A stretch of 64,000 nucleotides of DNA from the NCBI GenBank assembly GCA_964499705.1, contig CAZCME010000001.1, positions 323,243 through 387,242 on the forward strand. The letters are read 5' to 3'. The position numbers and the translations under genes are program-made. Of the stretch, positions 1 to 64,000 are shown piece after piece (position 1 is the stretch's first letter; each line of letters begins with the position of its first letter). The stretch is from an uncultured bacterium (GTDB lineage Bacteria > UBA8481). Under the pieces are notes generated by a model. It was given only the letters and a program-made list of their open reading frames with translations. It did no database searches and was not told the DNA's origin.

Positions 1-966
1 CGTCGCCGCGGCGACCGCCGCCGACGCCGGGATCGTGACGAACCATGTCGTCACGATCTCGATGGCCTTGAACCACCGGACCGCCTTCATCCGGTCCGCG
101 GCGCCGACTCCCATGATGCTGGAGGAGACCACGTGCGTCGTGGAGACGGGACCGCCCATGAGGGCCGCGCCGAGGATGACCGTGGCGGAGGTCACCTGCG
201 ATGAAAAGGCGTGGATCGGACGGAGCCGGTAGATTCCGGATCCCACCGTCTTGATGATGCTCCAGCCGCCAAACGCCGTTCCCAGGCCCATGGCGGTGGC
301 GCAGCAGAAGATGACCCAGTAGGGAACGATGAATTCGGCGAGGTAACCGTAGGTCACAAGGACCATGGTGATGATGCCCATCGATTTCTGCGCGTCGTTG
401 GCTCCGTGAGACAGCGCGAGTCCCGCCGCTGAAACAAGCTGCGCGCGCTTGAAGACGACGTTGATCCGGGGGCCCTGGCCGCGGCAGAGAAAGGCGATGA
501 ACTTCTTGCAGACGTAGCCGATGGCGAGTCCGATGAGCGGGGAGGTGACGAGGACCGTGATGATCATGATCAATCCGTCAAGCTTCAGCTTGTCGAATCC
601 TACCCCCGCCCAGACGGCTCCGACGATACCTCCCACGAGCGCGTGGCTGGACGAGGAGGGAAGGCCCCACTTCCAAGTGATGAGGTTCCAAGCGATGGCG
701 CCGGAAAGCGCCGCAAAGGTGATCCAGACCGTGATGACGCTGGCATCCACGATTCCCTTGCCCATGGTTTTGGCGACGGCGGTGCCGAAGAGAAAAGGAC
801 CGATGAATTCGCAGGAGGCGGCGATGAAAAGAGCGGCCTCCGGCGTCATCGATCGCGAGGCGATCATGGTCGCAACGACATTGGCCGCATCGTGGAATCC
901 GTTGAGGAAATCGAAGACGATGGCGAGGATGACGACGATGATGACGACGACAAGTGCTGCGCTCAT
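1..966 (-). CDS. Inorganic phosphate transporter, PiT family (3' end runs off the window)
   Basis: Manual translation of the minus strand from ATG 966 (alternative ATG 981): MSAALVVVIIVVILAIVFDFLNGFHDAANVVAT...GLPSSSSHALVGG...SHGANDAQKSMG...PVSTTH. These are the two PiT signature repeats. Absent from the ORF track because it has no stop in the window. Confidence 0.93.
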   Translation of the reverse strand, partial: MSAALVVVIIVVILAIVFDFLNGFHDAANVVATMIASRSMTPEAALFIAASCEFIGPFLFGTAVAKTMGKGIVDASVITVWITFAALSGAIAWNLITWKWGLPSSSSHALVGGIVGAVWAGVGFDKLKLDGLIMIITVLVTSPLIGLAIGYVCKKFIAFLCRGQGPRINVVFKRAQLVSAAGLALSHGANDAQKSMGIITMVLVTYGYLAEFIVPYWVIFCCATAMGLGTAFGGWSIIKTVGSGIYRLRPIHAFSSQVTSATVILGAALMGGPVSTTHVVSSSIMGVGAADRMKAVRWFKAIEIVTTWFVTIPASAAVAAAT

Positions 967-1045
967 GGAGCCGATCAGCATAAACCCGGAGGGCTTGGAA
1001 TGTCAAAGGATTCGAGAATTCAGAATTCCCTGATCGTCGAGGATT

Positions 1046-1243
1046 AAACCACGAAATACACGAAACACACGAAAGAAAAGTCGGGGTTTGCAGGGAGGTT
1101 TGCCTGGCCTGGATTGGCCACAAATGGCCATGAATACATAATATATCTGTTCGAATTCCGAGCTCTTTACGGCCGAAATCGATTTGAAGTAACGAGTTCA
1201 TGGGAATCACGTTTTTTCGTGTGTTTCGTGTGTTTCGTGGTTT
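1046..1243. repeat. Inverted-repeat element with 9-bp tandem-unit arms (copy 1)
   Basis: aaaccacgaaatacacgaaacacacgaaa (1046-1074) matches the reverse complement of 1215-1243 at 28/29 positions; 140-bp spacer. Confidence 0.9.
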
Positions 1244-1416
1244 TGAATTTTTCCATGACAACTCCCTTCCCAACATCGGGGACTCACCCCTCCCGCATTT
1301 CTACTTTTAGGAAATCCGCGGTGGAAAATCGGGAGATGAGGCGGTGAGAGTCCCGCTGATACGGCCCGAATGTTGCAGACCTTACTCCGAGGGGCAATCG
1401 AATACGGAGGGCAGTT

Positions 1417-4400
1417 ATGGCTCGCAGAATGGTCACGATCGACGGGAATGAAGCAGCGGCGTATGTGGCGCACAGGACGAACGAAGTCATCGCCATTTAT
1501 CCGATCACGCCGTCGAGCGGGATGGGCGAGCTGTCGGATGAATATTCCGCGCGCGGCCAGAAGAACATCTGGGGCACCGTGCCCTCCGTCATCGAGATGC
1601 AGTCCGAGGGAGGCGCGGCGGGCGCCGTCCACGGTTCCCTTCAGGCCGGGTCCCTGACGACGACGTTCACGTCCAGCCAGGGCCTTCTGCTGATGATTCC
1701 GAACATGTACAAGATCGCGGGCGAACTGACATCCGCGGTCTTCCACATCGCGGCCCGCGCCCTGGCGACGCATGCGCTCTCGATCTTCGGAGATCACAGC
1801 GATGTCATGGCGACGCGTTCGACGGGATGGGGCATGCTCTTCGGGAACAACGTCCAGGAGGTGATGGACTTCGCGTGCATCGCGCAGGCCGCTTCGCTCG
1901 AGGCGCGCGTCCCGTTCATGCATATCTTCGACGGATTCCGTACGTCGCACGAGGTGCAGAAGATCGAGCTCCTCGACGACCTCGTGCTCCTGACGATGAT
2001 GGACGAGAAGCTGATCCGCGCGCATCGGGAACGCGGCCTGACGCCCGACCGGCCCGTGCTGCGGGGCTCCGCGCAGAACCCGGACGTCTTCTTCCAGGCG
2101 CGCGAGGCGGCCAACGGATATTACACGGGCGCGCCGCGGATCGTGCAGAACGTGATGGACAAGTTCGCCGCGTTGACGGGCCGCGCCTACAAGCTCTTCG
2201 ATTACTGTGGAGCTCCGGATGCCGAGCGTGTCATCATCATGATGGGCTCGGGATGCGAGACGGCGGAGGAGACCGTCGCGTTCATGAACGCGCGGCACAA
2301 CGAGAAGGTCGGTTTGTTGAAGGTCCGGCTCTACCGGCCTCTCGACGCATCGGCTCTCATCGGAGCCCTGCCGAAATCCGTCCGCAGCATCGCGGTGCTC
2401 GACCGGTGCAAGGAACCCGGCGCGGCCGGCGAACCCCTGTACATGGATGTCGTGACGGCGTTGGCCGAATCCGCCGAGGAGTGGCGCCTGCCGTTTGTGA
2501 CGATGCCGCGCGTGACCGGCGGCCGATACGGGCTTTCCTCCAAGGAGTTCACGCCCGCGATGGTGAAGGGCGTCTTCGATAATCTCGTTTCTCCTTCGCC
2601 GAAGAAGCATTTCACGGTCGGCATCCACGATGACGTGACCCGCCTCTCCCTGGACTGTCCGCGGACGTACAGCATCGGCGCCGACGACGTCGTGCGCGCG
2701 GTTTTCTGGGGTTTGGGCGCCGACGGGACGGTCAGCGCCAACAAGAACTCCATCAAGATCATCGGCGAGGATACTCCCAACTTCGCGCAGGGATATTTCG
2801 TGTACGACTCCAAGAAAGCCGGAGCGGTCACCATCTCGCATCTGCGGTTCGGTCCGCGTCCCATCAAGAGCACATTCCTCATCACGCGCGCGAATTTCGT
2901 CGCGGTGCATCAGTTCGGATTTCTGCGGCGCTATAACGTTCTCGATCTCGCCGACACCGGAGCCGTGCTCCTGTTGAACGCGCCGTTTCCCGCCGGCGAG
3001 GTCTGGGATAATCTTCCCCGCCCGATCCAGCAGCAGATCATCGCCAAGAAACTGAAGCTTTACGCGATCGATGCCTACGATGTCGCGAAGCGGACCGGAA
3101 TGGGTGTCCGGATCAACACGATCATGCAGACGTGCTTCTTCGCCATCAGCGGCGTGCTGCCGCGCGAGGAGGCCATCGAGCGGATCAAGGGCGCGATCAA
3201 GAAGACGTACGGCAAGCGCGGCGAGGCCGTCGTGAAGAAGAACTACGACGCCGTGGATGCGACGATCAGCCACCTCTCGCAGATCGAGATTCCCGCGGAG
3301 GCGGCGGGCCGGATCGAGCTGATTCCCGCGGTTCCGGAAAACGCGCCCGCCTTCGTGCGGGATGTGACGGGACGGATCGTGGCCGGCCTCGGAGACCAGC
3401 TTCCTGTCAGCGCGATGCCGGTCGACGGCACATTCCCGACGGGGACGACGAAGTGGGAGAAACGCGGCATCGCGCTGGAAGTGCCGGTGTGGGAGACGGA
3501 TCTCTGCATCGAGTGCGGCAAGTGCGTCCTCGTCTGCCCGCATGCCTGCATCCGGGCGAAGGCGTACGACGCGAAGCATCTCGAAAACGCGCCGGCGACC
3601 TTCAAGCACATGCCGGCGAAGTGGACGGAGCTGAAGGACAGGAAGTACTCGATCCAGGTCTCCACGGAGGATTGCACGGGATGCAGGCTCTGCGTCGAGG
3701 TCTGCCCCGCGAAGGACAAGTCGAATGTCTCCCGCAAGGCTCTCAATATGGCGGACGTCAAACCCATCGTGGAATCCGAGCGGACCAACTGGGACTTCTT
3801 CCTGAACCTGCCGGAGATGAAACTCTCCGGCGGCGAATTGAAATACAACAACGTGAAAGACGTCCAGTTGCTGAGGCCGCTCTTCGAATTCTCCGGAGCG
3901 TGCGCCGGTTGCGGCGAAACGCCGTATCTGAAGCTTCTCAGCCAGCTTTTCGGCGATCGCGCCGTCATCGCGAACGCGACGGGGTGCTCCTCCATCTACG
4001 GAGGCAATCTCCCGACGACACCCTGGACGAAGAACGCGGAAGGACGCGGGCCGGCGTGGAGCAATTCGCTCTTCGAGGATAACGCGGAGTTCGGGCTGGG
4101 AATGCGACTGGCGATCGACCGCCAGTCCGATTACGCCCGCGAGCTCGTGAAGCGATACAGCGCGATCCTCGGCGATGAGCTGACCGCGGGTCTTCTGGAA
4201 AATCGCCAGGCGAACGATCAGGAGATCGAGCAGCAGCGGATTCGAGTCGCGCACCTGAAGGAGAAGCTGAAGGGCCTGGACGAGCCCGCCGCGCGCGATC
4301 TGCTGGGAATGTCGGACGCGCTCGTGAAGCGGAGCGTCTGGATCGTGGGTGGCGACGGCTGGGCGTATGATATCGATTTCGGCGGCCTGGATCATGTGCT

Positions 4401-4989
4401 CGCCTGCGGATTGAACGTCAACATCCTCGTCCTGGACACGGAGGTTTATTCCAACACTGGCGGGCAGGCTTCGAAGGCGACCCCGATCGGCGCCGTCGCG
4501 AAGTTCGCCTCCGCCGGCAAATTGAGGCCGAAGAAGGATCTCGGCGCGATGGCGATCGCCTACGGTTCCGTCTATGTCGCATCCGTCGCGATGGGCGCCA
4601 AGGACGTCCAGACCGTGCTCGCGTTCCAGGAAGCGGAGTCGTACGACGGCCCCTCGCTCATCATCGCCTACAGCCACTGCATCGCCCATGGAATCGACAT
4701 TTCCAAGGGGCTCGACCAGCAGAGGCTCGCCGTCGCATCCGGCCAGTGGCCGCTGTACCGGTTCGATCCGCGGCAGGCGGATCGAGGAGCGCATCCGATG
4801 AAGCTCGATTACGCGGAGCCGAAGATCCCGGTGCGGAACTATCTTGCGAATGAAGCGCGCTTCGCGATGCTCGGAAAATCGAATCCCGAGGCCATGGAAC
4901 GATTCGTGACCCTGAGCCAGGAAGGCGCGCAGCAGCGCTGGAAGAAATACTCCGCGCTCGCGTCGCTGAAGCCCTCCGAGGAGAAATAA
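1417..4989 (+). CDS. nifJ: Pyruvate:ferredoxin (flavodoxin) oxidoreductase, homodimeric type
   Basis: [16 protein letters not shown], two ferredoxin motifs ([24 protein letters not shown]), [15 protein letters not shown] motif [17 protein letters not shown]. Confidence 0.97.
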
Positions 4990-4990
4990 C

Positions 4991-6004
4991 ATGGATCTCT
5001 CGACGTATTACCTGGGACTGAAACTGAAGCACCCGCTCGTCTGCGGAGCGTCGCCCCTCTCCCGCGATCTCGACGGCATCCGCCGCCTGGAGGATGCGGG
5101 CGCATCGGCGATCGTCCTGTTCTCGCTCTTCGAGGAACAGCTCACGGCGGAGGAGAATTACATCGACCACTATCTCACCTACGGCGGCGACAGCTCTCCG
5201 GAGGTCCAATCCTATTTTCCCGAGGCGGACAAATATCTCGTCGGGCCGGACGGATACCTGGAACTGATCCGGTCCGCGCGCGAGGCCGTCCAGGTCCCGA
5301 TCATCGCCAGCCTGAACGGCGTCTCCACGGGCGGATGGGTCGACTTCGCGCGGCGGATCGAGGAAGCCGGCGCGAACGCGCTGGAGCTGAACGTCTACTT
5401 CATCCCGACGCAGGATTCCATTTCCGGCGCGGAAGTGGAGCATGTGACCATCGATGTCGTGAAGGACGTGCGCGCCGCCGTGAAAATTCCGGTCGCCGTG
5501 AAGCTGAGCCCGTATTTCAGCGCGCCCGCCAACCTCTGCCGGCGCCTGGCGGACGCCGGCGCGAATGGACTCGTTCTCTTCAACAGGTTCTACCAGCCGG
5601 ATTTCAATCTCGAGGATCTGAGCGTTGTCCCGAACCTTCGCCTCTCCAGTCCGAACGAGCTGCTGTTGCCGTTGCGGTGGATCGCCGTTCTCTACGGCCG
5701 CGTCCAGGCGGATCTGGCCGTCTCCACGGGCGTGCATTCCGCCGAGGACGTCATCAAGGCTATGATGGCCGGCGCCCGCGCGACACTTCTTGTGTCCGCG
5801 CTGCTGAAAAACGGGATCGCCCGTATCGGAACGCTCCAGTCGGAAATCGCGGAATGGATGGCGAAGCATGACTACTACTCGATCAGGCAGATGCAGGGCA
5901 GCATGAGCCTCGGCCACGTCGCGGAGCCCGCCGCGTTCACGCGCGCGAACTACATGAAGATGCTCCAGTCCGTCACTCCCGACCCCACGGGGCGGATGGT
6001 CTAA
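4991..6004 (+). CDS. Dihydroorotate dehydrogenase-like flavoprotein (PFOR-associated type)
   Basis: [41 protein letters not shown]; starts 1 nt after the nifJ stop. Confidence 0.88.
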
Positions 6005-6164
6005 AGGAAAAACCTCATCACCGCAGGAATCTGACGGCCTCCGTCGATCGTTCCCGCCGGGAACGCATGTGAGAGTCGGAAGGCTTCATTCGTCATGTCG
6101 AGAAAAGCTTTCGATGTCGCGCGCGTCCTCCGATAACATCCGCGTGGTCATACAGGAGGACAAC

Positions 6165-6683
6165 ATGGTCAAACCGGTCATCAACATCTCGGAAGTGGAG
6201 CTTCAGCCGCGGCCTGCCGCGATGGCGGCGACGGGAGAGGCCGCCGGAAAATACGATGCGCGCATGGGGATGGTCGCGCCGCGCATCGGCGCCCGGAAGC
6301 TGGGATACAACGTCACCGCCGTTCCGCCGGGCAAGCGGGCATTTCCCTGCCACAATCACCTCGCCAACGAGGAGATGATCTTCGTCCTGGCAGGCGCCGG
6401 CGAAGTCCGCATCGGGGATGCGACCCATCCGATCCGCGTCGGCGATTTCGTCGCGTTCCCGCCGGGCGGCCGGGATACGGCTCATCAGGTGATCAACTCC
6501 GGAACGACGGAACTGAAGTATCTGGCTGTCAGCACAAGGATCTATCCTGAAGTCTGCGACTATCCCGACTCCGGAAAGTTCGGCGTCCTCGCCGAGCGCC
6601 CGTCAGGACCGGACGGGACCCCGGAGATGTTTCGTTACATCGGCCGCGAAAGCGGGGGCGTTAATTACTGGGATGGGGAGTGA
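6165..6683 (+). CDS. Cupin domain protein
   Basis: HNHLANEEM...AHQVIN cupin motifs, YPDSGK; AGGAGG RBS before ATG 6165. Confidence 0.85.
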   Translation: MVKPVINISEVELQPRPAAMAATGEAAGKYDARMGMVAPRIGARKLGYNVTAVPPGKRAFPCHNHLANEEMIFVLAGAGEVRIGDATHPIRVGDFVAFPPGGRDTAHQVINSGTTELKYLAVSTRIYPEVCDYPDSGKFGVLAERPSGPDGTPEMFRYIGRESGGVNYWDGE

Positions 6684-6752
6684 ATGCCGGGCGGCGAACT
6701 TCAGCAGGTAGCCCGCGGACAGATTGAATATTCCAGGCTATTTTCGAGGACA

Positions 6753-6780
6753 CGGATTCGAATTCAGGATTTCGAATCCG
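6753..6780. terminator. Perfect 10-bp hairpin at the convergent cupin / CoA-disulfide reductase junction
   Basis: CGGATTCGAA-ttcaggat-TTCGAATCCG; no clear U-tract. Confidence 0.4.
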
Positions 6781-8452
6781 TCTTCGGTTGCGCGCTTCCC
6801 GGCATGTCGATCCACGTCCTGTATCCGCCCGCCAGGTTCGACGCGTGGAAGCCCTTCTGCAACAGGGCGCGCGTGGCGTAGTAGCCGCGCTGGCCGACCT
6901 GGCAGAAGACGACGATCTCCCTGTTGCGCGGCAGCTCGTTCATTCTTCCGCGCAGCTCGGGAAGCGGGATGTTGACGGCGCCGTCGATCGATCCGGCCGC
7001 GAATTCGCCCGGCTCGCGCACATCCAGGAGCAGGGCGCCCACGGCGCGCCTGGCGTCGAGGTCGTCCCAGTAGGCGAGGGGGAGATCTCCGCGGAGGTGA
7101 TTCGACGCGATCATGCCCGCGATGTTGACGGGATCCTTCGCGGCGCCGTACTGCGGCGCGTAGCAGAGCTCCGTTTCCTCCAGGTCGTAGACCGTCGCGT
7201 GCATCTGGATGGCCATGGCGATGACATCGATGCGCTTTTCGACACCTTCCTCACCGACCGCCTGGGCTCCGAGAATGCGGCCGTCGAAACGGCGGAAGAT
7301 AAGCTTGATGTGGATCGGGCGCGCGCCGGGGAAGTAGCCGACATGATGCCCGGGATGAAGCCAGACTTTCTCGAAATCCGTGATGCCGGCGCGCTTCAAG
7401 GATTTTTCGGAGGCTCCGGTCATGGCGATCGTCATGCCGAAGGCGCCGCAGACCGCGGTCGCCTGGACGCCGCGAAAACGGGGATTCTTCCCGCAGAGCA
7501 CATCCGCGGCGATGCGGCCCTGGCGGTTGGCGGGGCCGGCCAGGGGCAGGGCGAGCCATGTGCCGGTCACGATGTCCTTCACCTCGACGGCATCGCCGAC
7601 CGCCCAGATGGCCGGATCGCTCGTCTGCATTCTCTCGTCAACGCGGATCCCGCCCCTTTCGCCGATCGTGAGGCCGGCGGCTTTCGCCAGCGTCGTCTCG
7701 GGGCGGACGCCGATCGCGAGAATCACCATGTCCGCGTCGAGCGCGATGCCGGACTTTGTTCGGACGACAAGCGCATTGCCGCTCGCTTCGAAGGATGCGA
7801 CGGCGTCGTCCAGATGCAGTTCGATGCCCGCCTTCCGGATCCGCTCCGCCACCGGCGCAGCCATCTCCGGGTCCAGTGGAGGCATCACCTGGTCCGCTCC
7901 TTCGAGAATCCGGACCGCAATGCCCCGGCCGTGGAGATTCTCGGCCATCTCCAGGCCGATGAAACCGCCTCCGACGATCACCGCTTTTTTCACCGCGCGG
8001 TCATCGATCCAAGACCGGATGCGCGTGCTGTCGGGGATGGTGCGGAGCGAAAAGATGCCAGGGAGGTCGATGCCGGGGAGATGCGGCCTGATCGGGGATG
8101 CGCCGGGGGAGAGAACGAGGGCGTCGTAGGATTCCCGCGCGACGGATCCGGTCCTGAGGTTTTTTACCTCGATCATCTGCTCCGCGCGATGGATCGCCAG
8201 AACCTCGTGCTCCGTCCTCACTTCGATATTGAATCGGTCGCGGAAGAGCTCGGGTGTCGCCACGAGCAGTTTCGCTTCTTCATGGATCACCTTGCCGACG
8301 TAATAGGGGAGGCCGCAGTTGGCGAACGAGACGTGCGGTCCGCGATCGAAGAGGATGATTTCGGAGGATTCGCAGTTACGCCGCGCGCGGGCCGCACAGG
8401 ATGCGCCGCCGGCCACGCCTCCGACGATGAGGATTCGCTTGCCTCTCTTCAT
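6764..8452 (-). CDS. CoA-disulfide/persulfide reductase with C-terminal rhodanese domain
   Basis: GGVAGG FAD motif, SFANCGLPYY active-site Cys, GGGFIGLE NAD(P)H motif, YAPQY, rhodanese LLDVRE...FCQVGQRG. Confidence 0.92.
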   Translation of the reverse strand: MKRGKRILIVGGVAGGASCAARARRNCESSEIILFDRGPHVSFANCGLPYYVGKVIHEEAKLLVATPELFRDRFNIEVRTEHEVLAIHRAEQMIEVKNLRTGSVARESYDALVLSPGASPIRPHLPGIDLPGIFSLRTIPDSTRIRSWIDDRAVKKAVIVGGGFIGLEMAENLHGRGIAVRILEGADQVMPPLDPEMAAPVAERIRKAGIELHLDDAVASFEASGNALVVRTKSGIALDADMVILAIGVRPETTLAKAAGLTIGERGGIRVDERMQTSDPAIWAVGDAVEVKDIVTGTWLALPLAGPANRQGRIAADVLCGKNPRFRGVQATAVCGAFGMTIAMTGASEKSLKRAGITDFEKVWLHPGHHVGYFPGARPIHIKLIFRRFDGRILGAQAVGEEGVEKRIDVIAMAIQMHATVYDLEETELCYAPQYGAAKDPVNIAGMIASNHLRGDLPLAYWDDLDARRAVGALLLDVREPGEFAAGSIDGAVNIPLPELRGRMNELPRNREIVVFCQVGQRGYYATRALLQKGFHASNLAGGYRTWIDMPGSAQPKTDSKS

Positions 8453-8464
8453 GGCGACAAGGTA

Positions 8465-8824
8465 TCAGGTTTCGGAAGAGAATTCCTCGTCCAGCCCGTC
8501 GAAGAAATACAGCACGCGCGGGCAGCGATCGGGATAGCGGGCGCATGTCTCGAAGCTGCCGTTGATGCAGCAGTTCCTGAGTTCGCGCGTTTCCAGCGCG
8601 GAGTGAAAGGCGCGGGCGCCCAGGAGCTCGACAAAAGCCTCCAGGCACGGGCAGAGAAAGGCTCCATACACGCGGATTTTGTTGCGCGGAGCGGTATCCA
8701 CGTGAAGCACAATCTCATTTTCGATCAGCTCCATCTTCGTCATGTGGCCTACGAGCGGGCAGCATACCTCGTCCTCGCGGCATTTGCAGGGATGATGCGA
8801 CTTGCTATCCGGCAGCCTCGACAT
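8465..8824 (-). CDS. Small Cys-rich hypothetical protein (10 Cys in 119 aa)
   Basis: CKC, CCP, CPC, CCINGSFETCARY, RCP; start overlaps the Crp gene end and the stop lies 12 nt before the reductase start. Confidence 0.65.
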   Translation of the reverse strand: MSRLPDSKSHHPCKCREDEVCCPLVGHMTKMELIENEIVLHVDTAPRNKIRVYGAFLCPCLEAFVELLGARAFHSALETRELRNCCINGSFETCARYPDRCPRVLYFFDGLDEEFSSET

Positions 8825-9485
8825 AGTTATTTCCATTGACCAGCTCCTCCAGACCTTTCCTGTCCAGGACGACGATCTCCTGAGGCTTGATGTCGATCAG
8901 ATTCATCCGCTTAATCTTGTTCAGATGGCGGCTGGCGGTCTCCCGGGCCACTCCGAGGCGGCGGGCGAGCTCCTCCTGCGAGAACTTTACCGGGTTATTA
9001 AGGAGAAAATGCGCCACACGTTCGAAGCTGGGCCGCAGCGAAATATCCTCGATAAGAGCGGTGCAGGAGCGGACCTTGTGCGCCAGATGCGAGCAGAGAC
9101 GCCCGGGGAGAGAGGGGATCGTCGCGAAGAGGCGCGCGAAGCTGTCGTTGGAGATCGCGAAGACATGGCAGTCGGTCAGCGCTTCGCCGTGCGCGGAACA
9201 GCAGAGGCTTCCGCCGTCGCACCCGTTCATCTCGGGAGGATGGCAGGAACAGGTATCGCCGGGTCCCAGGGTATCGATGATCTGTTCCTTACCGGTGGAA
9301 GACAACAGGGTCAGCTTGACGCTTCCGGAGCGGATGAAAAAGCAGTGGCTGCAGGGATGGTCTTTCAGAAAGAGCGATTGCCCCTTCTGATAGTGCCGTT
9401 CCTTCCAGAGGGACTGGATGAGCCCCTGTTCCTGTTCGGTCAGATTCGCGAAGAGCGGGAAGTCGGCGGCCTTAGAACGATCCAT
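8805..9485 (-). CDS. Crp/Fnr family transcriptional regulator, Cys-rich
   Basis: cNMP-type beta-roll (FIRSGSVKL...GKEQII...GPGD) and C-terminal HTH SQEELARRLGVARETASRHL; GAGGTG RBS before ATG 9485. Confidence 0.9.
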   Translation of the reverse strand: MDRSKAADFPLFANLTEQEQGLIQSLWKERHYQKGQSLFLKDHPCSHCFFIRSGSVKLTLLSSTGKEQIIDTLGPGDTCSCHPPEMNGCDGGSLCCSAHGEALTDCHVFAISNDSFARLFATIPSLPGRLCSHLAHKVRSCTALIEDISLRPSFERVAHFLLNNPVKFSQEELARRLGVARETASRHLNKIKRMNLIDIKPQEIVVLDRKGLEELVNGNNYVEAAG

Positions 9486-9656
9486 GTGACACCTCGATTC
9501 CCTGCTGAACCATGACGGCGGTTCGGCGGGAGAAGGAACCATCGGAGGCGGGATGGGCTTCGAAAAGCCGTCCGCCGCGATCCCTCCAGATTCCTCCATC
9601 CTCATTCGCCACATTTTGTATTCGTCCTATTGTGGCGTAGGGCACGCCCTGATAGC

Positions 9657-9672
9657 TGTGAGGAAAGTCACC
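9657..9672. promoter_or_regulatory. Crp-type operator candidate
   Basis: TGTGA-GGAAAG-TCACC, about 170 bp upstream of the Crp/Fnr gene. Confidence 0.4.
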
Positions 9673-9689
9673 CGAGCTTGTATTATTTT

Positions 9690-9821
9690 TCACGAGACGT
9701 CCGATGGGTTGGTTGAACATGTTTTTCCTTCCTCCTTCAAGTCGAGCCAGATGTCGTAAGCGAGAATAATTCCGTAGGCGCAGATGAACGCCATAGTCAG
9801 ATACTGCATATCAACTGTCAT
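9690..9821 (-). CDS. CcmD-like small membrane peptide (43 aa)
   Basis: Manual translation MTVDMQYLTMAFICAYGIILAYDIWLDLKEEGKTCSTNPSDVS: one hydrophobic helix with Tyr residues and a charged tail, overlapping the ccmC stop. Confidence 0.55.
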   Translation of the reverse strand: MTVDMQYLTMAFICAYGIILAYDIWLDLKEEGKTCSTNPSDVS

Positions 9822-10467
9822 GATGTATGCTCCCCATGCGTTTCCTCGCGAAGTAAAAAGCGAGGATGAGAAACGCGGCGGTGTTGGCGAAGACGGTATT
9901 CCGGATTGCCGGATCGCTGAAGAAACCTCCGCCCGATGTCGGATGACCGATCGCGCCCCAGATCTTTATCGAGAAGAAGACGACGGGCACGTCGAGGAAA
10001 GCGACGATCGAGAGAACGGCGCTGTAGCGCGCGCGCTTCTCGGGATCGTCGATCGCGGTGCGGAGGATGAGGTAGCCGAGATACATGAGCCACAGGACGA
10101 GAAACGACGTGAGGCGCGGCTCCCATGTCCAGTAGCTGCCCCAGGCCGCGCGTCCCCATATGGGACCGGTCGTTATGACGATGGAGGCGAAGATCCAGCC
10201 CGCTTCCGCGGTGGCCGCCGACAGGGCGTCCCAGCGCGGGCTGCGGTTGCGGAGATATCCGCAGGCGGCGACGAAGGAGACGAAGAGACAGAGAAAGGAG
10301 ATCCACGCCGCGGGCACATGAAAGTAGAAGATGCGGAAGGCATCGCCGAGCGGTGTGCCGTCGGGGCCGGCCATCGGCGGAGCATAGCCGAGCGACATGA
10401 AGATGCCCGCCAGAAGGGACGCCGCCGCGACGTGGCGGCCGATCAGGTTGCAGGTACAGGAATTCAT
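9811..10467 (-). CDS. ccmC: Heme exporter / cytochrome c biogenesis protein CcmC
   Basis: IFYFHVP, tryptophan-rich WGRAAWGSYWTWEPRLT, C-terminal GHP. Confidence 0.88.
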   Translation of the reverse strand: MNSCTCNLIGRHVAAASLLAGIFMSLGYAPPMAGPDGTPLGDAFRIFYFHVPAAWISFLCLFVSFVAACGYLRNRSPRWDALSAATAEAGWIFASIVITTGPIWGRAAWGSYWTWEPRLTSFLVLWLMYLGYLILRTAIDDPEKRARYSAVLSIVAFLDVPVVFFSIKIWGAIGHPTSGGGFFSDPAIRNTVFANTAAFLILAFYFARKRMGSIHHDS

Positions 10468-11867
10468 GCGGACCTCAGGGCGCGATCGCGATTGGCCCGG
10501 AGAAATGTGAGGATCCGGTCCGCGGCATCGCAGCCCGATCCGAATGTCTGCCCGACCGACGTGCCGTCGCGGAAATTACCCGCCATGAAAAATCCCGGAT
10601 TCTCTCGCTCCAGCCGCTTCATGATCCCCCGGAATTTTCCGTATCCGACTTCATACTGGGGGATCGCGTGCGAGTGTCGATCCAGGTGGACGTGAGCGGG
10701 ATGCCCCGTCACGCCGAGCAGAATCCGCAGATCGTGCAGCGTCAGCTCCAGGAGCGCCTCGAGCGATTTATGCTCCACGGATGGATTTCTCGCTCCGCCG
10801 ATGAAGTTCGTGATGAGGACGTGATTATCAGGAGCGCGATTAGGAAAGAGCGATGACGTGAAGAGGGTTCCCAGGAGAGCGAGACCTTCCACGCGGGGAA
10901 CAAGCATTCCGAAGCCGTCGAGCGGATGCAGGACATCGTTCCGATTAAAGCCGAGCGTGACCGTGATGACGGGCGGATAGGGAATGAGCCGCAGCAGGGA
11001 CATGGCCCGGAACGCATCGCCATGGAACGTGATCTTAGGGAGCTGCCACGCGGGCGTCGTGACGAGGATGGCGTCGTGCCGGAAATGCTCCTCCACGCCG
11101 TGAACGGAGCAACCGACGATCCAGCCGTGCAGATCGTGGGAGAGGGACGTCGCCGGCGTGTTGAAGAAGACTTCCGCGGCCAGCCTCGCGTGGAGAGCTC
11201 CAGGGAGCGCGCCGAGCCCGTCCCGGAAGGAATACATCGTCGTTCGTCCCGCGGATTCGACGGACGGATTCCGGGCGCGATTCTTCCGGGCCGCGAGCGC
11301 GCCCTTGAAGAGCGAGCCGTACTCCCGTTCCATGGCGTCGATCTTCGGAAACGCATGATGGACGGAAAGTTTCTCCGGATCGCCCGCGTAGATTCCTCCC
11401 ACGAGCGGGTCGACTCCGTAATCGAGAATTTCTTCTCCGAGCCGCCGCCGTACGAAGTGCGCGAGATTCTCATCCTCGGCGTCCGTGCGCGGAGCGATGA
11501 ACGGCTCCCCGAGCAGCCGCATCTTGGCGCCCGTGGTGAAGAGCTCCGTCATGAGAAACGATGCCGCCGAGTCCGGAACGACGACGGGTTTGCGGTTGCG
11601 GACGATATAGCGGCGCTTCGCGCAGGGATTCGCGACGATCTTCTGATCCGAAAGACCCAGCTCCCGGATCGACTGCGTGATCTTGTCGCCCGTGTCCATC
11701 AGCGTGTGCGGTCCCGACTCCGAGAGAAATCCGTTCTCGCGTATCGAGCGGATGACGCCGCCCGCATGATCTCCCGCCTCATACACCGTCACGTGGCATC
11801 CCGATTTCTTCAGGCGCCACGCCGCTGCGAGTCCGCTGATTCCTGCTCCGATGATCCCGACGTTCAT
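10464..11867 (-). CDS. hemY: Protoporphyrinogen/coproporphyrinogen oxidase (HemY type)
   Basis: GAGISGL, ESGP, GIYAGDPEKLS, GFGMLVP, AIPQY. Confidence 0.92.
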   Translation of the reverse strand: MNVGIIGAGISGLAAAWRLKKSGCHVTVYEAGDHAGGVIRSIRENGFLSESGPHTLMDTGDKITQSIRELGLSDQKIVANPCAKRRYIVRNRKPVVVPDSAASFLMTELFTTGAKMRLLGEPFIAPRTDAEDENLAHFVRRRLGEEILDYGVDPLVGGIYAGDPEKLSVHHAFPKIDAMEREYGSLFKGALAARKNRARNPSVESAGRTTMYSFRDGLGALPGALHARLAAEVFFNTPATSLSHDLHGWIVGCSVHGVEEHFRHDAILVTTPAWQLPKITFHGDAFRAMSLLRLIPYPPVITVTLGFNRNDVLHPLDGFGMLVPRVEGLALLGTLFTSSLFPNRAPDNHVLITNFIGGARNPSVEHKSLEALLELTLHDLRILLGVTGHPAHVHLDRHSHAIPQYEVGYGKFRGIMKRLERENPGFFMAGNFRDGTSVGQTFGSGCDAADRILTFLRANRDRALRSA

Positions 11868-11994
11868 GTCGGATGGTAATAAAGCAAAGGGCGTGCCGCC
11901 GTCCCCATGCCTATAGGGTGGCTATGGGTTCATCCGATTCCGAGCCGTGAGAAATATCTCAGGAACAATTCTCACGTTTCGGAGAAGAGGGGGG

Positions 11995-12023
11995 CCGGGG
12001 GTCAGGGATACCTGACCCCCCGG
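11995..12023 (-). terminator. GC-rich hairpin after the oxidase block
   Basis: ccgggggtcagg-gata-cctgaccccccgg just downstream of the cupredoxin stop (12029), followed by a pyrimidine tract on the minus strand. Confidence 0.55.
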
Positions 12024-12028
12024 AAGCC

Positions 12029-12832
12029 CTACTGCGGTTTCGTGAATTGGAAGTCCTGGGAGAGTGCGTCATTGGCGGCCGCCACGGTGATGGTGGCTTT
12101 CTGCGTCCCCAGTTTTTCATGCCATGCCTCGATCGTGTAGGTACCGGGAGCCAATCCTGAAATCTTGTAAGCCCCATCGGTACCCGTGACCGCGAAGAAT
12201 GGGTGCGACATGACGGTCGCCCAGCCGCCCATCCACGGATGGACATCGCACTTTATGGGAAACATGCCTTCCGGTTTATCGAAGACCTGCGTGGCTTCCG
12301 TGCGCGTCTTCGGCATCGCCATGTTGAACTCCGCGTTCACCTTGGGCATCGCGTGGACGTTATGGAGCGTGCCGTCGGGATTCAGGATCTTCAGCGTCTG
12401 TCCTGCCATGAGCGCCATGACATGCGGCTTGTACTGGCAACCCTCCTGCGTGAGGACGACAGGTTCGCTCGGAGCGGGCCAGGTTTTGTTCGGCAGCCCG
12501 GCGGTGATGGAGACGAAGACATTCGCCATCGTGTTGCCCTCACCGAGCACCAGGGCCTCCGAGACGACCGGCGACTTATGCCTGGCCACGCAGACAGGAT
12601 CGGCGTTCATCGGAACCACGGGCATCTTCGGCGGGACGCCGTCGAACTTGATCACGCCTGAAACCGAGGCATTGCCCGTGGTTGTCGTGGCTGCGACCGG
12701 CGCGGGCGCCTGCTCCGCTGGTTTCGGCGCCGCGGGTTCGACCCTGGCCGGAGGCTGACCGCCGCAGGCGGAAAGACCAGCGAAGAGGATGACAGCGAGG
12801 GACGATAGACGGGACCGGTTGTTGAACTTCAT
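12029..12832 (-). CDS. Lipoprotein with cupredoxin-like and carboxypeptidase-regulatory-like domains
   Basis: Lipobox LSAC; HNVH...KCDVHPWM type-1 Cu ligand set; GTYTIEAWHE. Confidence 0.8.
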   Translation of the reverse strand: MKFNNRSRLSSLAVILFAGLSACGGQPPARVEPAAPKPAEQAPAPVAATTTTGNASVSGVIKFDGVPPKMPVVPMNADPVCVARHKSPVVSEALVLGEGNTMANVFVSITAGLPNKTWPAPSEPVVLTQEGCQYKPHVMALMAGQTLKILNPDGTLHNVHAMPKVNAEFNMAMPKTRTEATQVFDKPEGMFPIKCDVHPWMGGWATVMSHPFFAVTGTDGAYKISGLAPGTYTIEAWHEKLGTQKATITVAAANDALSQDFQFTKPQ

Positions 12833-12878
12833 GGGAACTTTCTCCTTCTCTGATGATATTGCGAAATGTGTAGGGAAG

Positions 12879-13088
12879 TTATTTGTCATGGTTGAAATGG
12901 CCTTTCTTGAAACTCCAGAATCCGATGGCGCCGACGACGAGGAAGGGGACGGGAAACAGAAACGCGACGGCGCTCCAGATGCCCGCCTGGTTCGTCGCCG
13001 TGACGACGCACGAAGGGCATGCCGCGGCATTTTCCGCCCACAGGGCGGACACGAGCGCCGCGGCAAGGATCCGGCGCAGGAAGTTCAC
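12879..13088 (-). CDS. Small membrane protein with CxxC after a signal peptide (69 aa)
   Basis: GTG start overlapping the cox III stop; MNFLRRILAAALVSALWAENAAACPSCVV...one TM helix. Confidence 0.6.
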   Translation of the reverse strand: MNFLRRILAAALVSALWAENAAACPSCVVTATNQAGIWSAVAFLFPVPFLVVGAIGFWSFKKGHFNHDK

Positions 13089-13705
13089 GACCAGTACAGA
13101 AGGCCGTAGAGGATCGGCCATATTCCGACGACGAAGTACCAGAACATCGCGCAGAGCTCCACGCCGAGATGACGGGTCGAGTGATAGCGGGAGGCGCGGG
13201 CGCGCGACAGCACGAAGAGAAGCAGCGTCATCGCCGCCGCGACATGAAGTCCGTGCGTTCCAATGATCGTGTAGAAGATCGCTCCGTAGATGCTGGACGA
13301 AAGCGTCATTCCATGCCGCAGGAGCCCGATCCATTCGTATCCTTGAAGGACAAGAAAGAGTCCTCCGAGCGCGGCAGTCGCCGTCATGAATCGCGCGAGT
13401 TCCGCCGTCCGTCCGCTCCGTATGCTCCGCAGGCCGCGCCGCATCGTGAATGCGCTGGCCATGAGAAATGCCGTATTGAAGAGCGTGACGAAGACGGGCA
13501 GGCGAGGCTGTCCCGCGGGTGGCCACGATTCCGCTCCCGCCCGGAACGCGATGAAGGCGCTCACGAATCCCGCGAAGAACATGATCTCCGCGCCGATGAG
13601 GAGAATCATTCCGAAGCGCGCCGCGTTATCGGCGCGCGCATGCGAGTCATCCTGGAAGGCCGCATCCAGGACGCCGGGATCGAGACAGGCGACGGTCGCG
13701 GGCAT
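13085..13705 (-). CDS. Heme-copper oxidase subunit III (second copy)
   Basis: AEIMFFAG, NTAFLMAS, QGYEW, FYTIIGTHGLHV, FWYFVVGIW. Confidence 0.9.
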   Translation of the reverse strand: MPATVACLDPGVLDAAFQDDSHARADNAARFGMILLIGAEIMFFAGFVSAFIAFRAGAESWPPAGQPRLPVFVTLFNTAFLMASAFTMRRGLRSIRSGRTAELARFMTATAALGGLFLVLQGYEWIGLLRHGMTLSSSIYGAIFYTIIGTHGLHVAAAMTLLLFVLSRARASRYHSTRHLGVELCAMFWYFVVGIWPILYGLLYWS

Positions 13706-13708
13706 GGA

Positions 13709-14014
13709 TTATTTTTCCGCCGACCGGATGAAATTATCCGCGAAGCTGATGTCCGGCAGGAGGAGGATGACGAGGATGACGAGAAGAAGAATCGGGACGA
13801 CGACGAGCGACGCGACGAGCGCGCCTTCCGAACGGACGTGCATGTAATTGCGGATGACGAGCGTCGCTTTCCACGCGGCGATACTGAAGACCGCGGCGGC
13901 CGCCGGTGCGGCCGGCAGGTGAAACGCGCCGACCGCCACGGAGACGGCCATGAGGATCATGAGCCCGATCCAGATTCCCGTGTAGTTGATCTTGTGTCCC
14001 GATTCTTCCGTCAT
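13709..14014 (-). CDS. Heme-copper oxidase subunit IV (caa3/CtaF-like)
   Basis: Three TM helices, KATLVIRNYMHVRSE motif. Confidence 0.82.
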   Translation of the reverse strand: MTEESGHKINYTGIWIGLMILMAVSVAVGAFHLPAAPAAAAVFSIAAWKATLVIRNYMHVRSEGALVASLVVVPILLLVILVILLLPDISFADNFIRSAEK

Positions 14015-14018
14015 GATG

Positions 14019-14630
14019 TCAACCTCCTGAGCTTGAAAGATAGAGCAGCGGAAAGAGAAAGATCCAGACCACGTCCACCATGTGCCAGTACAGAGCGCAC
14101 AGCTCCACGCGGTGCCCGATCGGCGCCAGCCTTCCTCGGATGGCGTAGAGCATGAGAATGAAAAGCGCGAGAGCTCCGACAATCACGTGCAGCGCGTGGA
14201 AGCCCGTCATGAAGAAGTAGAACGACCAGAAGGTGCCGGACGCGGGCAGAATCCCGATGGAAATCTTGGAATAGTATTCATACGACTTGATGCCGAGAAA
14301 AGCCACGGCCAGGATGACGGTGACGGCCAGGAAGCGGATCACGGCTCCGGACTCGCCGCGATTCTGCGCGGCGAAGGCGCGCGCCACGGTGTAACTGCTC
14401 GTCAGGAGAATGATGGTGTTGATCGTTCCGAGCGTGACGCTCAGGTGCCCGGCTTCGTGCGCCCACTCCGGGTGCGCCAGCCGGAAGAGGACATAGCAGG
14501 CGATCAATCCGCCGAAGATCATGATCTCCGAGGAGATGAGGAGCCAGACGCCGAGCTTGCCGGAGGAGAGCCCGGCCGGCCCGGAGGAATGTTCGGCGGC
14601 GTGGATGTCGATGGCGGCGGAGTGAGACAT
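14019..14630 (-). CDS. Heme-copper oxidase subunit III (first copy)
   Basis: WLLISSEIMIFGG, NTIILLTSS, FFMTGFHALHV, LYWHMVDVVWIFLFPLLY. Confidence 0.92.
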   Translation of the reverse strand: MSHSAAIDIHAAEHSSGPAGLSSGKLGVWLLISSEIMIFGGLIACYVLFRLAHPEWAHEAGHLSVTLGTINTIILLTSSYTVARAFAAQNRGESGAVIRFLAVTVILAVAFLGIKSYEYYSKISIGILPASGTFWSFYFFMTGFHALHVIVGALALFILMLYAIRGRLAPIGHRVELCALYWHMVDVVWIFLFPLLYLSSSGG

Positions 14631-14632
14631 CG

Positions 14633-16318
14633 TCACAGGGGCGCCGCGCCGAGTTCGACATGTCCGTCCTGCGGGAGGAAATCCGCCGCACCGAGATCGG
14701 GGCGGCTGTAGACGTAGGGGCCTTCCGTCACGACCGGAAGGCTGCCCGGCCAGTTGCCGTGCGGCGGAGGGGAAGCCGTCCGCCATTCGAGCGTGTTCGC
14801 GTGGAACGGATTATTCTCCGCGACCTTTCCGCGCATCATGCTCCAGAAGAAGTTCACGACGAAGAGCCCCTGGCTCGCGAGGAGCGCGATCGCGGCGTAC
14901 GTGACGTGGACGTTCAAGCCCTTCACCTGGTCCAGCATGGCGTACTGCGAGGGATCCGCGATACGGCGCGGCATGCCTGCGGCTCCGATGAGGAAGATCG
15001 GCCAGAAGACGCCGTTGAAGAAGATGAAGGTGAGCCAGAAGTGCGCCTTGCCGAGCTTTTCTCCGAACATCCGTCCGAACATCTTGGGGAACCAGTAGGA
15101 GATCGCGGCGAAACCGCCGAAGAAGACCGAGGGGAAGAAGGTGTAGTGGAAATGAGCCACGACGAAATGCGTATCGTGGAAATAAATGTCCGACGCGGCG
15201 GCTCCGAGGAAGATCCCGGTGAGGCCTCCGATGAGAAACGTGGCGAGGAAGCCGAGCGCCCAGAGCATCGGCGTCGTCAGCTCGATGGAGCCGCGCCAGA
15301 CCGTGAGGAACATGCAGATGACCATGAGCGAGAACGGGATCGAGATGAGGATCGTCGCCATCGAAAACGGCATCGCGAGGCGCGGATTCATGCCGCTGAT
15401 GAACATGTGATGCGCCCAGACGACGTACGAAAGCGCGACCGCGACGAGCATCGACCAGACGATGGTGCGGTAGCCGAAGACCGGTTTCCTGGAGAAGACG
15501 GGCAGGATCTCGATGACGACTCCCATCGCGGGCAGGAGAATGACGTAGACCTCCGGGTGGCCGAAGAACCAGAAGAGATGCTGCCAGAGGAGCGGATCGC
15601 CGCCGCGGCTGGGGATGAAGAAACCGGCGCCGGCGACGTTGTCCAGGAGGAGCATGACCGCGCCGGCGATGAGGGGGCCGACGGAGAAGAAGAAAGCGAG
15701 CGTGGCGCCGATGAGGCACCAGACGAGGATCGGCATCCGGAACCACGTCATCCCCTTCGCGCGCATCATGACGGTCGTCGCGAGGTAATTGATGCCGCCC
15801 ATGGTGGATGCGGCGAAGACGAGGGCGAGCGAGAGGATCCAGAGCGTCATGCCCCATTCGACTCCGGAGTATTGGCTGGACGCGGAGAGGGGAGGATAAG
15901 CGGTCCAGCCGCAGGCGGCGGGACCTCCGGGGACGAAGAAGGCGGCCATGATGACGAGGGCCGCGAGAAACGTGACCCAGAAGGAGAGCATGTTGATGCG
16001 GGGGAACGCCATGTCCCGGGCTCCGATCATGAGCGGGATGCAGAAGTTTCCCAGGGCGCCCACGAGAATGGGCATGCCGACGAAGAAGACCATGATCGTG
16101 CCGTGCATCGTCACCATCGCGTTGTAGATGTCGGGCGTCACTTCGGCGCCCCACGGCGTCGGCCGGTCGGGCCATGCGAGTTGCCACCGGATGAGAAACG
16201 AGGTGAAGCCGCCCACCAGGGCCATGGCCAGGCCCAGCAGCAGGTATTGTTTCCCGATCATCTTGTGATCGGTGGAGAAGAGGTAATGAAACCAGAAATG
16301 CCGGAGCCTTGTCTTCAC
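14633..16318 (-). CDS. ctaD: Heme-copper oxidase subunit I, A1-type signature
   Basis: TMHGTIM, ARDMAFPRINMLSFW, GWTAYPPL, WFFGHPEVY, VWAHHMF, HDTHFVVAHFHY, GMPRR; GTG start overlaps the subunit II stop. Confidence 0.96.
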   Translation of the reverse strand: MKTRLRHFWFHYLFSTDHKMIGKQYLLLGLAMALVGGFTSFLIRWQLAWPDRPTPWGAEVTPDIYNAMVTMHGTIMVFFVGMPILVGALGNFCIPLMIGARDMAFPRINMLSFWVTFLAALVIMAAFFVPGGPAACGWTAYPPLSASSQYSGVEWGMTLWILSLALVFAASTMGGINYLATTVMMRAKGMTWFRMPILVWCLIGATLAFFFSVGPLIAGAVMLLLDNVAGAGFFIPSRGGDPLLWQHLFWFFGHPEVYVILLPAMGVVIEILPVFSRKPVFGYRTIVWSMLVAVALSYVVWAHHMFISGMNPRLAMPFSMATILISIPFSLMVICMFLTVWRGSIELTTPMLWALGFLATFLIGGLTGIFLGAAASDIYFHDTHFVVAHFHYTFFPSVFFGGFAAISYWFPKMFGRMFGEKLGKAHFWLTFIFFNGVFWPIFLIGAAGMPRRIADPSQYAMLDQVKGLNVHVTYAAIALLASQGLFVVNFFWSMMRGKVAENNPFHANTLEWRTASPPPHGNWPGSLPVVTEGPYVYSRPDLGAADFLPQDGHVELGAAPL

Positions 16319-17001
16319 CAGACGATCTCCTCGCCGACGGCTTCCTTCTTCCACGCCTCGAATTCCTCCGGAGTCTGGACGATGAGCTCGCCGAACATTC
16401 GTGTGTGCCCCAATCCGCAAAGCTCCGCGCAGGCGATCGGATAGGTCCCGGTCTTCGTCAGGGAGAACCACGCTCCGATCTTCCTCCCCGGGAGCACATC
16501 CTGCTTGAAGCGGGCGGCCGGGACGAAGAAGCTGTGAATGACGTCCGTCGATTCGAGCTCCAGCTTGATCGTCTTCCCGACGGGAACGCGGAGTGAACCG
16601 CGGATCGTGACATCGTCCTTCGTGTCGAGCTTCTCATCGGGACCGGCGTAGATGAAATCCCAGTAGAACTGCTGAGCGCGGACGCGGACGACGAGATCCG
16701 GCCGGGGAATATTTTCCTTCACCATGGCCCAGGCTCGCGCGCCCTTCACGTCGATCCCGAGGTCGATCGTGAAGACGACCGCCGCAAAGACGAGGATCCC
16801 CGTGACCGCCGCGCGCGACTCGCCCGTCAGGAACGTCGCGGCTCGCCCCTTCGTCCGGCGGAACCGGAGGACGGCGACGAGGAGATAGGACTCCATGACG
16901 ACGAAGAAGAAACCGACGATGCCGTAGATGAGGAAGATGAGGCTGTCGATCTCGCCTCCGAACGTGGAGATATTCTCCGGCAGGTATTTGAACATCAGCA
17001 T
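16315..17001 (-). CDS. ctaC: Heme-copper oxidase subunit II with CuA site
   Basis: QFYWDF, DVIHSFFVP, CAELCGLGHTRM; alternative start at 16995. Confidence 0.94.
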   Translation of the reverse strand: MLMFKYLPENISTFGGEIDSLIFLIYGIVGFFFVVMESYLLVAVLRFRRTKGRAATFLTGESRAAVTGILVFAAVVFTIDLGIDVKGARAWAMVKENIPRPDLVVRVRAQQFYWDFIYAGPDEKLDTKDDVTIRGSLRVPVGKTIKLELESTDVIHSFFVPAARFKQDVLPGRKIGAWFSLTKTGTYPIACAELCGLGHTRMFGELIVQTPEEFEAWKKEAVGEEIVW

Positions 17002-17049
17002 CGGGCTCCGTGAAGGTATGACATAGCTCCTCGATTTAACAAAAAGATA

Positions 17050-17106
17050 AAAAGACCGTCAAGTCTTTTATTAGATTAATGTTAACAAAAGACTTGATAG
17101 TCTTTT
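17050..17106. promoter_or_regulatory. Two palindromic operators AAAAGAC-N6-GTCTTTT, probable Rrf2 sites
   Basis: 17050-17069 AAAAGAC-CGTCAA-GTCTTTT and 17087-17106 AAAAGAC-TTGATA-GTCTTTT in the AT-rich divergent promoter region. Confidence 0.75.
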
Positions 17107-17128
17107 GTCCGGCCGTCACAATACGGCC

Positions 17129-17569
17129 ATGTTCTCCGCCAAGTGCACCTACGCGATCAAGGCCGTCCTGACCCTGGCCCGGGAGGAGGCGGCGGGGGCG
17201 GAGACGGGCATGCGGATCAGGGACCTGGCTAAAAAGGCCGACCTGCCCGGACCGTACCTGGCCAAGATCATCGGGGAGCTCGCCCGCGCCGGCGTTCTCC
17301 GGACCGCGAAGGGCCTGAAAGGGGGCGTGCGGCTGGCCCGGGCCGCGAACCGGATCACGCTCGGCGACGTGGTCGAAGCGATGGACCGGGTCGACGGATA
17401 CCGGCAGTGCGTCCTGGAGCCGCGCCCGTGCAGCGAGGTCGCCTTCTGCCCTCTCCACAAGACCTGCAAGGTGATCCGGGAGCAGATCCTCAAGAAGTCC
17501 AACTTCTCCCAACTCTGCCATGCCTACGACGTCTGCGGCACGATGCGGAAGGGCAGAAAGCGCGCGTAG
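17129..17569 (+). CDS. Rrf2 family transcriptional regulator (3-Cys, likely Fe-S binding)
   Basis: YAIKA...YLAKII..L...G..GG..LAR...ITLGDVVEA; CVLEPRPCSEVAFCPLH. Confidence 0.92.
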   Translation: MFSAKCTYAIKAVLTLAREEAAGAETGMRIRDLAKKADLPGPYLAKIIGELARAGVLRTAKGLKGGVRLARAANRITLGDVVEAMDRVDGYRQCVLEPRPCSEVAFCPLHKTCKVIREQILKKSNFSQLCHAYDVCGTMRKGRKRA

Positions 17570-17610
17570 CGTCCCTCGGAACGCCGGTTTCATCGGTTCC
17601 ACATGTTTCA

Positions 17611-18849
17611 TCAGCGGGGCGTCGCGGCGGCGGGCTTGGCGATGAGCCGCGTGATGAAGATTCCCCAGATCACGATGCCCGCGATCCAGAAGATCCCGGC
17701 CAGCGCGAGATGCTCGAAATAGGAATCGATGACGAAGGCCGCTCCGATCCGCGAAAGAAGTCCGAAGACGATGCAGAATCCTCCGATCCGCAACGGCCAT
17801 GACTTCGATTCCTTCTCCAGGCTGAATCCGCCGTGCGCCAGCGCGACGCGGGTCGCGATCGCGAGTATGAGGAGAGAGAAGCCGCCCATGAACATGAAGT
17901 GCAGGAGATCGATGCCGATTCCCGGCGAGATCGCGGCTCCCCAGAGCGCGACGAGGATGGAAAGATTGGCGATCCAGATCGTCTTGGCGAGCGTGGTTTG
18001 CGCCCGAGGCAGTCGCCAGGGCGGAACGGTCAGGGCGAGAAAGACCGTCACGACCGCCGCACGGGCCCAGGCCGCCGCGGCCAGGTCCAGGATGTATTGC
18101 GCGTAGAGCGTCGCGCCGACGGCCAGGCCCGAGGCGATCGCGGCGCCCGTCAGCATCCGGCTCGATCGCGGAAGGATCGGGCGACCGTCCGCGTCCGTGG
18201 GAAAGAGGACGAGCCCCATGAGGCGCGGTTCCAGAAACGCGCCGATGCCCATGACGAGCGAGAGCACCATGCCCTCGGTAAGCATTCTAAGCCCCAGCAT
18301 GCTCCAGACCGGCTCGATCACTTCCCAATCCACCAGCGCGTTCATGGTGGTGCCGGTGAAGCCGAAGAAAAGGCCGATGCCGACGAGCGGAAACGTGTCG
18401 GGAGGATTATGGCTGCGCCGGAGAAAACGCCCTACGGCCGCGACGATCACGACGGCCTGCGCGGTGAGGAAGAAGAGATTTCCCCAGCGGAACGACCAGA
18501 GCTCGAACGCCATCGTATCGGCGACGAGGAGAAGCGCGACGGAAGTCTTGAAAGCGGTGCCCGGAAGGGGAGTGCGGGTCATGCGCGGAAGCGCCGTCAT
18601 CAGGAATCCGACGATGAAGCTGTACAGGAATCCCGCGATCTGGACCATCGCGTGCGCGCGTCCCGAGTACGTTTCGAGGAATCCATAGTGATAGAGCGGC
18701 CAGACCGCCACGCCGGCGATCCCGAGGAGGACACCGAGCGGAAAGAAGATGCGATAGGGTTCGCAGGGAGCGTGCGTCAAGGATTGCGCGCGCGCAGGGG
18801 AGCGCGATATCACCCGGAGCGGGTTGGCTGTGGCAATCGATGGAAGCAT
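17611..18849 (-). CDS. nnrS: NnrS family membrane protein
   Basis: EPYRIFFPLG, HAMVQIAGFL..FIVGFLMTALP, LLHFMFMGG...ATRVALAHGG. Confidence 0.82.
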   Translation of the reverse strand: MLPSIATANPLRVISRSPARAQSLTHAPCEPYRIFFPLGVLLGIAGVAVWPLYHYGFLETYSGRAHAMVQIAGFLYSFIVGFLMTALPRMTRTPLPGTAFKTSVALLLVADTMAFELWSFRWGNLFFLTAQAVVIVAAVGRFLRRSHNPPDTFPLVGIGLFFGFTGTTMNALVDWEVIEPVWSMLGLRMLTEGMVLSLVMGIGAFLEPRLMGLVLFPTDADGRPILPRSSRMLTGAAIASGLAVGATLYAQYILDLAAAAWARAAVVTVFLALTVPPWRLPRAQTTLAKTIWIANLSILVALWGAAISPGIGIDLLHFMFMGGFSLLILAIATRVALAHGGFSLEKESKSWPLRIGGFCIVFGLLSRIGAAFVIDSYFEHLALAGIFWIAGIVIWGIFITRLIAKPAAATPR

Positions 18850-18928
18850 GGCAGGAATGAATCAAGCAGGAGTCGTGCCGTGGCGTTACGCATGAACAAG
18901 CACGACTTTGTGGAAGGTGATTCCGAAA

Positions 18929-18944
18929 TGTGAGAAATGTTACA
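18929..18944. promoter_or_regulatory. Crp-type operator candidate upstream of nnrS
   Basis: aaaTGTGA-GAAATG-TTACA about 80 bp upstream of the nnrS start. Confidence 0.5.
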
Positions 18945-18954
18945 GGGGGAATCC

Positions 18955-19054
18955 NNNNNNNNNNNNNNNNNNNNNNNNNNNNNNNNNNNNNNNNNNNNNN
19001 NNNNNNNNNNNNNNNNNNNNNNNNNNNNNNNNNNNNNNNNNNNNNNNNNNNNNN
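18955..19054. other. Assembly gap (100 N)
   Basis: Run of N; true length unknown. Confidence 1.
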
Positions 19055-20097
19055 CCGCCGTGTTCCGACGCTATTTCCTGCGCGATGTAGAGGCCCAGGC
19101 CGAGCCCGCCCTGCTTGTCATGATGTTGGCCGCGCTCGAACTTGCCGAAGATCCGATCCCGGTCCTCCGGGTGTATCCCTTTGCCGCGATCCGACACGGA
19201 TAGGGTGGCGTGGACTTCATCGCCGCGGATGATCAGCTCGATCGGGGCATGCGCGCCGTGCCGGATCGCGTTCGTCAGGAGGTTCACGATGATCTCCTCG
19301 ATGCGCAACCGGTCGCAAAGGCAGGTGACCGGTTCCGGCGCGTCGACCTTGAGCGTGCAACCCGCGCGCGCCAGGGGGGACTCCAGGCGCGCGGCACTTT
19401 CATGAACCAGGTTCCGGAGGTCGCATTCTTCGAGGTTCAGCCTGTGGTCGCCCGAGGCAATGCGCGAAACGCTCAGCAGATTCTCGATGAGCCTCGCCAT
19501 CCGTTCCGCCTGCTGCTCGGCGATCTCGATCTGTCGGGCGAATCCTTCTTCGGAGATGGCGACCTTCGATTTGCCGCGCGCCATGCGTGCGATCCCCTGG
19601 AGCTGGAACTGGAGCGCGCTGAAAGGTGTCTTCAGTTCATGCGAAGCGATCGCCACGAACGTATCGTGCTTGCGCTTCGCTTCCTCCGCCTCGGCGCGCG
19701 CCACTTTCTCGCATTTCAGAAGTCGCGCGCATTCCTGCTCGGCGAGGACTCGCGCGGTGACGTCGCGAACGAGCTCGACACCGGCGACGATCCGGCCCAT
19801 GGAATTGCGGAGAGGGGAGGCCACGATCTCGAAATACCGGTCACCATGTTTGCAGTCAATGCGGCGCGTGGAGATATGACTGCCGCCGTCCTTCAGGGAT
19901 CTCTCCAGGGGACAGTGATCACAGACGACCTGGCGGCATTCGTACGCATCGTGGCATGTGCGGCCGACATGACTGCCGAACACGCTCTGATGTTGCGCGT
20001 TCTGGTACAGAATGCGGAGATTTTCATCGAGGACGACGATTCCGTCGGCCAGAGCATTCAGGAAATCCTGGGGTCGGATTTCATCGAGAACTCTCAT
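19055..20097 (-). CDS. PAS-domain sensor histidine kinase (C-terminus lost in the gap)
   Basis: PAS with CHDAYECRQVVCDHCP, H-box ASHELKTP, N-box NLLTNAIRH, G1 DRGKGI, G2 GLGLGL. Confidence 0.92.
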
Positions 20098-20111
20098 CGC
20101 CCTATCTCACC

Positions 20112-20558
20112 TCATGCGCTCGAGCGACTTCTTCCGCTTCCGCCGTTCCGGGCAGGAATTCTCTTCTGACGAGGAGCATTCTTCACCATGATGGCGGCAA
20201 GGCAGCCGTTGGCATGGGAATCGGGACGAACGCCCAGGACATGATGGACGAATTTGTCGACCTGGTGGAGGTGTTCGGTCTCGCCGCGTCGCGCCATCGC
20301 GCAGAGCGAAGAGCAGACTCCGGCCTCCAGTTCTTCCGCGGGAGATATGGCCAGCGACAGAAGGCGCGGGCATTTCATGGCGCGTGCGAGGCGATAAAGC
20401 GTCGTCAGGGTGATGTTGACCTTGCCGTTTTCGATCCTGCTGTAATAACGAACATCGAGGCTTGCTCGATCGGCGATCTGGATCTGCGTCAGGCCGAGCT
20501 CACCCCTTAGATGTCTCATCCTTCGTCCGAACGCGAGTATGAGCGGATTTTCCTTCAC
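20112..20558 (-). CDS. XRE-family HTH transcriptional regulator
   Basis: FGRRMRHLRGELGLTQIQIA...YYSRIENGKVNITL. Confidence 0.82.
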   Translation of the reverse strand: MKENPLILAFGRRMRHLRGELGLTQIQIADRASLDVRYYSRIENGKVNITLTTLYRLARAMKCPRLLSLAISPAEELEAGVCSSLCAMARRGETEHLHQVDKFVHHVLGVRPDSHANGCLAAIMVKNAPRQKRIPARNGGSGRSRSSA

Positions 20559-20733
20559 AATGCGCGCGAATTATCGCTTCCCCCCTTCCGTAAAACAATC
20601 TACTCGCATCACGATAATTGGGTCCGTTATCGCATCGGAAGGCGATATAAGTCGACAACAGATGCATATCCATTATGACAGGATCGAATGCCGGAAGTTG
20701 TGACGCGCGGATCGGCCGGGCCGGGATCGACGA

Positions 20734-21408
20734 TTAACAGTCCGTCGGCTTGCCGGATTTCTCCTTCGAGCCGCGCGCCCGATACCGAGAGCGATCGAGC
20801 TTTTCGGCCAGCAGCTCGACCTGGCGGCTGGCGACCTGCAGGAGGCCGGCGACATCATCGGCGCCCAGGTCGGCCTTGGATTCTCCGACGGCCGCGCGGG
20901 CAAGGCCCTGCAGCTGATAACTGACTGCAAGGGTCGCCGCTTTCAGCTCATCGGCGACGGTCTCCATGAGCGCGTCGCGATGTCGCAACGCGTTCTCCGC
21001 CTCCGCCCGCGAATTCTTCTCCCGCTCCAGGAGCCGCTCGCGCGCCTGTTCAGCGTGCACGCGCTCGGTGATGTCGCGGACGAGCTCCACGCCCGCGACG
21101 ACCCGGCCCCACGAATTGCGGATGGTCGATGCGGCGATTTCCACGTACCGGTCGCCGTTCGGATGGTGAATGCGACGCGTGGAGACGTGCCGCTCCCCGT
21201 CCTCCAGGGCGCACTCCAGAGGGCATCGATCGCAGATGACCTGTCCGCATTCGTAGGCATCCTTGCATTTTCGTCCCACATGCCTGCCGAAGATGTCCTC
21301 GTGGGTCGCGTTCTGATACAGGATGCGAAAAGTGGAATCCAGGACGACGATCCCGTCCGGTATGGCGTTCAGGAATGCAAGAGGCCGTATTTCATCAAGA
21401 ATTCTCAT
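20734..21408 (-). CDS. PAS-domain protein; truncated paralogue of the adjacent kinase lacking the phospho-His and ATPase domain
   Basis: N-terminus closely parallels 19055-20097 (MRILDEIRP...CKDAYECGQVICDRCP...AGVELVRD); H-box reads VADELKAA. Confidence 0.75.
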   Translation of the reverse strand: MRILDEIRPLAFLNAIPDGIVVLDSTFRILYQNATHEDIFGRHVGRKCKDAYECGQVICDRCPLECALEDGERHVSTRRIHHPNGDRYVEIAASTIRNSWGRVVAGVELVRDITERVHAEQARERLLEREKNSRAEAENALRHRDALMETVADELKAATLAVSYQLQGLARAAVGESKADLGADDVAGLLQVASRQVELLAEKLDRSRYRARGSKEKSGKPTDC

Positions 21409-21615
21409 CGGACTTCACCGTTCTCCCGGCGCATGACGATGGTGATGAGCGACTCCCTTTGTCGACAACTGTGAATGACGCCCCCCTTGCAGAACTCTGC
21501 GGCACGTAATGGAACGCAACCTGATCGACGATTACTTGTCGCGATTCTCCATCAGTATGGCATGGGGAGAAGAATCAATGATGTGATCAGGGAAATAGTT
21601 TCGAAATTTCCGGGA

Positions 21616-22422
21616 TCATGATCCAGGAAGAGGCTCGGATATATCCGGCGCGCTCCTGATTTCCAGATCATCGTTGTACACCACGCCGGAATCCACTCCG
21701 GGCGCCGCATACATCCCGAAATGTGCCTGTTCGAGAACTCCCCGCCCCCCCTCCACATGGGCCGCCGAGACGAGCGCGCCATCCTGACAGACGATGGCGC
21801 GGCCAGCGCGCGAATCGAAATCGATGAACATCGAGAGTTTCACCCACTGCCGCAGTGGAAAACGCGTCGACGTCGTCTGGAACGTGCGCTGTCCTTCTCC
21901 GTGCCGGGGCACATGCATGAGATGAACGAAGCCGTGATCGTCGAGATTCACGCAGACGACGCGTTTCCAGCGGTCGGAGGCGTCCGCCGAGAGCGTCGCG
22001 AAGCTGAACCATTCGCCGCGCTTCAACGCAACATCGAGCCAGACCCACAGCGTGATGAGCGTCGGACCTCGAAATCCGCCTCCGGATCGATGAAACTGGA
22101 ACGTCGGATATCCCCGGTGATTGGGCCCGTCCTGGTCGAATCTCCAGAAGCCGTTCGATCCCCGGATCCATGCCTTGTGCGCTCGAGCCCCTGAACGCAC
22201 CTTGTCGCCGGACAATTCGTGGAACGTCGTTCCGAGCTGTCCGCTGCGGGTGATATAGGAACCGGCGTAATCATCCGGCGATTCGAATCCGACCGAGAAG
22301 GAATCGCGACCGCTCGCGGAGAAAGGGCGTCCGCCGTTGCCCTGCCGGACGCTCGAGAAGGCCGCCATACCCGCGATCAGGATCGTGAGCGCGGACATAA
22401 CGGAGGTCGAAGGCTTAATCAT
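21616..22422 (-). CDS. Secreted hypothetical protein, possibly a beta-sandwich (ConA/lyase-like) fold
   Basis: N-terminal hydrophobic signal; beta-rich pattern FPLRQWVKL...QDG...HFGMY...YNDD. Confidence 0.6.
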   Translation of the reverse strand: MIKPSTSVMSALTILIAGMAAFSSVRQGNGGRPFSASGRDSFSVGFESPDDYAGSYITRSGQLGTTFHELSGDKVRSGARAHKAWIRGSNGFWRFDQDGPNHRGYPTFQFHRSGGGFRGPTLITLWVWLDVALKRGEWFSFATLSADASDRWKRVVCVNLDDHGFVHLMHVPRHGEGQRTFQTTSTRFPLRQWVKLSMFIDFDSRAGRAIVCQDGALVSAAHVEGGRGVLEQAHFGMYAAPGVDSGVVYNDDLEIRSAPDISEPLPGS

Positions 22423-22504
22423 GGTGGAATGATATTGCGGATCGAGGAGATGGAGTGGTGAAAACCCTTGAAAATTCGAAATCCGGAATATCGGACTTCG
22501 TTTG

Positions 22505-22687
22505 GCAGAGGTTCCCCAACTGAAGAATCTTTAACCACGAACCACACGAACCACACGAAAATAGGCCTTTCGATGGGATAAAATTGAGTCCGCGGTCGCG
22601 GAGAGTATTCTTTTACCTCTTCTCACTTTTCTTTTCGTGGTTTTCGTGTGGTTCGTGGTTTCAGGTTTTGTGGATGGGGAACTTCTG
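22505..22687. mobile_element. MITE-like inverted-repeat element with 9-bp tandem-unit arms (copy 2), nested inside 7-bp-unit inverted repeats
   Basis: Left arm gcagaggttccccaactgaagaatctttaaccacgaaccacacgaaccacacgaaa; right arm 22633-22687; interior homologous to the reverse complement of copy 3. Confidence 0.75.
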
Positions 22688-22777
22688 TTTGTTCGGATTT
22701 CAGATTTAAGATTTCGGATTTGAAATGCGTTTCACCGTGTCCGCTCTCACACATCGATTCCCATTCTCGAAAACGCT

Positions 22778-22795
22778 TTGTGAATGCTTTCACCC
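22778..22795. promoter_or_regulatory. Rex/Crp-like operator candidate upstream of the hydrogenase operon
   Basis: TTGTGAA-TGCT-TTCACCC versus Rex consensus TTGTGAA-N4-TTCACAA; also fits TGTGA-N6-TCACC. Confidence 0.5.
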
Positions 22796-22890
22796 TATTT
22801 GAGACGGGGTCGATATATCACATTTCAAATTATGAGAGTTGCCGGCGGAACATTTCCTGCAGTCTTTATTGCGCGGGAGGTGCCGGAAAC

Positions 22891-23160
22891 GTGTGCCTGG
22901 CAGTACTCGCGCGTGTCGCGCATCACAGTGGTGAGGACGCGGTCGTGGAGATTGGCGGCGTCCGGCGTGCGGCATCGCTGGCGCTCCAGCCCGATGCCAG
23001 GCCCGGCGATTGGGTCCTTGTGCATGCGGGATATGCTATCGCGCTGCTCGATGAAGAGGAAGCTCTGCGAGCGCTGGCGGATGCGCAGGGATTTTCGGGA
23101 GGGTGGGAAGAAGGAGCCGATCCGGAATTGGCTCCGATTCATGCGAACGACGCATCGTGA
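22891..23160 (+). CDS. hypC: Hydrogenase maturation chaperone HypC
   Basis: GTG start giving MCLAV; GDWVLVHAGYAI; GGAGG RBS. Confidence 0.93.
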   Translation: MCLAVLARVAHHSGEDAVVEIGGVRRAASLALQPDARPGDWVLVHAGYAIALLDEEEALRALADAQGFSGGWEEGADPELAPIHANDAS

Positions 23161-24350
23161 TCTTTCCGGCTCTGGAATCGGGAATTCAGGTTTCGAACGA
23201 GAAGAATCCCATCGCGGCCTGGCGTGATCCACGCCTTGCGCGCACAATCCTCTCGCAGATTCGCAGGCTCGCCGTCGAGGCGGGCCGTCCGCTCCGGTTC
23301 ATGGAAGTCTGCGGGACGCACACGATGTCGGCGGCTCGCGCCGGTCTGCATGATCTTCTGCCGAATTCCGTCCGCCTCTCGTCGGGCCCCGGTTGCCCGG
23401 TCTGCGTCACCTCTCCAGGTTTTATCGCCGCCGCCGTGGATCTTTCCCGCGATCGCCGTATCACGATCGCGACGTTCGGAGATCTTGTCCGTGTGCCGGG
23501 TGCCGCCGCGCCCGCCCACCGTGTTTCGCTGGAACGTGCGCGCGCATCCGGCGCCGATATCCGCGTCGTCTATTCCGCGCTGGATGCTCTCGCGCTCGCG
23601 CGGCGCGATGCCTCCCGCGAAATCGTCTTTCTCGGCGTGGGTTTCGAGACAACGGCTCCCACCGTTGCCGCCGCGGTCCGGCGCGCCGCGATGGAAGGCA
23701 TCACCAACTTCAGCGTGCTGCCCGCCCACAAGACGATGCCGCGCGCGCTCAGGGCGATTCTCGATTCCGGCGATGTCAGGATCGACGGGCTCCTCTGTCC
23801 CGGTCACGTCTCGGTCATCACGGGATCCCTGGTCTATGGATTCATCGCGCGCGAATTCGGAGTGCCCTGCGCGATCGCGGGATTCGAACCGGTGGACATG
23901 CTCGTCGGTATCCGCTCGCTGCTGGAACAGCATGTCGCGGGACGCGCGGAGGTCGTGAACTCCTACGGCCGCGTCGTGCGCGATGAGGGGAACTTCCGCG
24001 CGAGGAATCTTATGGACGAGATCTTCGAGCCGGAGGACGCCGAATGGCGGGGCTTCGGAGTGATTCCGGAATCGGGCCTGGGATTTCGCCGGGAGCATCA
24101 CCATCGGGACGCGGTGAGGCGATTCCGAATCGTCGTTCCGCGGATCATGCCTCCGCCGAGCTGCCGCTGCGGCGAAATACTGCGCGGCGCGGAGGAACCC
24201 GACCAGTGCGCTCATTTTGGGCGTGATTGCATTCCGGCGCGGCCGGTCGGCCCCTGCATGGTTTCGAACGAAGGCGCCTGCGCGGCGGCGTTTCGATACA
24301 GGCGAGCGCCGCTCTCGATCGGTTCACTGGTATCGGAAGCGACCGCATGA
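23157..24350 (+). CDS. hypD: Hydrogenase maturation protein HypD
   Basis: MEVCGTHT, GPGCPVC, GFETT, PGHVS, CRCGEIL, GPCMVSNEGAC. Confidence 0.96.
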   Translation: MIFPALESGIQVSNEKNPIAAWRDPRLARTILSQIRRLAVEAGRPLRFMEVCGTHTMSAARAGLHDLLPNSVRLSSGPGCPVCVTSPGFIAAAVDLSRDRRITIATFGDLVRVPGAAAPAHRVSLERARASGADIRVVYSALDALALARRDASREIVFLGVGFETTAPTVAAAVRRAAMEGITNFSVLPAHKTMPRALRAILDSGDVRIDGLLCPGHVSVITGSLVYGFIAREFGVPCAIAGFEPVDMLVGIRSLLEQHVAGRAEVVNSYGRVVRDEGNFRARNLMDEIFEPEDAEWRGFGVIPESGLGFRREHHHRDAVRRFRIVVPRIMPPPSCRCGEILRGAEEPDQCAHFGRDCIPARPVGPCMVSNEGACAAAFRYRRAPLSIGSLVSEATA

Positions 24351-25450
24351 ACGGTAGAATCCTCGACCTGAAACGGCCAGCGCGGCCCCTCACCGAGGGC
24401 TTCGACGGCCGGGTCCTCCGTGCGCATGGCGGCGGCGGCAGCGCGACGCGCGATCTGCTCGAGGCAATAGTCTTTCCTCGCCTGTCGAATCTCCGCCTGG
24501 ACGAACGAGGCGACTCCGCGGTGTGGTCTCCGGAGTTGAAGCCCGGCGAGCGGCTGGCTTTCACGACCGACGCGTTTGTCGTGACGCCGCTGGAATTTCC
24601 CGGCGGCGATCTCGGGCGGCTCGCGGTCTGCGGCACGGTCAACGATCTTGCCGTGAGCGGCGCGCGTCCCCAGGCGATTTCGCTCGCTCTCATCCTTGAA
24701 GAAGGTCTTCCCTTTGACACGCTCCGCAGGCTCGTCGATTCCGCGCGATCGGCGGCGGAGGAAGCGGGAGTGGAGATCGTCACGGGAGACACGAAGGTGA
24801 TCGAGAGCCGTGGCGACGCGGGTTGTTTCGCGGTGACGAGCGGGATCGGCGTCATCCCTTCCGGAAGAAATCTATCCCTGCGGAAAATCCGGCCGGGCGA
24901 CGCCATCATCGTGACCGCGTCCATCGCCAATCATGGAACGGCGATCATGGCCGCGCGCGACGGCATCGGGTTCTCCGGGGATATCTCCTCCGACGCCATG
25001 CCCCTGAACGGCCTCGTCGAGGGATTCCTGCGTGCCGTTCCCGACACGCGTTTCCTCCGGGATGCCACGCGCGGAGGTGTCTCCGGTGTCGTGTGCGAAG
25101 TCGCGGAATCCACCGAGCATAACGTGCGGCTCAGGGAATCGGCTCTGCCCATCCGGCCCGGGACGCGCGCCGCGCTGGAACTGCTCGGGCTCGATCCGCT
25201 CGATGTGGCCAATGAAGGTGTGCTCATCGCCATCGTTCCCGGCACCGCGGCGAATTTCGCGCTGGAGGCCCTGAGGAGCGACCCGGCGGGGCGTGAAGCG
25301 GCCATCATCGGCTCGATTCTCGACGGCTCAAATCATGGCGACTTGTCTCGTAACGACATGTCGCGTGGCCACGCCGAACTGGAGACCTCCACCGGCGGCC
25401 GGAGGATTCTCGTGCCTCCTTACGGAGAGGAACTCCCGCGCATATGCTGA
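24347..25450 (+). CDS. hypE: Carbamoyl dehydratase HypE
   Basis: HGGGG, FPGGDLGRLAVCGTVND, GDTKV, RDATRGG, C-terminal PRIC. Confidence 0.96.
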   Translation: MNGRILDLKRPARPLTEGFDGRVLRAHGGGGSATRDLLEAIVFPRLSNLRLDERGDSAVWSPELKPGERLAFTTDAFVVTPLEFPGGDLGRLAVCGTVNDLAVSGARPQAISLALILEEGLPFDTLRRLVDSARSAAEEAGVEIVTGDTKVIESRGDAGCFAVTSGIGVIPSGRNLSLRKIRPGDAIIVTASIANHGTAIMAARDGIGFSGDISSDAMPLNGLVEGFLRAVPDTRFLRDATRGGVSGVVCEVAESTEHNVRLRESALPIRPGTRAALELLGLDPLDVANEGVLIAIVPGTAANFALEALRSDPAGREAAIIGSILDGSNHGDLSRNDMSRGHAELETSTGGRRILVPPYGEELPRIC

Positions 25451-26493
25451 CGATCCTGCCGAAGGAGAATGCCGGAGCGGCGGTGCGCGCATTGATGGAC
25501 GAGGGCGGGGTGGTGGCGCCGATCGAACGCGACGGCGAAGCGATCTTCGCCCGCCTTCGCGATTCCACGGAAGCGAGGCTGGATGCGAAGAGAACGCTCC
25601 ATTCCGCCAAGACGGCTCTTCTGCCCGCGCGCGATCCTTTCCTCCGCTTCGATCTGGTCGGAGCAACCTGGGAAACCATTCCGCTGGATGCGCCCCGCTT
25701 TCTCCTCGGTCTTCATCCCTGCGATGTCTGGGCGCACGAAGCGTTCGATCTCTGGATGAACGAAGGAGTTCCCGATGACCGGTATGATGCCGCCGAATCC
25801 GCGGTCACCATCATCGCGTTGAAGTGCGCCGAGCCCTGCGGCGAGGACTGCTTCTGCGGAGCGATGGGTACATGGAGACCGAGGGCGTTCGACATCCTCA
25901 TGACCGACGATGGCGACCGCTATCTCCTGGAGGCCGCGAGCGACCACGGCCGCCACGTGCTCCATCTTTGGAATCGATGGATCCTTTTCTCCGATGCGTC
26001 CGCCGAAAAGCGCCATGTCGAGATCCTGGCTTCCGCGGAGAAAGCCTTCGCCGGTTCAAGCCGCTGCGGCACGGCGCATCCCTTCCGGATCGACGAGCTG
26101 CCGGCCGCCATGAAGCGCGCCTTTCATGCACCCTGGTGGCATGACATGGCCGAGCGATGTCTCGACTGCGGACAGTGCGTGGCGGTCTGTCCCACGTGCA
26201 CCTGCTTCGCGATGACGGACGAATGCGATTTCGAGATGAAGGAGTGCATCCGTTGCCGCGTTACCGACGGCTGCATGTTCGCGCCCTTCGCGGAGGTCGC
26301 GGGCGGGCACAATTTCCGGCGCGATCGATACGCGCGGATCCGCCACAGGATGAATCGCAAGGGGAACTGGCTGAACGAGCGCTTCAGCATCCCGTTCTGC
26401 GTCGGGTGCGGCCGATGCGTCACGACGTGTCCCGTGGAGATCTCGCCGTGGAAAGTATTCCGCCGCGCGTGCGGGGAGGCGATCGATGTCTGA
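25444..26493 (+). CDS. Group 3b hydrogenase (sulfhydrogenase) beta subunit, 4Fe-4S dicluster
   Basis: PCD, CFC, CLDCGQCVAVCPTCTCF, CVGCGRCVTTCP. Confidence 0.9.
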   Translation: MLTILPKENAGAAVRALMDEGGVVAPIERDGEAIFARLRDSTEARLDAKRTLHSAKTALLPARDPFLRFDLVGATWETIPLDAPRFLLGLHPCDVWAHEAFDLWMNEGVPDDRYDAAESAVTIIALKCAEPCGEDCFCGAMGTWRPRAFDILMTDDGDRYLLEAASDHGRHVLHLWNRWILFSDASAEKRHVEILASAEKAFAGSSRCGTAHPFRIDELPAAMKRAFHAPWWHDMAERCLDCGQCVAVCPTCTCFAMTDECDFEMKECIRCRVTDGCMFAPFAEVAGGHNFRRDRYARIRHRMNRKGNWLNERFSIPFCVGCGRCVTTCPVEISPWKVFRRACGEAIDV

Positions 26494-27310
26494 GGCGTGC
26501 GTGTATCTACCGCGCCCGGCGCGGCTTTTGAAGGTGGAGACGCTCACGGCGGCGGAGAAACTCTTCGAGCTCTCGATCGACGTCGGCGCCTTCCATCCGG
26601 AACCGGGCCGGTTCGTCCAGGTGACGGTTCCCGGAGTCGGCGAATGCCCGATCTCGATCTGTTCCGCTCCGCGCGCCGACGGCCGGTTCCAGCTCTGCGT
26701 TCGCCGCGTCGGCCTGGTGACGCGCGCGATGCATCGGCTCCAGCCCGGCGATTCTCTCGGGATCCGCGGTCCGTACGGCCGCGGATTCCCGCTCCATAAA
26801 TTCCTCGGCCGCGATCTCATCATCGTCGCGGGAGGGCTCGGCATGGCCCCTCTGCGGTCTCTAGTCCAGGCCGTTCTCGAAGATCGCTCAAGGTTCGAAC
26901 GGCTGACGCTCGTGTACGGAACGCGTTCGCCCGCCGATCTGCTGTTCCGCGATGAAGTCCACGCGTGGTATCACGAGAACGTGATGCGGACGATCGTGAC
27001 GGTGGACGTCGCTCCGTCCGGCGACTGGACAGGTCAGATCGGGCCGGTGACTGTTCCGTTGCGGCGATTGGAGCTCGATCCGGAGCGCACCAGCGCCGTC
27101 GTGGTGGGGCCGCCCGTGATGTTCAAGTACGTCCTCGAAGTGCTCCGCGAGAAAGGTCTCGACGACCAGCATATCTGGTGCTCCTTCGAGCGTCGGATGT
27201 TCTGCGGCATCGGCAAGTGCGGCCAATGCCAGATCGAGGATCTCCTCACGTGCCGCGACGGCCCGGTTCTTTCGGTCGCGGATCTCGGCGGCCGGGAGGA
27301 AGCTCTATGA
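26486..27310 (+). CDS. Group 3b hydrogenase gamma subunit (FAD/NAD(P)-binding, 2Fe-2S)
   Basis: RGPYGRGF, AGGLGMAPLRS, GPPVM, ERRMFCGIGKCGQC...CRDGPV. Confidence 0.92.
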   Translation: MSEACVYLPRPARLLKVETLTAAEKLFELSIDVGAFHPEPGRFVQVTVPGVGECPISICSAPRADGRFQLCVRRVGLVTRAMHRLQPGDSLGIRGPYGRGFPLHKFLGRDLIIVAGGLGMAPLRSLVQAVLEDRSRFERLTLVYGTRSPADLLFRDEVHAWYHENVMRTIVTVDVAPSGDWTGQIGPVTVPLRRLELDPERTSAVVVGPPVMFKYVLEVLREKGLDDQHIWCSFERRMFCGIGKCGQCQIEDLLTCRDGPVLSVADLGGREEAL

Positions 27311-28086
27311 CGACGAAGGCCAGGCCGCGCGTGGGATTTTTTTCGACCGCCTCCTGCGAAGGGTGCCAGCTCGCGGTGCTGGAGTGCGAACGCGAGCTGC
27401 CCGCCCTTTTCGAGCGCGTCGAGATCGTCCGGTTCCGGGAGGCGTCCTCATACGAAGGGCGGGAAATCGGGGAGGAGTATCTCGACGTGGCGTTCGTCGA
27501 AGGATCCGTGACGCGCGAGAAGGATGCGGAGGAAGTGCGCGAGATCCGGAGGCGATGCGGAGTCCTGGTCGCGCTCGGAGCATGCGCCGCGACGTGCGGG
27601 CTCAATGCGATGAAGAATCTCAGGCCGCTATCGGAGTCGAGAACCGAGGTTTACGGCGAAAGCGCGGATTGGTACGACACCTTTCCGACGCGGCCGGTGG
27701 CGGCCATCGCGCAGGTCGATTACACGCTCCGCGGTTGCCCGATCGACCGCGTCGAATTCCTGCGCTTCCTCACATTTCTCCTGCGGGATCTTCCGTTTCC
27801 CGCGCCGAAGCGGCCGGTCTGTTCCGAATGCAAATCGGCCGGCGTCGTCTGCCGCATGGTCCTGGGACAACCCTGCCTCGGACCCGTGACGACGTGCGGG
27901 TGCGGAGCGATCTGCACGCGATACGGCCGGTCCTGCGAGGGATGCCGCGGCCTTCTCGCCGATGCCAACATCGCCGGGATCGCGTATGCCTGGAAACGGC
28001 TGGGCGCTGAAAGGTCGCTGCTCGATCACCGCCTCAATCTCTTCAACGCCTACACGATGGCATCCCGAAAGAAGGCGAACGCATGA
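27307..28086 (+). CDS. Group 3b hydrogenase delta (small) subunit
   Basis: SCEGCQ, VEGS, GACA, GCP, CSECK...CLGPVT..GCGAIC...CEGCRG. Confidence 0.92.
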   Translation: MTTKARPRVGFFSTASCEGCQLAVLECERELPALFERVEIVRFREASSYEGREIGEEYLDVAFVEGSVTREKDAEEVREIRRRCGVLVALGACAATCGLNAMKNLRPLSESRTEVYGESADWYDTFPTRPVAAIAQVDYTLRGCPIDRVEFLRFLTFLLRDLPFPAPKRPVCSECKSAGVVCRMVLGQPCLGPVTTCGCGAICTRYGRSCEGCRGLLADANIAGIAYAWKRLGAERSLLDHRLNLFNAYTMASRKKANA

Positions 28087-29429
28087 AGGATATGCTCGTC
28101 AATGTTCATCATCTCGCGCGCGTCGAGGGCCACGGCAACATCGTGATCGATGTCCGCGAAGGAAAGCTTCGGGAGTGCCGGCTCGAGATCGTCGAGGCGC
28201 CGCGTTATTTCGAGGCGATGCTGCGGGGGCGGAGCTGGCAGGAGGCGGCCGGGATCACATGCCGCATCTGCGGTATCTGCTCAGTCGGCCACACGTCCGC
28301 CTCCATCCGCGCGACGGAGGACGCCTTCGGCATCACGCCTTCTCCCCAGACCATGCTGATCCGCCGCGCGCTTCTTCATGGCGAGACGATCCAGTCGCAC
28401 GTGCTGCACACGTATTTCCTGGCCGCTCCGGATTTCTTCGGAGCCCCATCCGTGATCCCGCTCGCGGGATCCCATCCTGTCGTCGTCAAGCGCGCTCTGA
28501 AGCTCAAGCGGCTCGCCAACGATGTCTGCCACCTGCTCGGCGGCCGCCACATTCATCCCATCGCGAGTGTTCCGGGAGGATTCTCCTCGCTGCCGCAGGA
28601 ATGCGACGTCGAGAAACTCCTGAAGCTGATCGAAGAAGCGCGGCCGGATATCGCCGCGACCGTGGAGACGTTCGCGGCCATCAGGATGCCCGACTTCACG
28701 CGCGCGACGGAATACCTGGCGCTCCATCGCGACGGGGAATACACGTTTCTTGGCGGCGCGGGCGAGTCGTTGAGATCGACCTATGGCGAAGACACGCTTC
28801 TCTCCGAGTATCAGAGCAAGGTTCGGGAGTACCCGGTTCCCCATTCCACCGCCAAGCATGTTCATGGCGGGTATGGAGCCTACATGGTGGGCGCGCTCGC
28901 CCGATTCGAAGTGAACGGGGCGTTTCTTCATGCGCGCGCGAAGGAAGCGGCCCGCGCCTTGAAGCTCGTGCCGGGCACGTGCAATACGTTCCTGAACAAT
29001 ATCGCCCAGGTCGTGGAGACGGTGCATTGTTTCGAGGATCTGCTCGGCTGCCTGCGCATGCTGTTGGATCGAGGAATCGCCCGGGAGATTCCGGACGTGA
29101 AACCCCGGGCCGGGCGCGGCGTCGGCGTCGTCGAAGTGCCGCGCGGAACTCTCTTTCACGAATACGAGTATGACGACCAGGGACTCATCCGGAAGGCCAA
29201 CTGCATCATTCCGACCGGTCAGAATCTCCATCACATCGAGAAGGACATGGAAGCCTACGTCCCGATCGCTCTTGCCTTTGGCGACGAGAAGAAGGCGACG
29301 CTCGGATTCGAGATGCTGGTGCGCGCGTACGATCCCTGCATCTCCTGTTCGACGCACATGCTGACGGTCTGCTTCGACGACGGCCAATCCCGGCGGGCGT
29401 ACGGAGCCGGCGCGGTTCCGCCGTCATGA
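28083..29429 (+). CDS. Group 3b [NiFe]-hydrogenase alpha (large) subunit
   Basis: ARVEGHG, L1 motif RICGIC, EVPRGTLFH, L2 motif RAYDPCISCSTH followed by a cleavable tail. Confidence 0.95.
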   Translation: MKDMLVNVHHLARVEGHGNIVIDVREGKLRECRLEIVEAPRYFEAMLRGRSWQEAAGITCRICGICSVGHTSASIRATEDAFGITPSPQTMLIRRALLHGETIQSHVLHTYFLAAPDFFGAPSVIPLAGSHPVVVKRALKLKRLANDVCHLLGGRHIHPIASVPGGFSSLPQECDVEKLLKLIEEARPDIAATVETFAAIRMPDFTRATEYLALHRDGEYTFLGGAGESLRSTYGEDTLLSEYQSKVREYPVPHSTAKHVHGGYGAYMVGALARFEVNGAFLHARAKEAARALKLVPGTCNTFLNNIAQVVETVHCFEDLLGCLRMLLDRGIAREIPDVKPRAGRGVGVVEVPRGTLFHEYEYDDQGLIRKANCIIPTGQNLHHIEKDMEAYVPIALAFGDEKKATLGFEMLVRAYDPCISCSTHMLTVCFDDGQSRRAYGAGAVPPS

Positions 29430-29935
29430 TGCGCGATCTTGTGGCGGGAGCGGGAAGCCCGCTGCGCGCGGACGACGGGCTCGGCGTGCGGCTCGTGAAT
29501 GATCTGGCGACCTGGATCGAGGAGAGGGGAGGAGACGCGCGCGACATCGGAACGGATGCCTGCGCGCTCGTGGCGGAACTGGAGGAACGAAGGCGGGTCA
29601 TCATCATCGATGCGGTGGAGATGGAGCTTTCTCCCGGCGATGTCCGCGTCTTCGACGCGGAGTGCGTGCCGCAATGTTCCACGCCGATGCTCTCGGGCCA
29701 CGAGTTCGACCTCGCGTCCGCAGTGACGCTCGCGCGAAAGCTCCATCCGGACGTGCGGATCGAGATTGTCGGGATCCAGCCGGCCAGCGTGGAGAGGGAG
29801 CGGAGATTTTCTCCGGAGATCGCGGCGCGGTATTTCGCGATCAGGAAAGAAGTGAAGAATCGGCTGGGCGTGATGCTGGCGCGGACGGAAGAGGCGGAGC
29901 GGCTCGTCAAACCGGTCCAGGAGGAGAGACGATGA
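29426..29935 (+). CDS. Hydrogenase maturation protease
   Basis: GAGSPLRADDGLG, IIIDAV, SGHE, GIQP. Confidence 0.85.
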   Translation: MMRDLVAGAGSPLRADDGLGVRLVNDLATWIEERGGDARDIGTDACALVAELEERRRVIIIDAVEMELSPGDVRVFDAECVPQCSTPMLSGHEFDLASAVTLARKLHPDVRIEIVGIQPASVERERRFSPEIAARYFAIRKEVKNRLGVMLARTEEAERLVKPVQEERR

Positions 29936-30402
29936 TTGACGTGGCGTTGCTGACATTGGGCCCGCTGCTGCGGCCCCTGTCCGAGGAAGGGCTTGCGATC
30001 GTGGGCGCCGCCGCGACGCGGCGCGTTTATGAACGCGGCGAGGTATTGTTTCGCGAGGGCGATGTGGCGGAGGAATGTTATCTCCTGGAGACCGGGCACG
30101 TGGCGATCGAGATCGAGATCGGGAGCTCCAAGCGCGCGATGATTCACACCGTCTCGCCTGGAGATTTCTTCGGCTGGTCCGCGCTCGTGCCGCCGAGGCA
30201 CATGACGGCATCGGCCCGCGCCGTCGAATCGTCCGCGGTCATCGCGATCCCGGGAAAGATCCTGGACCAGGTCTTCGAGAAGGAACCGGCCGCCGGGCTC
30301 GATGTGATGCGCGGCGTCAGCCGCGTCATCACGCTGCGATTGAAGGACACCAGCCTTCAGCTCGTCAACATGATGGAATGGGTGGGCCCGGAACGTGCAT
30401 GA
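29932..30402 (+). CDS. Stand-alone cyclic-nucleotide-binding domain protein
   Basis: LFREGDVAEECYLL..G.V...GDFFGWSAL....TASARA; no HTH. Confidence 0.85.
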   Translation: MIDVALLTLGPLLRPLSEEGLAIVGAAATRRVYERGEVLFREGDVAEECYLLETGHVAIEIEIGSSKRAMIHTVSPGDFFGWSALVPPRHMTASARAVESSAVIAIPGKILDQVFEKEPAAGLDVMRGVSRVITLRLKDTSLQLVNMMEWVGPERA

Positions 30403-30742
30403 GCATGGAGTGGCGCGCGACGTCCTGGACCGGCTGGAACGTCGCTTCAGGCCGCAGCATGCCCGATCGCGCGCCCGGCTTCTCCATCTTTCCGTTCGCG
30501 AAGGCAGCGGGATCGATCCGCATTTCCTGGAGCACGGTTTGGAGGAGGAATCGCCGGCGACGATCTTCTTCGGCGCGCGATTCCAGGTGACGGAAAGGCC
30601 GCTGGTGCTCGTGTGCGCGAAATGCGGCGAGCCTCTTTCCGGCGACTCGATGGATGAAAAATGCCCGGGCTGCGGAAAAAACGAAGTGCGCCCCGAGGGC
30701 GATGAAATCCAGTTCGAGGGCGTCATCTGGGAGGAATCGTAA
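30395..30742 (+). CDS. hypA: Nickel metallochaperone HypA
   Basis: MHE start (GTG), CAKC...CPGC zinc site. Confidence 0.85.
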   Translation: MHEHGVARDVLDRLERRFRPQHARSRARLLHLSVREGSGIDPHFLEHGLEEESPATIFFGARFQVTERPLVLVCAKCGEPLSGDSMDEKCPGCGKNEVRPEGDEIQFEGVIWEES

Positions 30743-30747
30743 CTCCG

Positions 30748-31914
30748 ATGATTCTTTCGCTCGGGGCCGACCTCAAGGGCTCCTTCGCGATCCGAAGGGG
30801 AACGAGAACCTGGTATGAAAAGGGATTCGGCGACCTGGCCGACGCGGAATGCTTCCACCGTTGGGCGGATGCCATTGAAAAAGCGCTCGACGGCGAGGCT
30901 CCGGCAATGATCATCGTCGATCCTCATCCTCTGTATCGCTCGCATCATTTCGGTCGGCTTTTGTCACGACGCACCGGCGCGAGGCTGATCGAGGTTCAGC
31001 ATCACGTGGCGCATGCGGAGGCCGTGCGAGCGGAGCATGGTTTTCAGGGATCCTACCTGGGCCTTGTGATGGACGGCTCCGGATACGGCCCGGACGGCAC
31101 GATCTGGGGGTGCGAGCTCCTGCGGATCGAGGAGGGGCGATGGTCGCGCAAAGGCCACCTGCGTGCCGTGGTCTGCCCCGGCGGCGACCTGGCGGCTCGC
31201 GAGATCTGGCGGATGGGCCTGGCATGGCTTACGGTGGACGATATCAATAATCCGTACATTACCATATTCGAACGAAACATCGGATCGGAGCGGATGGGGT
31301 CGGCGCTGGCGCAGATCAGGTCCGGCCGGCCGGTGACGACTTCGGCGGGCCGCGCGTTCGACGCGGCGGCCTCGATCATGGGTCTTCGCATGCGGGTGAA
31401 GGAGGAAGGCGAGGCCGCGCGGGACCTGGAGGAGTATGCGTCCAAGGGGTGGCCCGGCGATCGGCTTGCGTATTCCGTGGCGGATGGCGTCCTGGATCTT
31501 GCCCCCGCGATGCATGAACTTGCCGAACGCGCCCGGGACGGACTTGTCCGGGGCGGCCTTGGCCGGAACGGCGCGCCGATGAGCAGGCTCGCAGCCGCGT
31601 TCCACGAGACATACATCGAAGGGCTTGTTGATCTTGTGGTGGAGAGTGCGGGCGAGAAGGAGCATCGAGTGGTCCTGTCCGGAGGATGCTTTCTGAACGC
31701 GATCCTGTCGCGAGAAATTCATCTGCGACTTTCACGGCGGGGATTCAAAGTGCACCAGGCGAACCACTATTCCCCGGGTGACGATGCGCTCGCGCTGGGG
31801 CAGATCGAAGTCGGGCGGCTTCCGGGCAGTGAGCGCGCCAATGATCATGCGTACAAGCCGGCGATGATCGCGCTTGATTCCGCAACCTCCCGCTGGGATG
31901 ATGCCTCCGCATGA
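30748..31914 (+). CDS. hypF: Short HypF carbamoyltransferase (C-terminal Kae1-like part only)
   Basis: LGADLK, DPHPLY, QHHVAH, DGSGYGPDGTIWGCE, TSAGRAFDA, LSGGCFLN, PGDDALALGQ; no acylphosphatase, zinc-finger or YrdC domains. Confidence 0.85.
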   Translation: MILSLGADLKGSFAIRRGTRTWYEKGFGDLADAECFHRWADAIEKALDGEAPAMIIVDPHPLYRSHHFGRLLSRRTGARLIEVQHHVAHAEAVRAEHGFQGSYLGLVMDGSGYGPDGTIWGCELLRIEEGRWSRKGHLRAVVCPGGDLAAREIWRMGLAWLTVDDINNPYITIFERNIGSERMGSALAQIRSGRPVTTSAGRAFDAAASIMGLRMRVKEEGEAARDLEEYASKGWPGDRLAYSVADGVLDLAPAMHELAERARDGLVRGGLGRNGAPMSRLAAAFHETYIEGLVDLVVESAGEKEHRVVLSGGCFLNAILSREIHLRLSRRGFKVHQANHYSPGDDALALGQIEVGRLPGSERANDHAYKPAMIALDSATSRWDDASA

Positions 31915-33158
31915 ACGTTCTCGTCCTCAACTGCGGCTCCTCCACGGTGAAGTTCCAGATCATCGAAACCGACCTGGCGAAGATCGACGCCGACGGCGAC
32001 CGGCGGCTGGCGCGCGGTATCATCGAGCGTGTCGGGGGACACGCGCTCTGCACGTTCCGCGCGGAAGGCCAGCCGCCCCTCATCACCGATACTCCGATCC
32101 GCGATCATCGCGCGGCGATCGACGCGATCCTCCGGTGGGTCATCGCGAACGATTCCCGCATCGACTCCATCCGGTCCCTCTCCGATATCCACGCCGTCGG
32201 ACATCGTGTCGTTCACGGCGGCGAGCGGTTCAAGATGTCGGTGAAGATCAACGAGGAGATCATCGAAGGAATCGAGGACTGCATCGAGCTGGCGCCCCTG
32301 CACAATCCGGCGAACCTGAAAGGAATCCGGGCGGCGCAGGAATTGCTCGGCCCGGGTTCTCCGCAAGTCGCGGTCTTCGACACGGCCTTCCACAGCACGA
32401 TGCCGGAAACATCCTACCTCTACGGTATACCGTATCCCCTGTATCGCCGGCATAAGATCCGCCGATACGGATTCCACGGGACATCGCATCGGTACGTGGC
32501 GTATCGCTATCGTACGATGCTGGGAATTCCCCAGGAAAAAGTCGACATCATCTCGCTCCATCTCGGCAACGGTTGCTCCGCCTGCGCGATCAAGGACGGC
32601 GCCTCCCTCGACACGTCGATGGGATTCACGCCCCTCGAAGGTCTTCTCATGGGAACGCGATCCGGCGACATCGATCCGTCGATCATCGAGTTTCTCTCGC
32701 ACAAGGAAGGCATGTCGATTGCGGAGACGGATAATCTCCTGAACAAGCAGTCAGGTTTATTGGGCGTCTCGGGATTGACGAGCGACATGCGCGATCTCCT
32801 CGCGGAGGAAGCCGAGCACCAGGATCGCCGCGCGCGCCTGGCGATCGACCTCTTCTGCTCGCGCGCGAAGAAATACATCGGCGCGTACGATGCACTCCTG
32901 GGCGGAGCGGACGCGATCATATTTACCGGCGGCATCGGCGAGAATGCTCCGCAGGTCCGCTCGCGCATCTGCGCGGGCCTTGCGTACCGGGGTCTCACCA
33001 TCGACGAAACCGCCAACGCGGCCGCGATCGACGGCGCGCAGTTCGAGATCACGACTCCGGATTCGAAGCTGAAAGCTTTCGTCATCCCGACGAACGAGGA
33101 GCTCCTGATCGCGCGAGATACCTTGCGTGTCGTGGAGAACGCTCCGCGGCGCTGGTGA
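31911..33158 (+). CDS. ackA: Acetate kinase
   Basis: VLNCGSSTVK, GHRVVHGG, APLHNPAN, FDTAFH, YGFHGTSH, HLGNG, FTGGIGEN, TNEE. Confidence 0.97.
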   Translation: MNVLVLNCGSSTVKFQIIETDLAKIDADGDRRLARGIIERVGGHALCTFRAEGQPPLITDTPIRDHRAAIDAILRWVIANDSRIDSIRSLSDIHAVGHRVVHGGERFKMSVKINEEIIEGIEDCIELAPLHNPANLKGIRAAQELLGPGSPQVAVFDTAFHSTMPETSYLYGIPYPLYRRHKIRRYGFHGTSHRYVAYRYRTMLGIPQEKVDIISLHLGNGCSACAIKDGASLDTSMGFTPLEGLLMGTRSGDIDPSIIEFLSHKEGMSIAETDNLLNKQSGLLGVSGLTSDMRDLLAEEAEHQDRRARLAIDLFCSRAKKYIGAYDALLGGADAIIFTGGIGENAPQVRSRICAGLAYRGLTIDETANAAAIDGAQFEITTPDSKLKAFVIPTNEELLIARDTLRVVENAPRRW

Positions 33159-33276
33159 AACCTCAGCCGCGGCAAGGCAGCCTGTTCCCACTTTCATGCG
33201 AATCAGAGCATCGTCATACGAGGCGCTTTTCCGCTTGACGACTTCTTCCGTTCTGCCGAAGATTTAGCCAACTCTT

Positions 33277-34347
33277 ATGAAAACCCGCCATTTCCGGATT
33301 CTGATGCTGGCCGTCTGTCTGATTCTGTCCGCCGTGAATGTTGGAGCGCTCGACATCAACGGCACGTTTCTGCACGGTTATTCCGATCGCGAAGGCGCAT
33401 CGTACCTCCTGCCGGGCGAGTTTCACGGCGAGTTCGAGAATCCGACGGGCTCGCTCTCGTTGACCCACTATGCGACGGACGGGATCATCACGAAGGCGCG
33501 TATCAACGCGTCCGCGGGAGCACTCACGATCGCCGAGGCGTGGCTCTCGTTCGACGGGCTCCCTTATCATGGCGAACTGACCGTCGGCCGCTTTCAGAAA
33601 CCCCTCGGCGAGCCTCTCCTGACGCTCGGCCTTACGTATCCCGGACTGCTCTTCCACACATCATCGGTCACCGGTGCCAAGGTTTCCATGGGGCGCGGGC
33701 TCTGGAACTGGGAAATTGGCGTCGCCAACGCGAATCCGCTGACCGCGGTCGGCACCGTCATCAGTGGCTCGCCTGCGTTCGGGCGGCCGATCCCGCCGGG
33801 GATTGTCATGCCCGAGCATCTCAAAGAGTATTACGCCAGCCTCTCGCGTCGCTTCGGCGGCGAATGGGGAAGTCTCAACATGAACCTCATGTACACCGGC
33901 GGAAAGTTGCTCCGCCAGGACGCAACGCTTCTTGCCACAATCAGCCTCTTTGACATCATCCCGCCCGACTACACCCGTCAGGAGTGGGATTTCGCCGCGG
34001 ATTACACATACGGCGATTATCGGCTCTTCGGTGAATACGCCGCCGCCGAGCTCGGAGCCTTGACTCTCCGCACATACAATATATCCGCCGCGAGAAAGTG
34101 GCGCGACTGGGAGTTCGTCGCCGGATGGGACTGGCTTGCGACGAACGCCGCCTTGCGTCCTCCGTCCGTCCCCGCGTCGTGGGATCGCGAGCGCTTCACG
34201 CTGGCAGCGAACTGGCAGTTCACCGATCAGGTAAAGATCATGACGCAATATGAGTTCAACCAGGAAGTACTGTCCGGACACAGTTACCCCGGTCGCAGCG
34301 GTCTGCCCAATGATGGAATCGCGGCGCAGATCGTCGTCGGCTTCTAA
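33277..34347 (+). CDS. Putative outer-membrane beta-barrel protein
   Basis: Signal peptide, amphipathic strands, VGRFQKPLG, terminal Phe (QIVVGF). Confidence 0.6.
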   Translation: MKTRHFRILMLAVCLILSAVNVGALDINGTFLHGYSDREGASYLLPGEFHGEFENPTGSLSLTHYATDGIITKARINASAGALTIAEAWLSFDGLPYHGELTVGRFQKPLGEPLLTLGLTYPGLLFHTSSVTGAKVSMGRGLWNWEIGVANANPLTAVGTVISGSPAFGRPIPPGIVMPEHLKEYYASLSRRFGGEWGSLNMNLMYTGGKLLRQDATLLATISLFDIIPPDYTRQEWDFAADYTYGDYRLFGEYAAAELGALTLRTYNISAARKWRDWEFVAGWDWLATNAALRPPSVPASWDRERFTLAANWQFTDQVKIMTQYEFNQEVLSGHSYPGRSGLPNDGIAAQIVVGF

Positions 34348-34359
34348 AGGAGAGCGATC

Positions 34360-35721
34360 ATGACCCGACACAGGATTTTGCTTCAGTTCATAGCGAGCAT
34401 CGCCGCCACGCTCATCATCTCGATCGCGGTCTCCGCGAGCGTCCAGCCGCTCACTCTGGAATCTCTGAAGGGCACGGCGGAGGTTCGATCGGCCGGCAAG
34501 ACATCGTGGACGCGCGCTCATGAGCGGATGCCGTTGTATCCCGGCGACCTCTTCCGAACCGGCGCCGGCTCGCGAGCCATCCTGAAGCACACGCGTGGCA
34601 ACAACATCATCCTCGGCGAGAACAGCGTCATCCTGATCCAGCAGTCCACCGTGGGCGGCGGTGCGGCCAGCCAGTACAACGTTCAGATCCAGCAGCTACG
34701 GGGCCGCATGGATCATGTTCTGAAGGCTCTATCGATCCGGAATTCCTCCTACAAGGTCATGACACCCGTCGCGGTCGCGGGTGTGCGGGGCACGGAGTTC
34801 GGATCGGACGTGCAGCTTGATCCCGCGACATCGAACGCGCTCGACAACCTCCTGGCTTCAGGTCCGCTCGGCAGCAACTCTTCCGGCGGCGGGAACCCCG
34901 GCATTCGGGTCGAAGATCCCGGCATTCAAAGGGGCGTGGTGAATCCGATATTAGGCGACCCCTGGAATCTTCCGTTGCGGCGAACCGGCGGCGACGATCA
35001 GCTCGGAACAGGATCCGGCACGTCCGAGCCCGGAGGCAATATCGGCGGCCGAAGTCCCGACAACCAGGGTTCGGGAAGCGGCAGCCTGACCGTAAGCAAT
35101 GAAGGGCGCGACCGGCTCAGGGTCGAACCTGGCACGCAGACCACCGGCCGCGGCGTACCGACCGGCCGCTTTCAGGACTTCGTCGACTTCGGCTCTCAAG
35201 CCTTCGACCTGACAAGTCTGGGCGACCAGAGCGGAGGCGGCAATGTTCTCTTCAACGTCGTCGACGGCAGCGTGGATATCTTTCCCGTCAGCGGGCCGAC
35301 GACGATCATGGGACCCGGCGACGTCATGAACTTCGCCTTCACTCCTATGCCCGGGGGATTTGGTCTCTCCGGTGAACCGGGGTCCAATCCCTTGACCGGC
35401 AATATCAACCTGAACCGCGACAACATGGGAGAGCACGGTGAGCAGCAACGCCGCGATCTCGACGCGTTCTACAACAACCTGCTTAACCGCACCACCAACG
35501 AGGATCGCACAACCGGCGATTTTCGCGATATCTCGAGCGGCATGAACAATGTCGGCTCGCTGTCCAGCAGCCTCTCGTCATTTCTCGGCTCGATCAATTC
35601 GGGCAACGTCAGCAGCATCCAGGGATGCGCCGGGGCGTTCAACGGATTCCATCAGCTGCCGAGTGGAATCAGCTGGATCAACTTCAATCCCACGGAATAC
35701 AACAATCTGCTTAATAGGTAG
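34360..35721 (+). CDS. Secreted FecR-domain protein
   Basis: Signal peptide; LYPGDLFRTGAGSRA...LGENS...TPVAVAGVRGTEF...VVDGSV. Confidence 0.75.
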   Translation: MTRHRILLQFIASIAATLIISIAVSASVQPLTLESLKGTAEVRSAGKTSWTRAHERMPLYPGDLFRTGAGSRAILKHTRGNNIILGENSVILIQQSTVGGGAASQYNVQIQQLRGRMDHVLKALSIRNSSYKVMTPVAVAGVRGTEFGSDVQLDPATSNALDNLLASGPLGSNSSGGGNPGIRVEDPGIQRGVVNPILGDPWNLPLRRTGGDDQLGTGSGTSEPGGNIGGRSPDNQGSGSGSLTVSNEGRDRLRVEPGTQTTGRGVPTGRFQDFVDFGSQAFDLTSLGDQSGGGNVLFNVVDGSVDIFPVSGPTTIMGPGDVMNFAFTPMPGGFGLSGEPGSNPLTGNINLNRDNMGEHGEQQRRDLDAFYNNLLNRTTNEDRTTGDFRDISSGMNNVGSLSSSLSSFLGSINSGNVSSIQGCAGAFNGFHQLPSGISWINFNPTEYNNLLNR

Positions 35722-35795
35722 AGGTCAGCTACTCCGCGGGCCGGACAGGCCTGTCGTCAATCCAGCCGCTTCCGGAATCGCAGGATCGAGAGCGA
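35542..35795 (+). repeat. 254-bp direct repeat, copy A
   Basis: Ungapped match to 38842-39095 (about 28 mismatches by manual count). Confidence 0.95.
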
Positions 35796-35902
35796 TCAGG
35801 GCGCGGACGGATTCCGGAACGAGTCATGAATCCACGTTTTCAGTCTTTCGCGGGTGGGGGGAATCGACGGACTGGGGCCTTCAGCGATTATCATCATGAT
35901 CA

Positions 35903-37027
35903 TTGGCCACAGCGGCACAGGGTTCGAAAAAATATTGTTTATCTCCGCGACGTTGTGGCGAACTTTCAGGGGTCCGCGGAAATGTGAGAAGATTCCCTCA
36001 CGATGGCGCGCGAGATTCGGTACACTGTCGATGGACCTTGACCACGAACTCCGCATGGACGAAAGCATGGATCCCGTTCGCGCTCTGCGCGGCGGCGATT
36101 CTTTTTCTCCTTTGGCATTACCGCGCGCCTCGTCCGGCGGAATTGAAGATCGAAAAAGTGGAAACTCTTGTCGCGGCCCGCGATACCGAAATATGGGCGG
36201 CGCCGTCGATGGCGCCGGGCGGTGGCGCTCTGGCATTCACGTCCGTCGATCAGCCCGGCGTCGCGATCAGGTCGGCGGACGGCGAGATGTGGCGGGCGTA
36301 CAACGGGAAGCTGGGGGAACGATGGCTCTCGTGGTCGCCTGACGGTCGATATCTCGCTTTCCGAGCGGAGAAAATTCCGGAGGAGACGCCTCGCGCGTTC
36401 GCTCTCATGGTGGCGGATCCGGCTACGAAGAGTATCGAGAAGATCACGGATTTTCTGCCCGGGCTGGGACGCCCCACGTGGAAAGTTTCCGGAGCGCGGA
36501 TGGAATTGTATGCATGGTCCAGCTCGGGGCTCGTGAGAAAGGTCTATGACTCGACCATGACGGGCGCCGGCTCGGATCTCTTCGTCTACGAAAGCGAGGG
36601 AGATGTCTGGATCCAGAAGGGCCAGGATCTGCCCCGCAGGGTCTCGCGCGGCGGCGGATTCGCGCCGGTTCTGTCTCCCGATGGATCCACGATCCTGTAT
36701 CAATGGAGCGATGCGATCTTTGTCGCACCGGCGAACGAGAAGGACTCGTCGGAGCCGAGGCTGGCGGCACATGGATACGGGCCCGTCTGGTCGCCGGACG
36801 GGCGAAGAATCGCGTTCTGCGTCGCGAAGGACGACGGCCATGGCGACCCGAAGGAGGCGGACATCTTCACGATCGAGCTGGCGGCGGAACACGCCGAGCC
36901 GAAGCGCCTGACGCGGACTCCGGACGAGATCGAGATGGAGCTTTCCTGGCCGAAAAATAATCGTATACTGTTCAGTGTGCGAAATGATGGAAGCATTCGG
37001 AGCGCCGCTTTGTCGGGCGGCGAATAA
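35903..37027 (+). CDS. TolB-like / PD40 beta-propeller protein (start uncertain)
   Basis: Repeated WSPDG/LSPDG motifs; N-terminal TM segment. Confidence 0.78.
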   Translation: MATAAQGSKKYCLSPRRCGELSGVRGNVRRFPHDGARDSVHCRWTLTTNSAWTKAWIPFALCAAAILFLLWHYRAPRPAELKIEKVETLVAARDTEIWAAPSMAPGGGALAFTSVDQPGVAIRSADGEMWRAYNGKLGERWLSWSPDGRYLAFRAEKIPEETPRAFALMVADPATKSIEKITDFLPGLGRPTWKVSGARMELYAWSSSGLVRKVYDSTMTGAGSDLFVYESEGDVWIQKGQDLPRRVSRGGGFAPVLSPDGSTILYQWSDAIFVAPANEKDSSEPRLAAHGYGPVWSPDGRRIAFCVAKDDGHGDPKEADIFTIELAAEHAEPKRLTRTPDEIEMELSWPKNNRILFSVRNDGSIRSAALSGGE

Positions 37028-37030
37028 TAA

Positions 37031-38776
37031 ATGAAGAATCGCATGTCTCGCATACTCCTCTTCGTGCTCATCCTATTCTCGACACTCCTTTCCATTATGC
37101 CTCCATGCGGAGCCGGATCCCTGACGGGCACGAAGATCATTCTCGATCCTGGCCACGGCGGTCAGGCGGGAAAAACATACAACGGTCTCCCCGGCGATCC
37201 CGGCGCTCTCGGGCCGACCGGTGTCCGGGAGGCCGATTGCACGCTCGCCATCGCCCTCCAGGTCCGCGACATGCTCGCGGCCCAGGGCGCGACGGTCTAC
37301 ATGACCCGCGACGCGGATGCCTTCGTCTCGCTTCCCGCGCGCACTTCCATGGCGAACGCGCTCGCCGTCGACCGGTTCGTATCCATCCATCAGAACGCGA
37401 GCTCTTCGGCCTCGGCGAACTACACCGGCTCTCATGTCTATCTCACCGCGTCGGCGACGTCGCTCGACCTCGCCGGGAAGACTGTGACGGAGGAGGATCT
37501 CTACCACCAGAGCGGAGTCGTCTCGACGAACTGCAATCTGCGCGGAGTTCACAAGGATAACTTCCACGTGGTCCGGGAGTCGCTGATGCCCGCGGAGCTG
37601 ATCGAAAATTCTTTCGTCACGAATCCGGGCGAGGAATCGAAGTTGAAGACCGCGAAGCACATCCAGGGATGCGCCGACGCGATCTTCAAGGGCCTGATGA
37701 AGCATTTCGGCAAGACCGTTTCTCAGGATCACGAAGCGCCGGTCATCTCGCATTCGCCTGTGTCATCGGTGCTGGAAGCGACATCCGTGAATATTACCGC
37801 CACGGTGACGGACGCTTCCGGCGTGGATAACGTCGTGCTGTATTACCGCAGGAAGGGGAGCGCGATTCTCGTGAGCGAGACGATGACGCGGACCCCTGGC
37901 GAAGTCTACACCGCCTCCATCGCCGCGAGCTCGATCGGCGCCGCGGGTGTGGAATATTACATCGAAGCCCGGGACAAGTCGGGAAATCTCGGACGCCTTC
38001 CGGCCGGCTCGCCCGTCGCGCCGTTCATCATCGCGGTGACGCCCGTCGCGCGCCCCGGCAGCCTCACCGGTGTCGTCACGGACAAGGTCACCTCCGCGCG
38101 GCTTGCCGGCGTCGAGGTCACGATCAATCCCGGCGGAGCGAAAGTGATGACTTCAGCCACGGGCGTCTACCTCTTCGAGAATCTCGCGCCTGGCATGTAT
38201 ACCGTCACGGGAAAAGGTAACGGCTATTTTCCGACATCCGCCTCCGCGCAGGTAGCGGCATCGACGTTGAAGTGGAACTCCTTCGCGTTGGCCGCGGCTC
38301 CGCCTGCCCCCGTCGCCGGCGTTATTTCCGGCACCGTGAATGTCTCCGCGACTTTGACGCTCCGGGAATTGAATCTAACGCGCACCGGGACGACGTTCGA
38401 CTTTCCGAAGCTCGAACCGGGCACGTACCATCTCAAGGCGGAAGCCGACGATTACAAATCCCAGACGCGAACGATCACGTTGAAGCCGGGCAAATCCAGC
38501 CAGGCGAACTTCCTGCTGCTCTCTCCGGACAAGGGCATCCTCAAGGTGAAGGTGAAGCAGATCAACGAGAAGGGGAAGCTCGTGAACGCGCAGGGCGTGA
38601 GCGTCTCCATCGCGGGCCCCCTGGCGAAGAATGCTCCGACCGGCTGGGGCAACAGCTCCGGCGAAGCGATATTCGACAATCTCGATCCCGGCACCTACAC
38701 GGTCTCCGCACTGGGCATGAGCCAGACCGTCACGATCGTGAAAGGGAAGACGACGAGTTCGACGCTCAGCCCCTGA
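37031..38776 (+). CDS. N-acetylmuramoyl-L-alanine amidase (Amidase_3) with C-terminal beta-sandwich domains
   Basis: ILDPGHGG, E, TR, FVSIHQNA, LIENSFVTN; signal peptide; carboxypeptidase-regulatory-like repeats. Confidence 0.9.
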   Translation: MKNRMSRILLFVLILFSTLLSIMPPCGAGSLTGTKIILDPGHGGQAGKTYNGLPGDPGALGPTGVREADCTLAIALQVRDMLAAQGATVYMTRDADAFVSLPARTSMANALAVDRFVSIHQNASSSASANYTGSHVYLTASATSLDLAGKTVTEEDLYHQSGVVSTNCNLRGVHKDNFHVVRESLMPAELIENSFVTNPGEESKLKTAKHIQGCADAIFKGLMKHFGKTVSQDHEAPVISHSPVSSVLEATSVNITATVTDASGVDNVVLYYRRKGSAILVSETMTRTPGEVYTASIAASSIGAAGVEYYIEARDKSGNLGRLPAGSPVAPFIIAVTPVARPGSLTGVVTDKVTSARLAGVEVTINPGGAKVMTSATGVYLFENLAPGMYTVTGKGNGYFPTSASAQVAASTLKWNSFALAAAPPAPVAGVISGTVNVSATLTLRELNLTRTGTTFDFPKLEPGTYHLKAEADDYKSQTRTITLKPGKSSQANFLLLSPDKGILKVKVKQINEKGKLVNAQGVSVSIAGPLAKNAPTGWGNSSGEAIFDNLDPGTYTVSALGMSQTVTIVKGKTTSSTLSP

Positions 38777-38841
38777 GCCGGACGGCGATCGTGAAACCAG
38801 CAATTCTCATTTTGACGGCATCAATGAGAACCTAAAGCGGA

Positions 38842-39095
38842 ATGAACAATGTCGGCTCTCGGTCCAGCGGCCTCTCGTCATTTCTCGGCTCGATCAATTT
38901 GGGAAACGTCAGCAGCATCCAGGGGTGCGCCGCAGCGTTCAACGGATGCCATCAGCTCCCGAGTGGAATCAGCTGGATCAACTTCAATTCCACGGAATCC
39001 AACTTTCTGCTCCACGGGAAGACGTCAGAAATACCCCGGGCCGGACAGTCCTGTCTTCAATCCAGCCTCTTCCGGAATCGCAGGATCGAGAGCGA
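38842..39095 (+). repeat. 254-bp direct repeat, copy B (relic of the FecR gene 3' end plus the real permease 3' end)
   Basis: Exactly 3300 bp downstream of copy A. Confidence 0.95.
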
Positions 39096-40154
39096 GAGAG
39101 TCACCGCGAGAAAAATCGCCAGCGGAATCATTTCAACGGCCAGCTCGCCGAGCGTCGCTCCGCGCAGGATGATGCCGCGCACGAGTCGGATGAAGTGCGT
39201 GAGCGGAAGGATTTCGCCAATGCCTTGCGCGAGCGGGGGCATGCCGGAGAAGGGGAACATGAAACCCGAGAGAAGTATCGAGGGGAGAAAGTAGAAGAAC
39301 GTCATCTGCATCGCCTGGAACTGGGATTTCGCGAGCGTCGAGATGAGAAGCCCCAGCGAAAGACTGGTCGCGATGAAGAGGAGCGCGGCGGCGTAGAACT
39401 GCAGGAGGTCGCCGCGGATGGGGAGCCGGAAGAGGAAGACGCCGAGGCCAAGCACGAGCGTGATCTGGACAAGGCCGATGAAGATGTACGGGAGAATCTT
39501 TCCGATCATCAGCTCGGACGTGCGGACCGGAGTCGTGATGAGCATTTCCAGCGTGCCCCGCTCGCGTTCGCGGACGATGGCGATGGCGGTGAAGAGGACC
39601 ATCGTCATCGTGAGGATGACGCCGGCCAATCCCGGGACGATGTTGACGGCGGAGCGACGCTCGGGATTGTAGTAGAGGCGCCGCTCGAAAATCGCGCGCG
39701 ACGCCGCGACGCGCGAACCGCGCTCCACCGCGGGGATCGACGTGAGGCCGCTCGCGGCGGAGGAGACCTGGGGATCGCTGCCGTCGATCAGCAGTTGCGC
39801 GGCGGCGCGGTCGCCTCGAAGGAGCCGCCGCTCGAAGTCGGGAGGGATGTAGAGGCCGATGGAGATTTCTCCGCGGCGCAGCATGTCTTCCAGTTCCTTC
39901 GCGCTGCCGGCCCGTCCCGCGATATCGACCACCTGCGACGCCGCGAGGTCGGCGGTCAGCGCGCGCGACGAGGCCGTGCCGCTCATGTCCGCCACTGCGG
40001 CGCGCAGGTGGCGGAGATCGGTGTTGATGGCATATCCGAAGAGCGTGATCTGGATGAGCGGGATGCCGACGATCATCCCGAGGCTCAAGCGGTCGCGGCG
40101 CAGCTGCCGCAGCTCCTTCCAGGCGATAGCGAAAACACGCGGAAGAAATTTCAT
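39057..40154 (-). CDS. ABC-2 type transporter permease
   Basis: KELRQLRRD, IVRERERGTLE, LSGFMFP, RFRKRLD. Confidence 0.93.
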   Translation of the reverse strand: MKFLPRVFAIAWKELRQLRRDRLSLGMIVGIPLIQITLFGYAINTDLRHLRAAVADMSGTASSRALTADLAASQVVDIAGRAGSAKELEDMLRRGEISIGLYIPPDFERRLLRGDRAAAQLLIDGSDPQVSSAASGLTSIPAVERGSRVAASRAIFERRLYYNPERRSAVNIVPGLAGVILTMTMVLFTAIAIVRERERGTLEMLITTPVRTSELMIGKILPYIFIGLVQITLVLGLGVFLFRLPIRGDLLQFYAAALLFIATSLSLGLLISTLAKSQFQAMQMTFFYFLPSILLSGFMFPFSGMPPLAQGIGEILPLTHFIRLVRGIILRGATLGELAVEMIPLAIFLAVTLSLSILRFRKRLD

Positions 40155-40155
40155 A

Positions 40156-41115
40156 TCATGCTCCGCCGCGCCGCTTCTCGTGATCCAGGACTCCGGCGCC
40201 TGTTGCCGCGACGAAGACGTCCTCGAGGCTGGCCGCGGCAAGGACGACCCGGCCGTCGATCCCGGCTTCGCGGAGCGCGCGTTCGAGCCTTGCGACCGGA
40301 TCGGAAAGCGAACGATCGACGAGCGCGTGAAGACGCACGCCGAGCTGAGCGACGCTCTTGATCTCCGGCACGGAACCGATCGCGCTCCGCGCCGCGCGGA
40401 TCTCCTCGGCTTCGATCTCCAGGACGGTCGCGTCGATTCCACGCATCATCTCCCGAGGCGAACCGTTCGCGACGATGACACCGAGATCGAGGATGGCGAG
40501 ACCGTGGCATCGTTCGGCTTCGTCCATGTAATGCGTCGAGACCAGGATCGTCGTGCCGGCATCGGCGAGCAGGAAGAGCCGTTCCCAGAATTCGCGGCGG
40601 TTCTGCGGATCTACGGCGCTCGTGGGCTCGTCGAGAAAGAGAAGCTCGGGTTCGTGGAGAACGGCTCCGGCAAGGGCGAGCCGCTGTTTCTGGCCGCCCG
40701 AGAGCGTTCCCGCGCGCTGGTGCGGTCGATCGGCGAGCTCGTATTCATCGAGGAGCGAATCGATGCGGGATTTGCGTCTGGAGTGGGGAAGAGTGTAGAT
40801 CGCGGCGAGAAATTCGAGGTTCTCCCGGACGGAAAGATCTTCGTACAGGGAAAAGCGCTGCGTCATGTATCCGATGCGGCTTCGCAGCGCTTCGGCATCG
40901 CGTGGGACGTGATGTCCGAGGACTGTGGCTTCGCCTTCGCTGGGCTTCAGGAGGCCGCAGAGCATGCGGATCGTCGTGGATTTTCCGGAGCCGTTCGGAC
41001 CGAGAAATCCGTGTATGCGACCCGCGGGAATGGCGAGGTCGATGTGGTCGACCGCCGTCACTTTATCAAAGCGCCGGGTCAATCCTCGCGCCACGATCGC
41101 GAGCTCGGAATTCAC
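40156..41115 (-). CDS. ABC transporter ATP-binding protein
   Basis: GPNGSGKST, LSGGQ, LFLDEPT, STHYMDE. Confidence 0.95.
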   Translation of the reverse strand: MNSELAIVARGLTRRFDKVTAVDHIDLAIPAGRIHGFLGPNGSGKSTTIRMLCGLLKPSEGEATVLGHHVPRDAEALRSRIGYMTQRFSLYEDLSVRENLEFLAAIYTLPHSRRKSRIDSLLDEYELADRPHQRAGTLSGGQKQRLALAGAVLHEPELLFLDEPTSAVDPQNRREFWERLFLLADAGTTILVSTHYMDEAERCHGLAILDLGVIVANGSPREMMRGIDATVLEIEAEEIRAARSAIGSVPEIKSVAQLGVRLHALVDRSLSDPVARLERALREAGIDGRVVLAAASLEDVFVAATGAGVLDHEKRRGGA

Positions 41116-42077
41116 CTGGGTGCGGGTGAAGTTTTCTCGAAGGAGACCTGTACCGGCAAACCGGCCGCGATGCGGTCTTTCGCGTCGAGTATCTCGATCT
41201 CGGCAAGGTAGCTGAGGCGTCCCCGGTCGCGCTCCGTCAGAGCGAAATAAGGAGTGAAAGCGGGATCGTGCGCTATCCTGCGGACGCGGCCCCGATAGGG
41301 CGACGGAACTCCGTCGGCGTGTATGGAGACGGGAGCGCCCGGCTCGATGCCGGCCCGGAGAGACTCAGGTATATAGACGCGGGCGTATGCCGAACCTTCG
41401 ATGAGAAGAATCGCGACGACTCCGCCAGCCGGCGGTCGCTCACCGCGGTCGAAAGGTATCACCTCGATGCGACCTGCTGTCGGCGCGCGAACGATGTTGC
41501 GCTCCGCGCGGACGTGAAGCTCATCGCGCGCTCGGCGGGATTCTTCCACCGCCGCATCGGCCGCGCGGATCTGCTCCTCGGTGGAACCCCTCCTGAGCGC
41601 GGCGAGCGCCTGGAAGAGCTCATCGCGGCGCCCTTCGGCCGCATCGCGCGCCTGGCGCGCCGCATCCAGGCGCTGAGCGGATTCGGCGCCTTCGGCCGCG
41701 AGTTTTTCGAAGCGGACGAGATCAGCGCGCGCCGTCGAGAGCGCGCGCTCGGCGGTCATGAGGCGAGCCCGCGCTTCCGCGATCAGCTCGTGTCGTGGCC
41801 CGCGTTTCACCTCGTCGCGCAGCGCTTCGGCATGCGCGATGGCCGCTTCCGCCTGATCGATCCGAGCCCGCAGCAGCGAGGTATCGAGCACGACGACGAT
41901 CGCTCCGGACTCGATTCGGTCGCCCTCCGCCGCGCCGAAGCGGAGGATGGGATCGGAAGATTCGGCGATCAACTCGACGCGGTCCAGTTCCAACGTGCCC
42001 ACGACGGGCTGCGGCGCTTCCGGGCGTCCGCAGGAGGCAAGGACGATCAGGGCGCAGGCGATTGCGGCACGAATCAT
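41112..42077 (-). CDS. HlyD-family membrane fusion lipoprotein
   Basis: LASC lipobox, lipoyl halves flanking a coiled coil, FTPY motif. Confidence 0.9.
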   Translation of the reverse strand: MIRAAIACALIVLASCGRPEAPQPVVGTLELDRVELIAESSDPILRFGAAEGDRIESGAIVVVLDTSLLRARIDQAEAAIAHAEALRDEVKRGPRHELIAEARARLMTAERALSTARADLVRFEKLAAEGAESAQRLDAARQARDAAEGRRDELFQALAALRRGSTEEQIRAADAAVEESRRARDELHVRAERNIVRAPTAGRIEVIPFDRGERPPAGGVVAILLIEGSAYARVYIPESLRAGIEPGAPVSIHADGVPSPYRGRVRRIAHDPAFTPYFALTERDRGRLSYLAEIEILDAKDRIAAGLPVQVSFEKTSPAPR

Positions 42078-42129
42078 GCGGGCAGGCTATCACACTTTAG
42101 CGCTGATGGGGCAGGCACGTTGTGCCAGG

Positions 42130-42366
42130 GCAGAAGCTTCTCAACTGAAAATCATTAACCACGAACCACACGAAAAATACGAAATTATGGGAAGATATGT
42201 CGCTTTATGGATGCGGTTGAGGAGAACACCGGTTGATGGGGAGAAAACATTCTCGCGCTGCAGATCCATCCTCCGCGACAGCTGACTCTATTTCATCCCA
42301 TCGAAAGGCATTGTTCGTGTGGTTCGTGTGGTTCGTGGTTAATGATTTTCAGTTGGGAACCTCTGC
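42130..42366. mobile_element. MITE-like inverted-repeat element with 9-bp tandem-unit arms (copy 3)
   Basis: About 53-bp terminal inverted repeats including a perfect 33-bp core (42142-42174 / 42323-42355). Confidence 0.8.
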
Positions 42367-42509
42367 ATTAATTTCGTGGACGACAAATCCCGGGGAAGGC
42401 ATCAATATGTGAACGTGATCGGCGAGCCCCGACAAACGATCCAGGGTTTCAGGAGATGCGCATTTTTCTGTTCCGTCGGCGCACTCGGCGAACTTGGGCG
42501 CGCGGAACG

Positions 42510-43133
42510 ATGAACAGGCGCGAGACCGTAGCATCGCTGCGCGCTCGCTACCGCTTCACAGGCCTCGTATACGACATCCTCGACGTCCCGTGGGAGCGCA
42601 TCTATCGGCGCTGGCGGCCGCAACTCGTGGGCGATCTCGCCGGAACCATCCTGGAGGCCGGTGTCGGAACCGGACGCAACCTTCCATTCTACCGAGGTCA
42701 GCGCGTCGTCGGGCTCGACCTTTCCGAGGTCATGCTCGCGCGCGCGTCCAGGCGACTCCCCGCCGACGCGCGCGCACACCTTCTTCAGGGCGACGCGTGC
42801 CGGCTGCCGATGTCATCCGCCTCCGTCGATTCGTATCTTTCGACGTTTCTCTACTGCGTCCTGCCCGATGATCTGCAGACCGGATCGCTCGCTGAGATGG
42901 CGCGCGTGCTGAAGCCGGGCGGCCGCTTCCGACTTCTCGAGATCATCTATTCACGTAATGAACGGAAGAGGCGTCAGCAGGAATTTCTGGCGCCGGTCGT
43001 GGAGCGCCTCTACGGCGCGCGATTCGACCGGCGGACGCTCGATCTGATCCGTTCGACGCCCGTTCTGGAGGTGACATCGACGCGCTTTCTGAAAGACGAC
43101 ACTTATCTCCTCATCGACGGTGTCCGGCGATGA
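42510..43133 (+). CDS. Class I SAM-dependent methyltransferase
   Basis: ILEAGVGTG, GLDLSEVML, GDACRLP, RVLKPGG. Confidence 0.9.
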   Translation: MNRRETVASLRARYRFTGLVYDILDVPWERIYRRWRPQLVGDLAGTILEAGVGTGRNLPFYRGQRVVGLDLSEVMLARASRRLPADARAHLLQGDACRLPMSSASVDSYLSTFLYCVLPDDLQTGSLAEMARVLKPGGRFRLLEIIYSRNERKRRQQEFLAPVVERLYGARFDRRTLDLIRSTPVLEVTSTRFLKDDTYLLIDGVRR

Positions 43134-43813
43134 GCGGCCAGGGCGCAACGCAAGACACGGCGCGGCGCCTCAGCATCATCATCCCCACGCTGAACGAGCA
43201 GCATTACCTGGCCGCCACGCTCGAGCGGCTCGACGAAACGCGCGACGAGATCATTGTCGTCGACGGAGGTTCCGCCGATCGCACGCGGGATGTGGCGCGG
43301 GCGGCGGGAGCCCGCGTGATCACGGCGCCGCGAGGACGCGCTCGTCAGATGAACGCCGGAGCGGCCGCGGCGAGCGGCGAGATCCTCCTCTTTCTCCATG
43401 CCGACACGCATCCACCCACGAACTATGCCGCATGTATTTGCGACGCGATCGACGGCGGCGCCGTGGGCGGAGCCTTCACACTCGCCATTGACGCCCCGAA
43501 CCCTCTCTATCGCTCGATCGAGACGGCCGTCCGCATCCGCTCGCGTTATCTCGGCCTGCCGTACGGCGATCAGGCTCTCTTCGTTTCGCGGTCGGCATTC
43601 GCGAAGATGCGGGGATTCCGCGAGATCGAGATCATGGAGGATTTCGACTTCGTGCGTCGGATCCGGCGCCACGGCAAATTCAGCCTGCTCGACGCGAGAG
43701 TCACCACATCCGCGCGGCGCTGGCAACGCGTCGGACCGATTCGCGTCACGATTCAGAATCAGGTTACGGTTCTCGGCTACCTTCTGGGCATCCGGATGCG
43801 CCTCTCGAAATAA
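43130..43813 (+). CDS. GT2 glycosyltransferase, TIGR04283-like
   Basis: SIIIPTLNE, VDGGS, GRARQMNAGA, LFLHADT, YGDQALF, MEDFDF, TSARRW. Confidence 0.85.
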   Translation: MSGQGATQDTARRLSIIIPTLNEQHYLAATLERLDETRDEIIVVDGGSADRTRDVARAAGARVITAPRGRARQMNAGAAAASGEILLFLHADTHPPTNYAACICDAIDGGAVGGAFTLAIDAPNPLYRSIETAVRIRSRYLGLPYGDQALFVSRSAFAKMRGFREIEIMEDFDFVRRIRRHGKFSLLDARVTTSARRWQRVGPIRVTIQNQVTVLGYLLGIRMRLSK

Positions 43814-44745
43814 TCGATGATGGGCAATTCGCACCGCCGGTCCATCGCGCGATTGATCTGGATGAGCCCGGAAGGGCAGGTGACGTTGATCTCGCTCAGG
43901 TGATCGCCGATGATGTCGATGCAGATGAGCGGCAGCCGATCCTTTGGGAACGTGTCCGCCACGTGGCGGCAGGCGGCCCGATCCGCCTCGGAGAGCTCGA
44001 AGGGAACGGTCACGGCGCCGGCATGGATGTTCGCGAGATACTGGCCTTCCCTCGGGATGCGGTTGACCCAGCCGATCGGCTCGCCTTCGAGCAGGAAGAT
44101 CCGCTTGTCGCCCTCGCGAACGCGCTCGTTGAATTCCTGGAGCATGAGCGGCTCCCGCCAATCCTCGGACGACCGGCGCATCAGGCCCTTCGCCTGCTCC
44201 GGATCATCCGCAGCGAATTTCACGACCCCCATCCCACCGAAGGCGTTGGTCGGCTTGGCGATCCACTGGCGCACGTCCGGAGCGCCGCGAAGCGCGTCCA
44301 TCGCCGATTCCTCCGACATGACGACGCGGGAAACGCTGATGCCGCCCGGATAGGAGAATATGGCGAGCTTCTCGTTATAAGATCGGATGGCGACAGGGTC
44401 GTTGAGGACCAGCGTGCCCGCTCGATCGAGCATATGGGTCGCCACGAGATATCGAGAATCGACCGGTGGATCCATCCGCAGGAGGCACAGGTCGAGTTCC
44501 CTGAAATCGAGCGGACGCGGGTCCGTGAATTGCGCGAGCGGATCGCCGGATCCGACATAGGCGCTTTCGTGGAAGATCGCGGTCAGCCCCTCGTTCGCCA
44601 GGCACATCGTCCGCCACGAGGCGAAGAGCACGCGGTGGCCGCGACGCCGGAACTCCGCTCCGAACAGGAGCGAGTTATCCCAGGAGACATCGAGAGCGCT
44701 GAAATCCTCGGTCAGGAATCCGATCGTTTTTGGTCCAGCCGGCAT
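43777..44745 (-). CDS. gshB: Glutathione synthetase (prokaryotic ATP-grasp)
   Basis: RMDPPVD..YL, NEKL, KP...GG.G, GDKRI, ANIHAG, EINVTCPSG. Confidence 0.85.
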   Translation of the reverse strand: MPAGPKTIGFLTEDFSALDVSWDNSLLFGAEFRRRGHRVLFASWRTMCLANEGLTAIFHESAYVGSGDPLAQFTDPRPLDFRELDLCLLRMDPPVDSRYLVATHMLDRAGTLVLNDPVAIRSYNEKLAIFSYPGGISVSRVVMSEESAMDALRGAPDVRQWIAKPTNAFGGMGVVKFAADDPEQAKGLMRRSSEDWREPLMLQEFNERVREGDKRIFLLEGEPIGWVNRIPREGQYLANIHAGAVTVPFELSEADRAACRHVADTFPKDRLPLICIDIIGDHLSEINVTCPSGLIQINRAMDRRCELPIIDYFERRIRMPRR

Positions 44746-45486
44746 CGCGCGATTATGCCGCGAACCCGCGCAGCGATGAAGAGAAAACGCTCCGACAGAG
44801 CCCTCTTACGACAAGAATGAGGGGAGACACTGTCAATTCTGAACGCCGCGCCCCTCCTTTTTCATCAATGCCTTTTTAGCGTCGGCGCCGAACTCGAACA
44901 AATGGAACGACGGCATGGGGCTTGCTTCCCGTCATCTCATGGAAACCTTTCTCAAGAATCCCCTCGTCGCCGAAGGAACGACGGGCCGGGATGCCGGATC
45001 TCATTTCCCGGGACGGTCGCGCACCTCGCATCGCGTCGTGGATCGAACCGTGCGTGTCGTTTGCCGCTCATATCTCATCGTCAGCACATCAGATGCAAAC
45101 ATCCCGTTAATGAAGATCCGTTGTAATGGAGGGACCATGAAAGAGGAGACTGTAGGGGCTGGAAAGCGAAGCTTGAGGAGAATCGAATCATGTGGGAATT
45201 TCCGATACTTGTATGGTTTTTGCAGGAGTCGATCAGGAAAGCGAACGCGGAGTTTTCACTATCCGCGCCTTCGAAACTGGAATGGGAGACAGCGCAGGCC
45301 CGACGGGAGAAAAGTGCGCGCGCGCAACGCATCGACCGGCTGACGCCGCTCAGGAGATTATTCCGGAGCCGGGGCAGAATCTGGCGAAGATCGCCAAGCG
45401 CCATCCTCGATAAGACGGGCGAGACATGAAGGAGTATCTGCTCATCGTGACGCCGTCAGGGCTGCCGAGTTTTGCCCGGACCGCAC

Positions 45487-46248
45487 CTAAGAAAGAATTC
45501 CCGCGAGAATGGAGTACGCCGAGGCGAAGACTATGGCGGCGGGAAGAACAGGAAACACTTCGTAGTCATGTGTGAAGAAAAACTCGGGAATCCCTACCGC
45601 TGCGCGCTTGAGAAACGACTCGGAAGCGCCGGCGCGGGAAGCGGTCAGGACAAGCAGTCCGGATAAGGTGATGTAAAACGTCAAGATCGAGATGAATCCG
45701 AAGACCTTCCGGTCGAGAGCGGAGTCGCCCAGCTCGTTCCATTCGGCGGGCAAGAAGATCTTCGCGATCGCGGAGACGAGCTCGGCGGAATTCACGGCGA
45801 AGAAGAGCAGAGCGGCCAGGCCGGTCATCTTGAGGACGAGCGCCCAGGCCCGGGCCGCGTCGGGCGTCGATTCTCCCACGGCGATCACGCGCAGAAAATG
45901 CATCGTGTCGGCGTTCCGAATCTTCTCCGCCAGTAACTCGAAATCGGAATCGGCGAGCGATTCCCCCTCGATACGAGCGGCTTCGATCCAACGCGCGTAA
46001 CGCGACCATTCCGGATCCCGCAACCGCCGGAATTCGGATTCGATGACCCTCAGCCTATCGTAGACTCTTCGTCGGGCCCGGCTCCGCAGGATCATCTGGG
46101 CTTCGTAGTATCTGATGAACCGCGCCCGAGCGTCCGGCCTGTCGGTTCGCTTCGGATGCCACTCCTCGGTCCGCGCCCAGAATGCTCTCGTGATCTCCTC
46201 GCGGGGAGCGGCCGGATCCACCTGCAGCAGCTCGTAATAATTCATCAT
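45487..46248 (-). CDS. J-domain-like protein with C-terminal membrane helices
   Basis: NYYELLQV...WHPKR...RRVYD; three hydrophobic segments at the C-terminus; start may be further upstream (46326). Confidence 0.7.
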   Translation of the reverse strand: MMNYYELLQVDPAAPREEITRAFWARTEEWHPKRTDRPDARARFIRYYEAQMILRSRARRRVYDRLRVIESEFRRLRDPEWSRYARWIEAARIEGESLADSDFELLAEKIRNADTMHFLRVIAVGESTPDAARAWALVLKMTGLAALLFFAVNSAELVSAIAKIFLPAEWNELGDSALDRKVFGFISILTFYITLSGLLVLTASRAGASESFLKRAAVGIPEFFFTHDYEVFPVLPAAIVFASAYSILAGILS

Positions 46249-46515
46249 GGGTCGGGCGATCGATTTTCCGCCCGATGGCGACGGAACGGCGATGCCGGGA
46301 TGCAAGGCGCTCGATTTCAACAGCATGATTTTCCCGCTATGATCTTAGCGCGTCGATTGGACAAAAATCTATGGACCGCGAAAAGGCGTCCGGCCGTTTT
46401 CGAATTTCCTTGCATCAACATGTAATTAAAGTCCCGCGACATGGAGCACAGCTCGCTTCGCATAATTCTTGTTGAATGCGAGGTCGCGCTTTCGGAATTG
46501 GAATTCAGGATTTCG

Positions 46516-48132
46516 TCAGGAATTGGAACCGGCAGTATGCACGATATCGAGTGCGAGCGCTTCGGCCACCTTGATTCCGTCGATCGCTGACGAGAGGATT
46601 CCGCCCGCGTATCCCGCTCCTTCGCCCGCAGGATAAAGACCCCGGACGCCGGGGCTCTCGCAGTGGTCGTTCCGCGGGATCCGAACAGGCGAGGATGTCC
46701 TCGTCTCCACGGCGGTCAGGACCGCGTCCGGCAGGGCGAAACCCCGGAGTTGGCGGGCGAAGGCGGGGAGCGCTTCCCGGATTGCGGCGACGGCGAAATC
46801 GGGAAGGCACGGCGCGAGGTCGCAGAGCCGGACCCCGGGCAGATAGGACGGTATGACCGAGCCGAATTTCGTGGAGGCGCGTCCTTCCAGAAAATCGCCG
46901 ACGAGCTGGCCCGGCGCCCAGTAGTTTTCTCCTCCCAGCCGGAACGCGATCTCCTCGTAGCGGCGCTGGAACGCGATCCCCGCGAGAGGTCCGCCCGGGA
47001 AATCAGCGGGCGTGATCCCGACGACGATCCCGCTGTTGGCGTTCCGTTCGTCCCGCGAATACTGGCTCATGCCGTTCGTGACGAGGTGGCCCGGCTCCGA
47101 CGCCGCCGCCAGGACGGTGCCTCCCGGGCACATGCAGAAGCTGTAGACGGATCGTCCGTTACCGCAATGGTGAACGAGCTTGTAGTCGGCGGCGCCAAGC
47201 GCCGGATGTCCCGCGTGGGATCCCAGACGGCACCGATCGATGAGCGATTGAGGATGCTCGATCCGGAGCCCGATCGAGAAGGGCTTGGCCTCGAGCGGGA
47301 TGCCTCTTTCGTGAAGCATGTGAAAGGTATCGCGGGCGCTGTGTCCGATGGCCAGGAGCACGTGTCGACATTCGATCCGCTCGCCGTTGTCCAGGATGAG
47401 CCCGGCGACTGTTCCATCATGAATATCCAGGTCCTCGACGCGGCTTTCGAAACGGAATTCTCCCCCGAGACTTTCGATGGAGGCGCGCATCCGCTCGACG
47501 ATCCGCACGAGCCGGTATGTCCCGATATGGGGCTTATTGACGTAAAGAATTTCAGGAGTGGCGCCGGCCGCGACGAATTCCTCGAGAACCTTCCTGCCGT
47601 AATGTTTCGGATCGCGGATCTGGCTGTGGAGCTTGCCGTCGGAAAACGTGCCCGCTCCGCCTTCGCCGAACTGGACGTTCGATTCCGGATTCAGATGCCC
47701 GGTCTTCCAGAACTTGAAGGTATCCAGGGCTCGCTCGCGCACGATCCTGCCGCGTTCCAGGACGAGCGGCCTGAATCCCATCTGGGCGAGGACGAGCGCC
47801 GCGAAGAGACCGCAGGGGCCGGTTCCCACGACGACAGGCCTCCGCGTCAAATTGTCCGGAGCGCGCGTGACGAATCGATAGATCATCTCCGGCGCCTTCG
47901 CGATCCGGCGATCGTTCCCCAACCGAGCCAGTGCTCCGGCTTCGTCCTTCACTTCGGCGTCGATCGTGTAGATGAATTCGATCGCATTCTTCCGTCGCGC
48001 ATCCGGCGCTCGGCGGCGGATCGTGTATCCGATGAGATCCGCGGGCTCGATGCGCAGGAGCTTCTGCAGGCGAATCCGGAGATCGGCCTCGGCATGATCG
48101 AGCGGCATGCGGAATTCCGTGATGCGAATCAT
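46516..48132 (-). CDS. Uncharacterised NAD(P)/FAD-dependent oxidoreductase
   Basis: GTGPCG, FGEGGAGTFSDGKL, SFCMCPGG, ETRTSSP, GEGAGYAGGI. Confidence 0.9.
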   Translation of the reverse strand: MIRITEFRMPLDHAEADLRIRLQKLLRIEPADLIGYTIRRRAPDARRKNAIEFIYTIDAEVKDEAGALARLGNDRRIAKAPEMIYRFVTRAPDNLTRRPVVVGTGPCGLFAALVLAQMGFRPLVLERGRIVRERALDTFKFWKTGHLNPESNVQFGEGGAGTFSDGKLHSQIRDPKHYGRKVLEEFVAAGATPEILYVNKPHIGTYRLVRIVERMRASIESLGGEFRFESRVEDLDIHDGTVAGLILDNGERIECRHVLLAIGHSARDTFHMLHERGIPLEAKPFSIGLRIEHPQSLIDRCRLGSHAGHPALGAADYKLVHHCGNGRSVYSFCMCPGGTVLAAASEPGHLVTNGMSQYSRDERNANSGIVVGITPADFPGGPLAGIAFQRRYEEIAFRLGGENYWAPGQLVGDFLEGRASTKFGSVIPSYLPGVRLCDLAPCLPDFAVAAIREALPAFARQLRGFALPDAVLTAVETRTSSPVRIPRNDHCESPGVRGLYPAGEGAGYAGGILSSAIDGIKVAEALALDIVHTAGSNS

Positions 48133-48253
48133 GGGGAGAACTCTCCCGTTTCCGCGCAAAAAATCAAAACAATTCGACGTCCGCCTTGCGCCACATTGCG
48201 CCACCGCAGGGAACGCCGGAGCGACCAGTAGATCCCCATCAATAAATATTTAT

Positions 48254-48374
48254 CAGGATAGGCAGGATGGGCAGGATCAATTGAGGATGAACACCATCCA
48301 ATCTTCCCATTTCTTACGATTGCGGATTCTATCAATCTCAAATCCTGCCCATCCTGCCCATCCTGCCCATCCTG
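48254..48374. repeat. Inverted-repeat element with 9-bp CAGGATGGG units (copy 4, different unit sequence)
   Basis: caggataggcaggatgggcaggat (48254-48277) versus (atcctgccc)3-atcctg (48342-48374). Confidence 0.88.
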
Positions 48375-48477
48375 TTAATTTCCCGCCACCGCGGGGAACT
48401 TCCGCGGATCGACGGCGTCTATTGACCGGCGGGCGCGCAGCGCGATACCGTATTTCAATATTCAGCAGGAGGAAGGT

Positions 48478-50763
48478 ATGTCACGTCGGTTGATGAAGCG
48501 TATTCTGGGTGTCGCGGTTCCACTTTTCCTGGGATTGACGCTGACGGGAGCCATGTTCGGCCAGGTGGCGCGCATCAAGTTCAAGAGCGGTCAGGTGCAG
48601 AGACTCGTCCACAGGGCCCTCGAACGCGGTGAAACTCCTGAGGAAGCGATCAGGCTGGCCGGCGAAGTTTCCAGGTTCATGAAATCCGGCGACAAGGTCA
48701 GCGCGGAAGCATGCCTCGACAGTGCTCTGGCGTTATTGCGCCGTGACAGGCGCGCGTCGCACACCCCTCGCAACATTCCTGATTCCTACCCGTTCGCGAA
48801 TCCGCCGTACGAAGCGCTTCAGGTCACGGGTGAACCGGAGGGGCGCAACGGCATCTACGACCCTTCGGTGGAATACGACGCTGATGGCGCCGTGGGCTGG
48901 CTGACCTACTCCGCCGTCGACAGCACGAGGGATTTCATTCGCGATCTGATCGGCACGCATCTCGCCAGGTCCACGGATCAGGGAAAAACCTGGCAATTCG
49001 TGAAAGTGTTGAAGCCGATAGAACCCGCGGAGATCACGACGGAGGCAGGAGAGAAGTTGTCGGGCAACTGGCGTGATGAAGTTCCCAGCCTCGTCTTCGA
49101 TCCGGAGGACCATGGCAGGGAGTGGAAATTGTTCACGCATCATTATTTCTGGAACGCCGAGAAGGATAGGATGCCTCAATATGGATGGATATCCTGTCAG
49201 ACGGCGTCGAGGCCCGACGGGGAATGGTCGGCTCCCGTCGCGCTGTTCGGCTCCACCAGGTTCCCGCCGGATCCCTACCGCCCGAAAATCGACCTCAATG
49301 CCCTGAGCCCGGATCTGAAGAACGCGATCACATATTCCGAACCCGGCGCCCTGGTCTTTGACAACGAGCTCTACCTGTCCCTCTCGGTTATCGGCGGAGG
49401 AGGACCTCAGAGCATCATCCTTCTGAAGTCGCTCGATCACGGCGGCACGTGGCAATTCGTGGCGACTCTTCTTGATGCGAAAATCGCGGGCGCCATGGGA
49501 ATGAGGAGCTTCGATGGATCCAGCCTGGTCCTGGAGAACGGGACGGCCTATCTCATGGCTTCCCCCCACGGATCGAAGGCGATGCACGAGGGGACGTTCC
49601 TCTTCGAATTCGACGATATCTCCAAGGGCAGACTGAAGATGAACGGCCAGGGAATACCGGCCGTTGTGAAAGCGATCCGGCCCGATGAGTCCTTTCTCTT
49701 CTCAAAGATCGGCGCCGGACAGGCTGATTACGATGAGAGGAATATCCACGGAGGCATCATTTTCCCGCAGGCGAACATGAAGGATGCGCCCCGAATCTTC
49801 CAACTATGGAACACTCGATGCGGTATCGCTGGGCAGCCCGGCGAAGCTCAAGACGGCTCCGAAGCGACGGCGGGCGAAAGCTGGAAACCCGGCGACTACA
49901 AACTCACGATGGATCACGCGGGACTCACGCGCAAGTATCAGGTTCACATTCCGCCGGGATTCGATGGGTCGCGCCGATCGGCGGCCGTGGTCATTCTGCA
50001 CGGCGGCGGGGCCAGGGCCGACCTCGTGGGAATGATCCGCGACGGGAGCGGCTTCGACGCATTGGCGGATCGGGAGGGATTCATAACGATCTACCCGGAG
50101 GCGATCGAGAATTACTGGAATGACGGTCGTGAGCTGGAGCGGTATCGATCCCAGAAGGAGAAGATCGACGACGTGGGATTCATCAAGGCGCTTCTGGAGC
50201 GCCTCTCGAAGCCGTTGAACCTGGACGCTTCCCGGATCTATGCGGTGGGAGCTTCCAATGGCGCGATGATGGCATTGCGCCTCGCATGCGACGCGTCGGA
50301 GAATTTCGCCGCGGTCGGATCGGTCGCGGGAAACCTTCCCGTCAAGCTTCAGCAAGCCGCGCGGCCGTCCCGGCCCGTCTCCGTTATCATATTGAACGGC
50401 ACGAAAGATCCTCTCATGCCCTGGAACGGCGGTACCGTCCGATTTTACTTTCAGAAGCTGGGAGAGGTTCTATCGGCGAAGGAGACGAGGGACTACTGGA
50501 TCGCCAGGAATCAATGTTCCGGCGAACCGAAACACACCGACCTGCAGGACAAGGATCCAAGCGATGGCACGCGCGTGACCGTGGATTCTTACGGCCCCGG
50601 TTCCGAAAACGCTTCCGTGGCCTTCTACACCATCGACGGCGGCGGGCACACATGGCCGGGCGGAGGAGAGATGAATCCGGAAAAAGTCGTGGGCAGGACC
50701 ACGCGCGACATCGACGGCACCCGGATCATCTGGGACTTCTTCAAGAATTCCGCGAGGCCGTAG
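48478..50763 (+). CDS. Secreted fusion protein: Asp-box (BNR) propeller plus LpqC/PHB-depolymerase-type esterase
   Basis: STDQGKTW and SLDHGGTW Asp-boxes; LHGGG, GASNGAMM, GTKDP, GGHTWPG. Confidence 0.8.
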   Translation: MSRRLMKRILGVAVPLFLGLTLTGAMFGQVARIKFKSGQVQRLVHRALERGETPEEAIRLAGEVSRFMKSGDKVSAEACLDSALALLRRDRRASHTPRNIPDSYPFANPPYEALQVTGEPEGRNGIYDPSVEYDADGAVGWLTYSAVDSTRDFIRDLIGTHLARSTDQGKTWQFVKVLKPIEPAEITTEAGEKLSGNWRDEVPSLVFDPEDHGREWKLFTHHYFWNAEKDRMPQYGWISCQTASRPDGEWSAPVALFGSTRFPPDPYRPKIDLNALSPDLKNAITYSEPGALVFDNELYLSLSVIGGGGPQSIILLKSLDHGGTWQFVATLLDAKIAGAMGMRSFDGSSLVLENGTAYLMASPHGSKAMHEGTFLFEFDDISKGRLKMNGQGIPAVVKAIRPDESFLFSKIGAGQADYDERNIHGGIIFPQANMKDAPRIFQLWNTRCGIAGQPGEAQDGSEATAGESWKPGDYKLTMDHAGLTRKYQVHIPPGFDGSRRSAAVVILHGGGARADLVGMIRDGSGFDALADREGFITIYPEAIENYWNDGRELERYRSQKEKIDDVGFIKALLERLSKPLNLDASRIYAVGASNGAMMALRLACDASENFAAVGSVAGNLPVKLQQAARPSRPVSVIILNGTKDPLMPWNGGTVRFYFQKLGEVLSAKETRDYWIARNQCSGEPKHTDLQDKDPSDGTRVTVDSYGPGSENASVAFYTIDGGGHTWPGGGEMNPEKVVGRTTRDIDGTRIIWDFFKNSARP

Positions 50764-50821
50764 CCTGTAAGGAATCCATGTTCTCGCCTGGAGTCGGAGG
50801 ATTATAGAGGGGATCGACCTT

Positions 50822-53800
50822 TCACGCGGGGACAAGGGGAACGGGAACGCCTTTTCTTGCGTCGGGATCGGAAATTGGTCGGGAAAGATAATGCAGGTAC
50901 GGCGTCAGGATCCCGCTCCGGTCCGTGGACGTGCCGTCGTACATGATGGAGACGATCGGCAGGCCGATGTCCTTCTCCAATTTCCGGTAGAGCGCTTCGC
51001 TGATGAGCCCGGGGCAGCAGAAGATCGGGTTCAGGTTCACGATGAGTCTCAAGTTCGGACAGTGCTCGATCAGGTGGAAGACCTTCAGGATATTCTCGGG
51101 CATCTCTCCCTCGTGCCGGTCCGAGAGGCCGTAGCGGCGCAGGTATTCGTGCGGCGGATGGTCCGCGTCGAGCGCGCGTTCTCCGAGAATCGGCCGCGCG
51201 ATGTTGATGAGATTCTGCGTGAGGAGCCGCAGGGCGTTCCAGGTCACCTTGTCGTGCAGAAAATCGCGGTACCGGCCGTCGAGCTTTTCGTTCATGAAAT
51301 ACGAATGCGATGTGAGGTGGATCGTCTCGATGAAGGGGACGGTCACGACTTCGGCGCCGGCGCGCTCGATCTCGCGGATGAGATTCCGGTTGAGCGTTTC
51401 GTTCTCCCGCACGTACAGATCGCCCACGATTCCGACTTGCGGTAAAGTTCGATGCTTTCTCTCGATGCCGGCGAATTCCGCCACGACCTCCCGGAACGCT
51501 TCTTCCTCGGAGCCGCCCTCCGCGAAGCACCGGAAAAGCCTTTCGGATGCGTTCCGCAGGACTTCATCCGTCCGTCCTTTCCGTGTCTCCGTCGGGCGGA
51601 TCTTCAACGTCATCTTCTGGACGAGGCCGCCGAGGAGTGTGGCGATGTACCACTCGTACATCATCTCGCGCGGCAGGTCGATCGGGAGGTATTTTCCGAC
51701 CAGCACGGTCACGTGCTCCAGGCCGCCGCCCATGCGTTCGAGCTGCTGCTTGATCATGACGGGAAATTGCGGGAGATTGCAGGAGATCCGCGCGTCCGAG
51801 TTGCAGTAGACCGCGACGCGGGCGGGATCGAGCTCGTGCTTCCGGATCGTGTGGCGGATGCCCAGGGAGAGGAGGCTGACGGGCAGGCATTGACCGTCGT
51901 TGATCCGGAGGCCCGAACCGGCGGCATCCTCGATGACGATCGATTCATAGCCCGCTCTGATGAAGACGCCCTTCACCAGTTGCGCGCAGAGAGGATCATG
52001 GCCGGGCAGCAAGTAGATCTTGTTCTCCAGGTCGCGGGAGAGCGAAATGGACGGTCGCGGCCCGCGTGTTTCGTCGGGCACGTGATTGCGGAACGACTCG
52101 ATCGCGGCTTCGACGCGGGTCTCGTATCCCTCCCCGGCTTCATGCTGATCAATCTCCAGGATCAGATAGGGTTTCCGGTAGTAATCCATGATCCTCTTGA
52201 AATACGAAAGGATGAAGGAATCCGGCGAGCAGCGGAAAGCGGTCACGTAGATCGGAAAGAGACCGGGCGTCCGAGCGACGGTCTCCGCGGCGCGGACGAG
52301 GGAGTTGCCGAAGTGCCAGTGATTCCACTTCAGGAAATCGCGCGCCGCGTCGAGCGCGCGGTCGTCGACCGGGATCATGTCCATGTAGAAGGATTGGACG
52401 CCCCGGGCGGCGAGCATGTCGGGGATGCCCTTGTTGAGGGAAGGATTGAGGACGAGGTAGGGGCGCCCGAGGAGCGCAATGGAAACGTCGCGCCGCGCGC
52501 CGAACTGGTTGCGAAAGAGGTCCTTCAGATCGGCTCTCCGTTCCCGGAACCATTCCAGCGAGAGCCGAAGAGCTTCCTCCACTTCCGCGAACGCGACGCG
52601 TTCTCTCAGCGCATCGGGAAAACCCAGATACAGTGATCGCGCGAGGCTGTCGGGATCGTCCCGCATGTTGAGGACCGGCGTGAAGAGCTTGTCGTTCACG
52701 GAGAAGCCGGGAATGTTCCTGATGAGCGGCACCGCGAAGCGGGAGTAATAGCAGTAGTAATCCTTTTCGGTGCCCCGGGCGTTTTCGAGAAGCTGGGGAT
52801 AGAAGATGAAGTCGACGCGGTCGGCGAGGGATTGAACATGTCCGTGGAACTCCAGGAGCGGCGCGCAATATTCCGCTCCGCAAAGTCGCTTTCCATCGGC
52901 GGCGCGCCGTGTCGAGCTTTCGGAGACGATCGGATTCATCCCCAGCTTCTGGAAGAAGAGGCGCCAGAGCGGGAGAAATTCGAAGAGCGTCATCGTGGCC
53001 GGCAAACCGATGCGCGGCACCGGCGCGTGTTCGAACTCGACAGCCCGGGCCTCGATTCCCGCGGTGAAGAGCTCGTTTCGGAGGTCGAGCAGGTTGAACT
53101 GGATGCGATTGCGGAGGCGCGTCAGTGAAAACTCCGGGCGCCGGATGACGGCGCGGATCCCGCCGGACTGAAAATCATGAAAGAGGTTGGGGACGGGCGT
53201 TGTCGCATCCCGGCCGGCGGGACGGACGGCGAAGACCTTGCGATGATCCCGCAGCAGGTCGAAACCCTCGGCATCCTTCTTGCGAAATCCCGTGTCGCTC
53301 TCGTCGCGTCCGCAGAGATAACCCCATCCCACCGTCTCTCCGTCGATCTCCGTCCACTTGATCTTGCAGTGGTTCTTGCAGTAGGCGCAGACGTAATCGC
53401 TGATCGTCACCTCCTCCGTGTGCAGGCACTTGCGGAACCGGCAGGGAAAAGCGGCGCGGGAATCGATCAGGCGGAGAGAAACGCCGAGCGCGCCGGTGAT
53501 GTGGCAGAATTTCGAGACCGCGATGGGCCTTTCCAGCTTCTGCGCGAACGCGCGCACGAGCGCGTGATTCTTCGCGGTCGCTCCCTGGAAGGCGATATGC
53601 CGGCCGATCTTGTCGGGGTGGGCGACCTTGGAGAGGTAATTGTCCCGGACGGAATGCAGCGCCGCCGCGAGGAGCTCCTCCCGGCGATACCCCAGTCCCA
53701 GGAGATGATGAATGTCGCGGGCCATGAAGACGGTGCAACGGTCGCTGATGAGCGGCGCGGGCGAGTCGATCGCGAGCGACGCGTATTCCTCCAGCCCGAC

Positions 53801-55171
53801 TCCCAGTTGTTGAGCCTGCTCCTCGATGAAACTTCCGGTTCCCGCGGCGCAGACGTGGTTCATGACGGCGAAGGTCACGTGTCCGTTCTCCATCACCGTG
53901 AACTTCGCGTCCTGGCCTCCGATCTCGATGATCGTGTCGATCCTGGGATCGATATGGAACGCGGCCCGCGCGTGCGCCGTGATCTCGTCGACGGCAATGT
54001 CAGTCCGCGTCACGCGCTGGATGAAGCGGCGGCCGGATCCGGTCGCGCCCGTCCCGCGCAGGTGGAATTGCACCCGGCATTTTTCCTCCAGCGCCCGCAT
54101 GGCTCTCGTCAGCTTCTGCACGGCCGCGATCGGTTGTCCTTCGGTGCGCGCGTAGAAGCCGGCCAGCACCGTTCCGTCCGGTCGCACGAGCGCGGACTTG
54201 GTGCTTGTGGAGCCCACGTCGATGCCGAGAAAGCAATCTTCGTCGCTTCCGGCCGCGATCTCCTCGTACAGATCCGTCTCCACGCCCCCCTCGCATGTCG
54301 TCAGGCGGCTGGAAAAATCGGGGGGTTGAAGCGGGATCTGGGCGAGGGGAGCGTAGAAATAGGAGCGGGTCGATGGCGTGCGACGGAGAAAATCGCGGAT
54401 CGGCAGGTGTTCGACCGAGGAGACTTGTTCCGCCGCCGTGAGCGCGGCTCCGATGGCGCCGATGCATTCGCTTCTCCCGGGAACTTTCAGTTCACGATTC
54501 AACAGTGCGCCGAGAGCATTCACGACGGCCTGGTTCCTGCTCACGCCGCCTGTGACGACGAAGGGATCGAGGGGATCGATGCCCTGGAAAAGCGTGTCGT
54601 GGATATTCTGGGCTACACCCTGGGCGAGACCGGCTGCGATGGCGGGGAGACTGCAGCCCTGCTGCTGGATGTGGATCAGGTCCGTGCGGGCGAAGACGGC
54701 GCAGCGCGTCGCGATCTTCGGAGGATCTCCTTCGAAGGTCAGAGCCAGCCGGGAAAGCGTGGAGCTATCCTCCAATCCGAGACGCAGGGCTTGCTGATCG
54801 AGAAAGGAGCCCGTTCCGGCGGCGCAGGGCGAATTGGAGACGACCTTGCGATAGCGGCCATCCTCATCGAGGAGAATGACGCCAAAGGTCTCCGCTCCGA
54901 TCGTGATGATCGTCCGCGCTCCGGGAGACACACGGCGGATTCCCGCGATGAGCGCGACCTGCTCGTTGACTTCGACGCCCGAGGTGAAGCGTTCCCGTCC
55001 CCTTTCCGTGACCCCCAGGGCAACCGTCGCCCGGTGCGGAAGATCGTCGATCATCGCCTCGATCGTGGCTGTCACGTTTCCCCGGTGGAACCGGTAGTCG
55101 CAGCGGGTAGTGACGCGATCCTCGTCGAGGAGAGCGAGCGCGACGGAAATCGAACCGATGTCGATTCCCAC
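50822..55171 (-). CDS. Acyl-CoA dehydratase activase-related protein (two BadF/BcrAD ATPase domains plus DUF2229-like region); start uncertain
   Basis: GIDIGS...CAAGTGSFL...RCAVFA and GIDVGSTSTK...EIGGQD...CAAGTGSFIEE...RCTVF; CSPDSF; frame open to 55375. Confidence 0.88.
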   Translation of the reverse strand: MGIDIGSISVALALLDEDRVTTRCDYRFHRGNVTATIEAMIDDLPHRATVALGVTERGRERFTSGVEVNEQVALIAGIRRVSPGARTIITIGAETFGVILLDEDGRYRKVVSNSPCAAGTGSFLDQQALRLGLEDSSTLSRLALTFEGDPPKIATRCAVFARTDLIHIQQQGCSLPAIAAGLAQGVAQNIHDTLFQGIDPLDPFVVTGGVSRNQAVVNALGALLNRELKVPGRSECIGAIGAALTAAEQVSSVEHLPIRDFLRRTPSTRSYFYAPLAQIPLQPPDFSSRLTTCEGGVETDLYEEIAAGSDEDCFLGIDVGSTSTKSALVRPDGTVLAGFYARTEGQPIAAVQKLTRAMRALEEKCRVQFHLRGTGATGSGRRFIQRVTRTDIAVDEITAHARAAFHIDPRIDTIIEIGGQDAKFTVMENGHVTFAVMNHVCAAGTGSFIEEQAQQLGVGLEEYASLAIDSPAPLISDRCTVFMARDIHHLLGLGYRREELLAAALHSVRDNYLSKVAHPDKIGRHIAFQGATAKNHALVRAFAQKLERPIAVSKFCHITGALGVSLRLIDSRAAFPCRFRKCLHTEEVTISDYVCAYCKNHCKIKWTEIDGETVGWGYLCGRDESDTGFRKKDAEGFDLLRDHRKVFAVRPAGRDATTPVPNLFHDFQSGGIRAVIRRPEFSLTRLRNRIQFNLLDLRNELFTAGIEARAVEFEHAPVPRIGLPATMTLFEFLPLWRLFFQKLGMNPIVSESSTRRAADGKRLCGAEYCAPLLEFHGHVQSLADRVDFIFYPQLLENARGTEKDYYCYYSRFAVPLIRNIPGFSVNDKLFTPVLNMRDDPDSLARSLYLGFPDALRERVAFAEVEEALRLSLEWFRERRADLKDLFRNQFGARRDVSIALLGRPYLVLNPSLNKGIPDMLAARGVQSFYMDMIPVDDRALDAARDFLKWNHWHFGNSLVRAAETVARTPGLFPIYVTAFRCSPDSFILSYFKRIMDYYRKPYLILEIDQHEAGEGYETRVEAAIESFRNHVPDETRGPRPSISLSRDLENKIYLLPGHDPLCAQLVKGVFIRAGYESIVIEDAAGSGLRINDGQCLPVSLLSLGIRHTIRKHELDPARVAVYCNSDARISCNLPQFPVMIKQQLERMGGGLEHVTVLVGKYLPIDLPREMMYEWYIATLLGGLVQKMTLKIRPTETRKGRTDEVLRNASERLFRCFAEGGSEEEAFREVVAEFAGIERKHRTLPQVGIVGDLYVRENETLNRNLIREIERAGAEVVTVPFIETIHLTSHSYFMNEKLDGRYRDFLHDKVTWNALRLLTQNLINIARPILGERALDADHPPHEYLRRYGLSDRHEGEMPENILKVFHLIEHCPNLRLIVNLNPIFCCPGLISEALYRKLEKDIGLPIVSIMYDGTSTDRSGILTPYLHYLSRPISDPDARKGVPVPLVPA

Positions 55172-55364
55172 GGCGCATGGAGCAGCTGCAGCGTGACTTC
55201 CCGTGAAAGGGCCTCCCCCGGGTCGCGGCCGACCGCGGCCGGATGACCTGTGAAAAACTATACCATGAGAGAAGGAGGTAATGATTTGACGGACGGCACG
55301 GGAACCGGTAATATATGTTTGTCGTCGGCCGAAAAGAGACTCCACTTCCGCCAGACGGCGCCCT

Positions 55365-56519
55365 ATGGAAGCCAAGCAGAAACCCTACGACTGGACCAAC
55401 ATTCTCTTTCTGACGCTCTCGCCGATCGTCGCCTTCGGCAGCATCGCCTGGTACAGCATGCTCCATGGAGTCCACCCCATGGACATCGCGATCTTCATCC
55501 TCTTCTACTTTTTCACGGGCATCGGAATCACCGGCGGCTACCATCGTCTTTACGCGCACAAAAGCTACAACTGCAAACCTCCTCTCGAAATTCTCTACCT
55601 TCTCTTTTCCGCGGCGGCTCTTCAGAACTCCGCGCTCCGCTGGTCCCGCGATCACCGGATCCATCACCAGAAGACGGACAAGGACGAGGATCCCTATTGC
55701 ATCATGCGTGGCGCCTTCTACGCGCACATGGGATGGATCTTCTACAAGAATCCCGAACGCGACGACGACTTCTCCCTCGTGCCGGATCTTGTGAAAAATC
55801 CCCGTGTCATGTGGCAGGAGCGGCACTACCTCCCGATCGCTCTCGGCGTCGGCTTTCTCCTGCCGGCTCTCCTCGGCTGGCTGGTCGACCGCCCGCTGGG
55901 AGGATTCCTCTGGGGCGGGCTCCTCCGCGTCGTTTTCGTTCATCACGCGACCTTCTGCATCAACTCCGTCGCGCACCTCGTCGGGACACGGCCTTACTCG
56001 CTCGCGAATACGGCGCGCGATTCCTGGTGGCTTTCCCTCGTCACCTACGGCGAGGGATACCACAATTACCACCACCGGTTTCCGACCGATTATCGTAACG
56101 GCATCCGATGGTATCACTGGGACCTGACGAAGTGGTGGATCAACGCGATGCAGGCGTGCGGCCTCGTGTCGGAGAAGAAGCGGATCCGCGAGGAGCTCAT
56201 CCTGAAGGCGCGGATCGAGACGGACATGGAGCGGGCGAAGCTGCTGCTGGTGAACGCTCCGGAATCCCTGGCGGCCCGGATGGAGGCGCGCCTGGAAGCC
56301 GCGCGGCTTCATCTGGAGGAGACCGCCCGCCGTTGCCAGAAAGCTCGACGCCGGATCTCCGCTCTGCAGCGCTCCGCGATCCGCCGATACGGCGTCCGGT
56401 TCGCGATGCTGAAGCTGCGCCTGAGGCACTACGACCTGCAGTACAAGCTCGCGAACGCCCAGTGGGCGCTCATCATCGCCGCGGTCAGCCGTATCACCGG
56501 GAGCGGACATATCTCGTAA
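55365..56519 (+). CDS. Membrane fatty-acid (delta-9 acyl-CoA type) desaturase
   Basis: His boxes HRLYAH, HRIHH, GEGYHNYHH; DYRNG. Confidence 0.93.
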   Translation: MEAKQKPYDWTNILFLTLSPIVAFGSIAWYSMLHGVHPMDIAIFILFYFFTGIGITGGYHRLYAHKSYNCKPPLEILYLLFSAAALQNSALRWSRDHRIHHQKTDKDEDPYCIMRGAFYAHMGWIFYKNPERDDDFSLVPDLVKNPRVMWQERHYLPIALGVGFLLPALLGWLVDRPLGGFLWGGLLRVVFVHHATFCINSVAHLVGTRPYSLANTARDSWWLSLVTYGEGYHNYHHRFPTDYRNGIRWYHWDLTKWWINAMQACGLVSEKKRIREELILKARIETDMERAKLLLVNAPESLAARMEARLEAARLHLEETARRCQKARRRISALQRSAIRRYGVRFAMLKLRLRHYDLQYKLANAQWALIIAAVSRITGSGHIS

Positions 56520-56574
56520 ATCAATAAGTGATTGATCGGAAATTCGATCTTCATGACTCCCCGACCGATTCCAA

Positions 56575-56658
56575 GGTGATTAAATTCACCATTTTCAGCC
56601 ATTGCGAAACCGGCTTACCTCACGAATAATCCTTATCAGGCATGTGATCCATGTCATA
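56575..56658. promoter_or_regulatory. Two palindromic operator candidates upstream of the large surface protein
   Basis: GGTGA-TTAAAT-TCACC (56575-56590) and TGTGA-TCCATG-TCATA (56643-56658). Confidence 0.45.
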
Positions 56659-56701
56659 CCGCCGCGACGGAATGCGACGGATCAGCTTCATTGGAGGATT
56701 T

Positions 56702-59700
56702 ATGTCGCTTTCTCGCCCGGTTCGCTCATTCGTTCTGATCACGGTCATTCTCTCGGCGCTCATTTCGGTCAATGCGTCCGCGGCGGGCGTATTCCGCAAT
56801 TTTCATCCGGCCAGGGTCGTCGCTTTCCAGAAGGACATGTTCACGACGGCCGCACGCGCTGGAGCCGTCGGGCTGGATTGCGGATCGGGCGGCAACGTCT
56901 TCGTGACGGACAAGACCACGTTCGGATCGGAGATGCTCATCGTCGCGGACCGCGAGCATCATCGCGTTCTCATCTTCAAGACCGCTCCGTCGACGAACGA
57001 TGCGACGCCGGACATCATCGTCGGCCAGGCGGATGCGGCCTCGACGATGCCGAACCGGGACAATGGGACACCCAAGGCGAATTCCTTCAACGATCCGATG
57101 GACGCGTGCGTCGGTCCTGACGGTCAGCTGATCGTCGCCGATCGCGACAACCATCGCGTTCTCATCTGGAACACGATGCCGGTGACGGGCCAGGAGGACG
57201 CCGACCTGGTCCTCGGGGAGCCGGACAAGACGACGCGCGGAAATCGCAGGACGCGCGACGGCATGGAGTGTCCTGAAGGTGTGGCGGTGCACGGCACGAA
57301 GCTTCTCGTGGCCGACCGCAACAACAGCCGCGTTCTCATATGGAACGATTGCCGGATCGGCAAGCTCGCCGACGGGCAGAACGCCGACGTCGTCGTCGGA
57401 CAGACATCCTTCGACGAAGGATTCTCGAATGTCTTCGACAACGTCCACATGGGCGCGCCGCGCGGCATCGCCGTTTCGACCGACGGAAAACTCATCGTGC
57501 CCCAGTCGAATTCCTCCGGTCATAATCGCGTTATGATCTGGAATACGATTCCCGCCGCGAACGGCGCGCCCGCCGACGTCGTCCTCGGTCAGCCGAACTT
57601 CTCCGATCACGACGGCAGGTCCGGCGCGAACGGATTGAACGATCCGATCGGCGCTTCCGTCAGTCGCGACGGAAGAATCGCGGTCGCCGATTACATCAAC
57701 GGCCGCGTCCTCATCTGGAACTCGATCCCCGCCGCGAATGGCGCATCCGCCGATATCGTCCTCGGCCAGCGGGATTTTACTGCCAACGATTTCGCGATGG
57801 ATCCGGACGAGCGATACCTGGGAGGACCGGTCGGAGTCGAGTGGACGGCCGACGGTCGGCTCTGGACGCTTTCGCTCGCCGGCGGCGGAATGGTGAAGCT
57901 CTTCGATCCGGACTTCGCTCCGGAGATCGCCGACTACGTGCAGCCGAAGGTCGCTCCGAAGTCCGCGCTTGTTCCCGCGGGAACCCCTGTCGCGCTGACC
58001 GTCAGCGGAGGAAAAGCGCCGTTCCTGTGGGCGATGGTTCCGAACGGTCAGCCGGAAGGCTACTGTCCGACGACCTTCGACGCCGCGACCGGCACGGTCA
58101 CGCCGGGGCTCTGGAGCATCCACCAGGCCGATAATCAGGCGCTGCAGTATTTCACCGTGACGGATGCGAAAGGCCAGGTCGACACAGCGGAGCTTCGCGT
58201 TTTTCCGGCGATGACGGCGCGCGCTGATCAGTCCTCCGTCTATCCCGGGCAATCGACGTACGTCAATGCATCGGGCGGCGTGAGCCCTTACTACGGCCCA
58301 TGGACATTTACGGTGGTCGAGAATCGTTCCGGCGGAAGCGTGAAGCAGAATCCGTACGGCGGATACGCCTACCAGCAGATCTACGAGGCCGGAACCATTT
58401 CCGGTGTGAAGGACGTCGTGGAGATCTCGGATTCGGCGGGCAACAAGGCGCGGGTGGAGATCGACGTCGCGATTCCTCCCGTCGTTTCGCCGGCGGATCC
58501 CACTGTCGAATCCAATCAGCAGGTCGCGTTCTCCTTCTCAGGAGGAATCTTTCCTCCCGACGCGCAGGGGCGGAGCTGGATGATGGTCGACAACCAATCC
58601 GGTGGCCGGATCGGATCGTACGACGGACAGTACACGGCGGGACCGAATGCCGGAACGGACGTGATCGCCCTGCACGACGTGAACGGTTATCTTGCCAGGA
58701 CGAAGGTGACGGTCGTTCCGGGAGCCGCGGCCGCCGAAGGCCCCACGAACGCCGAACTGATAGCGGAAGCGGATCAGATCAATTATGGCATCGCGCAGAA
58801 AAGGCGGGATGTCAGCGCGCTGCTTGATCTTGCCCGCCAGGAGCGCGATGTCATCAAGGTGACATGTCTCGATGACAAACTGAACCAAATGGATGTTACC
58901 GGCCGGAGCTCGCTTGAACATACGGATCTCCTGCGCGCCGCCATTAATGCCAACAACATTCCGATGCGGGATTCGGAAATCTTCTGGATTCGCATTTACG
59001 GCCAGCGCGCCGAGCAACTCTTGACGGAGGCGCGACTCTGCATCGGAGACGATATCGACGGCGGCGGGGCCGGCGGTGTCGTCGTCATCACGGAGCCGAA
59101 GGCCGAACCGTTGTCGCTGGGCCAGGCGAATCGCACCGTGTTCATGGACGATCACATCACATTTATGGCGACCGGCGGGAAGTCTCCTTATGCGTATCTC
59201 CTGGTCACGAACGCGTCCAGCGCAGCGACCGACAGGAGCGCGACGGAATACTTCTATCGCGCCGGCGGAAAGACCGGCGTGGACGTCATCCGGGTCACCG
59301 ACGCGGCCGGCGCCACCGCGGATGTGGCCGTCACCGTGCTGGAGAAATTCACGATCGCTCCCGCCTCGAGTTCCATTTCCGCCGGAGTCGCGCGCACGTT
59401 CACGGCGGCGGGCGGAGCGGGCGGTTATACGTTCTCGCTCACGTCCAACTATTCCGGAGGATCGATCAATTCCTCCTCGGGCGAATATGCAGCAGGTCCA
59501 AACGCGGGACAGGACGTCGTTCGCGTCACCGATTCGCTCGGGAATGCCAGGGACGCTCAAGTCAATGTAACCTCTCCGCTCTCGATGGGCGAGCCGAACC
59601 GGACCGTCTTCATGAGCACACCCATCACGTTCACGGCGACCGGAGGAACGTCTCCCTACGCATACCTCCGTGTCGCGAACGGTTCGCTTTGCATGACCGA

Positions 59701-61783
59701 CAAGAGCGCGACGGAATATTTCTACCTCGCGGGCGGCGTCGCCGGAGTGGATGTCATCCGCGTTACCGATGCGGCGGGAGACACGCGGGAGGTGACCATC
59801 ACGGTCATTCCGGAACTTGTGCTCAATCCCGCCTCCGGGTCGATATCGGCCGGCAGCGCGAGGAAATTCGTCGCGAGTGGCGGCGCGGGAGGATACACCT
59901 ATTCGTTCTCGAACGGCTATTCGGGCGGGACGATCGACGCCGTGTCCGGGGACTATCGCGCGGGCGACCGGGCGGGCCAGGATGTGGTGCGCGTGACGGA
60001 CGCGCTCGGTAATACGAAGGAGGCGACAATCAACGTAACCGCTCCGGTCTCGATGGGAGCGGCGACGCGAACTGTTTTCATGAGCGATCATATCACGTTC
60101 GCGGCGACCGGAGGCACACCGCCGTACAAGTATCTGCGCGTCGCGGACGGTTCGAGAAGCTCGATCACCGGGAGCGCCACCGAGTTCTTCTACATGGCGG
60201 GGGGCACAGCCGGCGTGGATATCATCCGCGCCACGGACGCGGCGGGGGAGACCGCGGAAGTGACGATCACGGTTCTCCCGACCTTCACTTTGACTCCCAA
60301 GACGGTGACCGCTTCGGCGGGAGCGACGAGGACATTTTCGGCGACCGGCGGAGCGGGCGGATTCGTGTTTTCGCTCCCGACGAATAATTCGGGAGCCACG
60401 ATCGACGCGGCGACGGGCGCATACACCGCAGGTGCGAATGCCGGGATAGATGTCGTGCGCGTTGCTGACTCGTTTGGGAACATGAGAGAGGCGACGGTCA
60501 CCGTGACGAAGCCGCTCTCGTTCGGCCCGTCGTCCGTCACGGTCCTTTTCGGCCAGAGCAAGACGTTCACGCCATCTGGCGGCACGGAGCCCTACAAGTT
60601 CTGGATCGTGACCAACACGACCGGAGCGCGATTCGATCAGGGCGGGAATGAATTCTTCTACATGGCCGGCGGCAAGGCCGGAACGGATGTCATCAAGGTG
60701 ACGGATGCCGTGGGCGACATGGCCGAAGTGCGCATCGAGGTCAAGGCACCCGAACCTCCCGACTTCGGTTTCTCGTCGTCGGCGACCGTCGGCATGGAGC
60801 CGATCGCGCTCGCCCAGGGCGACATCAACAAGGACGGGTTCGTCGATTTTGTCACGGCGAATTGGAACTCGAGCGATGTCACGATCGCGCTCGGAAATGG
60901 TTCCGGCGGTTTCTCCGGGACGAGACGGGCCTCCTCGGGAACGAATCCGTGCGACGTCGCGCTCCAGGATTTCAATCGCGACGGATATCTTGATCTCGCG
61001 GTGACGAACATGTCGAGCAACAACGTCACGATTCTCATGGGTGACGGCACGGGCAGTTTCCTGACGTTCACGTATCTGACGGTGCGGACGCAGCCGCATT
61101 CCGTCGCGGCGGGAGACGTAAACGGCGACGGCATCTCCGATCTCGTCGTCACGAACCACGGCTCGAACAATGTCTCCTACCTGAAGGGGACCGGCAACGG
61201 CAACTTCACTGCGGCCGGAACATTGGCGACCGGAACCAATCCGCGCGGCGTCGCGCTGGGCGACATCAATGCCGACGGACGGCTCGATCTCGTTGTGGCC
61301 AACTCCGGAGCTTCGACCATCACGATCCGGAAGGGCACGGCGACCGGGGGCTTCGGCGCCGCCGCGACGTTGAACGCGGGCGCTTTTCCGTGGGGAATCG
61401 CGATCGGAGACGCGAACGCCGACGGCAAGCCCGACATCGCCGTCTCGAACGGCAAAGCCAACACCGTTTCGTTCTTCGCGGGGAATGGAGACGGTTCGTT
61501 CATGGCCGCGTCGAATCTTCCTTGCGGCCAGACGCCCGCCGCCATCGCGATCGCCGACGTGAACGGCGACGGACGGGCGGACATCGTGACGGCGAATGAA
61601 ACCTCGAAGAGCCTCTCCGTCATCCTCTCGCGCGGCGACGGCTCGTTCGATCCCTTCGTCGACATGCCGACGGGGCGAGGGCCGCGCGCGGTCCGGGTCG
61701 CGGACGTGAACGGCGACGGCAAAGTCGATCTCATCTCCGCCAACCGATTCGACGCGAATATCTGGACGCTCCTCAAGAGGTAG
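56702..61783 (+). CDS. Large secreted surface protein: NHL-like propeller, Ig-like stalk repeats, FG-GAP/VCBS propeller
   Basis: Signal peptide, repeated ADR.N.RVLIWN...ADVV.GQ, TGG..PY / DVIRVTD repeats, DVNGDG..D repeats; GGAGG RBS. Confidence 0.88.
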   Translation: MSLSRPVRSFVLITVILSALISVNASAAGVFRNFHPARVVAFQKDMFTTAARAGAVGLDCGSGGNVFVTDKTTFGSEMLIVADREHHRVLIFKTAPSTNDATPDIIVGQADAASTMPNRDNGTPKANSFNDPMDACVGPDGQLIVADRDNHRVLIWNTMPVTGQEDADLVLGEPDKTTRGNRRTRDGMECPEGVAVHGTKLLVADRNNSRVLIWNDCRIGKLADGQNADVVVGQTSFDEGFSNVFDNVHMGAPRGIAVSTDGKLIVPQSNSSGHNRVMIWNTIPAANGAPADVVLGQPNFSDHDGRSGANGLNDPIGASVSRDGRIAVADYINGRVLIWNSIPAANGASADIVLGQRDFTANDFAMDPDERYLGGPVGVEWTADGRLWTLSLAGGGMVKLFDPDFAPEIADYVQPKVAPKSALVPAGTPVALTVSGGKAPFLWAMVPNGQPEGYCPTTFDAATGTVTPGLWSIHQADNQALQYFTVTDAKGQVDTAELRVFPAMTARADQSSVYPGQSTYVNASGGVSPYYGPWTFTVVENRSGGSVKQNPYGGYAYQQIYEAGTISGVKDVVEISDSAGNKARVEIDVAIPPVVSPADPTVESNQQVAFSFSGGIFPPDAQGRSWMMVDNQSGGRIGSYDGQYTAGPNAGTDVIALHDVNGYLARTKVTVVPGAAAAEGPTNAELIAEADQINYGIAQKRRDVSALLDLARQERDVIKVTCLDDKLNQMDVTGRSSLEHTDLLRAAINANNIPMRDSEIFWIRIYGQRAEQLLTEARLCIGDDIDGGGAGGVVVITEPKAEPLSLGQANRTVFMDDHITFMATGGKSPYAYLLVTNASSAATDRSATEYFYRAGGKTGVDVIRVTDAAGATADVAVTVLEKFTIAPASSSISAGVARTFTAAGGAGGYTFSLTSNYSGGSINSSSGEYAAGPNAGQDVVRVTDSLGNARDAQVNVTSPLSMGEPNRTVFMSTPITFTATGGTSPYAYLRVANGSLCMTDKSATEYFYLAGGVAGVDVIRVTDAAGDTREVTITVIPELVLNPASGSISAGSARKFVASGGAGGYTYSFSNGYSGGTIDAVSGDYRAGDRAGQDVVRVTDALGNTKEATINVTAPVSMGAATRTVFMSDHITFAATGGTPPYKYLRVADGSRSSITGSATEFFYMAGGTAGVDIIRATDAAGETAEVTITVLPTFTLTPKTVTASAGATRTFSATGGAGGFVFSLPTNNSGATIDAATGAYTAGANAGIDVVRVADSFGNMREATVTVTKPLSFGPSSVTVLFGQSKTFTPSGGTEPYKFWIVTNTTGARFDQGGNEFFYMAGGKAGTDVIKVTDAVGDMAEVRIEVKAPEPPDFGFSSSATVGMEPIALAQGDINKDGFVDFVTANWNSSDVTIALGNGSGGFSGTRRASSGTNPCDVALQDFNRDGYLDLAVTNMSSNNVTILMGDGTGSFLTFTYLTVRTQPHSVAAGDVNGDGISDLVVTNHGSNNVSYLKGTGNGNFTAAGTLATGTNPRGVALGDINADGRLDLVVANSGASTITIRKGTATGGFGAAATLNAGAFPWGIAIGDANADGKPDIAVSNGKANTVSFFAGNGDGSFMAASNLPCGQTPAAIAIADVNGDGRADIVTANETSKSLSVILSRGDGSFDPFVDMPTGRGPRAVRVADVNGDGKVDLISANRFDANIWTLLKR
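59108..60750 (+). repeat. Intragenic tandem repeat, 468-bp period (3.5 units)
   Basis: Units start at 59108, 59576, 60044 and 60512 (PLSLG/PLSMG/PVSMG/PLSFG). Confidence 0.9.
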
Positions 61784-61954
61784 CGGAGGCCGGTCGAAGA
61801 CGTTTTGCCACGGAGTGCGGTTGTGGAAGAAGCCGCAAGTGGGGCGATCTTGTCTTCCGTTCTGTCATGGATCCTATCCCTGTGACCGATAACATAGCGC
61901 GCCTGACGCAAAGAATTATGATTACATCGAATGGTTCCCACCAGGACAAAATCT

Positions 61955-64000
61955 ATGCCATCGAGCGAATCGTTGCCGGATCCGGTTTCATGCTCGGAAG
62001 CCCTGATTCATGCACGGGATTGCCGGACAAGACCGCGAGCGAACCTTGCCTCATGGTTCGGTGTGAGCGCAAACTTCGGGGTGGGACTCCTCCTTCTCCT
62101 CATCGTGGGTGCTCTCGCGCCCGCCGCCGCGGTTTCGGGCGGCTCTCCGGCCACGAACGTCCGCGTGCAGAACATCCTCAAGGCGTTCGTCGGCACGTCG
62201 GGGCAGGAGGCGATTGGTCTTGGCTCGTGGATCTCGGGTAAAACTTACGCCGATGTCCTTGCGGGCGGAGCATCCGATCACGATATCCGCCTCATCTCGA
62301 ACGCGCTGACGCCCGCCGATGCTCAGCGCGAATGGATTCGCGCCCGCGCCACGCTTTCGGACATGGTGAAGAGAGAATTCGGCAAGGACGCTGCCAAGGT
62401 CCTGAAGAGCATCAACCTCTATCCGCCTTCACAGCTCATGCGCGGCGTGGAGGATGCATCGGACGCGCTGGGGCGCTTCAGGAAACTCGGCAATGTTCCG
62501 AATCTCGGATTCACCGGCGCCGTTGCGGCGGCGCCCGCCCAGTTCGCCGAAGGGCTCTACGGCTCCGGGGCGAAGGCGTGGACGCAGGCATACGAGCAGC
62601 AGGCCGGCCGGATCTTCTATGCGCGCGACGGCAAGGTCTTCACGGGCTTTACGGATCTCACGCACATGTCGGAGGGCATCGCGCGATACGACGTGGCGGG
62701 CATGTGCAACACATCGACGCAGTGGGCCGAGCATATCGTCGAGGAACTTCACGAGGGTCGCGGAGATAAAGTGGCGAAGTATCTCGAACGGCTCGACCGG
62801 GATCTCGCCAAGGCCCGGAGCCTCGCGAGGGTCGAGCTCGATCCCGCCTGGCGGCAGCAGGTGAAGAAGCTCGCGGAGACATTGAAGAGGAATCCGGGCA
62901 AGGCCGGCGAGCTCCAGGGAGAGATCAATGCGGTTCTGGCGAGAAGCCGGGGGGAGGCTTCGCTCCTGACTCGCATGACGCGTGCGCCGGCGGCGGAGCG
63001 GAAAATTCTGCAGAACGCGCTGAAAGAATTGCGGGGAGGCGGACGGTTCTCGCAGATTTTGACGCAGGCCGGGGAGGTCGTGACCTTCGAGCGGGCGCTC
63101 ACTGCGATCTCTGTCATTCTCCAAGTGCGGCAGACGGCGAAATTCGCCGGAGAAGAAGAGTATCATCAGGCCGTCTCGTCGGCACTGGCAGGCGTTGCCG
63201 GTATCGCTTCCTTCCCCGTCGGCTTTGTCGGAGACATGACGAACTGGGTCATGGAATCGGCCAAGGCGAACGGTTATGCCTTCGCGGCCTCCACGCAGGA
63301 AGCGTGGGATCTCATGGCCGGCATTCACACCGCGGTCGGACGGACCGACGTCGAGGATCGCGGGTACACGCTCGATGAACTTGTCGCGAGGATCGACGAC
63401 GAGAAGAAGCTGGAGGCCGTCGTTTACACCAAGGCCAGGAACGCCGCGAGCCGAGGATTCGGAGGAGCCGAGACGGGAAAGACCGACGAGAAGGTCGGGG
63501 ATGAAATCTTCGCCCGCTGCTGGCCGATCATTCGTGATGCCTGGCGCGAGCGCCGCGAGGAGCTCACGCTCGAATACACGGCGATCATGGACGAACTCGA
63601 GCACGCGCCCGTCCTGCTGAAATACGCACCTGTTCCCCTAAGCGTGAAACCCAAGGAGAAGGTGACCGTGACCGTGGCCGCGGAGATGGCGGATCCGAAG
63701 TTTGCCGAGAAGCTGGCGAGAGCGAAACAGATCCTGACAATCCTCTACAGGGAAGGAGTCTTCGCGGATGTGGAGTGGAAGTGGAAGGGGGGGCGCGCCG
63801 CATCCGACAAGACGAAGCGCATCTACGAGTTCGACACGGCCGGATCGCACGCCGTCACGCTCGCGGTGAAGATCAACGCGGGCGCGGCGAACGCGAGGAT
63901 CGGCCAGGTCTTGTCCCGCAAGTTCGAACTGCAATCCGGAATCGATGTGCTCGTCGAAGCGGCGCAGCCGGATTTCGAGTATCCGTTCATGAGCTGTTCC
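61955..64000 (+). CDS. Large secreted or membrane-anchored protein with a nucleotidyltransferase-like motif (runs off the window)
   Basis: Frame open from ATG 61931/61955 to the window end; hydrophobic GVGLLLLLIVGALAPAAA, then IGLGSWISGKTYADVLAGGASDHDIRL; not in the ORF track. Confidence 0.75.
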   Translation, partial: MPSSESLPDPVSCSEALIHARDCRTRPRANLASWFGVSANFGVGLLLLLIVGALAPAAAVSGGSPATNVRVQNILKAFVGTSGQEAIGLGSWISGKTYADVLAGGASDHDIRLISNALTPADAQREWIRARATLSDMVKREFGKDAAKVLKSINLYPPSQLMRGVEDASDALGRFRKLGNVPNLGFTGAVAAAPAQFAEGLYGSGAKAWTQAYEQQAGRIFYARDGKVFTGFTDLTHMSEGIARYDVAGMCNTSTQWAEHIVEELHEGRGDKVAKYLERLDRDLAKARSLARVELDPAWRQQVKKLAETLKRNPGKAGELQGEINAVLARSRGEASLLTRMTRAPAAERKILQNALKELRGGGRFSQILTQAGEVVTFERALTAISVILQVRQTAKFAGEEEYHQAVSSALAGVAGIASFPVGFVGDMTNWVMESAKANGYAFAASTQEAWDLMAGIHTAVGRTDVEDRGYTLDELVARIDDEKKLEAVVYTKARNAASRGFGGAETGKTDEKVGDEIFARCWPIIRDAWRERREELTLEYTAIMDELEHAPVLLKYAPVPLSVKPKEKVTVTVAAEMADPKFAEKLARAKQILTILYREGVFADVEWKWKGGRAASDKTKRIYEFDTAGSHAVTLAVKINAGAANARIGQVLSRKFELQSGIDVLVEAAQPDFEYPFMSCS

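Follow-up and report, generated by a model that had tools for sequence, protein, structure and literature searches.

An A-family heme-copper oxidase with a predicted closed K channel, shared by a clade of relatives, in an uncultured bacterium

The window analyzed here, a stretch of 64,000 nucleotides from an uncultured bacterium of the UBA8481 lineage (contig CAZCME010000001.1, assembly GCA_964499705.1), carries a set of cytochrome oxidase genes on its minus strand in the order coxII-coxI-coxIII-coxIV-coxIII', followed by a gene for a type-1 copper lipoprotein. Subunit II (16315..17001; Pfam COX2, 9.1e-15) has two transmembrane helices and a CuA cupredoxin domain, lacks a cytochrome c domain, and scores 146.7 on TIGR02866, for which the cut-off is 147.7. 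The coxI open reading frame at full length spans 16471..14633. A GTG at 16318 that overlaps the stop codon of coxII is the likely start; from there the gene encodes an A1-like, A-family subunit I of 561 amino acids with a helix VI Glu (14633..16318). The first subunit III-like gene (14019..14630; Pfam COX3, 8e-23) opens with an ATG 2 nt past the coxI stop. It is followed by coxIV for the prokaryotic subunit IV (13709..14014; Pfam COX4_pro, 2.2e-09; TIGR02229, 39.1 against a cut-off of 37.25) and by the second subunit III-like gene (13085..13705), which matches NCBIfam aa3_CtaE_Actin at 5.4e-32, below cut-off, and occurs in most of the 80 related loci examined.

The lipoprotein (12029..12832, minus strand) combines a type-1 copper (cupredoxin) site with a CarboxypepD_reg-like C-terminal domain, and is a candidate electron donor. 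Its signal peptide ends in ...LSAC, a lipobox-like motif. The protein itself matches blue copper protein and amicyanin weakly (E = 0.0017). Homologues are found near cox genes in many of the 80 related loci, and the H...C-x2-H-x2-M ligands are invariant in all 29 rows of an alignment of the query with homologues from those loci. Further downstream on the same strand lie a protoporphyrinogen oxidase of the HemY type (10464..11867; TIGR00562, 3.9e-89, above cut-off) and, overlapping the hemY stop, a CcmC/CcsB-like heme-handling membrane protein (9811..10467; TIGR01191, 1.3e-38, below cut-off). Profile searches detected no CtaA or CtaB gene within the window, and a CxxCH motif is found in none of its 48 genes, so that no c-type cytochrome is encoded there. 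The rest of the window has an anaerobe-like content, with PFOR, NiFe hydrogenase and Hyp proteins, and acetate kinase, whose relatives bear the names of several different phyla.

Divergent from coxII is a gene for an Rrf2-family regulator with a C-x6-C-x5-C motif (17129..17569, plus strand; TIGR00738, 84.5 against a cut-off of 73.3). The open reading frame is listed from 17105, and the family-typical N-terminus begins at the ATG at 17129. The protein passes only the Rrf2 superfamily model; its score of 38.3 bits on NF008240, the model of the NO-sensing repressor NsrR, is far under the cut-off of 182. Two perfect copies of the palindrome AAAAGAC-N6-GTCTTTT, candidate operators, occur in the coxII-rrf2 intergenic region (17050..17069 and 17087..17106), the second overlapping a promoter-like site for rrf2. 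These are the two copies in the window, and two copies were obtained in none of 100 shuffled sequences. An NnrS gene is located 610 bp from coxII. It lies beyond the oppositely oriented rrf2 and is therefore outside the cox operon.

Subunit I belongs to the A family of the heme-copper oxidoreductase superfamily, as judged from its sequence: it has the fold of 12 TM helices, the six His ligands of CuB and the two heme sites, and the HPxVY Tyr, whose cross-link is predicted. The product matches Pfam COX1 at E = 6.9e-139 and gives 591.7 bits on the CtaD_CoxA equivalog model TIGR02891, under the curated cut-off of 670.75. Its AF2 model has a pLDDT of 90.5, and Foldseek places the model at TM-scores of 0.85-0.90 to solved aa3 and bo3 subunits I. 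All top matches in profile, alignment and fold searches are A-family enzymes. As the original prediction had listed, the protein retains all six His, GHPEVY with the cross-link Tyr and E286, HD, RR, and equivalents of the D-channel residues D132, N121, N139 and N207; in the 561-residue protein D132 and E286 correspond to D102 and E256. In subunit II the CuA ligands H, C, E, C, H and M are complete in the query and in all of the 120 closest relatives, which groups the enzyme with the cytochrome c (CuA) oxidases and not with the quinol oxidases.

In the Pereira classification the D channel of the A1 subtype ends in a helix VI Glu, and the K channel is built from a Lys and a Thr of helix VIII, a Ser of helix VII and a Glu of subunit II. 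The query has the D-channel features of this subtype (equivalents of D132, N121, N139, N207, S142 and E286). At the four K-channel positions it has M, F, I and A, and so falls short of the full A1 definition; by tree and active site it is A1-like.

The K-channel replacements can be placed precisely. Helix VIII of the query aligns to solved aa3 oxidases without a gap; against mycobacterial CtaD, HMMER pairs s-i-p-F-s-l-M with a-v-p-T-g-i-K, and the Thr and Lys of CtaD correspond to T359 and K362 in R. sphaeroides numbering. Alignment and codons bear out the gapless helix VIII proposed earlier, with Phe at T359 (TTC, 15332..15334, minus strand) and Met at K362 (ATG, 15323..15325, minus strand), both read from the sequence. 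Two more positions of the channel, beyond those first listed, are also lost. The S299 position is Ile (15512..15514, minus strand, computed from the ORF start); no relative among the 120 has Ser there, as opposed to 87 of 91 K-bearing representatives. The S365 position is Cys in the query and Ala in 84 of the 120 relatives. At the entrance, HMMER aligns Ala 65 of subunit II (16807..16809, minus strand, computed from the coxII ORF start) with the canonical entry Glu of T. thermophilus caa3 (2yev_B) and P. denitrificans aa3 (1qle_B). Together these alignments show a canonical K pathway that would be closed by hydrophobic residues (S299 to I, T359 to F, K362 to M, S365 to C, and subunit II E to A).

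The loss of the subunit II entry, claimed in the original prediction, holds for the canonical position in the query and is not a trait of its clade. Ala does occupy the position, but a Glu (in a GES motif) is found about four residues upstream, and 79 of 113 clade-type subunit II proteins keep E at the entry; the others have Q (28), S (4) or A (2, among them the query). Helix 2 of the query is unusually divergent, with G for W and F for P at positions where 116 and 107 of the 120 relatives keep W and P. Of the related loci, all 53 with the Lys carry the subunit II Glu, as against 6 of the 20 without it. By these counts the Glu is coupled to the Lys, and the partner residue has been relaxed where the Lys was lost.

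The substitutions extend to the whole set of near relatives. Those 120 are protein records only; gene neighborhoods were counted in the 80 related genome loci. All 120 have Phe at T359 and a hydrophobic residue (I, V, M or L) at K362, while keeping the six His, E286, Y288, D132, N139, N207, S142, R481 and R482; N121 is kept in 119. In the tree, the query falls in a clade of 31 rows with a support of 100, and no row has the Lys, in line with the distinct K-less clade that had been foreseen. K362 had also been called near-invariant in A-type oxidases, which overstates the case. The Lys is missing from 59 of the 150 nearest 50%-cluster representatives, though starting from a K-less query biases this sample towards its relatives, and from 23 of the 80 genome loci. 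Its loss is recurrent, not rare.

An artifact of sequencing or assembly, or a paralogue in decay, has two points in its favor: the Met codon ATG is one base away from the Lys codon AAG, and helix 2 of subunit II is divergent. However, four positions of subunit I and one of subunit II are altered together, the cox reading frames are unbroken and their starts and stops coupled, the structure model is confident, and the catalytic residues are invariant. Above all, the Lys is absent from every one of the 120 relatives, which refutes these explanations for practical purposes and leaves them a negligible probability. A change common to the whole clade of relatives from uncultured bacteria is a real natural variant, neither an error nor a decaying gene, and the comparisons support a K loss that is heritable, with the catalytic residues under constraint.

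K-less A-family oxidases are a kind already in print. Degli Esposti et al. (bioRxiv 10.1101/2020.03.01.968255; Front Microbiol 2021, PMC8239418) describe K-less COX of the rus-operon type in acidophilic iron oxidizers and its relatives in non-acidophiles; the preprint reports K-less COX1 and COX2 with a retained D channel. The COX of Ferrigenium straubiae is likewise K-less in bioRxiv 10.64898/2026.01.22.701106. The query and the iron-oxidizer enzymes share a hydrophobic residue in place of the helix VIII Lys, a non-conservative replacement of the subunit II Glu and a retained D channel. They differ in that the iron-oxidizer enzymes are reported as A2, whereas the query and all 120 relatives keep E286. 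The rus-operon enzymes are also clustered with Cyc2/Cyc1 cytochromes and rusticyanin; the query window has neither a Cyc2-like gene nor any other c-type cytochrome gene, and it encodes a type-1 copper lipoprotein. Degli Esposti et al. also mention soil-bacterial K-less variants whose clusters hold a duplicated COX3 together with a copper protein or c4 cytochromes; the Gemmatimonadota and Myxococcota sister loci that lack the Lys look alike. The possibility that this clade had been described before is therefore borne out for K-less A-family oxidases in general; for the Glu-bearing clade, a literature search outside the supplementary trees of Degli Esposti et al. found no description.

Compared with the canonical A1 aa3 enzymes of R. 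sphaeroides, P. denitrificans and mycobacteria (CtaD), the query has the same fold (TM-score 0.86-0.89, 38-44% identity), and they have in common the six His, HPEVY, the D channel, the Mg site, the Arg pair and a CuA subunit II. In contrast to them, it carries the five K-path replacements, two subunit III-like genes and, in the operon, a cupredoxin lipoprotein instead of a cytochrome c. The R. sphaeroides K362M mutant (PDB 3om3), one of the best fold matches of the query, has Met at the same position. In that mutant a single change in an intact K path abolishes oxidase activity completely, according to PMC7601700, whereas in the query the whole path is remodeled. Such remodeling, conserved across a clade, implies a working enzyme; with the laboratory mutant dead as an oxidase, some compensation must exist in a K-less one.

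A rival to the loss of the K pathway is a rebuilt one, a Lys-free chain of hydroxyls, acids and water through the same region. The B family has a K-channel analogue without a Lys. The chain would use the Thr at T352, a clade-specific Ser at A356 (S326 of the query; 15341..15343, minus strand), and two surface acids, one at the H300 position of subunit I (E270 in the query) and a Glu or Asp four residues upstream of the former Glu in subunit II. The A356 position is three residues, or one helical turn, before T359, on the side towards the active site. All 120 relatives have Ser at 356 (Ala in 81 of the 91 K-bearing representatives), Thr at 352 and an acid at the H300 position (105 E, 15 D), and column 61 of subunit II is acidic in 97 of 113 clade-type proteins. 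Where 362 is hydrophobic, 61 of 66 rows have Ser or Thr at 356, compared with 1 of the 127 rows with K. Counted as independent pairs, however, about 4.5 of 8 contrasts between Lys loss and Ser/Thr at 356 are concordant and none opposite (median p = 0.06); the same test gives a median p of 0.06 for Lys loss against T359 loss and of 0.25 against S299 loss. With only 8 contrasts none of these three co-variations is significant, and that between A356 and the Lys is only suggestive. Against a rebuilt path, the middle of the region is uniformly hydrophobic, with Phe at 359 in all 120, Ser at 299 in none and Ala at 365 in 84, and 34 of 113 subunit II proteins have exchanged the old Glu for Gln, Ser or Ala, as expected of a disused entrance. 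A rebuilt K pathway is thus rather unlikely. The B-family channel is mentioned in PMC11214002.

A changed substrate is another rival reading: a membrane-bound peroxidase using H2O2, possibly proton-pumping, or an NO reductase, controlled by an Rrf2 regulator that senses NO or redox state and with NnrS as a neighbor. The K362M mutant lends this some weight, as its oxidase activity is gone while a peroxidase activity fed by the D channel only is left (PMC7601700, citing Vygodina 1998), in agreement with the original prediction. The rrf2 gene, divergent and sharing with the operon a promoter region that holds two palindromes, and the NnrS gene 610 bp away also favor it, and defense against peroxide or NO would make sense beside the anaerobe-type genes of the window. 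The association with Rrf2 and NnrS that had prompted this idea does not extend to other genomes, however. Neither protein has a match (phmmer, E <= 1e-5) among all open reading frames of the 80 related loci, so that the neighborhood proposed as shared is found beside cox in none of them. Neither Pfam family was detected in 38 neighboring reading frames at four loci (13 of the 17 predicted at L001, 11 of 18 at L005, 7 of 18 at L012 and 7 of 18 at L004). The neighbors found there include cytochromes c, a plastocyanin/azurin-type protein, an Fe/Mn SOD and a UbiA-family gene, probably a heme O synthase; the K-less relatives thus sit in ordinary aerobic-respiration contexts. The acidophilic iron oxidizers with K-less COX are aerobes as well, respiring O2 with that oxidase. 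In the window itself NnrS stands outside the operon, and by its score the Rrf2 protein falls short of NsrR.

The active site also argues against NO. According to PMC11214002, O2 reduction by heme-copper oxidoreductases requires the Tyr, which is missing from NO reductases of this type. The B-related families described there (eNOR, sNOR, gNOR, nNOR and bNOR) are, like the query, membrane enzymes with a CuA-type subunit II, some of them from the same uncultured phyla; the query differs by its full O2-reductase site. It has none of the marks of the NO reductases cNOR, qNOR, eNOR, sNOR, gNOR and nNOR (no Tyr, an altered site or FeB ligands, B or C affinity): the Tyr is invariant in the 120 relatives, CuB has its usual three His without an FeB-type Glu set, and the matches are to the A family. 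An NO-reductase reading is therefore unsupported, and an NO reductase of the sNOR/eNOR type, B-related and without the Tyr by the same account, is ruled out. Taken as a whole a changed substrate is unlikely. The same low probability attaches to its boldest form, a natural "proton-pumping peroxidase" running only the half-cycle fed by the D channel, with H2O2 as terminal acceptor, energy conserved and a redox-sensing Rrf2 as the switch in an otherwise anaerobe-like organism. Were it true, the enzyme would have given up the O2-dependent reductive half-cycle that needs the K channel. Milder, though novel too, would be a true O2 reductase that receives all eight protons per O2 by way of the D channel; A-type enzymes could then no longer be said to need two input channels.

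The reading we favor, by a modest margin over even odds, is an O2-reducing, CuA-bearing, A1-like oxidase of the A family with its canonical K path closed, D-channel proton supply, a cupredoxin donor and Rrf2 control. The enzyme would still reduce O2. Electrons would enter through CuA from the cupredoxin of the operon, a donor suggested by gene position, by the invariant ligands and by the lack of a c-type cytochrome gene in the window. Protons would probably arrive through the D channel, and the conserved Ser at A356, a helical turn higher than the plugged T359 site, may assist at the upper end of the former K path. From gene position, the divergent Fe-S Rrf2 regulator probably switches the operon through the two palindromes in the promoter region common to both. 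Since the rest of the window looks anaerobe-like, the role of the oxidase would be in respiration under microaerobic conditions or in scavenging O2.

Since single mutants are dead, A-type oxidases are considered to need their K channel. Here the channel is filled across a large conserved clade that keeps the O2 site and the D channel, which provides a natural experiment on proton delivery during reduction of the active site. The literature search found no activity report for any member of the clade. At least one K-less relative, at locus L022, comes from Puniceicoccaceae bacterium K14, whose record is not titled as a MAG; if this is a culturable isolate, the enzyme could be tested at the bench.

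The clade also bears on annotation. Its proteins fall under the CtaD cut-off and many of them are entered in public records as "cbb3-type cytochrome c oxidase subunit I", which is the wrong type.

The loss of the helix VIII Lys from this A-family haem-copper oxidase is real; compared with the original prediction, the case from subunit I is stronger and that from subunit II weaker. Both genes are on the minus strand. coxII (17001..16315) overlaps coxI, whose long open reading frame extends from 16471 to 14633; the GTG at 16318 is the likely start, since it overlaps the coxII stop and yields a 561-residue protein that is present on record. Subunit I matches Pfam COX1 (6.9e-139) and, with HMMER, solved aa3 subunit I chains (~1e-125), without gaps across helix VIII. 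There the query s-i-p-F-s-l-M lies opposite a-v-p-T-g-i-K of mycobacterial CtaD, whose Thr and Lys we take to be T359 and K362 of the R. sphaeroides enzyme (its numbering is used for all subunit I residues). The DNA, read directly, has the Phe codon TTC at 15334..15332 and the Met codon ATG at 15325..15323, so that the Phe and Met predicted at these positions are borne out, and every subunit I residue listed as kept is present. Two further K-path losses were not on that list: the S299 position is Ile and that of S365 is Cys. In subunit II the CuA ligand set is complete, Ala replaces the entry Glu of T. thermophilus caa3 and P. denitrificans aa3, and the protein has a Glu of its own (GES motif) about 4 residues before the canonical position. 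The canonical K path of this enzyme is hydrophobic throughout, with the O2 site, D channel and CuA all intact and conserved.

The 120 best subunit I relatives (60-69% identity, each representing one 90% cluster) carry source names that include Deltaproteobacteria, NC10, Rokubacteria, Binatia, Methylomirabilales and Acidobacteriota. Phe occupies the T359 position in all of them. K362 is replaced by Ile (70), Val (28), Met (12) or Leu (10); at the S299 position Ser is found in none, with Leu in 99 and Met, Cys and Val in 5 each, and at S365 there is Ala in 84, Ser in 22, Cys in 13 and Leu in 1. The A356 position, three residues or about one helical turn before that of T359, holds a clade-specific Ser in 120/120; of the 91 representatives that have the Lys, 81 carry Ala there. 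All 120 keep the six His, E286, Y288, D132, N139, N207, S142, R481 and R482, and 119 keep N121, which shows that an O2-type active site and the D channel are under selection. At the S200/S201 positions, towards the upper end of the D channel, the query keeps Ser-Thr where 107 of the relatives have Phe and 105 have Leu, respectively; a Glu four residues earlier, found in 89% of the clade, is absent from the query. Many clade members (P0028, P0044, P0052, P0059, P0062 and others) bear the public name 'cbb3-type cytochrome c oxidase subunit I'. This contradicts their A-family identity and CuA partners, and probably arises from scores under the CtaD equivalog cut-off.

Subunit II is less uniform. 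A helix 2 end of the form D-x-x-I-D is common to the query and 113 of its 120 subunit II relatives and is absent from K-bearing loci. The canonical Glu column of these 113 contains Glu (79), Gln (28), Ser (4) or Ala (2), so the query belongs to a minority of its clade in lacking this Glu, as well as the Trp and Pro that come after it. The proposed loss in both subunits thus describes the query gene but not its clade. A coupling of Glu and Lys is clear across the 80 related cox loci of species-representative genomes: where subunit II was found (73/80), the entry Glu occurs in 53/53 loci with the subunit I Lys versus 6/20 without it. This is the pattern to be expected if the pathway has fallen out of use: a partner residue that is fixed wherever Lys is present and drifts where Lys is gone.

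Lys is present in 57 and absent in 23 of the 80 loci. It is also present in 91 of the 150 nearest 50%-cluster representatives, a set skewed towards kin of a K-less query; the others have Gln (16), Ile (14), Leu (11), Val (5), Met (4) and a few more. A FastTree of 211 rows included the query, loci with a subunit I open reading frame of at least 480 residues, the 119 closest relatives sampled at every eighth, and representatives that spanned 85% or more of the query, with shorter rows excluded. A 31-row clade (support 100) contains the query and has Lys in 0 rows, so the suggestion of a distinct subfamily holds. This clade includes the K-less locus L001 and a 'P-I-A-E-M' group from Myxococcota, Gemmatimonadota, Bdellovibrionota and Puniceicoccaceae bacterium K14. 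With support 80 it is joined to a second Lys-free clade, of 7 rows, and K-bearing Acidobacteriota enzymes adjoin the joined group under a midpoint root. The Lys state requires 12 changes on the tree, at least 8 of these being forced by starred branches; repeated loss is the simpler reading of a tree whose root was not inferred and on which gain and loss are formally inseparable.

Other K-less enzymes differ in detail. A sister group (L003-L006, L008, L010, L012-L015, L018, L035) has helix VIII P-I/L-A-E-M/L, in which Glu immediately precedes the position of the lost Lys, and its subunit II carries a conserved Pro-His in helix 2; this is possibly another way of coping with the same loss. A separate clade (P0163, P0168, P0175, P0176, P0178, P0185, P0194, P0209, P0215, P0227, P0233, P0242, P0262, P0264, P0265 and others) consists mostly of long proteins, ~650-860 residues, with mostly Gln for Lys (P-S-G-I-Q-V-F) and a few His, Ile or Ala. 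The longer members look like subunit I+III fusions.

The phenomenon is already in print for other lineages. One preprint (bioRxiv 10.1101/2020.03.01.968255) describes K-less COX1, classed as A2 type, in iron-oxidising acidophiles and certain relatives that are not acidophilic, where residues such as Ile replace Lys, the entry Glu is lost from COX2 and the D channel remains; it also notes that Gemmatimonadetes MAGs have rus-like clusters in which COX3 is duplicated. The published version (PMC8239418) reports K-channel variants and, for the A-family enzymes of archaea, seven losses that were independent of one another. For Ferrigenium straubiae, another preprint mentions a K-less COX whose significance its authors call unclear (bioRxiv 10.64898/2026.01.22.701106). 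A literature search turned up no account of a K-less clade that bears the Glu, as the query's does.

Downstream of coxI the minus strand continues with coxIII (14630..14019), coxIV (14014..13709), a second subunit III-like gene (13705..13085), a cupredoxin lipoprotein with a CarboxypepD_reg-like domain (12832..12029), a hemY-type protoporphyrinogen oxidase (11867..10464), a CcmC-like gene (10467..9811) and a Crp/Fnr regulator (9614..8805). Divergent from coxII is a gene of the Rrf2 family (17129..17569), whose product has a C-x6-C-x5-C motif. The end of NnrS (18849..17611) faces the Rrf2 gene, which places NnrS outside the cox operon.

The enzyme probably reduces O2 with protons drawn via the D channel, with the conserved Ser at position 356 perhaps helping at the upper end of the former K path. 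That a K path has been rebuilt without lysine is an unlikely alternative. A switch of substrate to H2O2 or NO is less probable still. It had been proposed as fitting the neighbouring Rrf2 and NnrS genes, and the effect cited for K362M is confirmed by PMC7601700: oxidase activity is abolished and peroxidase activity is not. The proposal gains no support: Rrf2 and NnrS were found in 0/80 related loci, and four K-less loci have the neighbours expected of an ordinary oxidase ending an aerobic chain. L001, L004, L005 and L012 have di-/tri-haem cytochromes c upstream, COX4 and a second COX3; L001 adds a plastocyanin/azurin-type protein and a UbiA-family gene, and L005 an Fe/Mn SOD. The newer NO reductase families are B-related and lack the Tyr (PMC11214002). 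Sequencing error or decay has a negligible chance, being excluded by the active-site and D-channel residues kept in 119-120 of 120 relatives.

For the D-channel oxidase, electrons would be supplied by the cupredoxin lipoprotein, the sole candidate donor in view, since the CxxCH motif occurs in 0/48 predicted genes of the window. It has a type-1 copper site (H...C-x2-H-x2-M) and weakly matches blue copper proteins and amicyanin (E = 0.0017). Homologues occur near A-family cox operons of both kinds, K-bearing and K-less (L001, L007, L019, L020, L023, L025-L027, L029, L033, L040, L075 and others), and the four copper ligands are invariant in 29/29 rows, query included. Pfam and NCBIfam name just the C-terminal domain; the family may be an unrecognised membrane-anchored electron donor. 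Downstream of the K-less operon of L001, at a distance of 5 kb, lies a further clade-type coxII, fused to a cytochrome c domain. At 15837-17623 of that locus a second cupredoxin-like gene precedes this coxII-cytochrome c fusion, so that the operon is present as a tandem duplicate; the locus stops before a matching coxI.

The operon is probably controlled by Rrf2. The 127 bp coxII-Rrf2 spacer has two perfect palindromes, AAAAGAC-N6-GTCTTTT, at 17050-17069 and 17087-17106, the second overlapping a promoter-like site. Two such matches arose in 0/100 shuffles, and no further copy was found elsewhere in the window, even at up to 2 mismatches. The pair is likely the operator of the Rrf2 regulator.

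The same 64 kb encodes an anaerobe-like set: PFOR (1417-4989), NiFe hydrogenase with HypC/D/E/F (22648-31914), acetate kinase (31911-33158) and a BcrAD-type activase (50822-55375). The source organism resembles an anaerobe of facultative or oxygen-tolerant type. Upstream of NnrS, near-identical PAS domains (at Pfam coordinates 13-117 of each) open two minus-strand open reading frames within 18940-21408, a full histidine kinase (18940-20097) and a PAS-only frame (20734-21408), with an HTH_3 gene between them. On the plus strand, 56651-61783 encodes a 1710-residue protein with FG-GAP and NHL repeats, which matches TcdB_toxin_midN weakly over 29 residues (E = 6.4e-06) and resembles a large repeat or Rhs-like surface protein.
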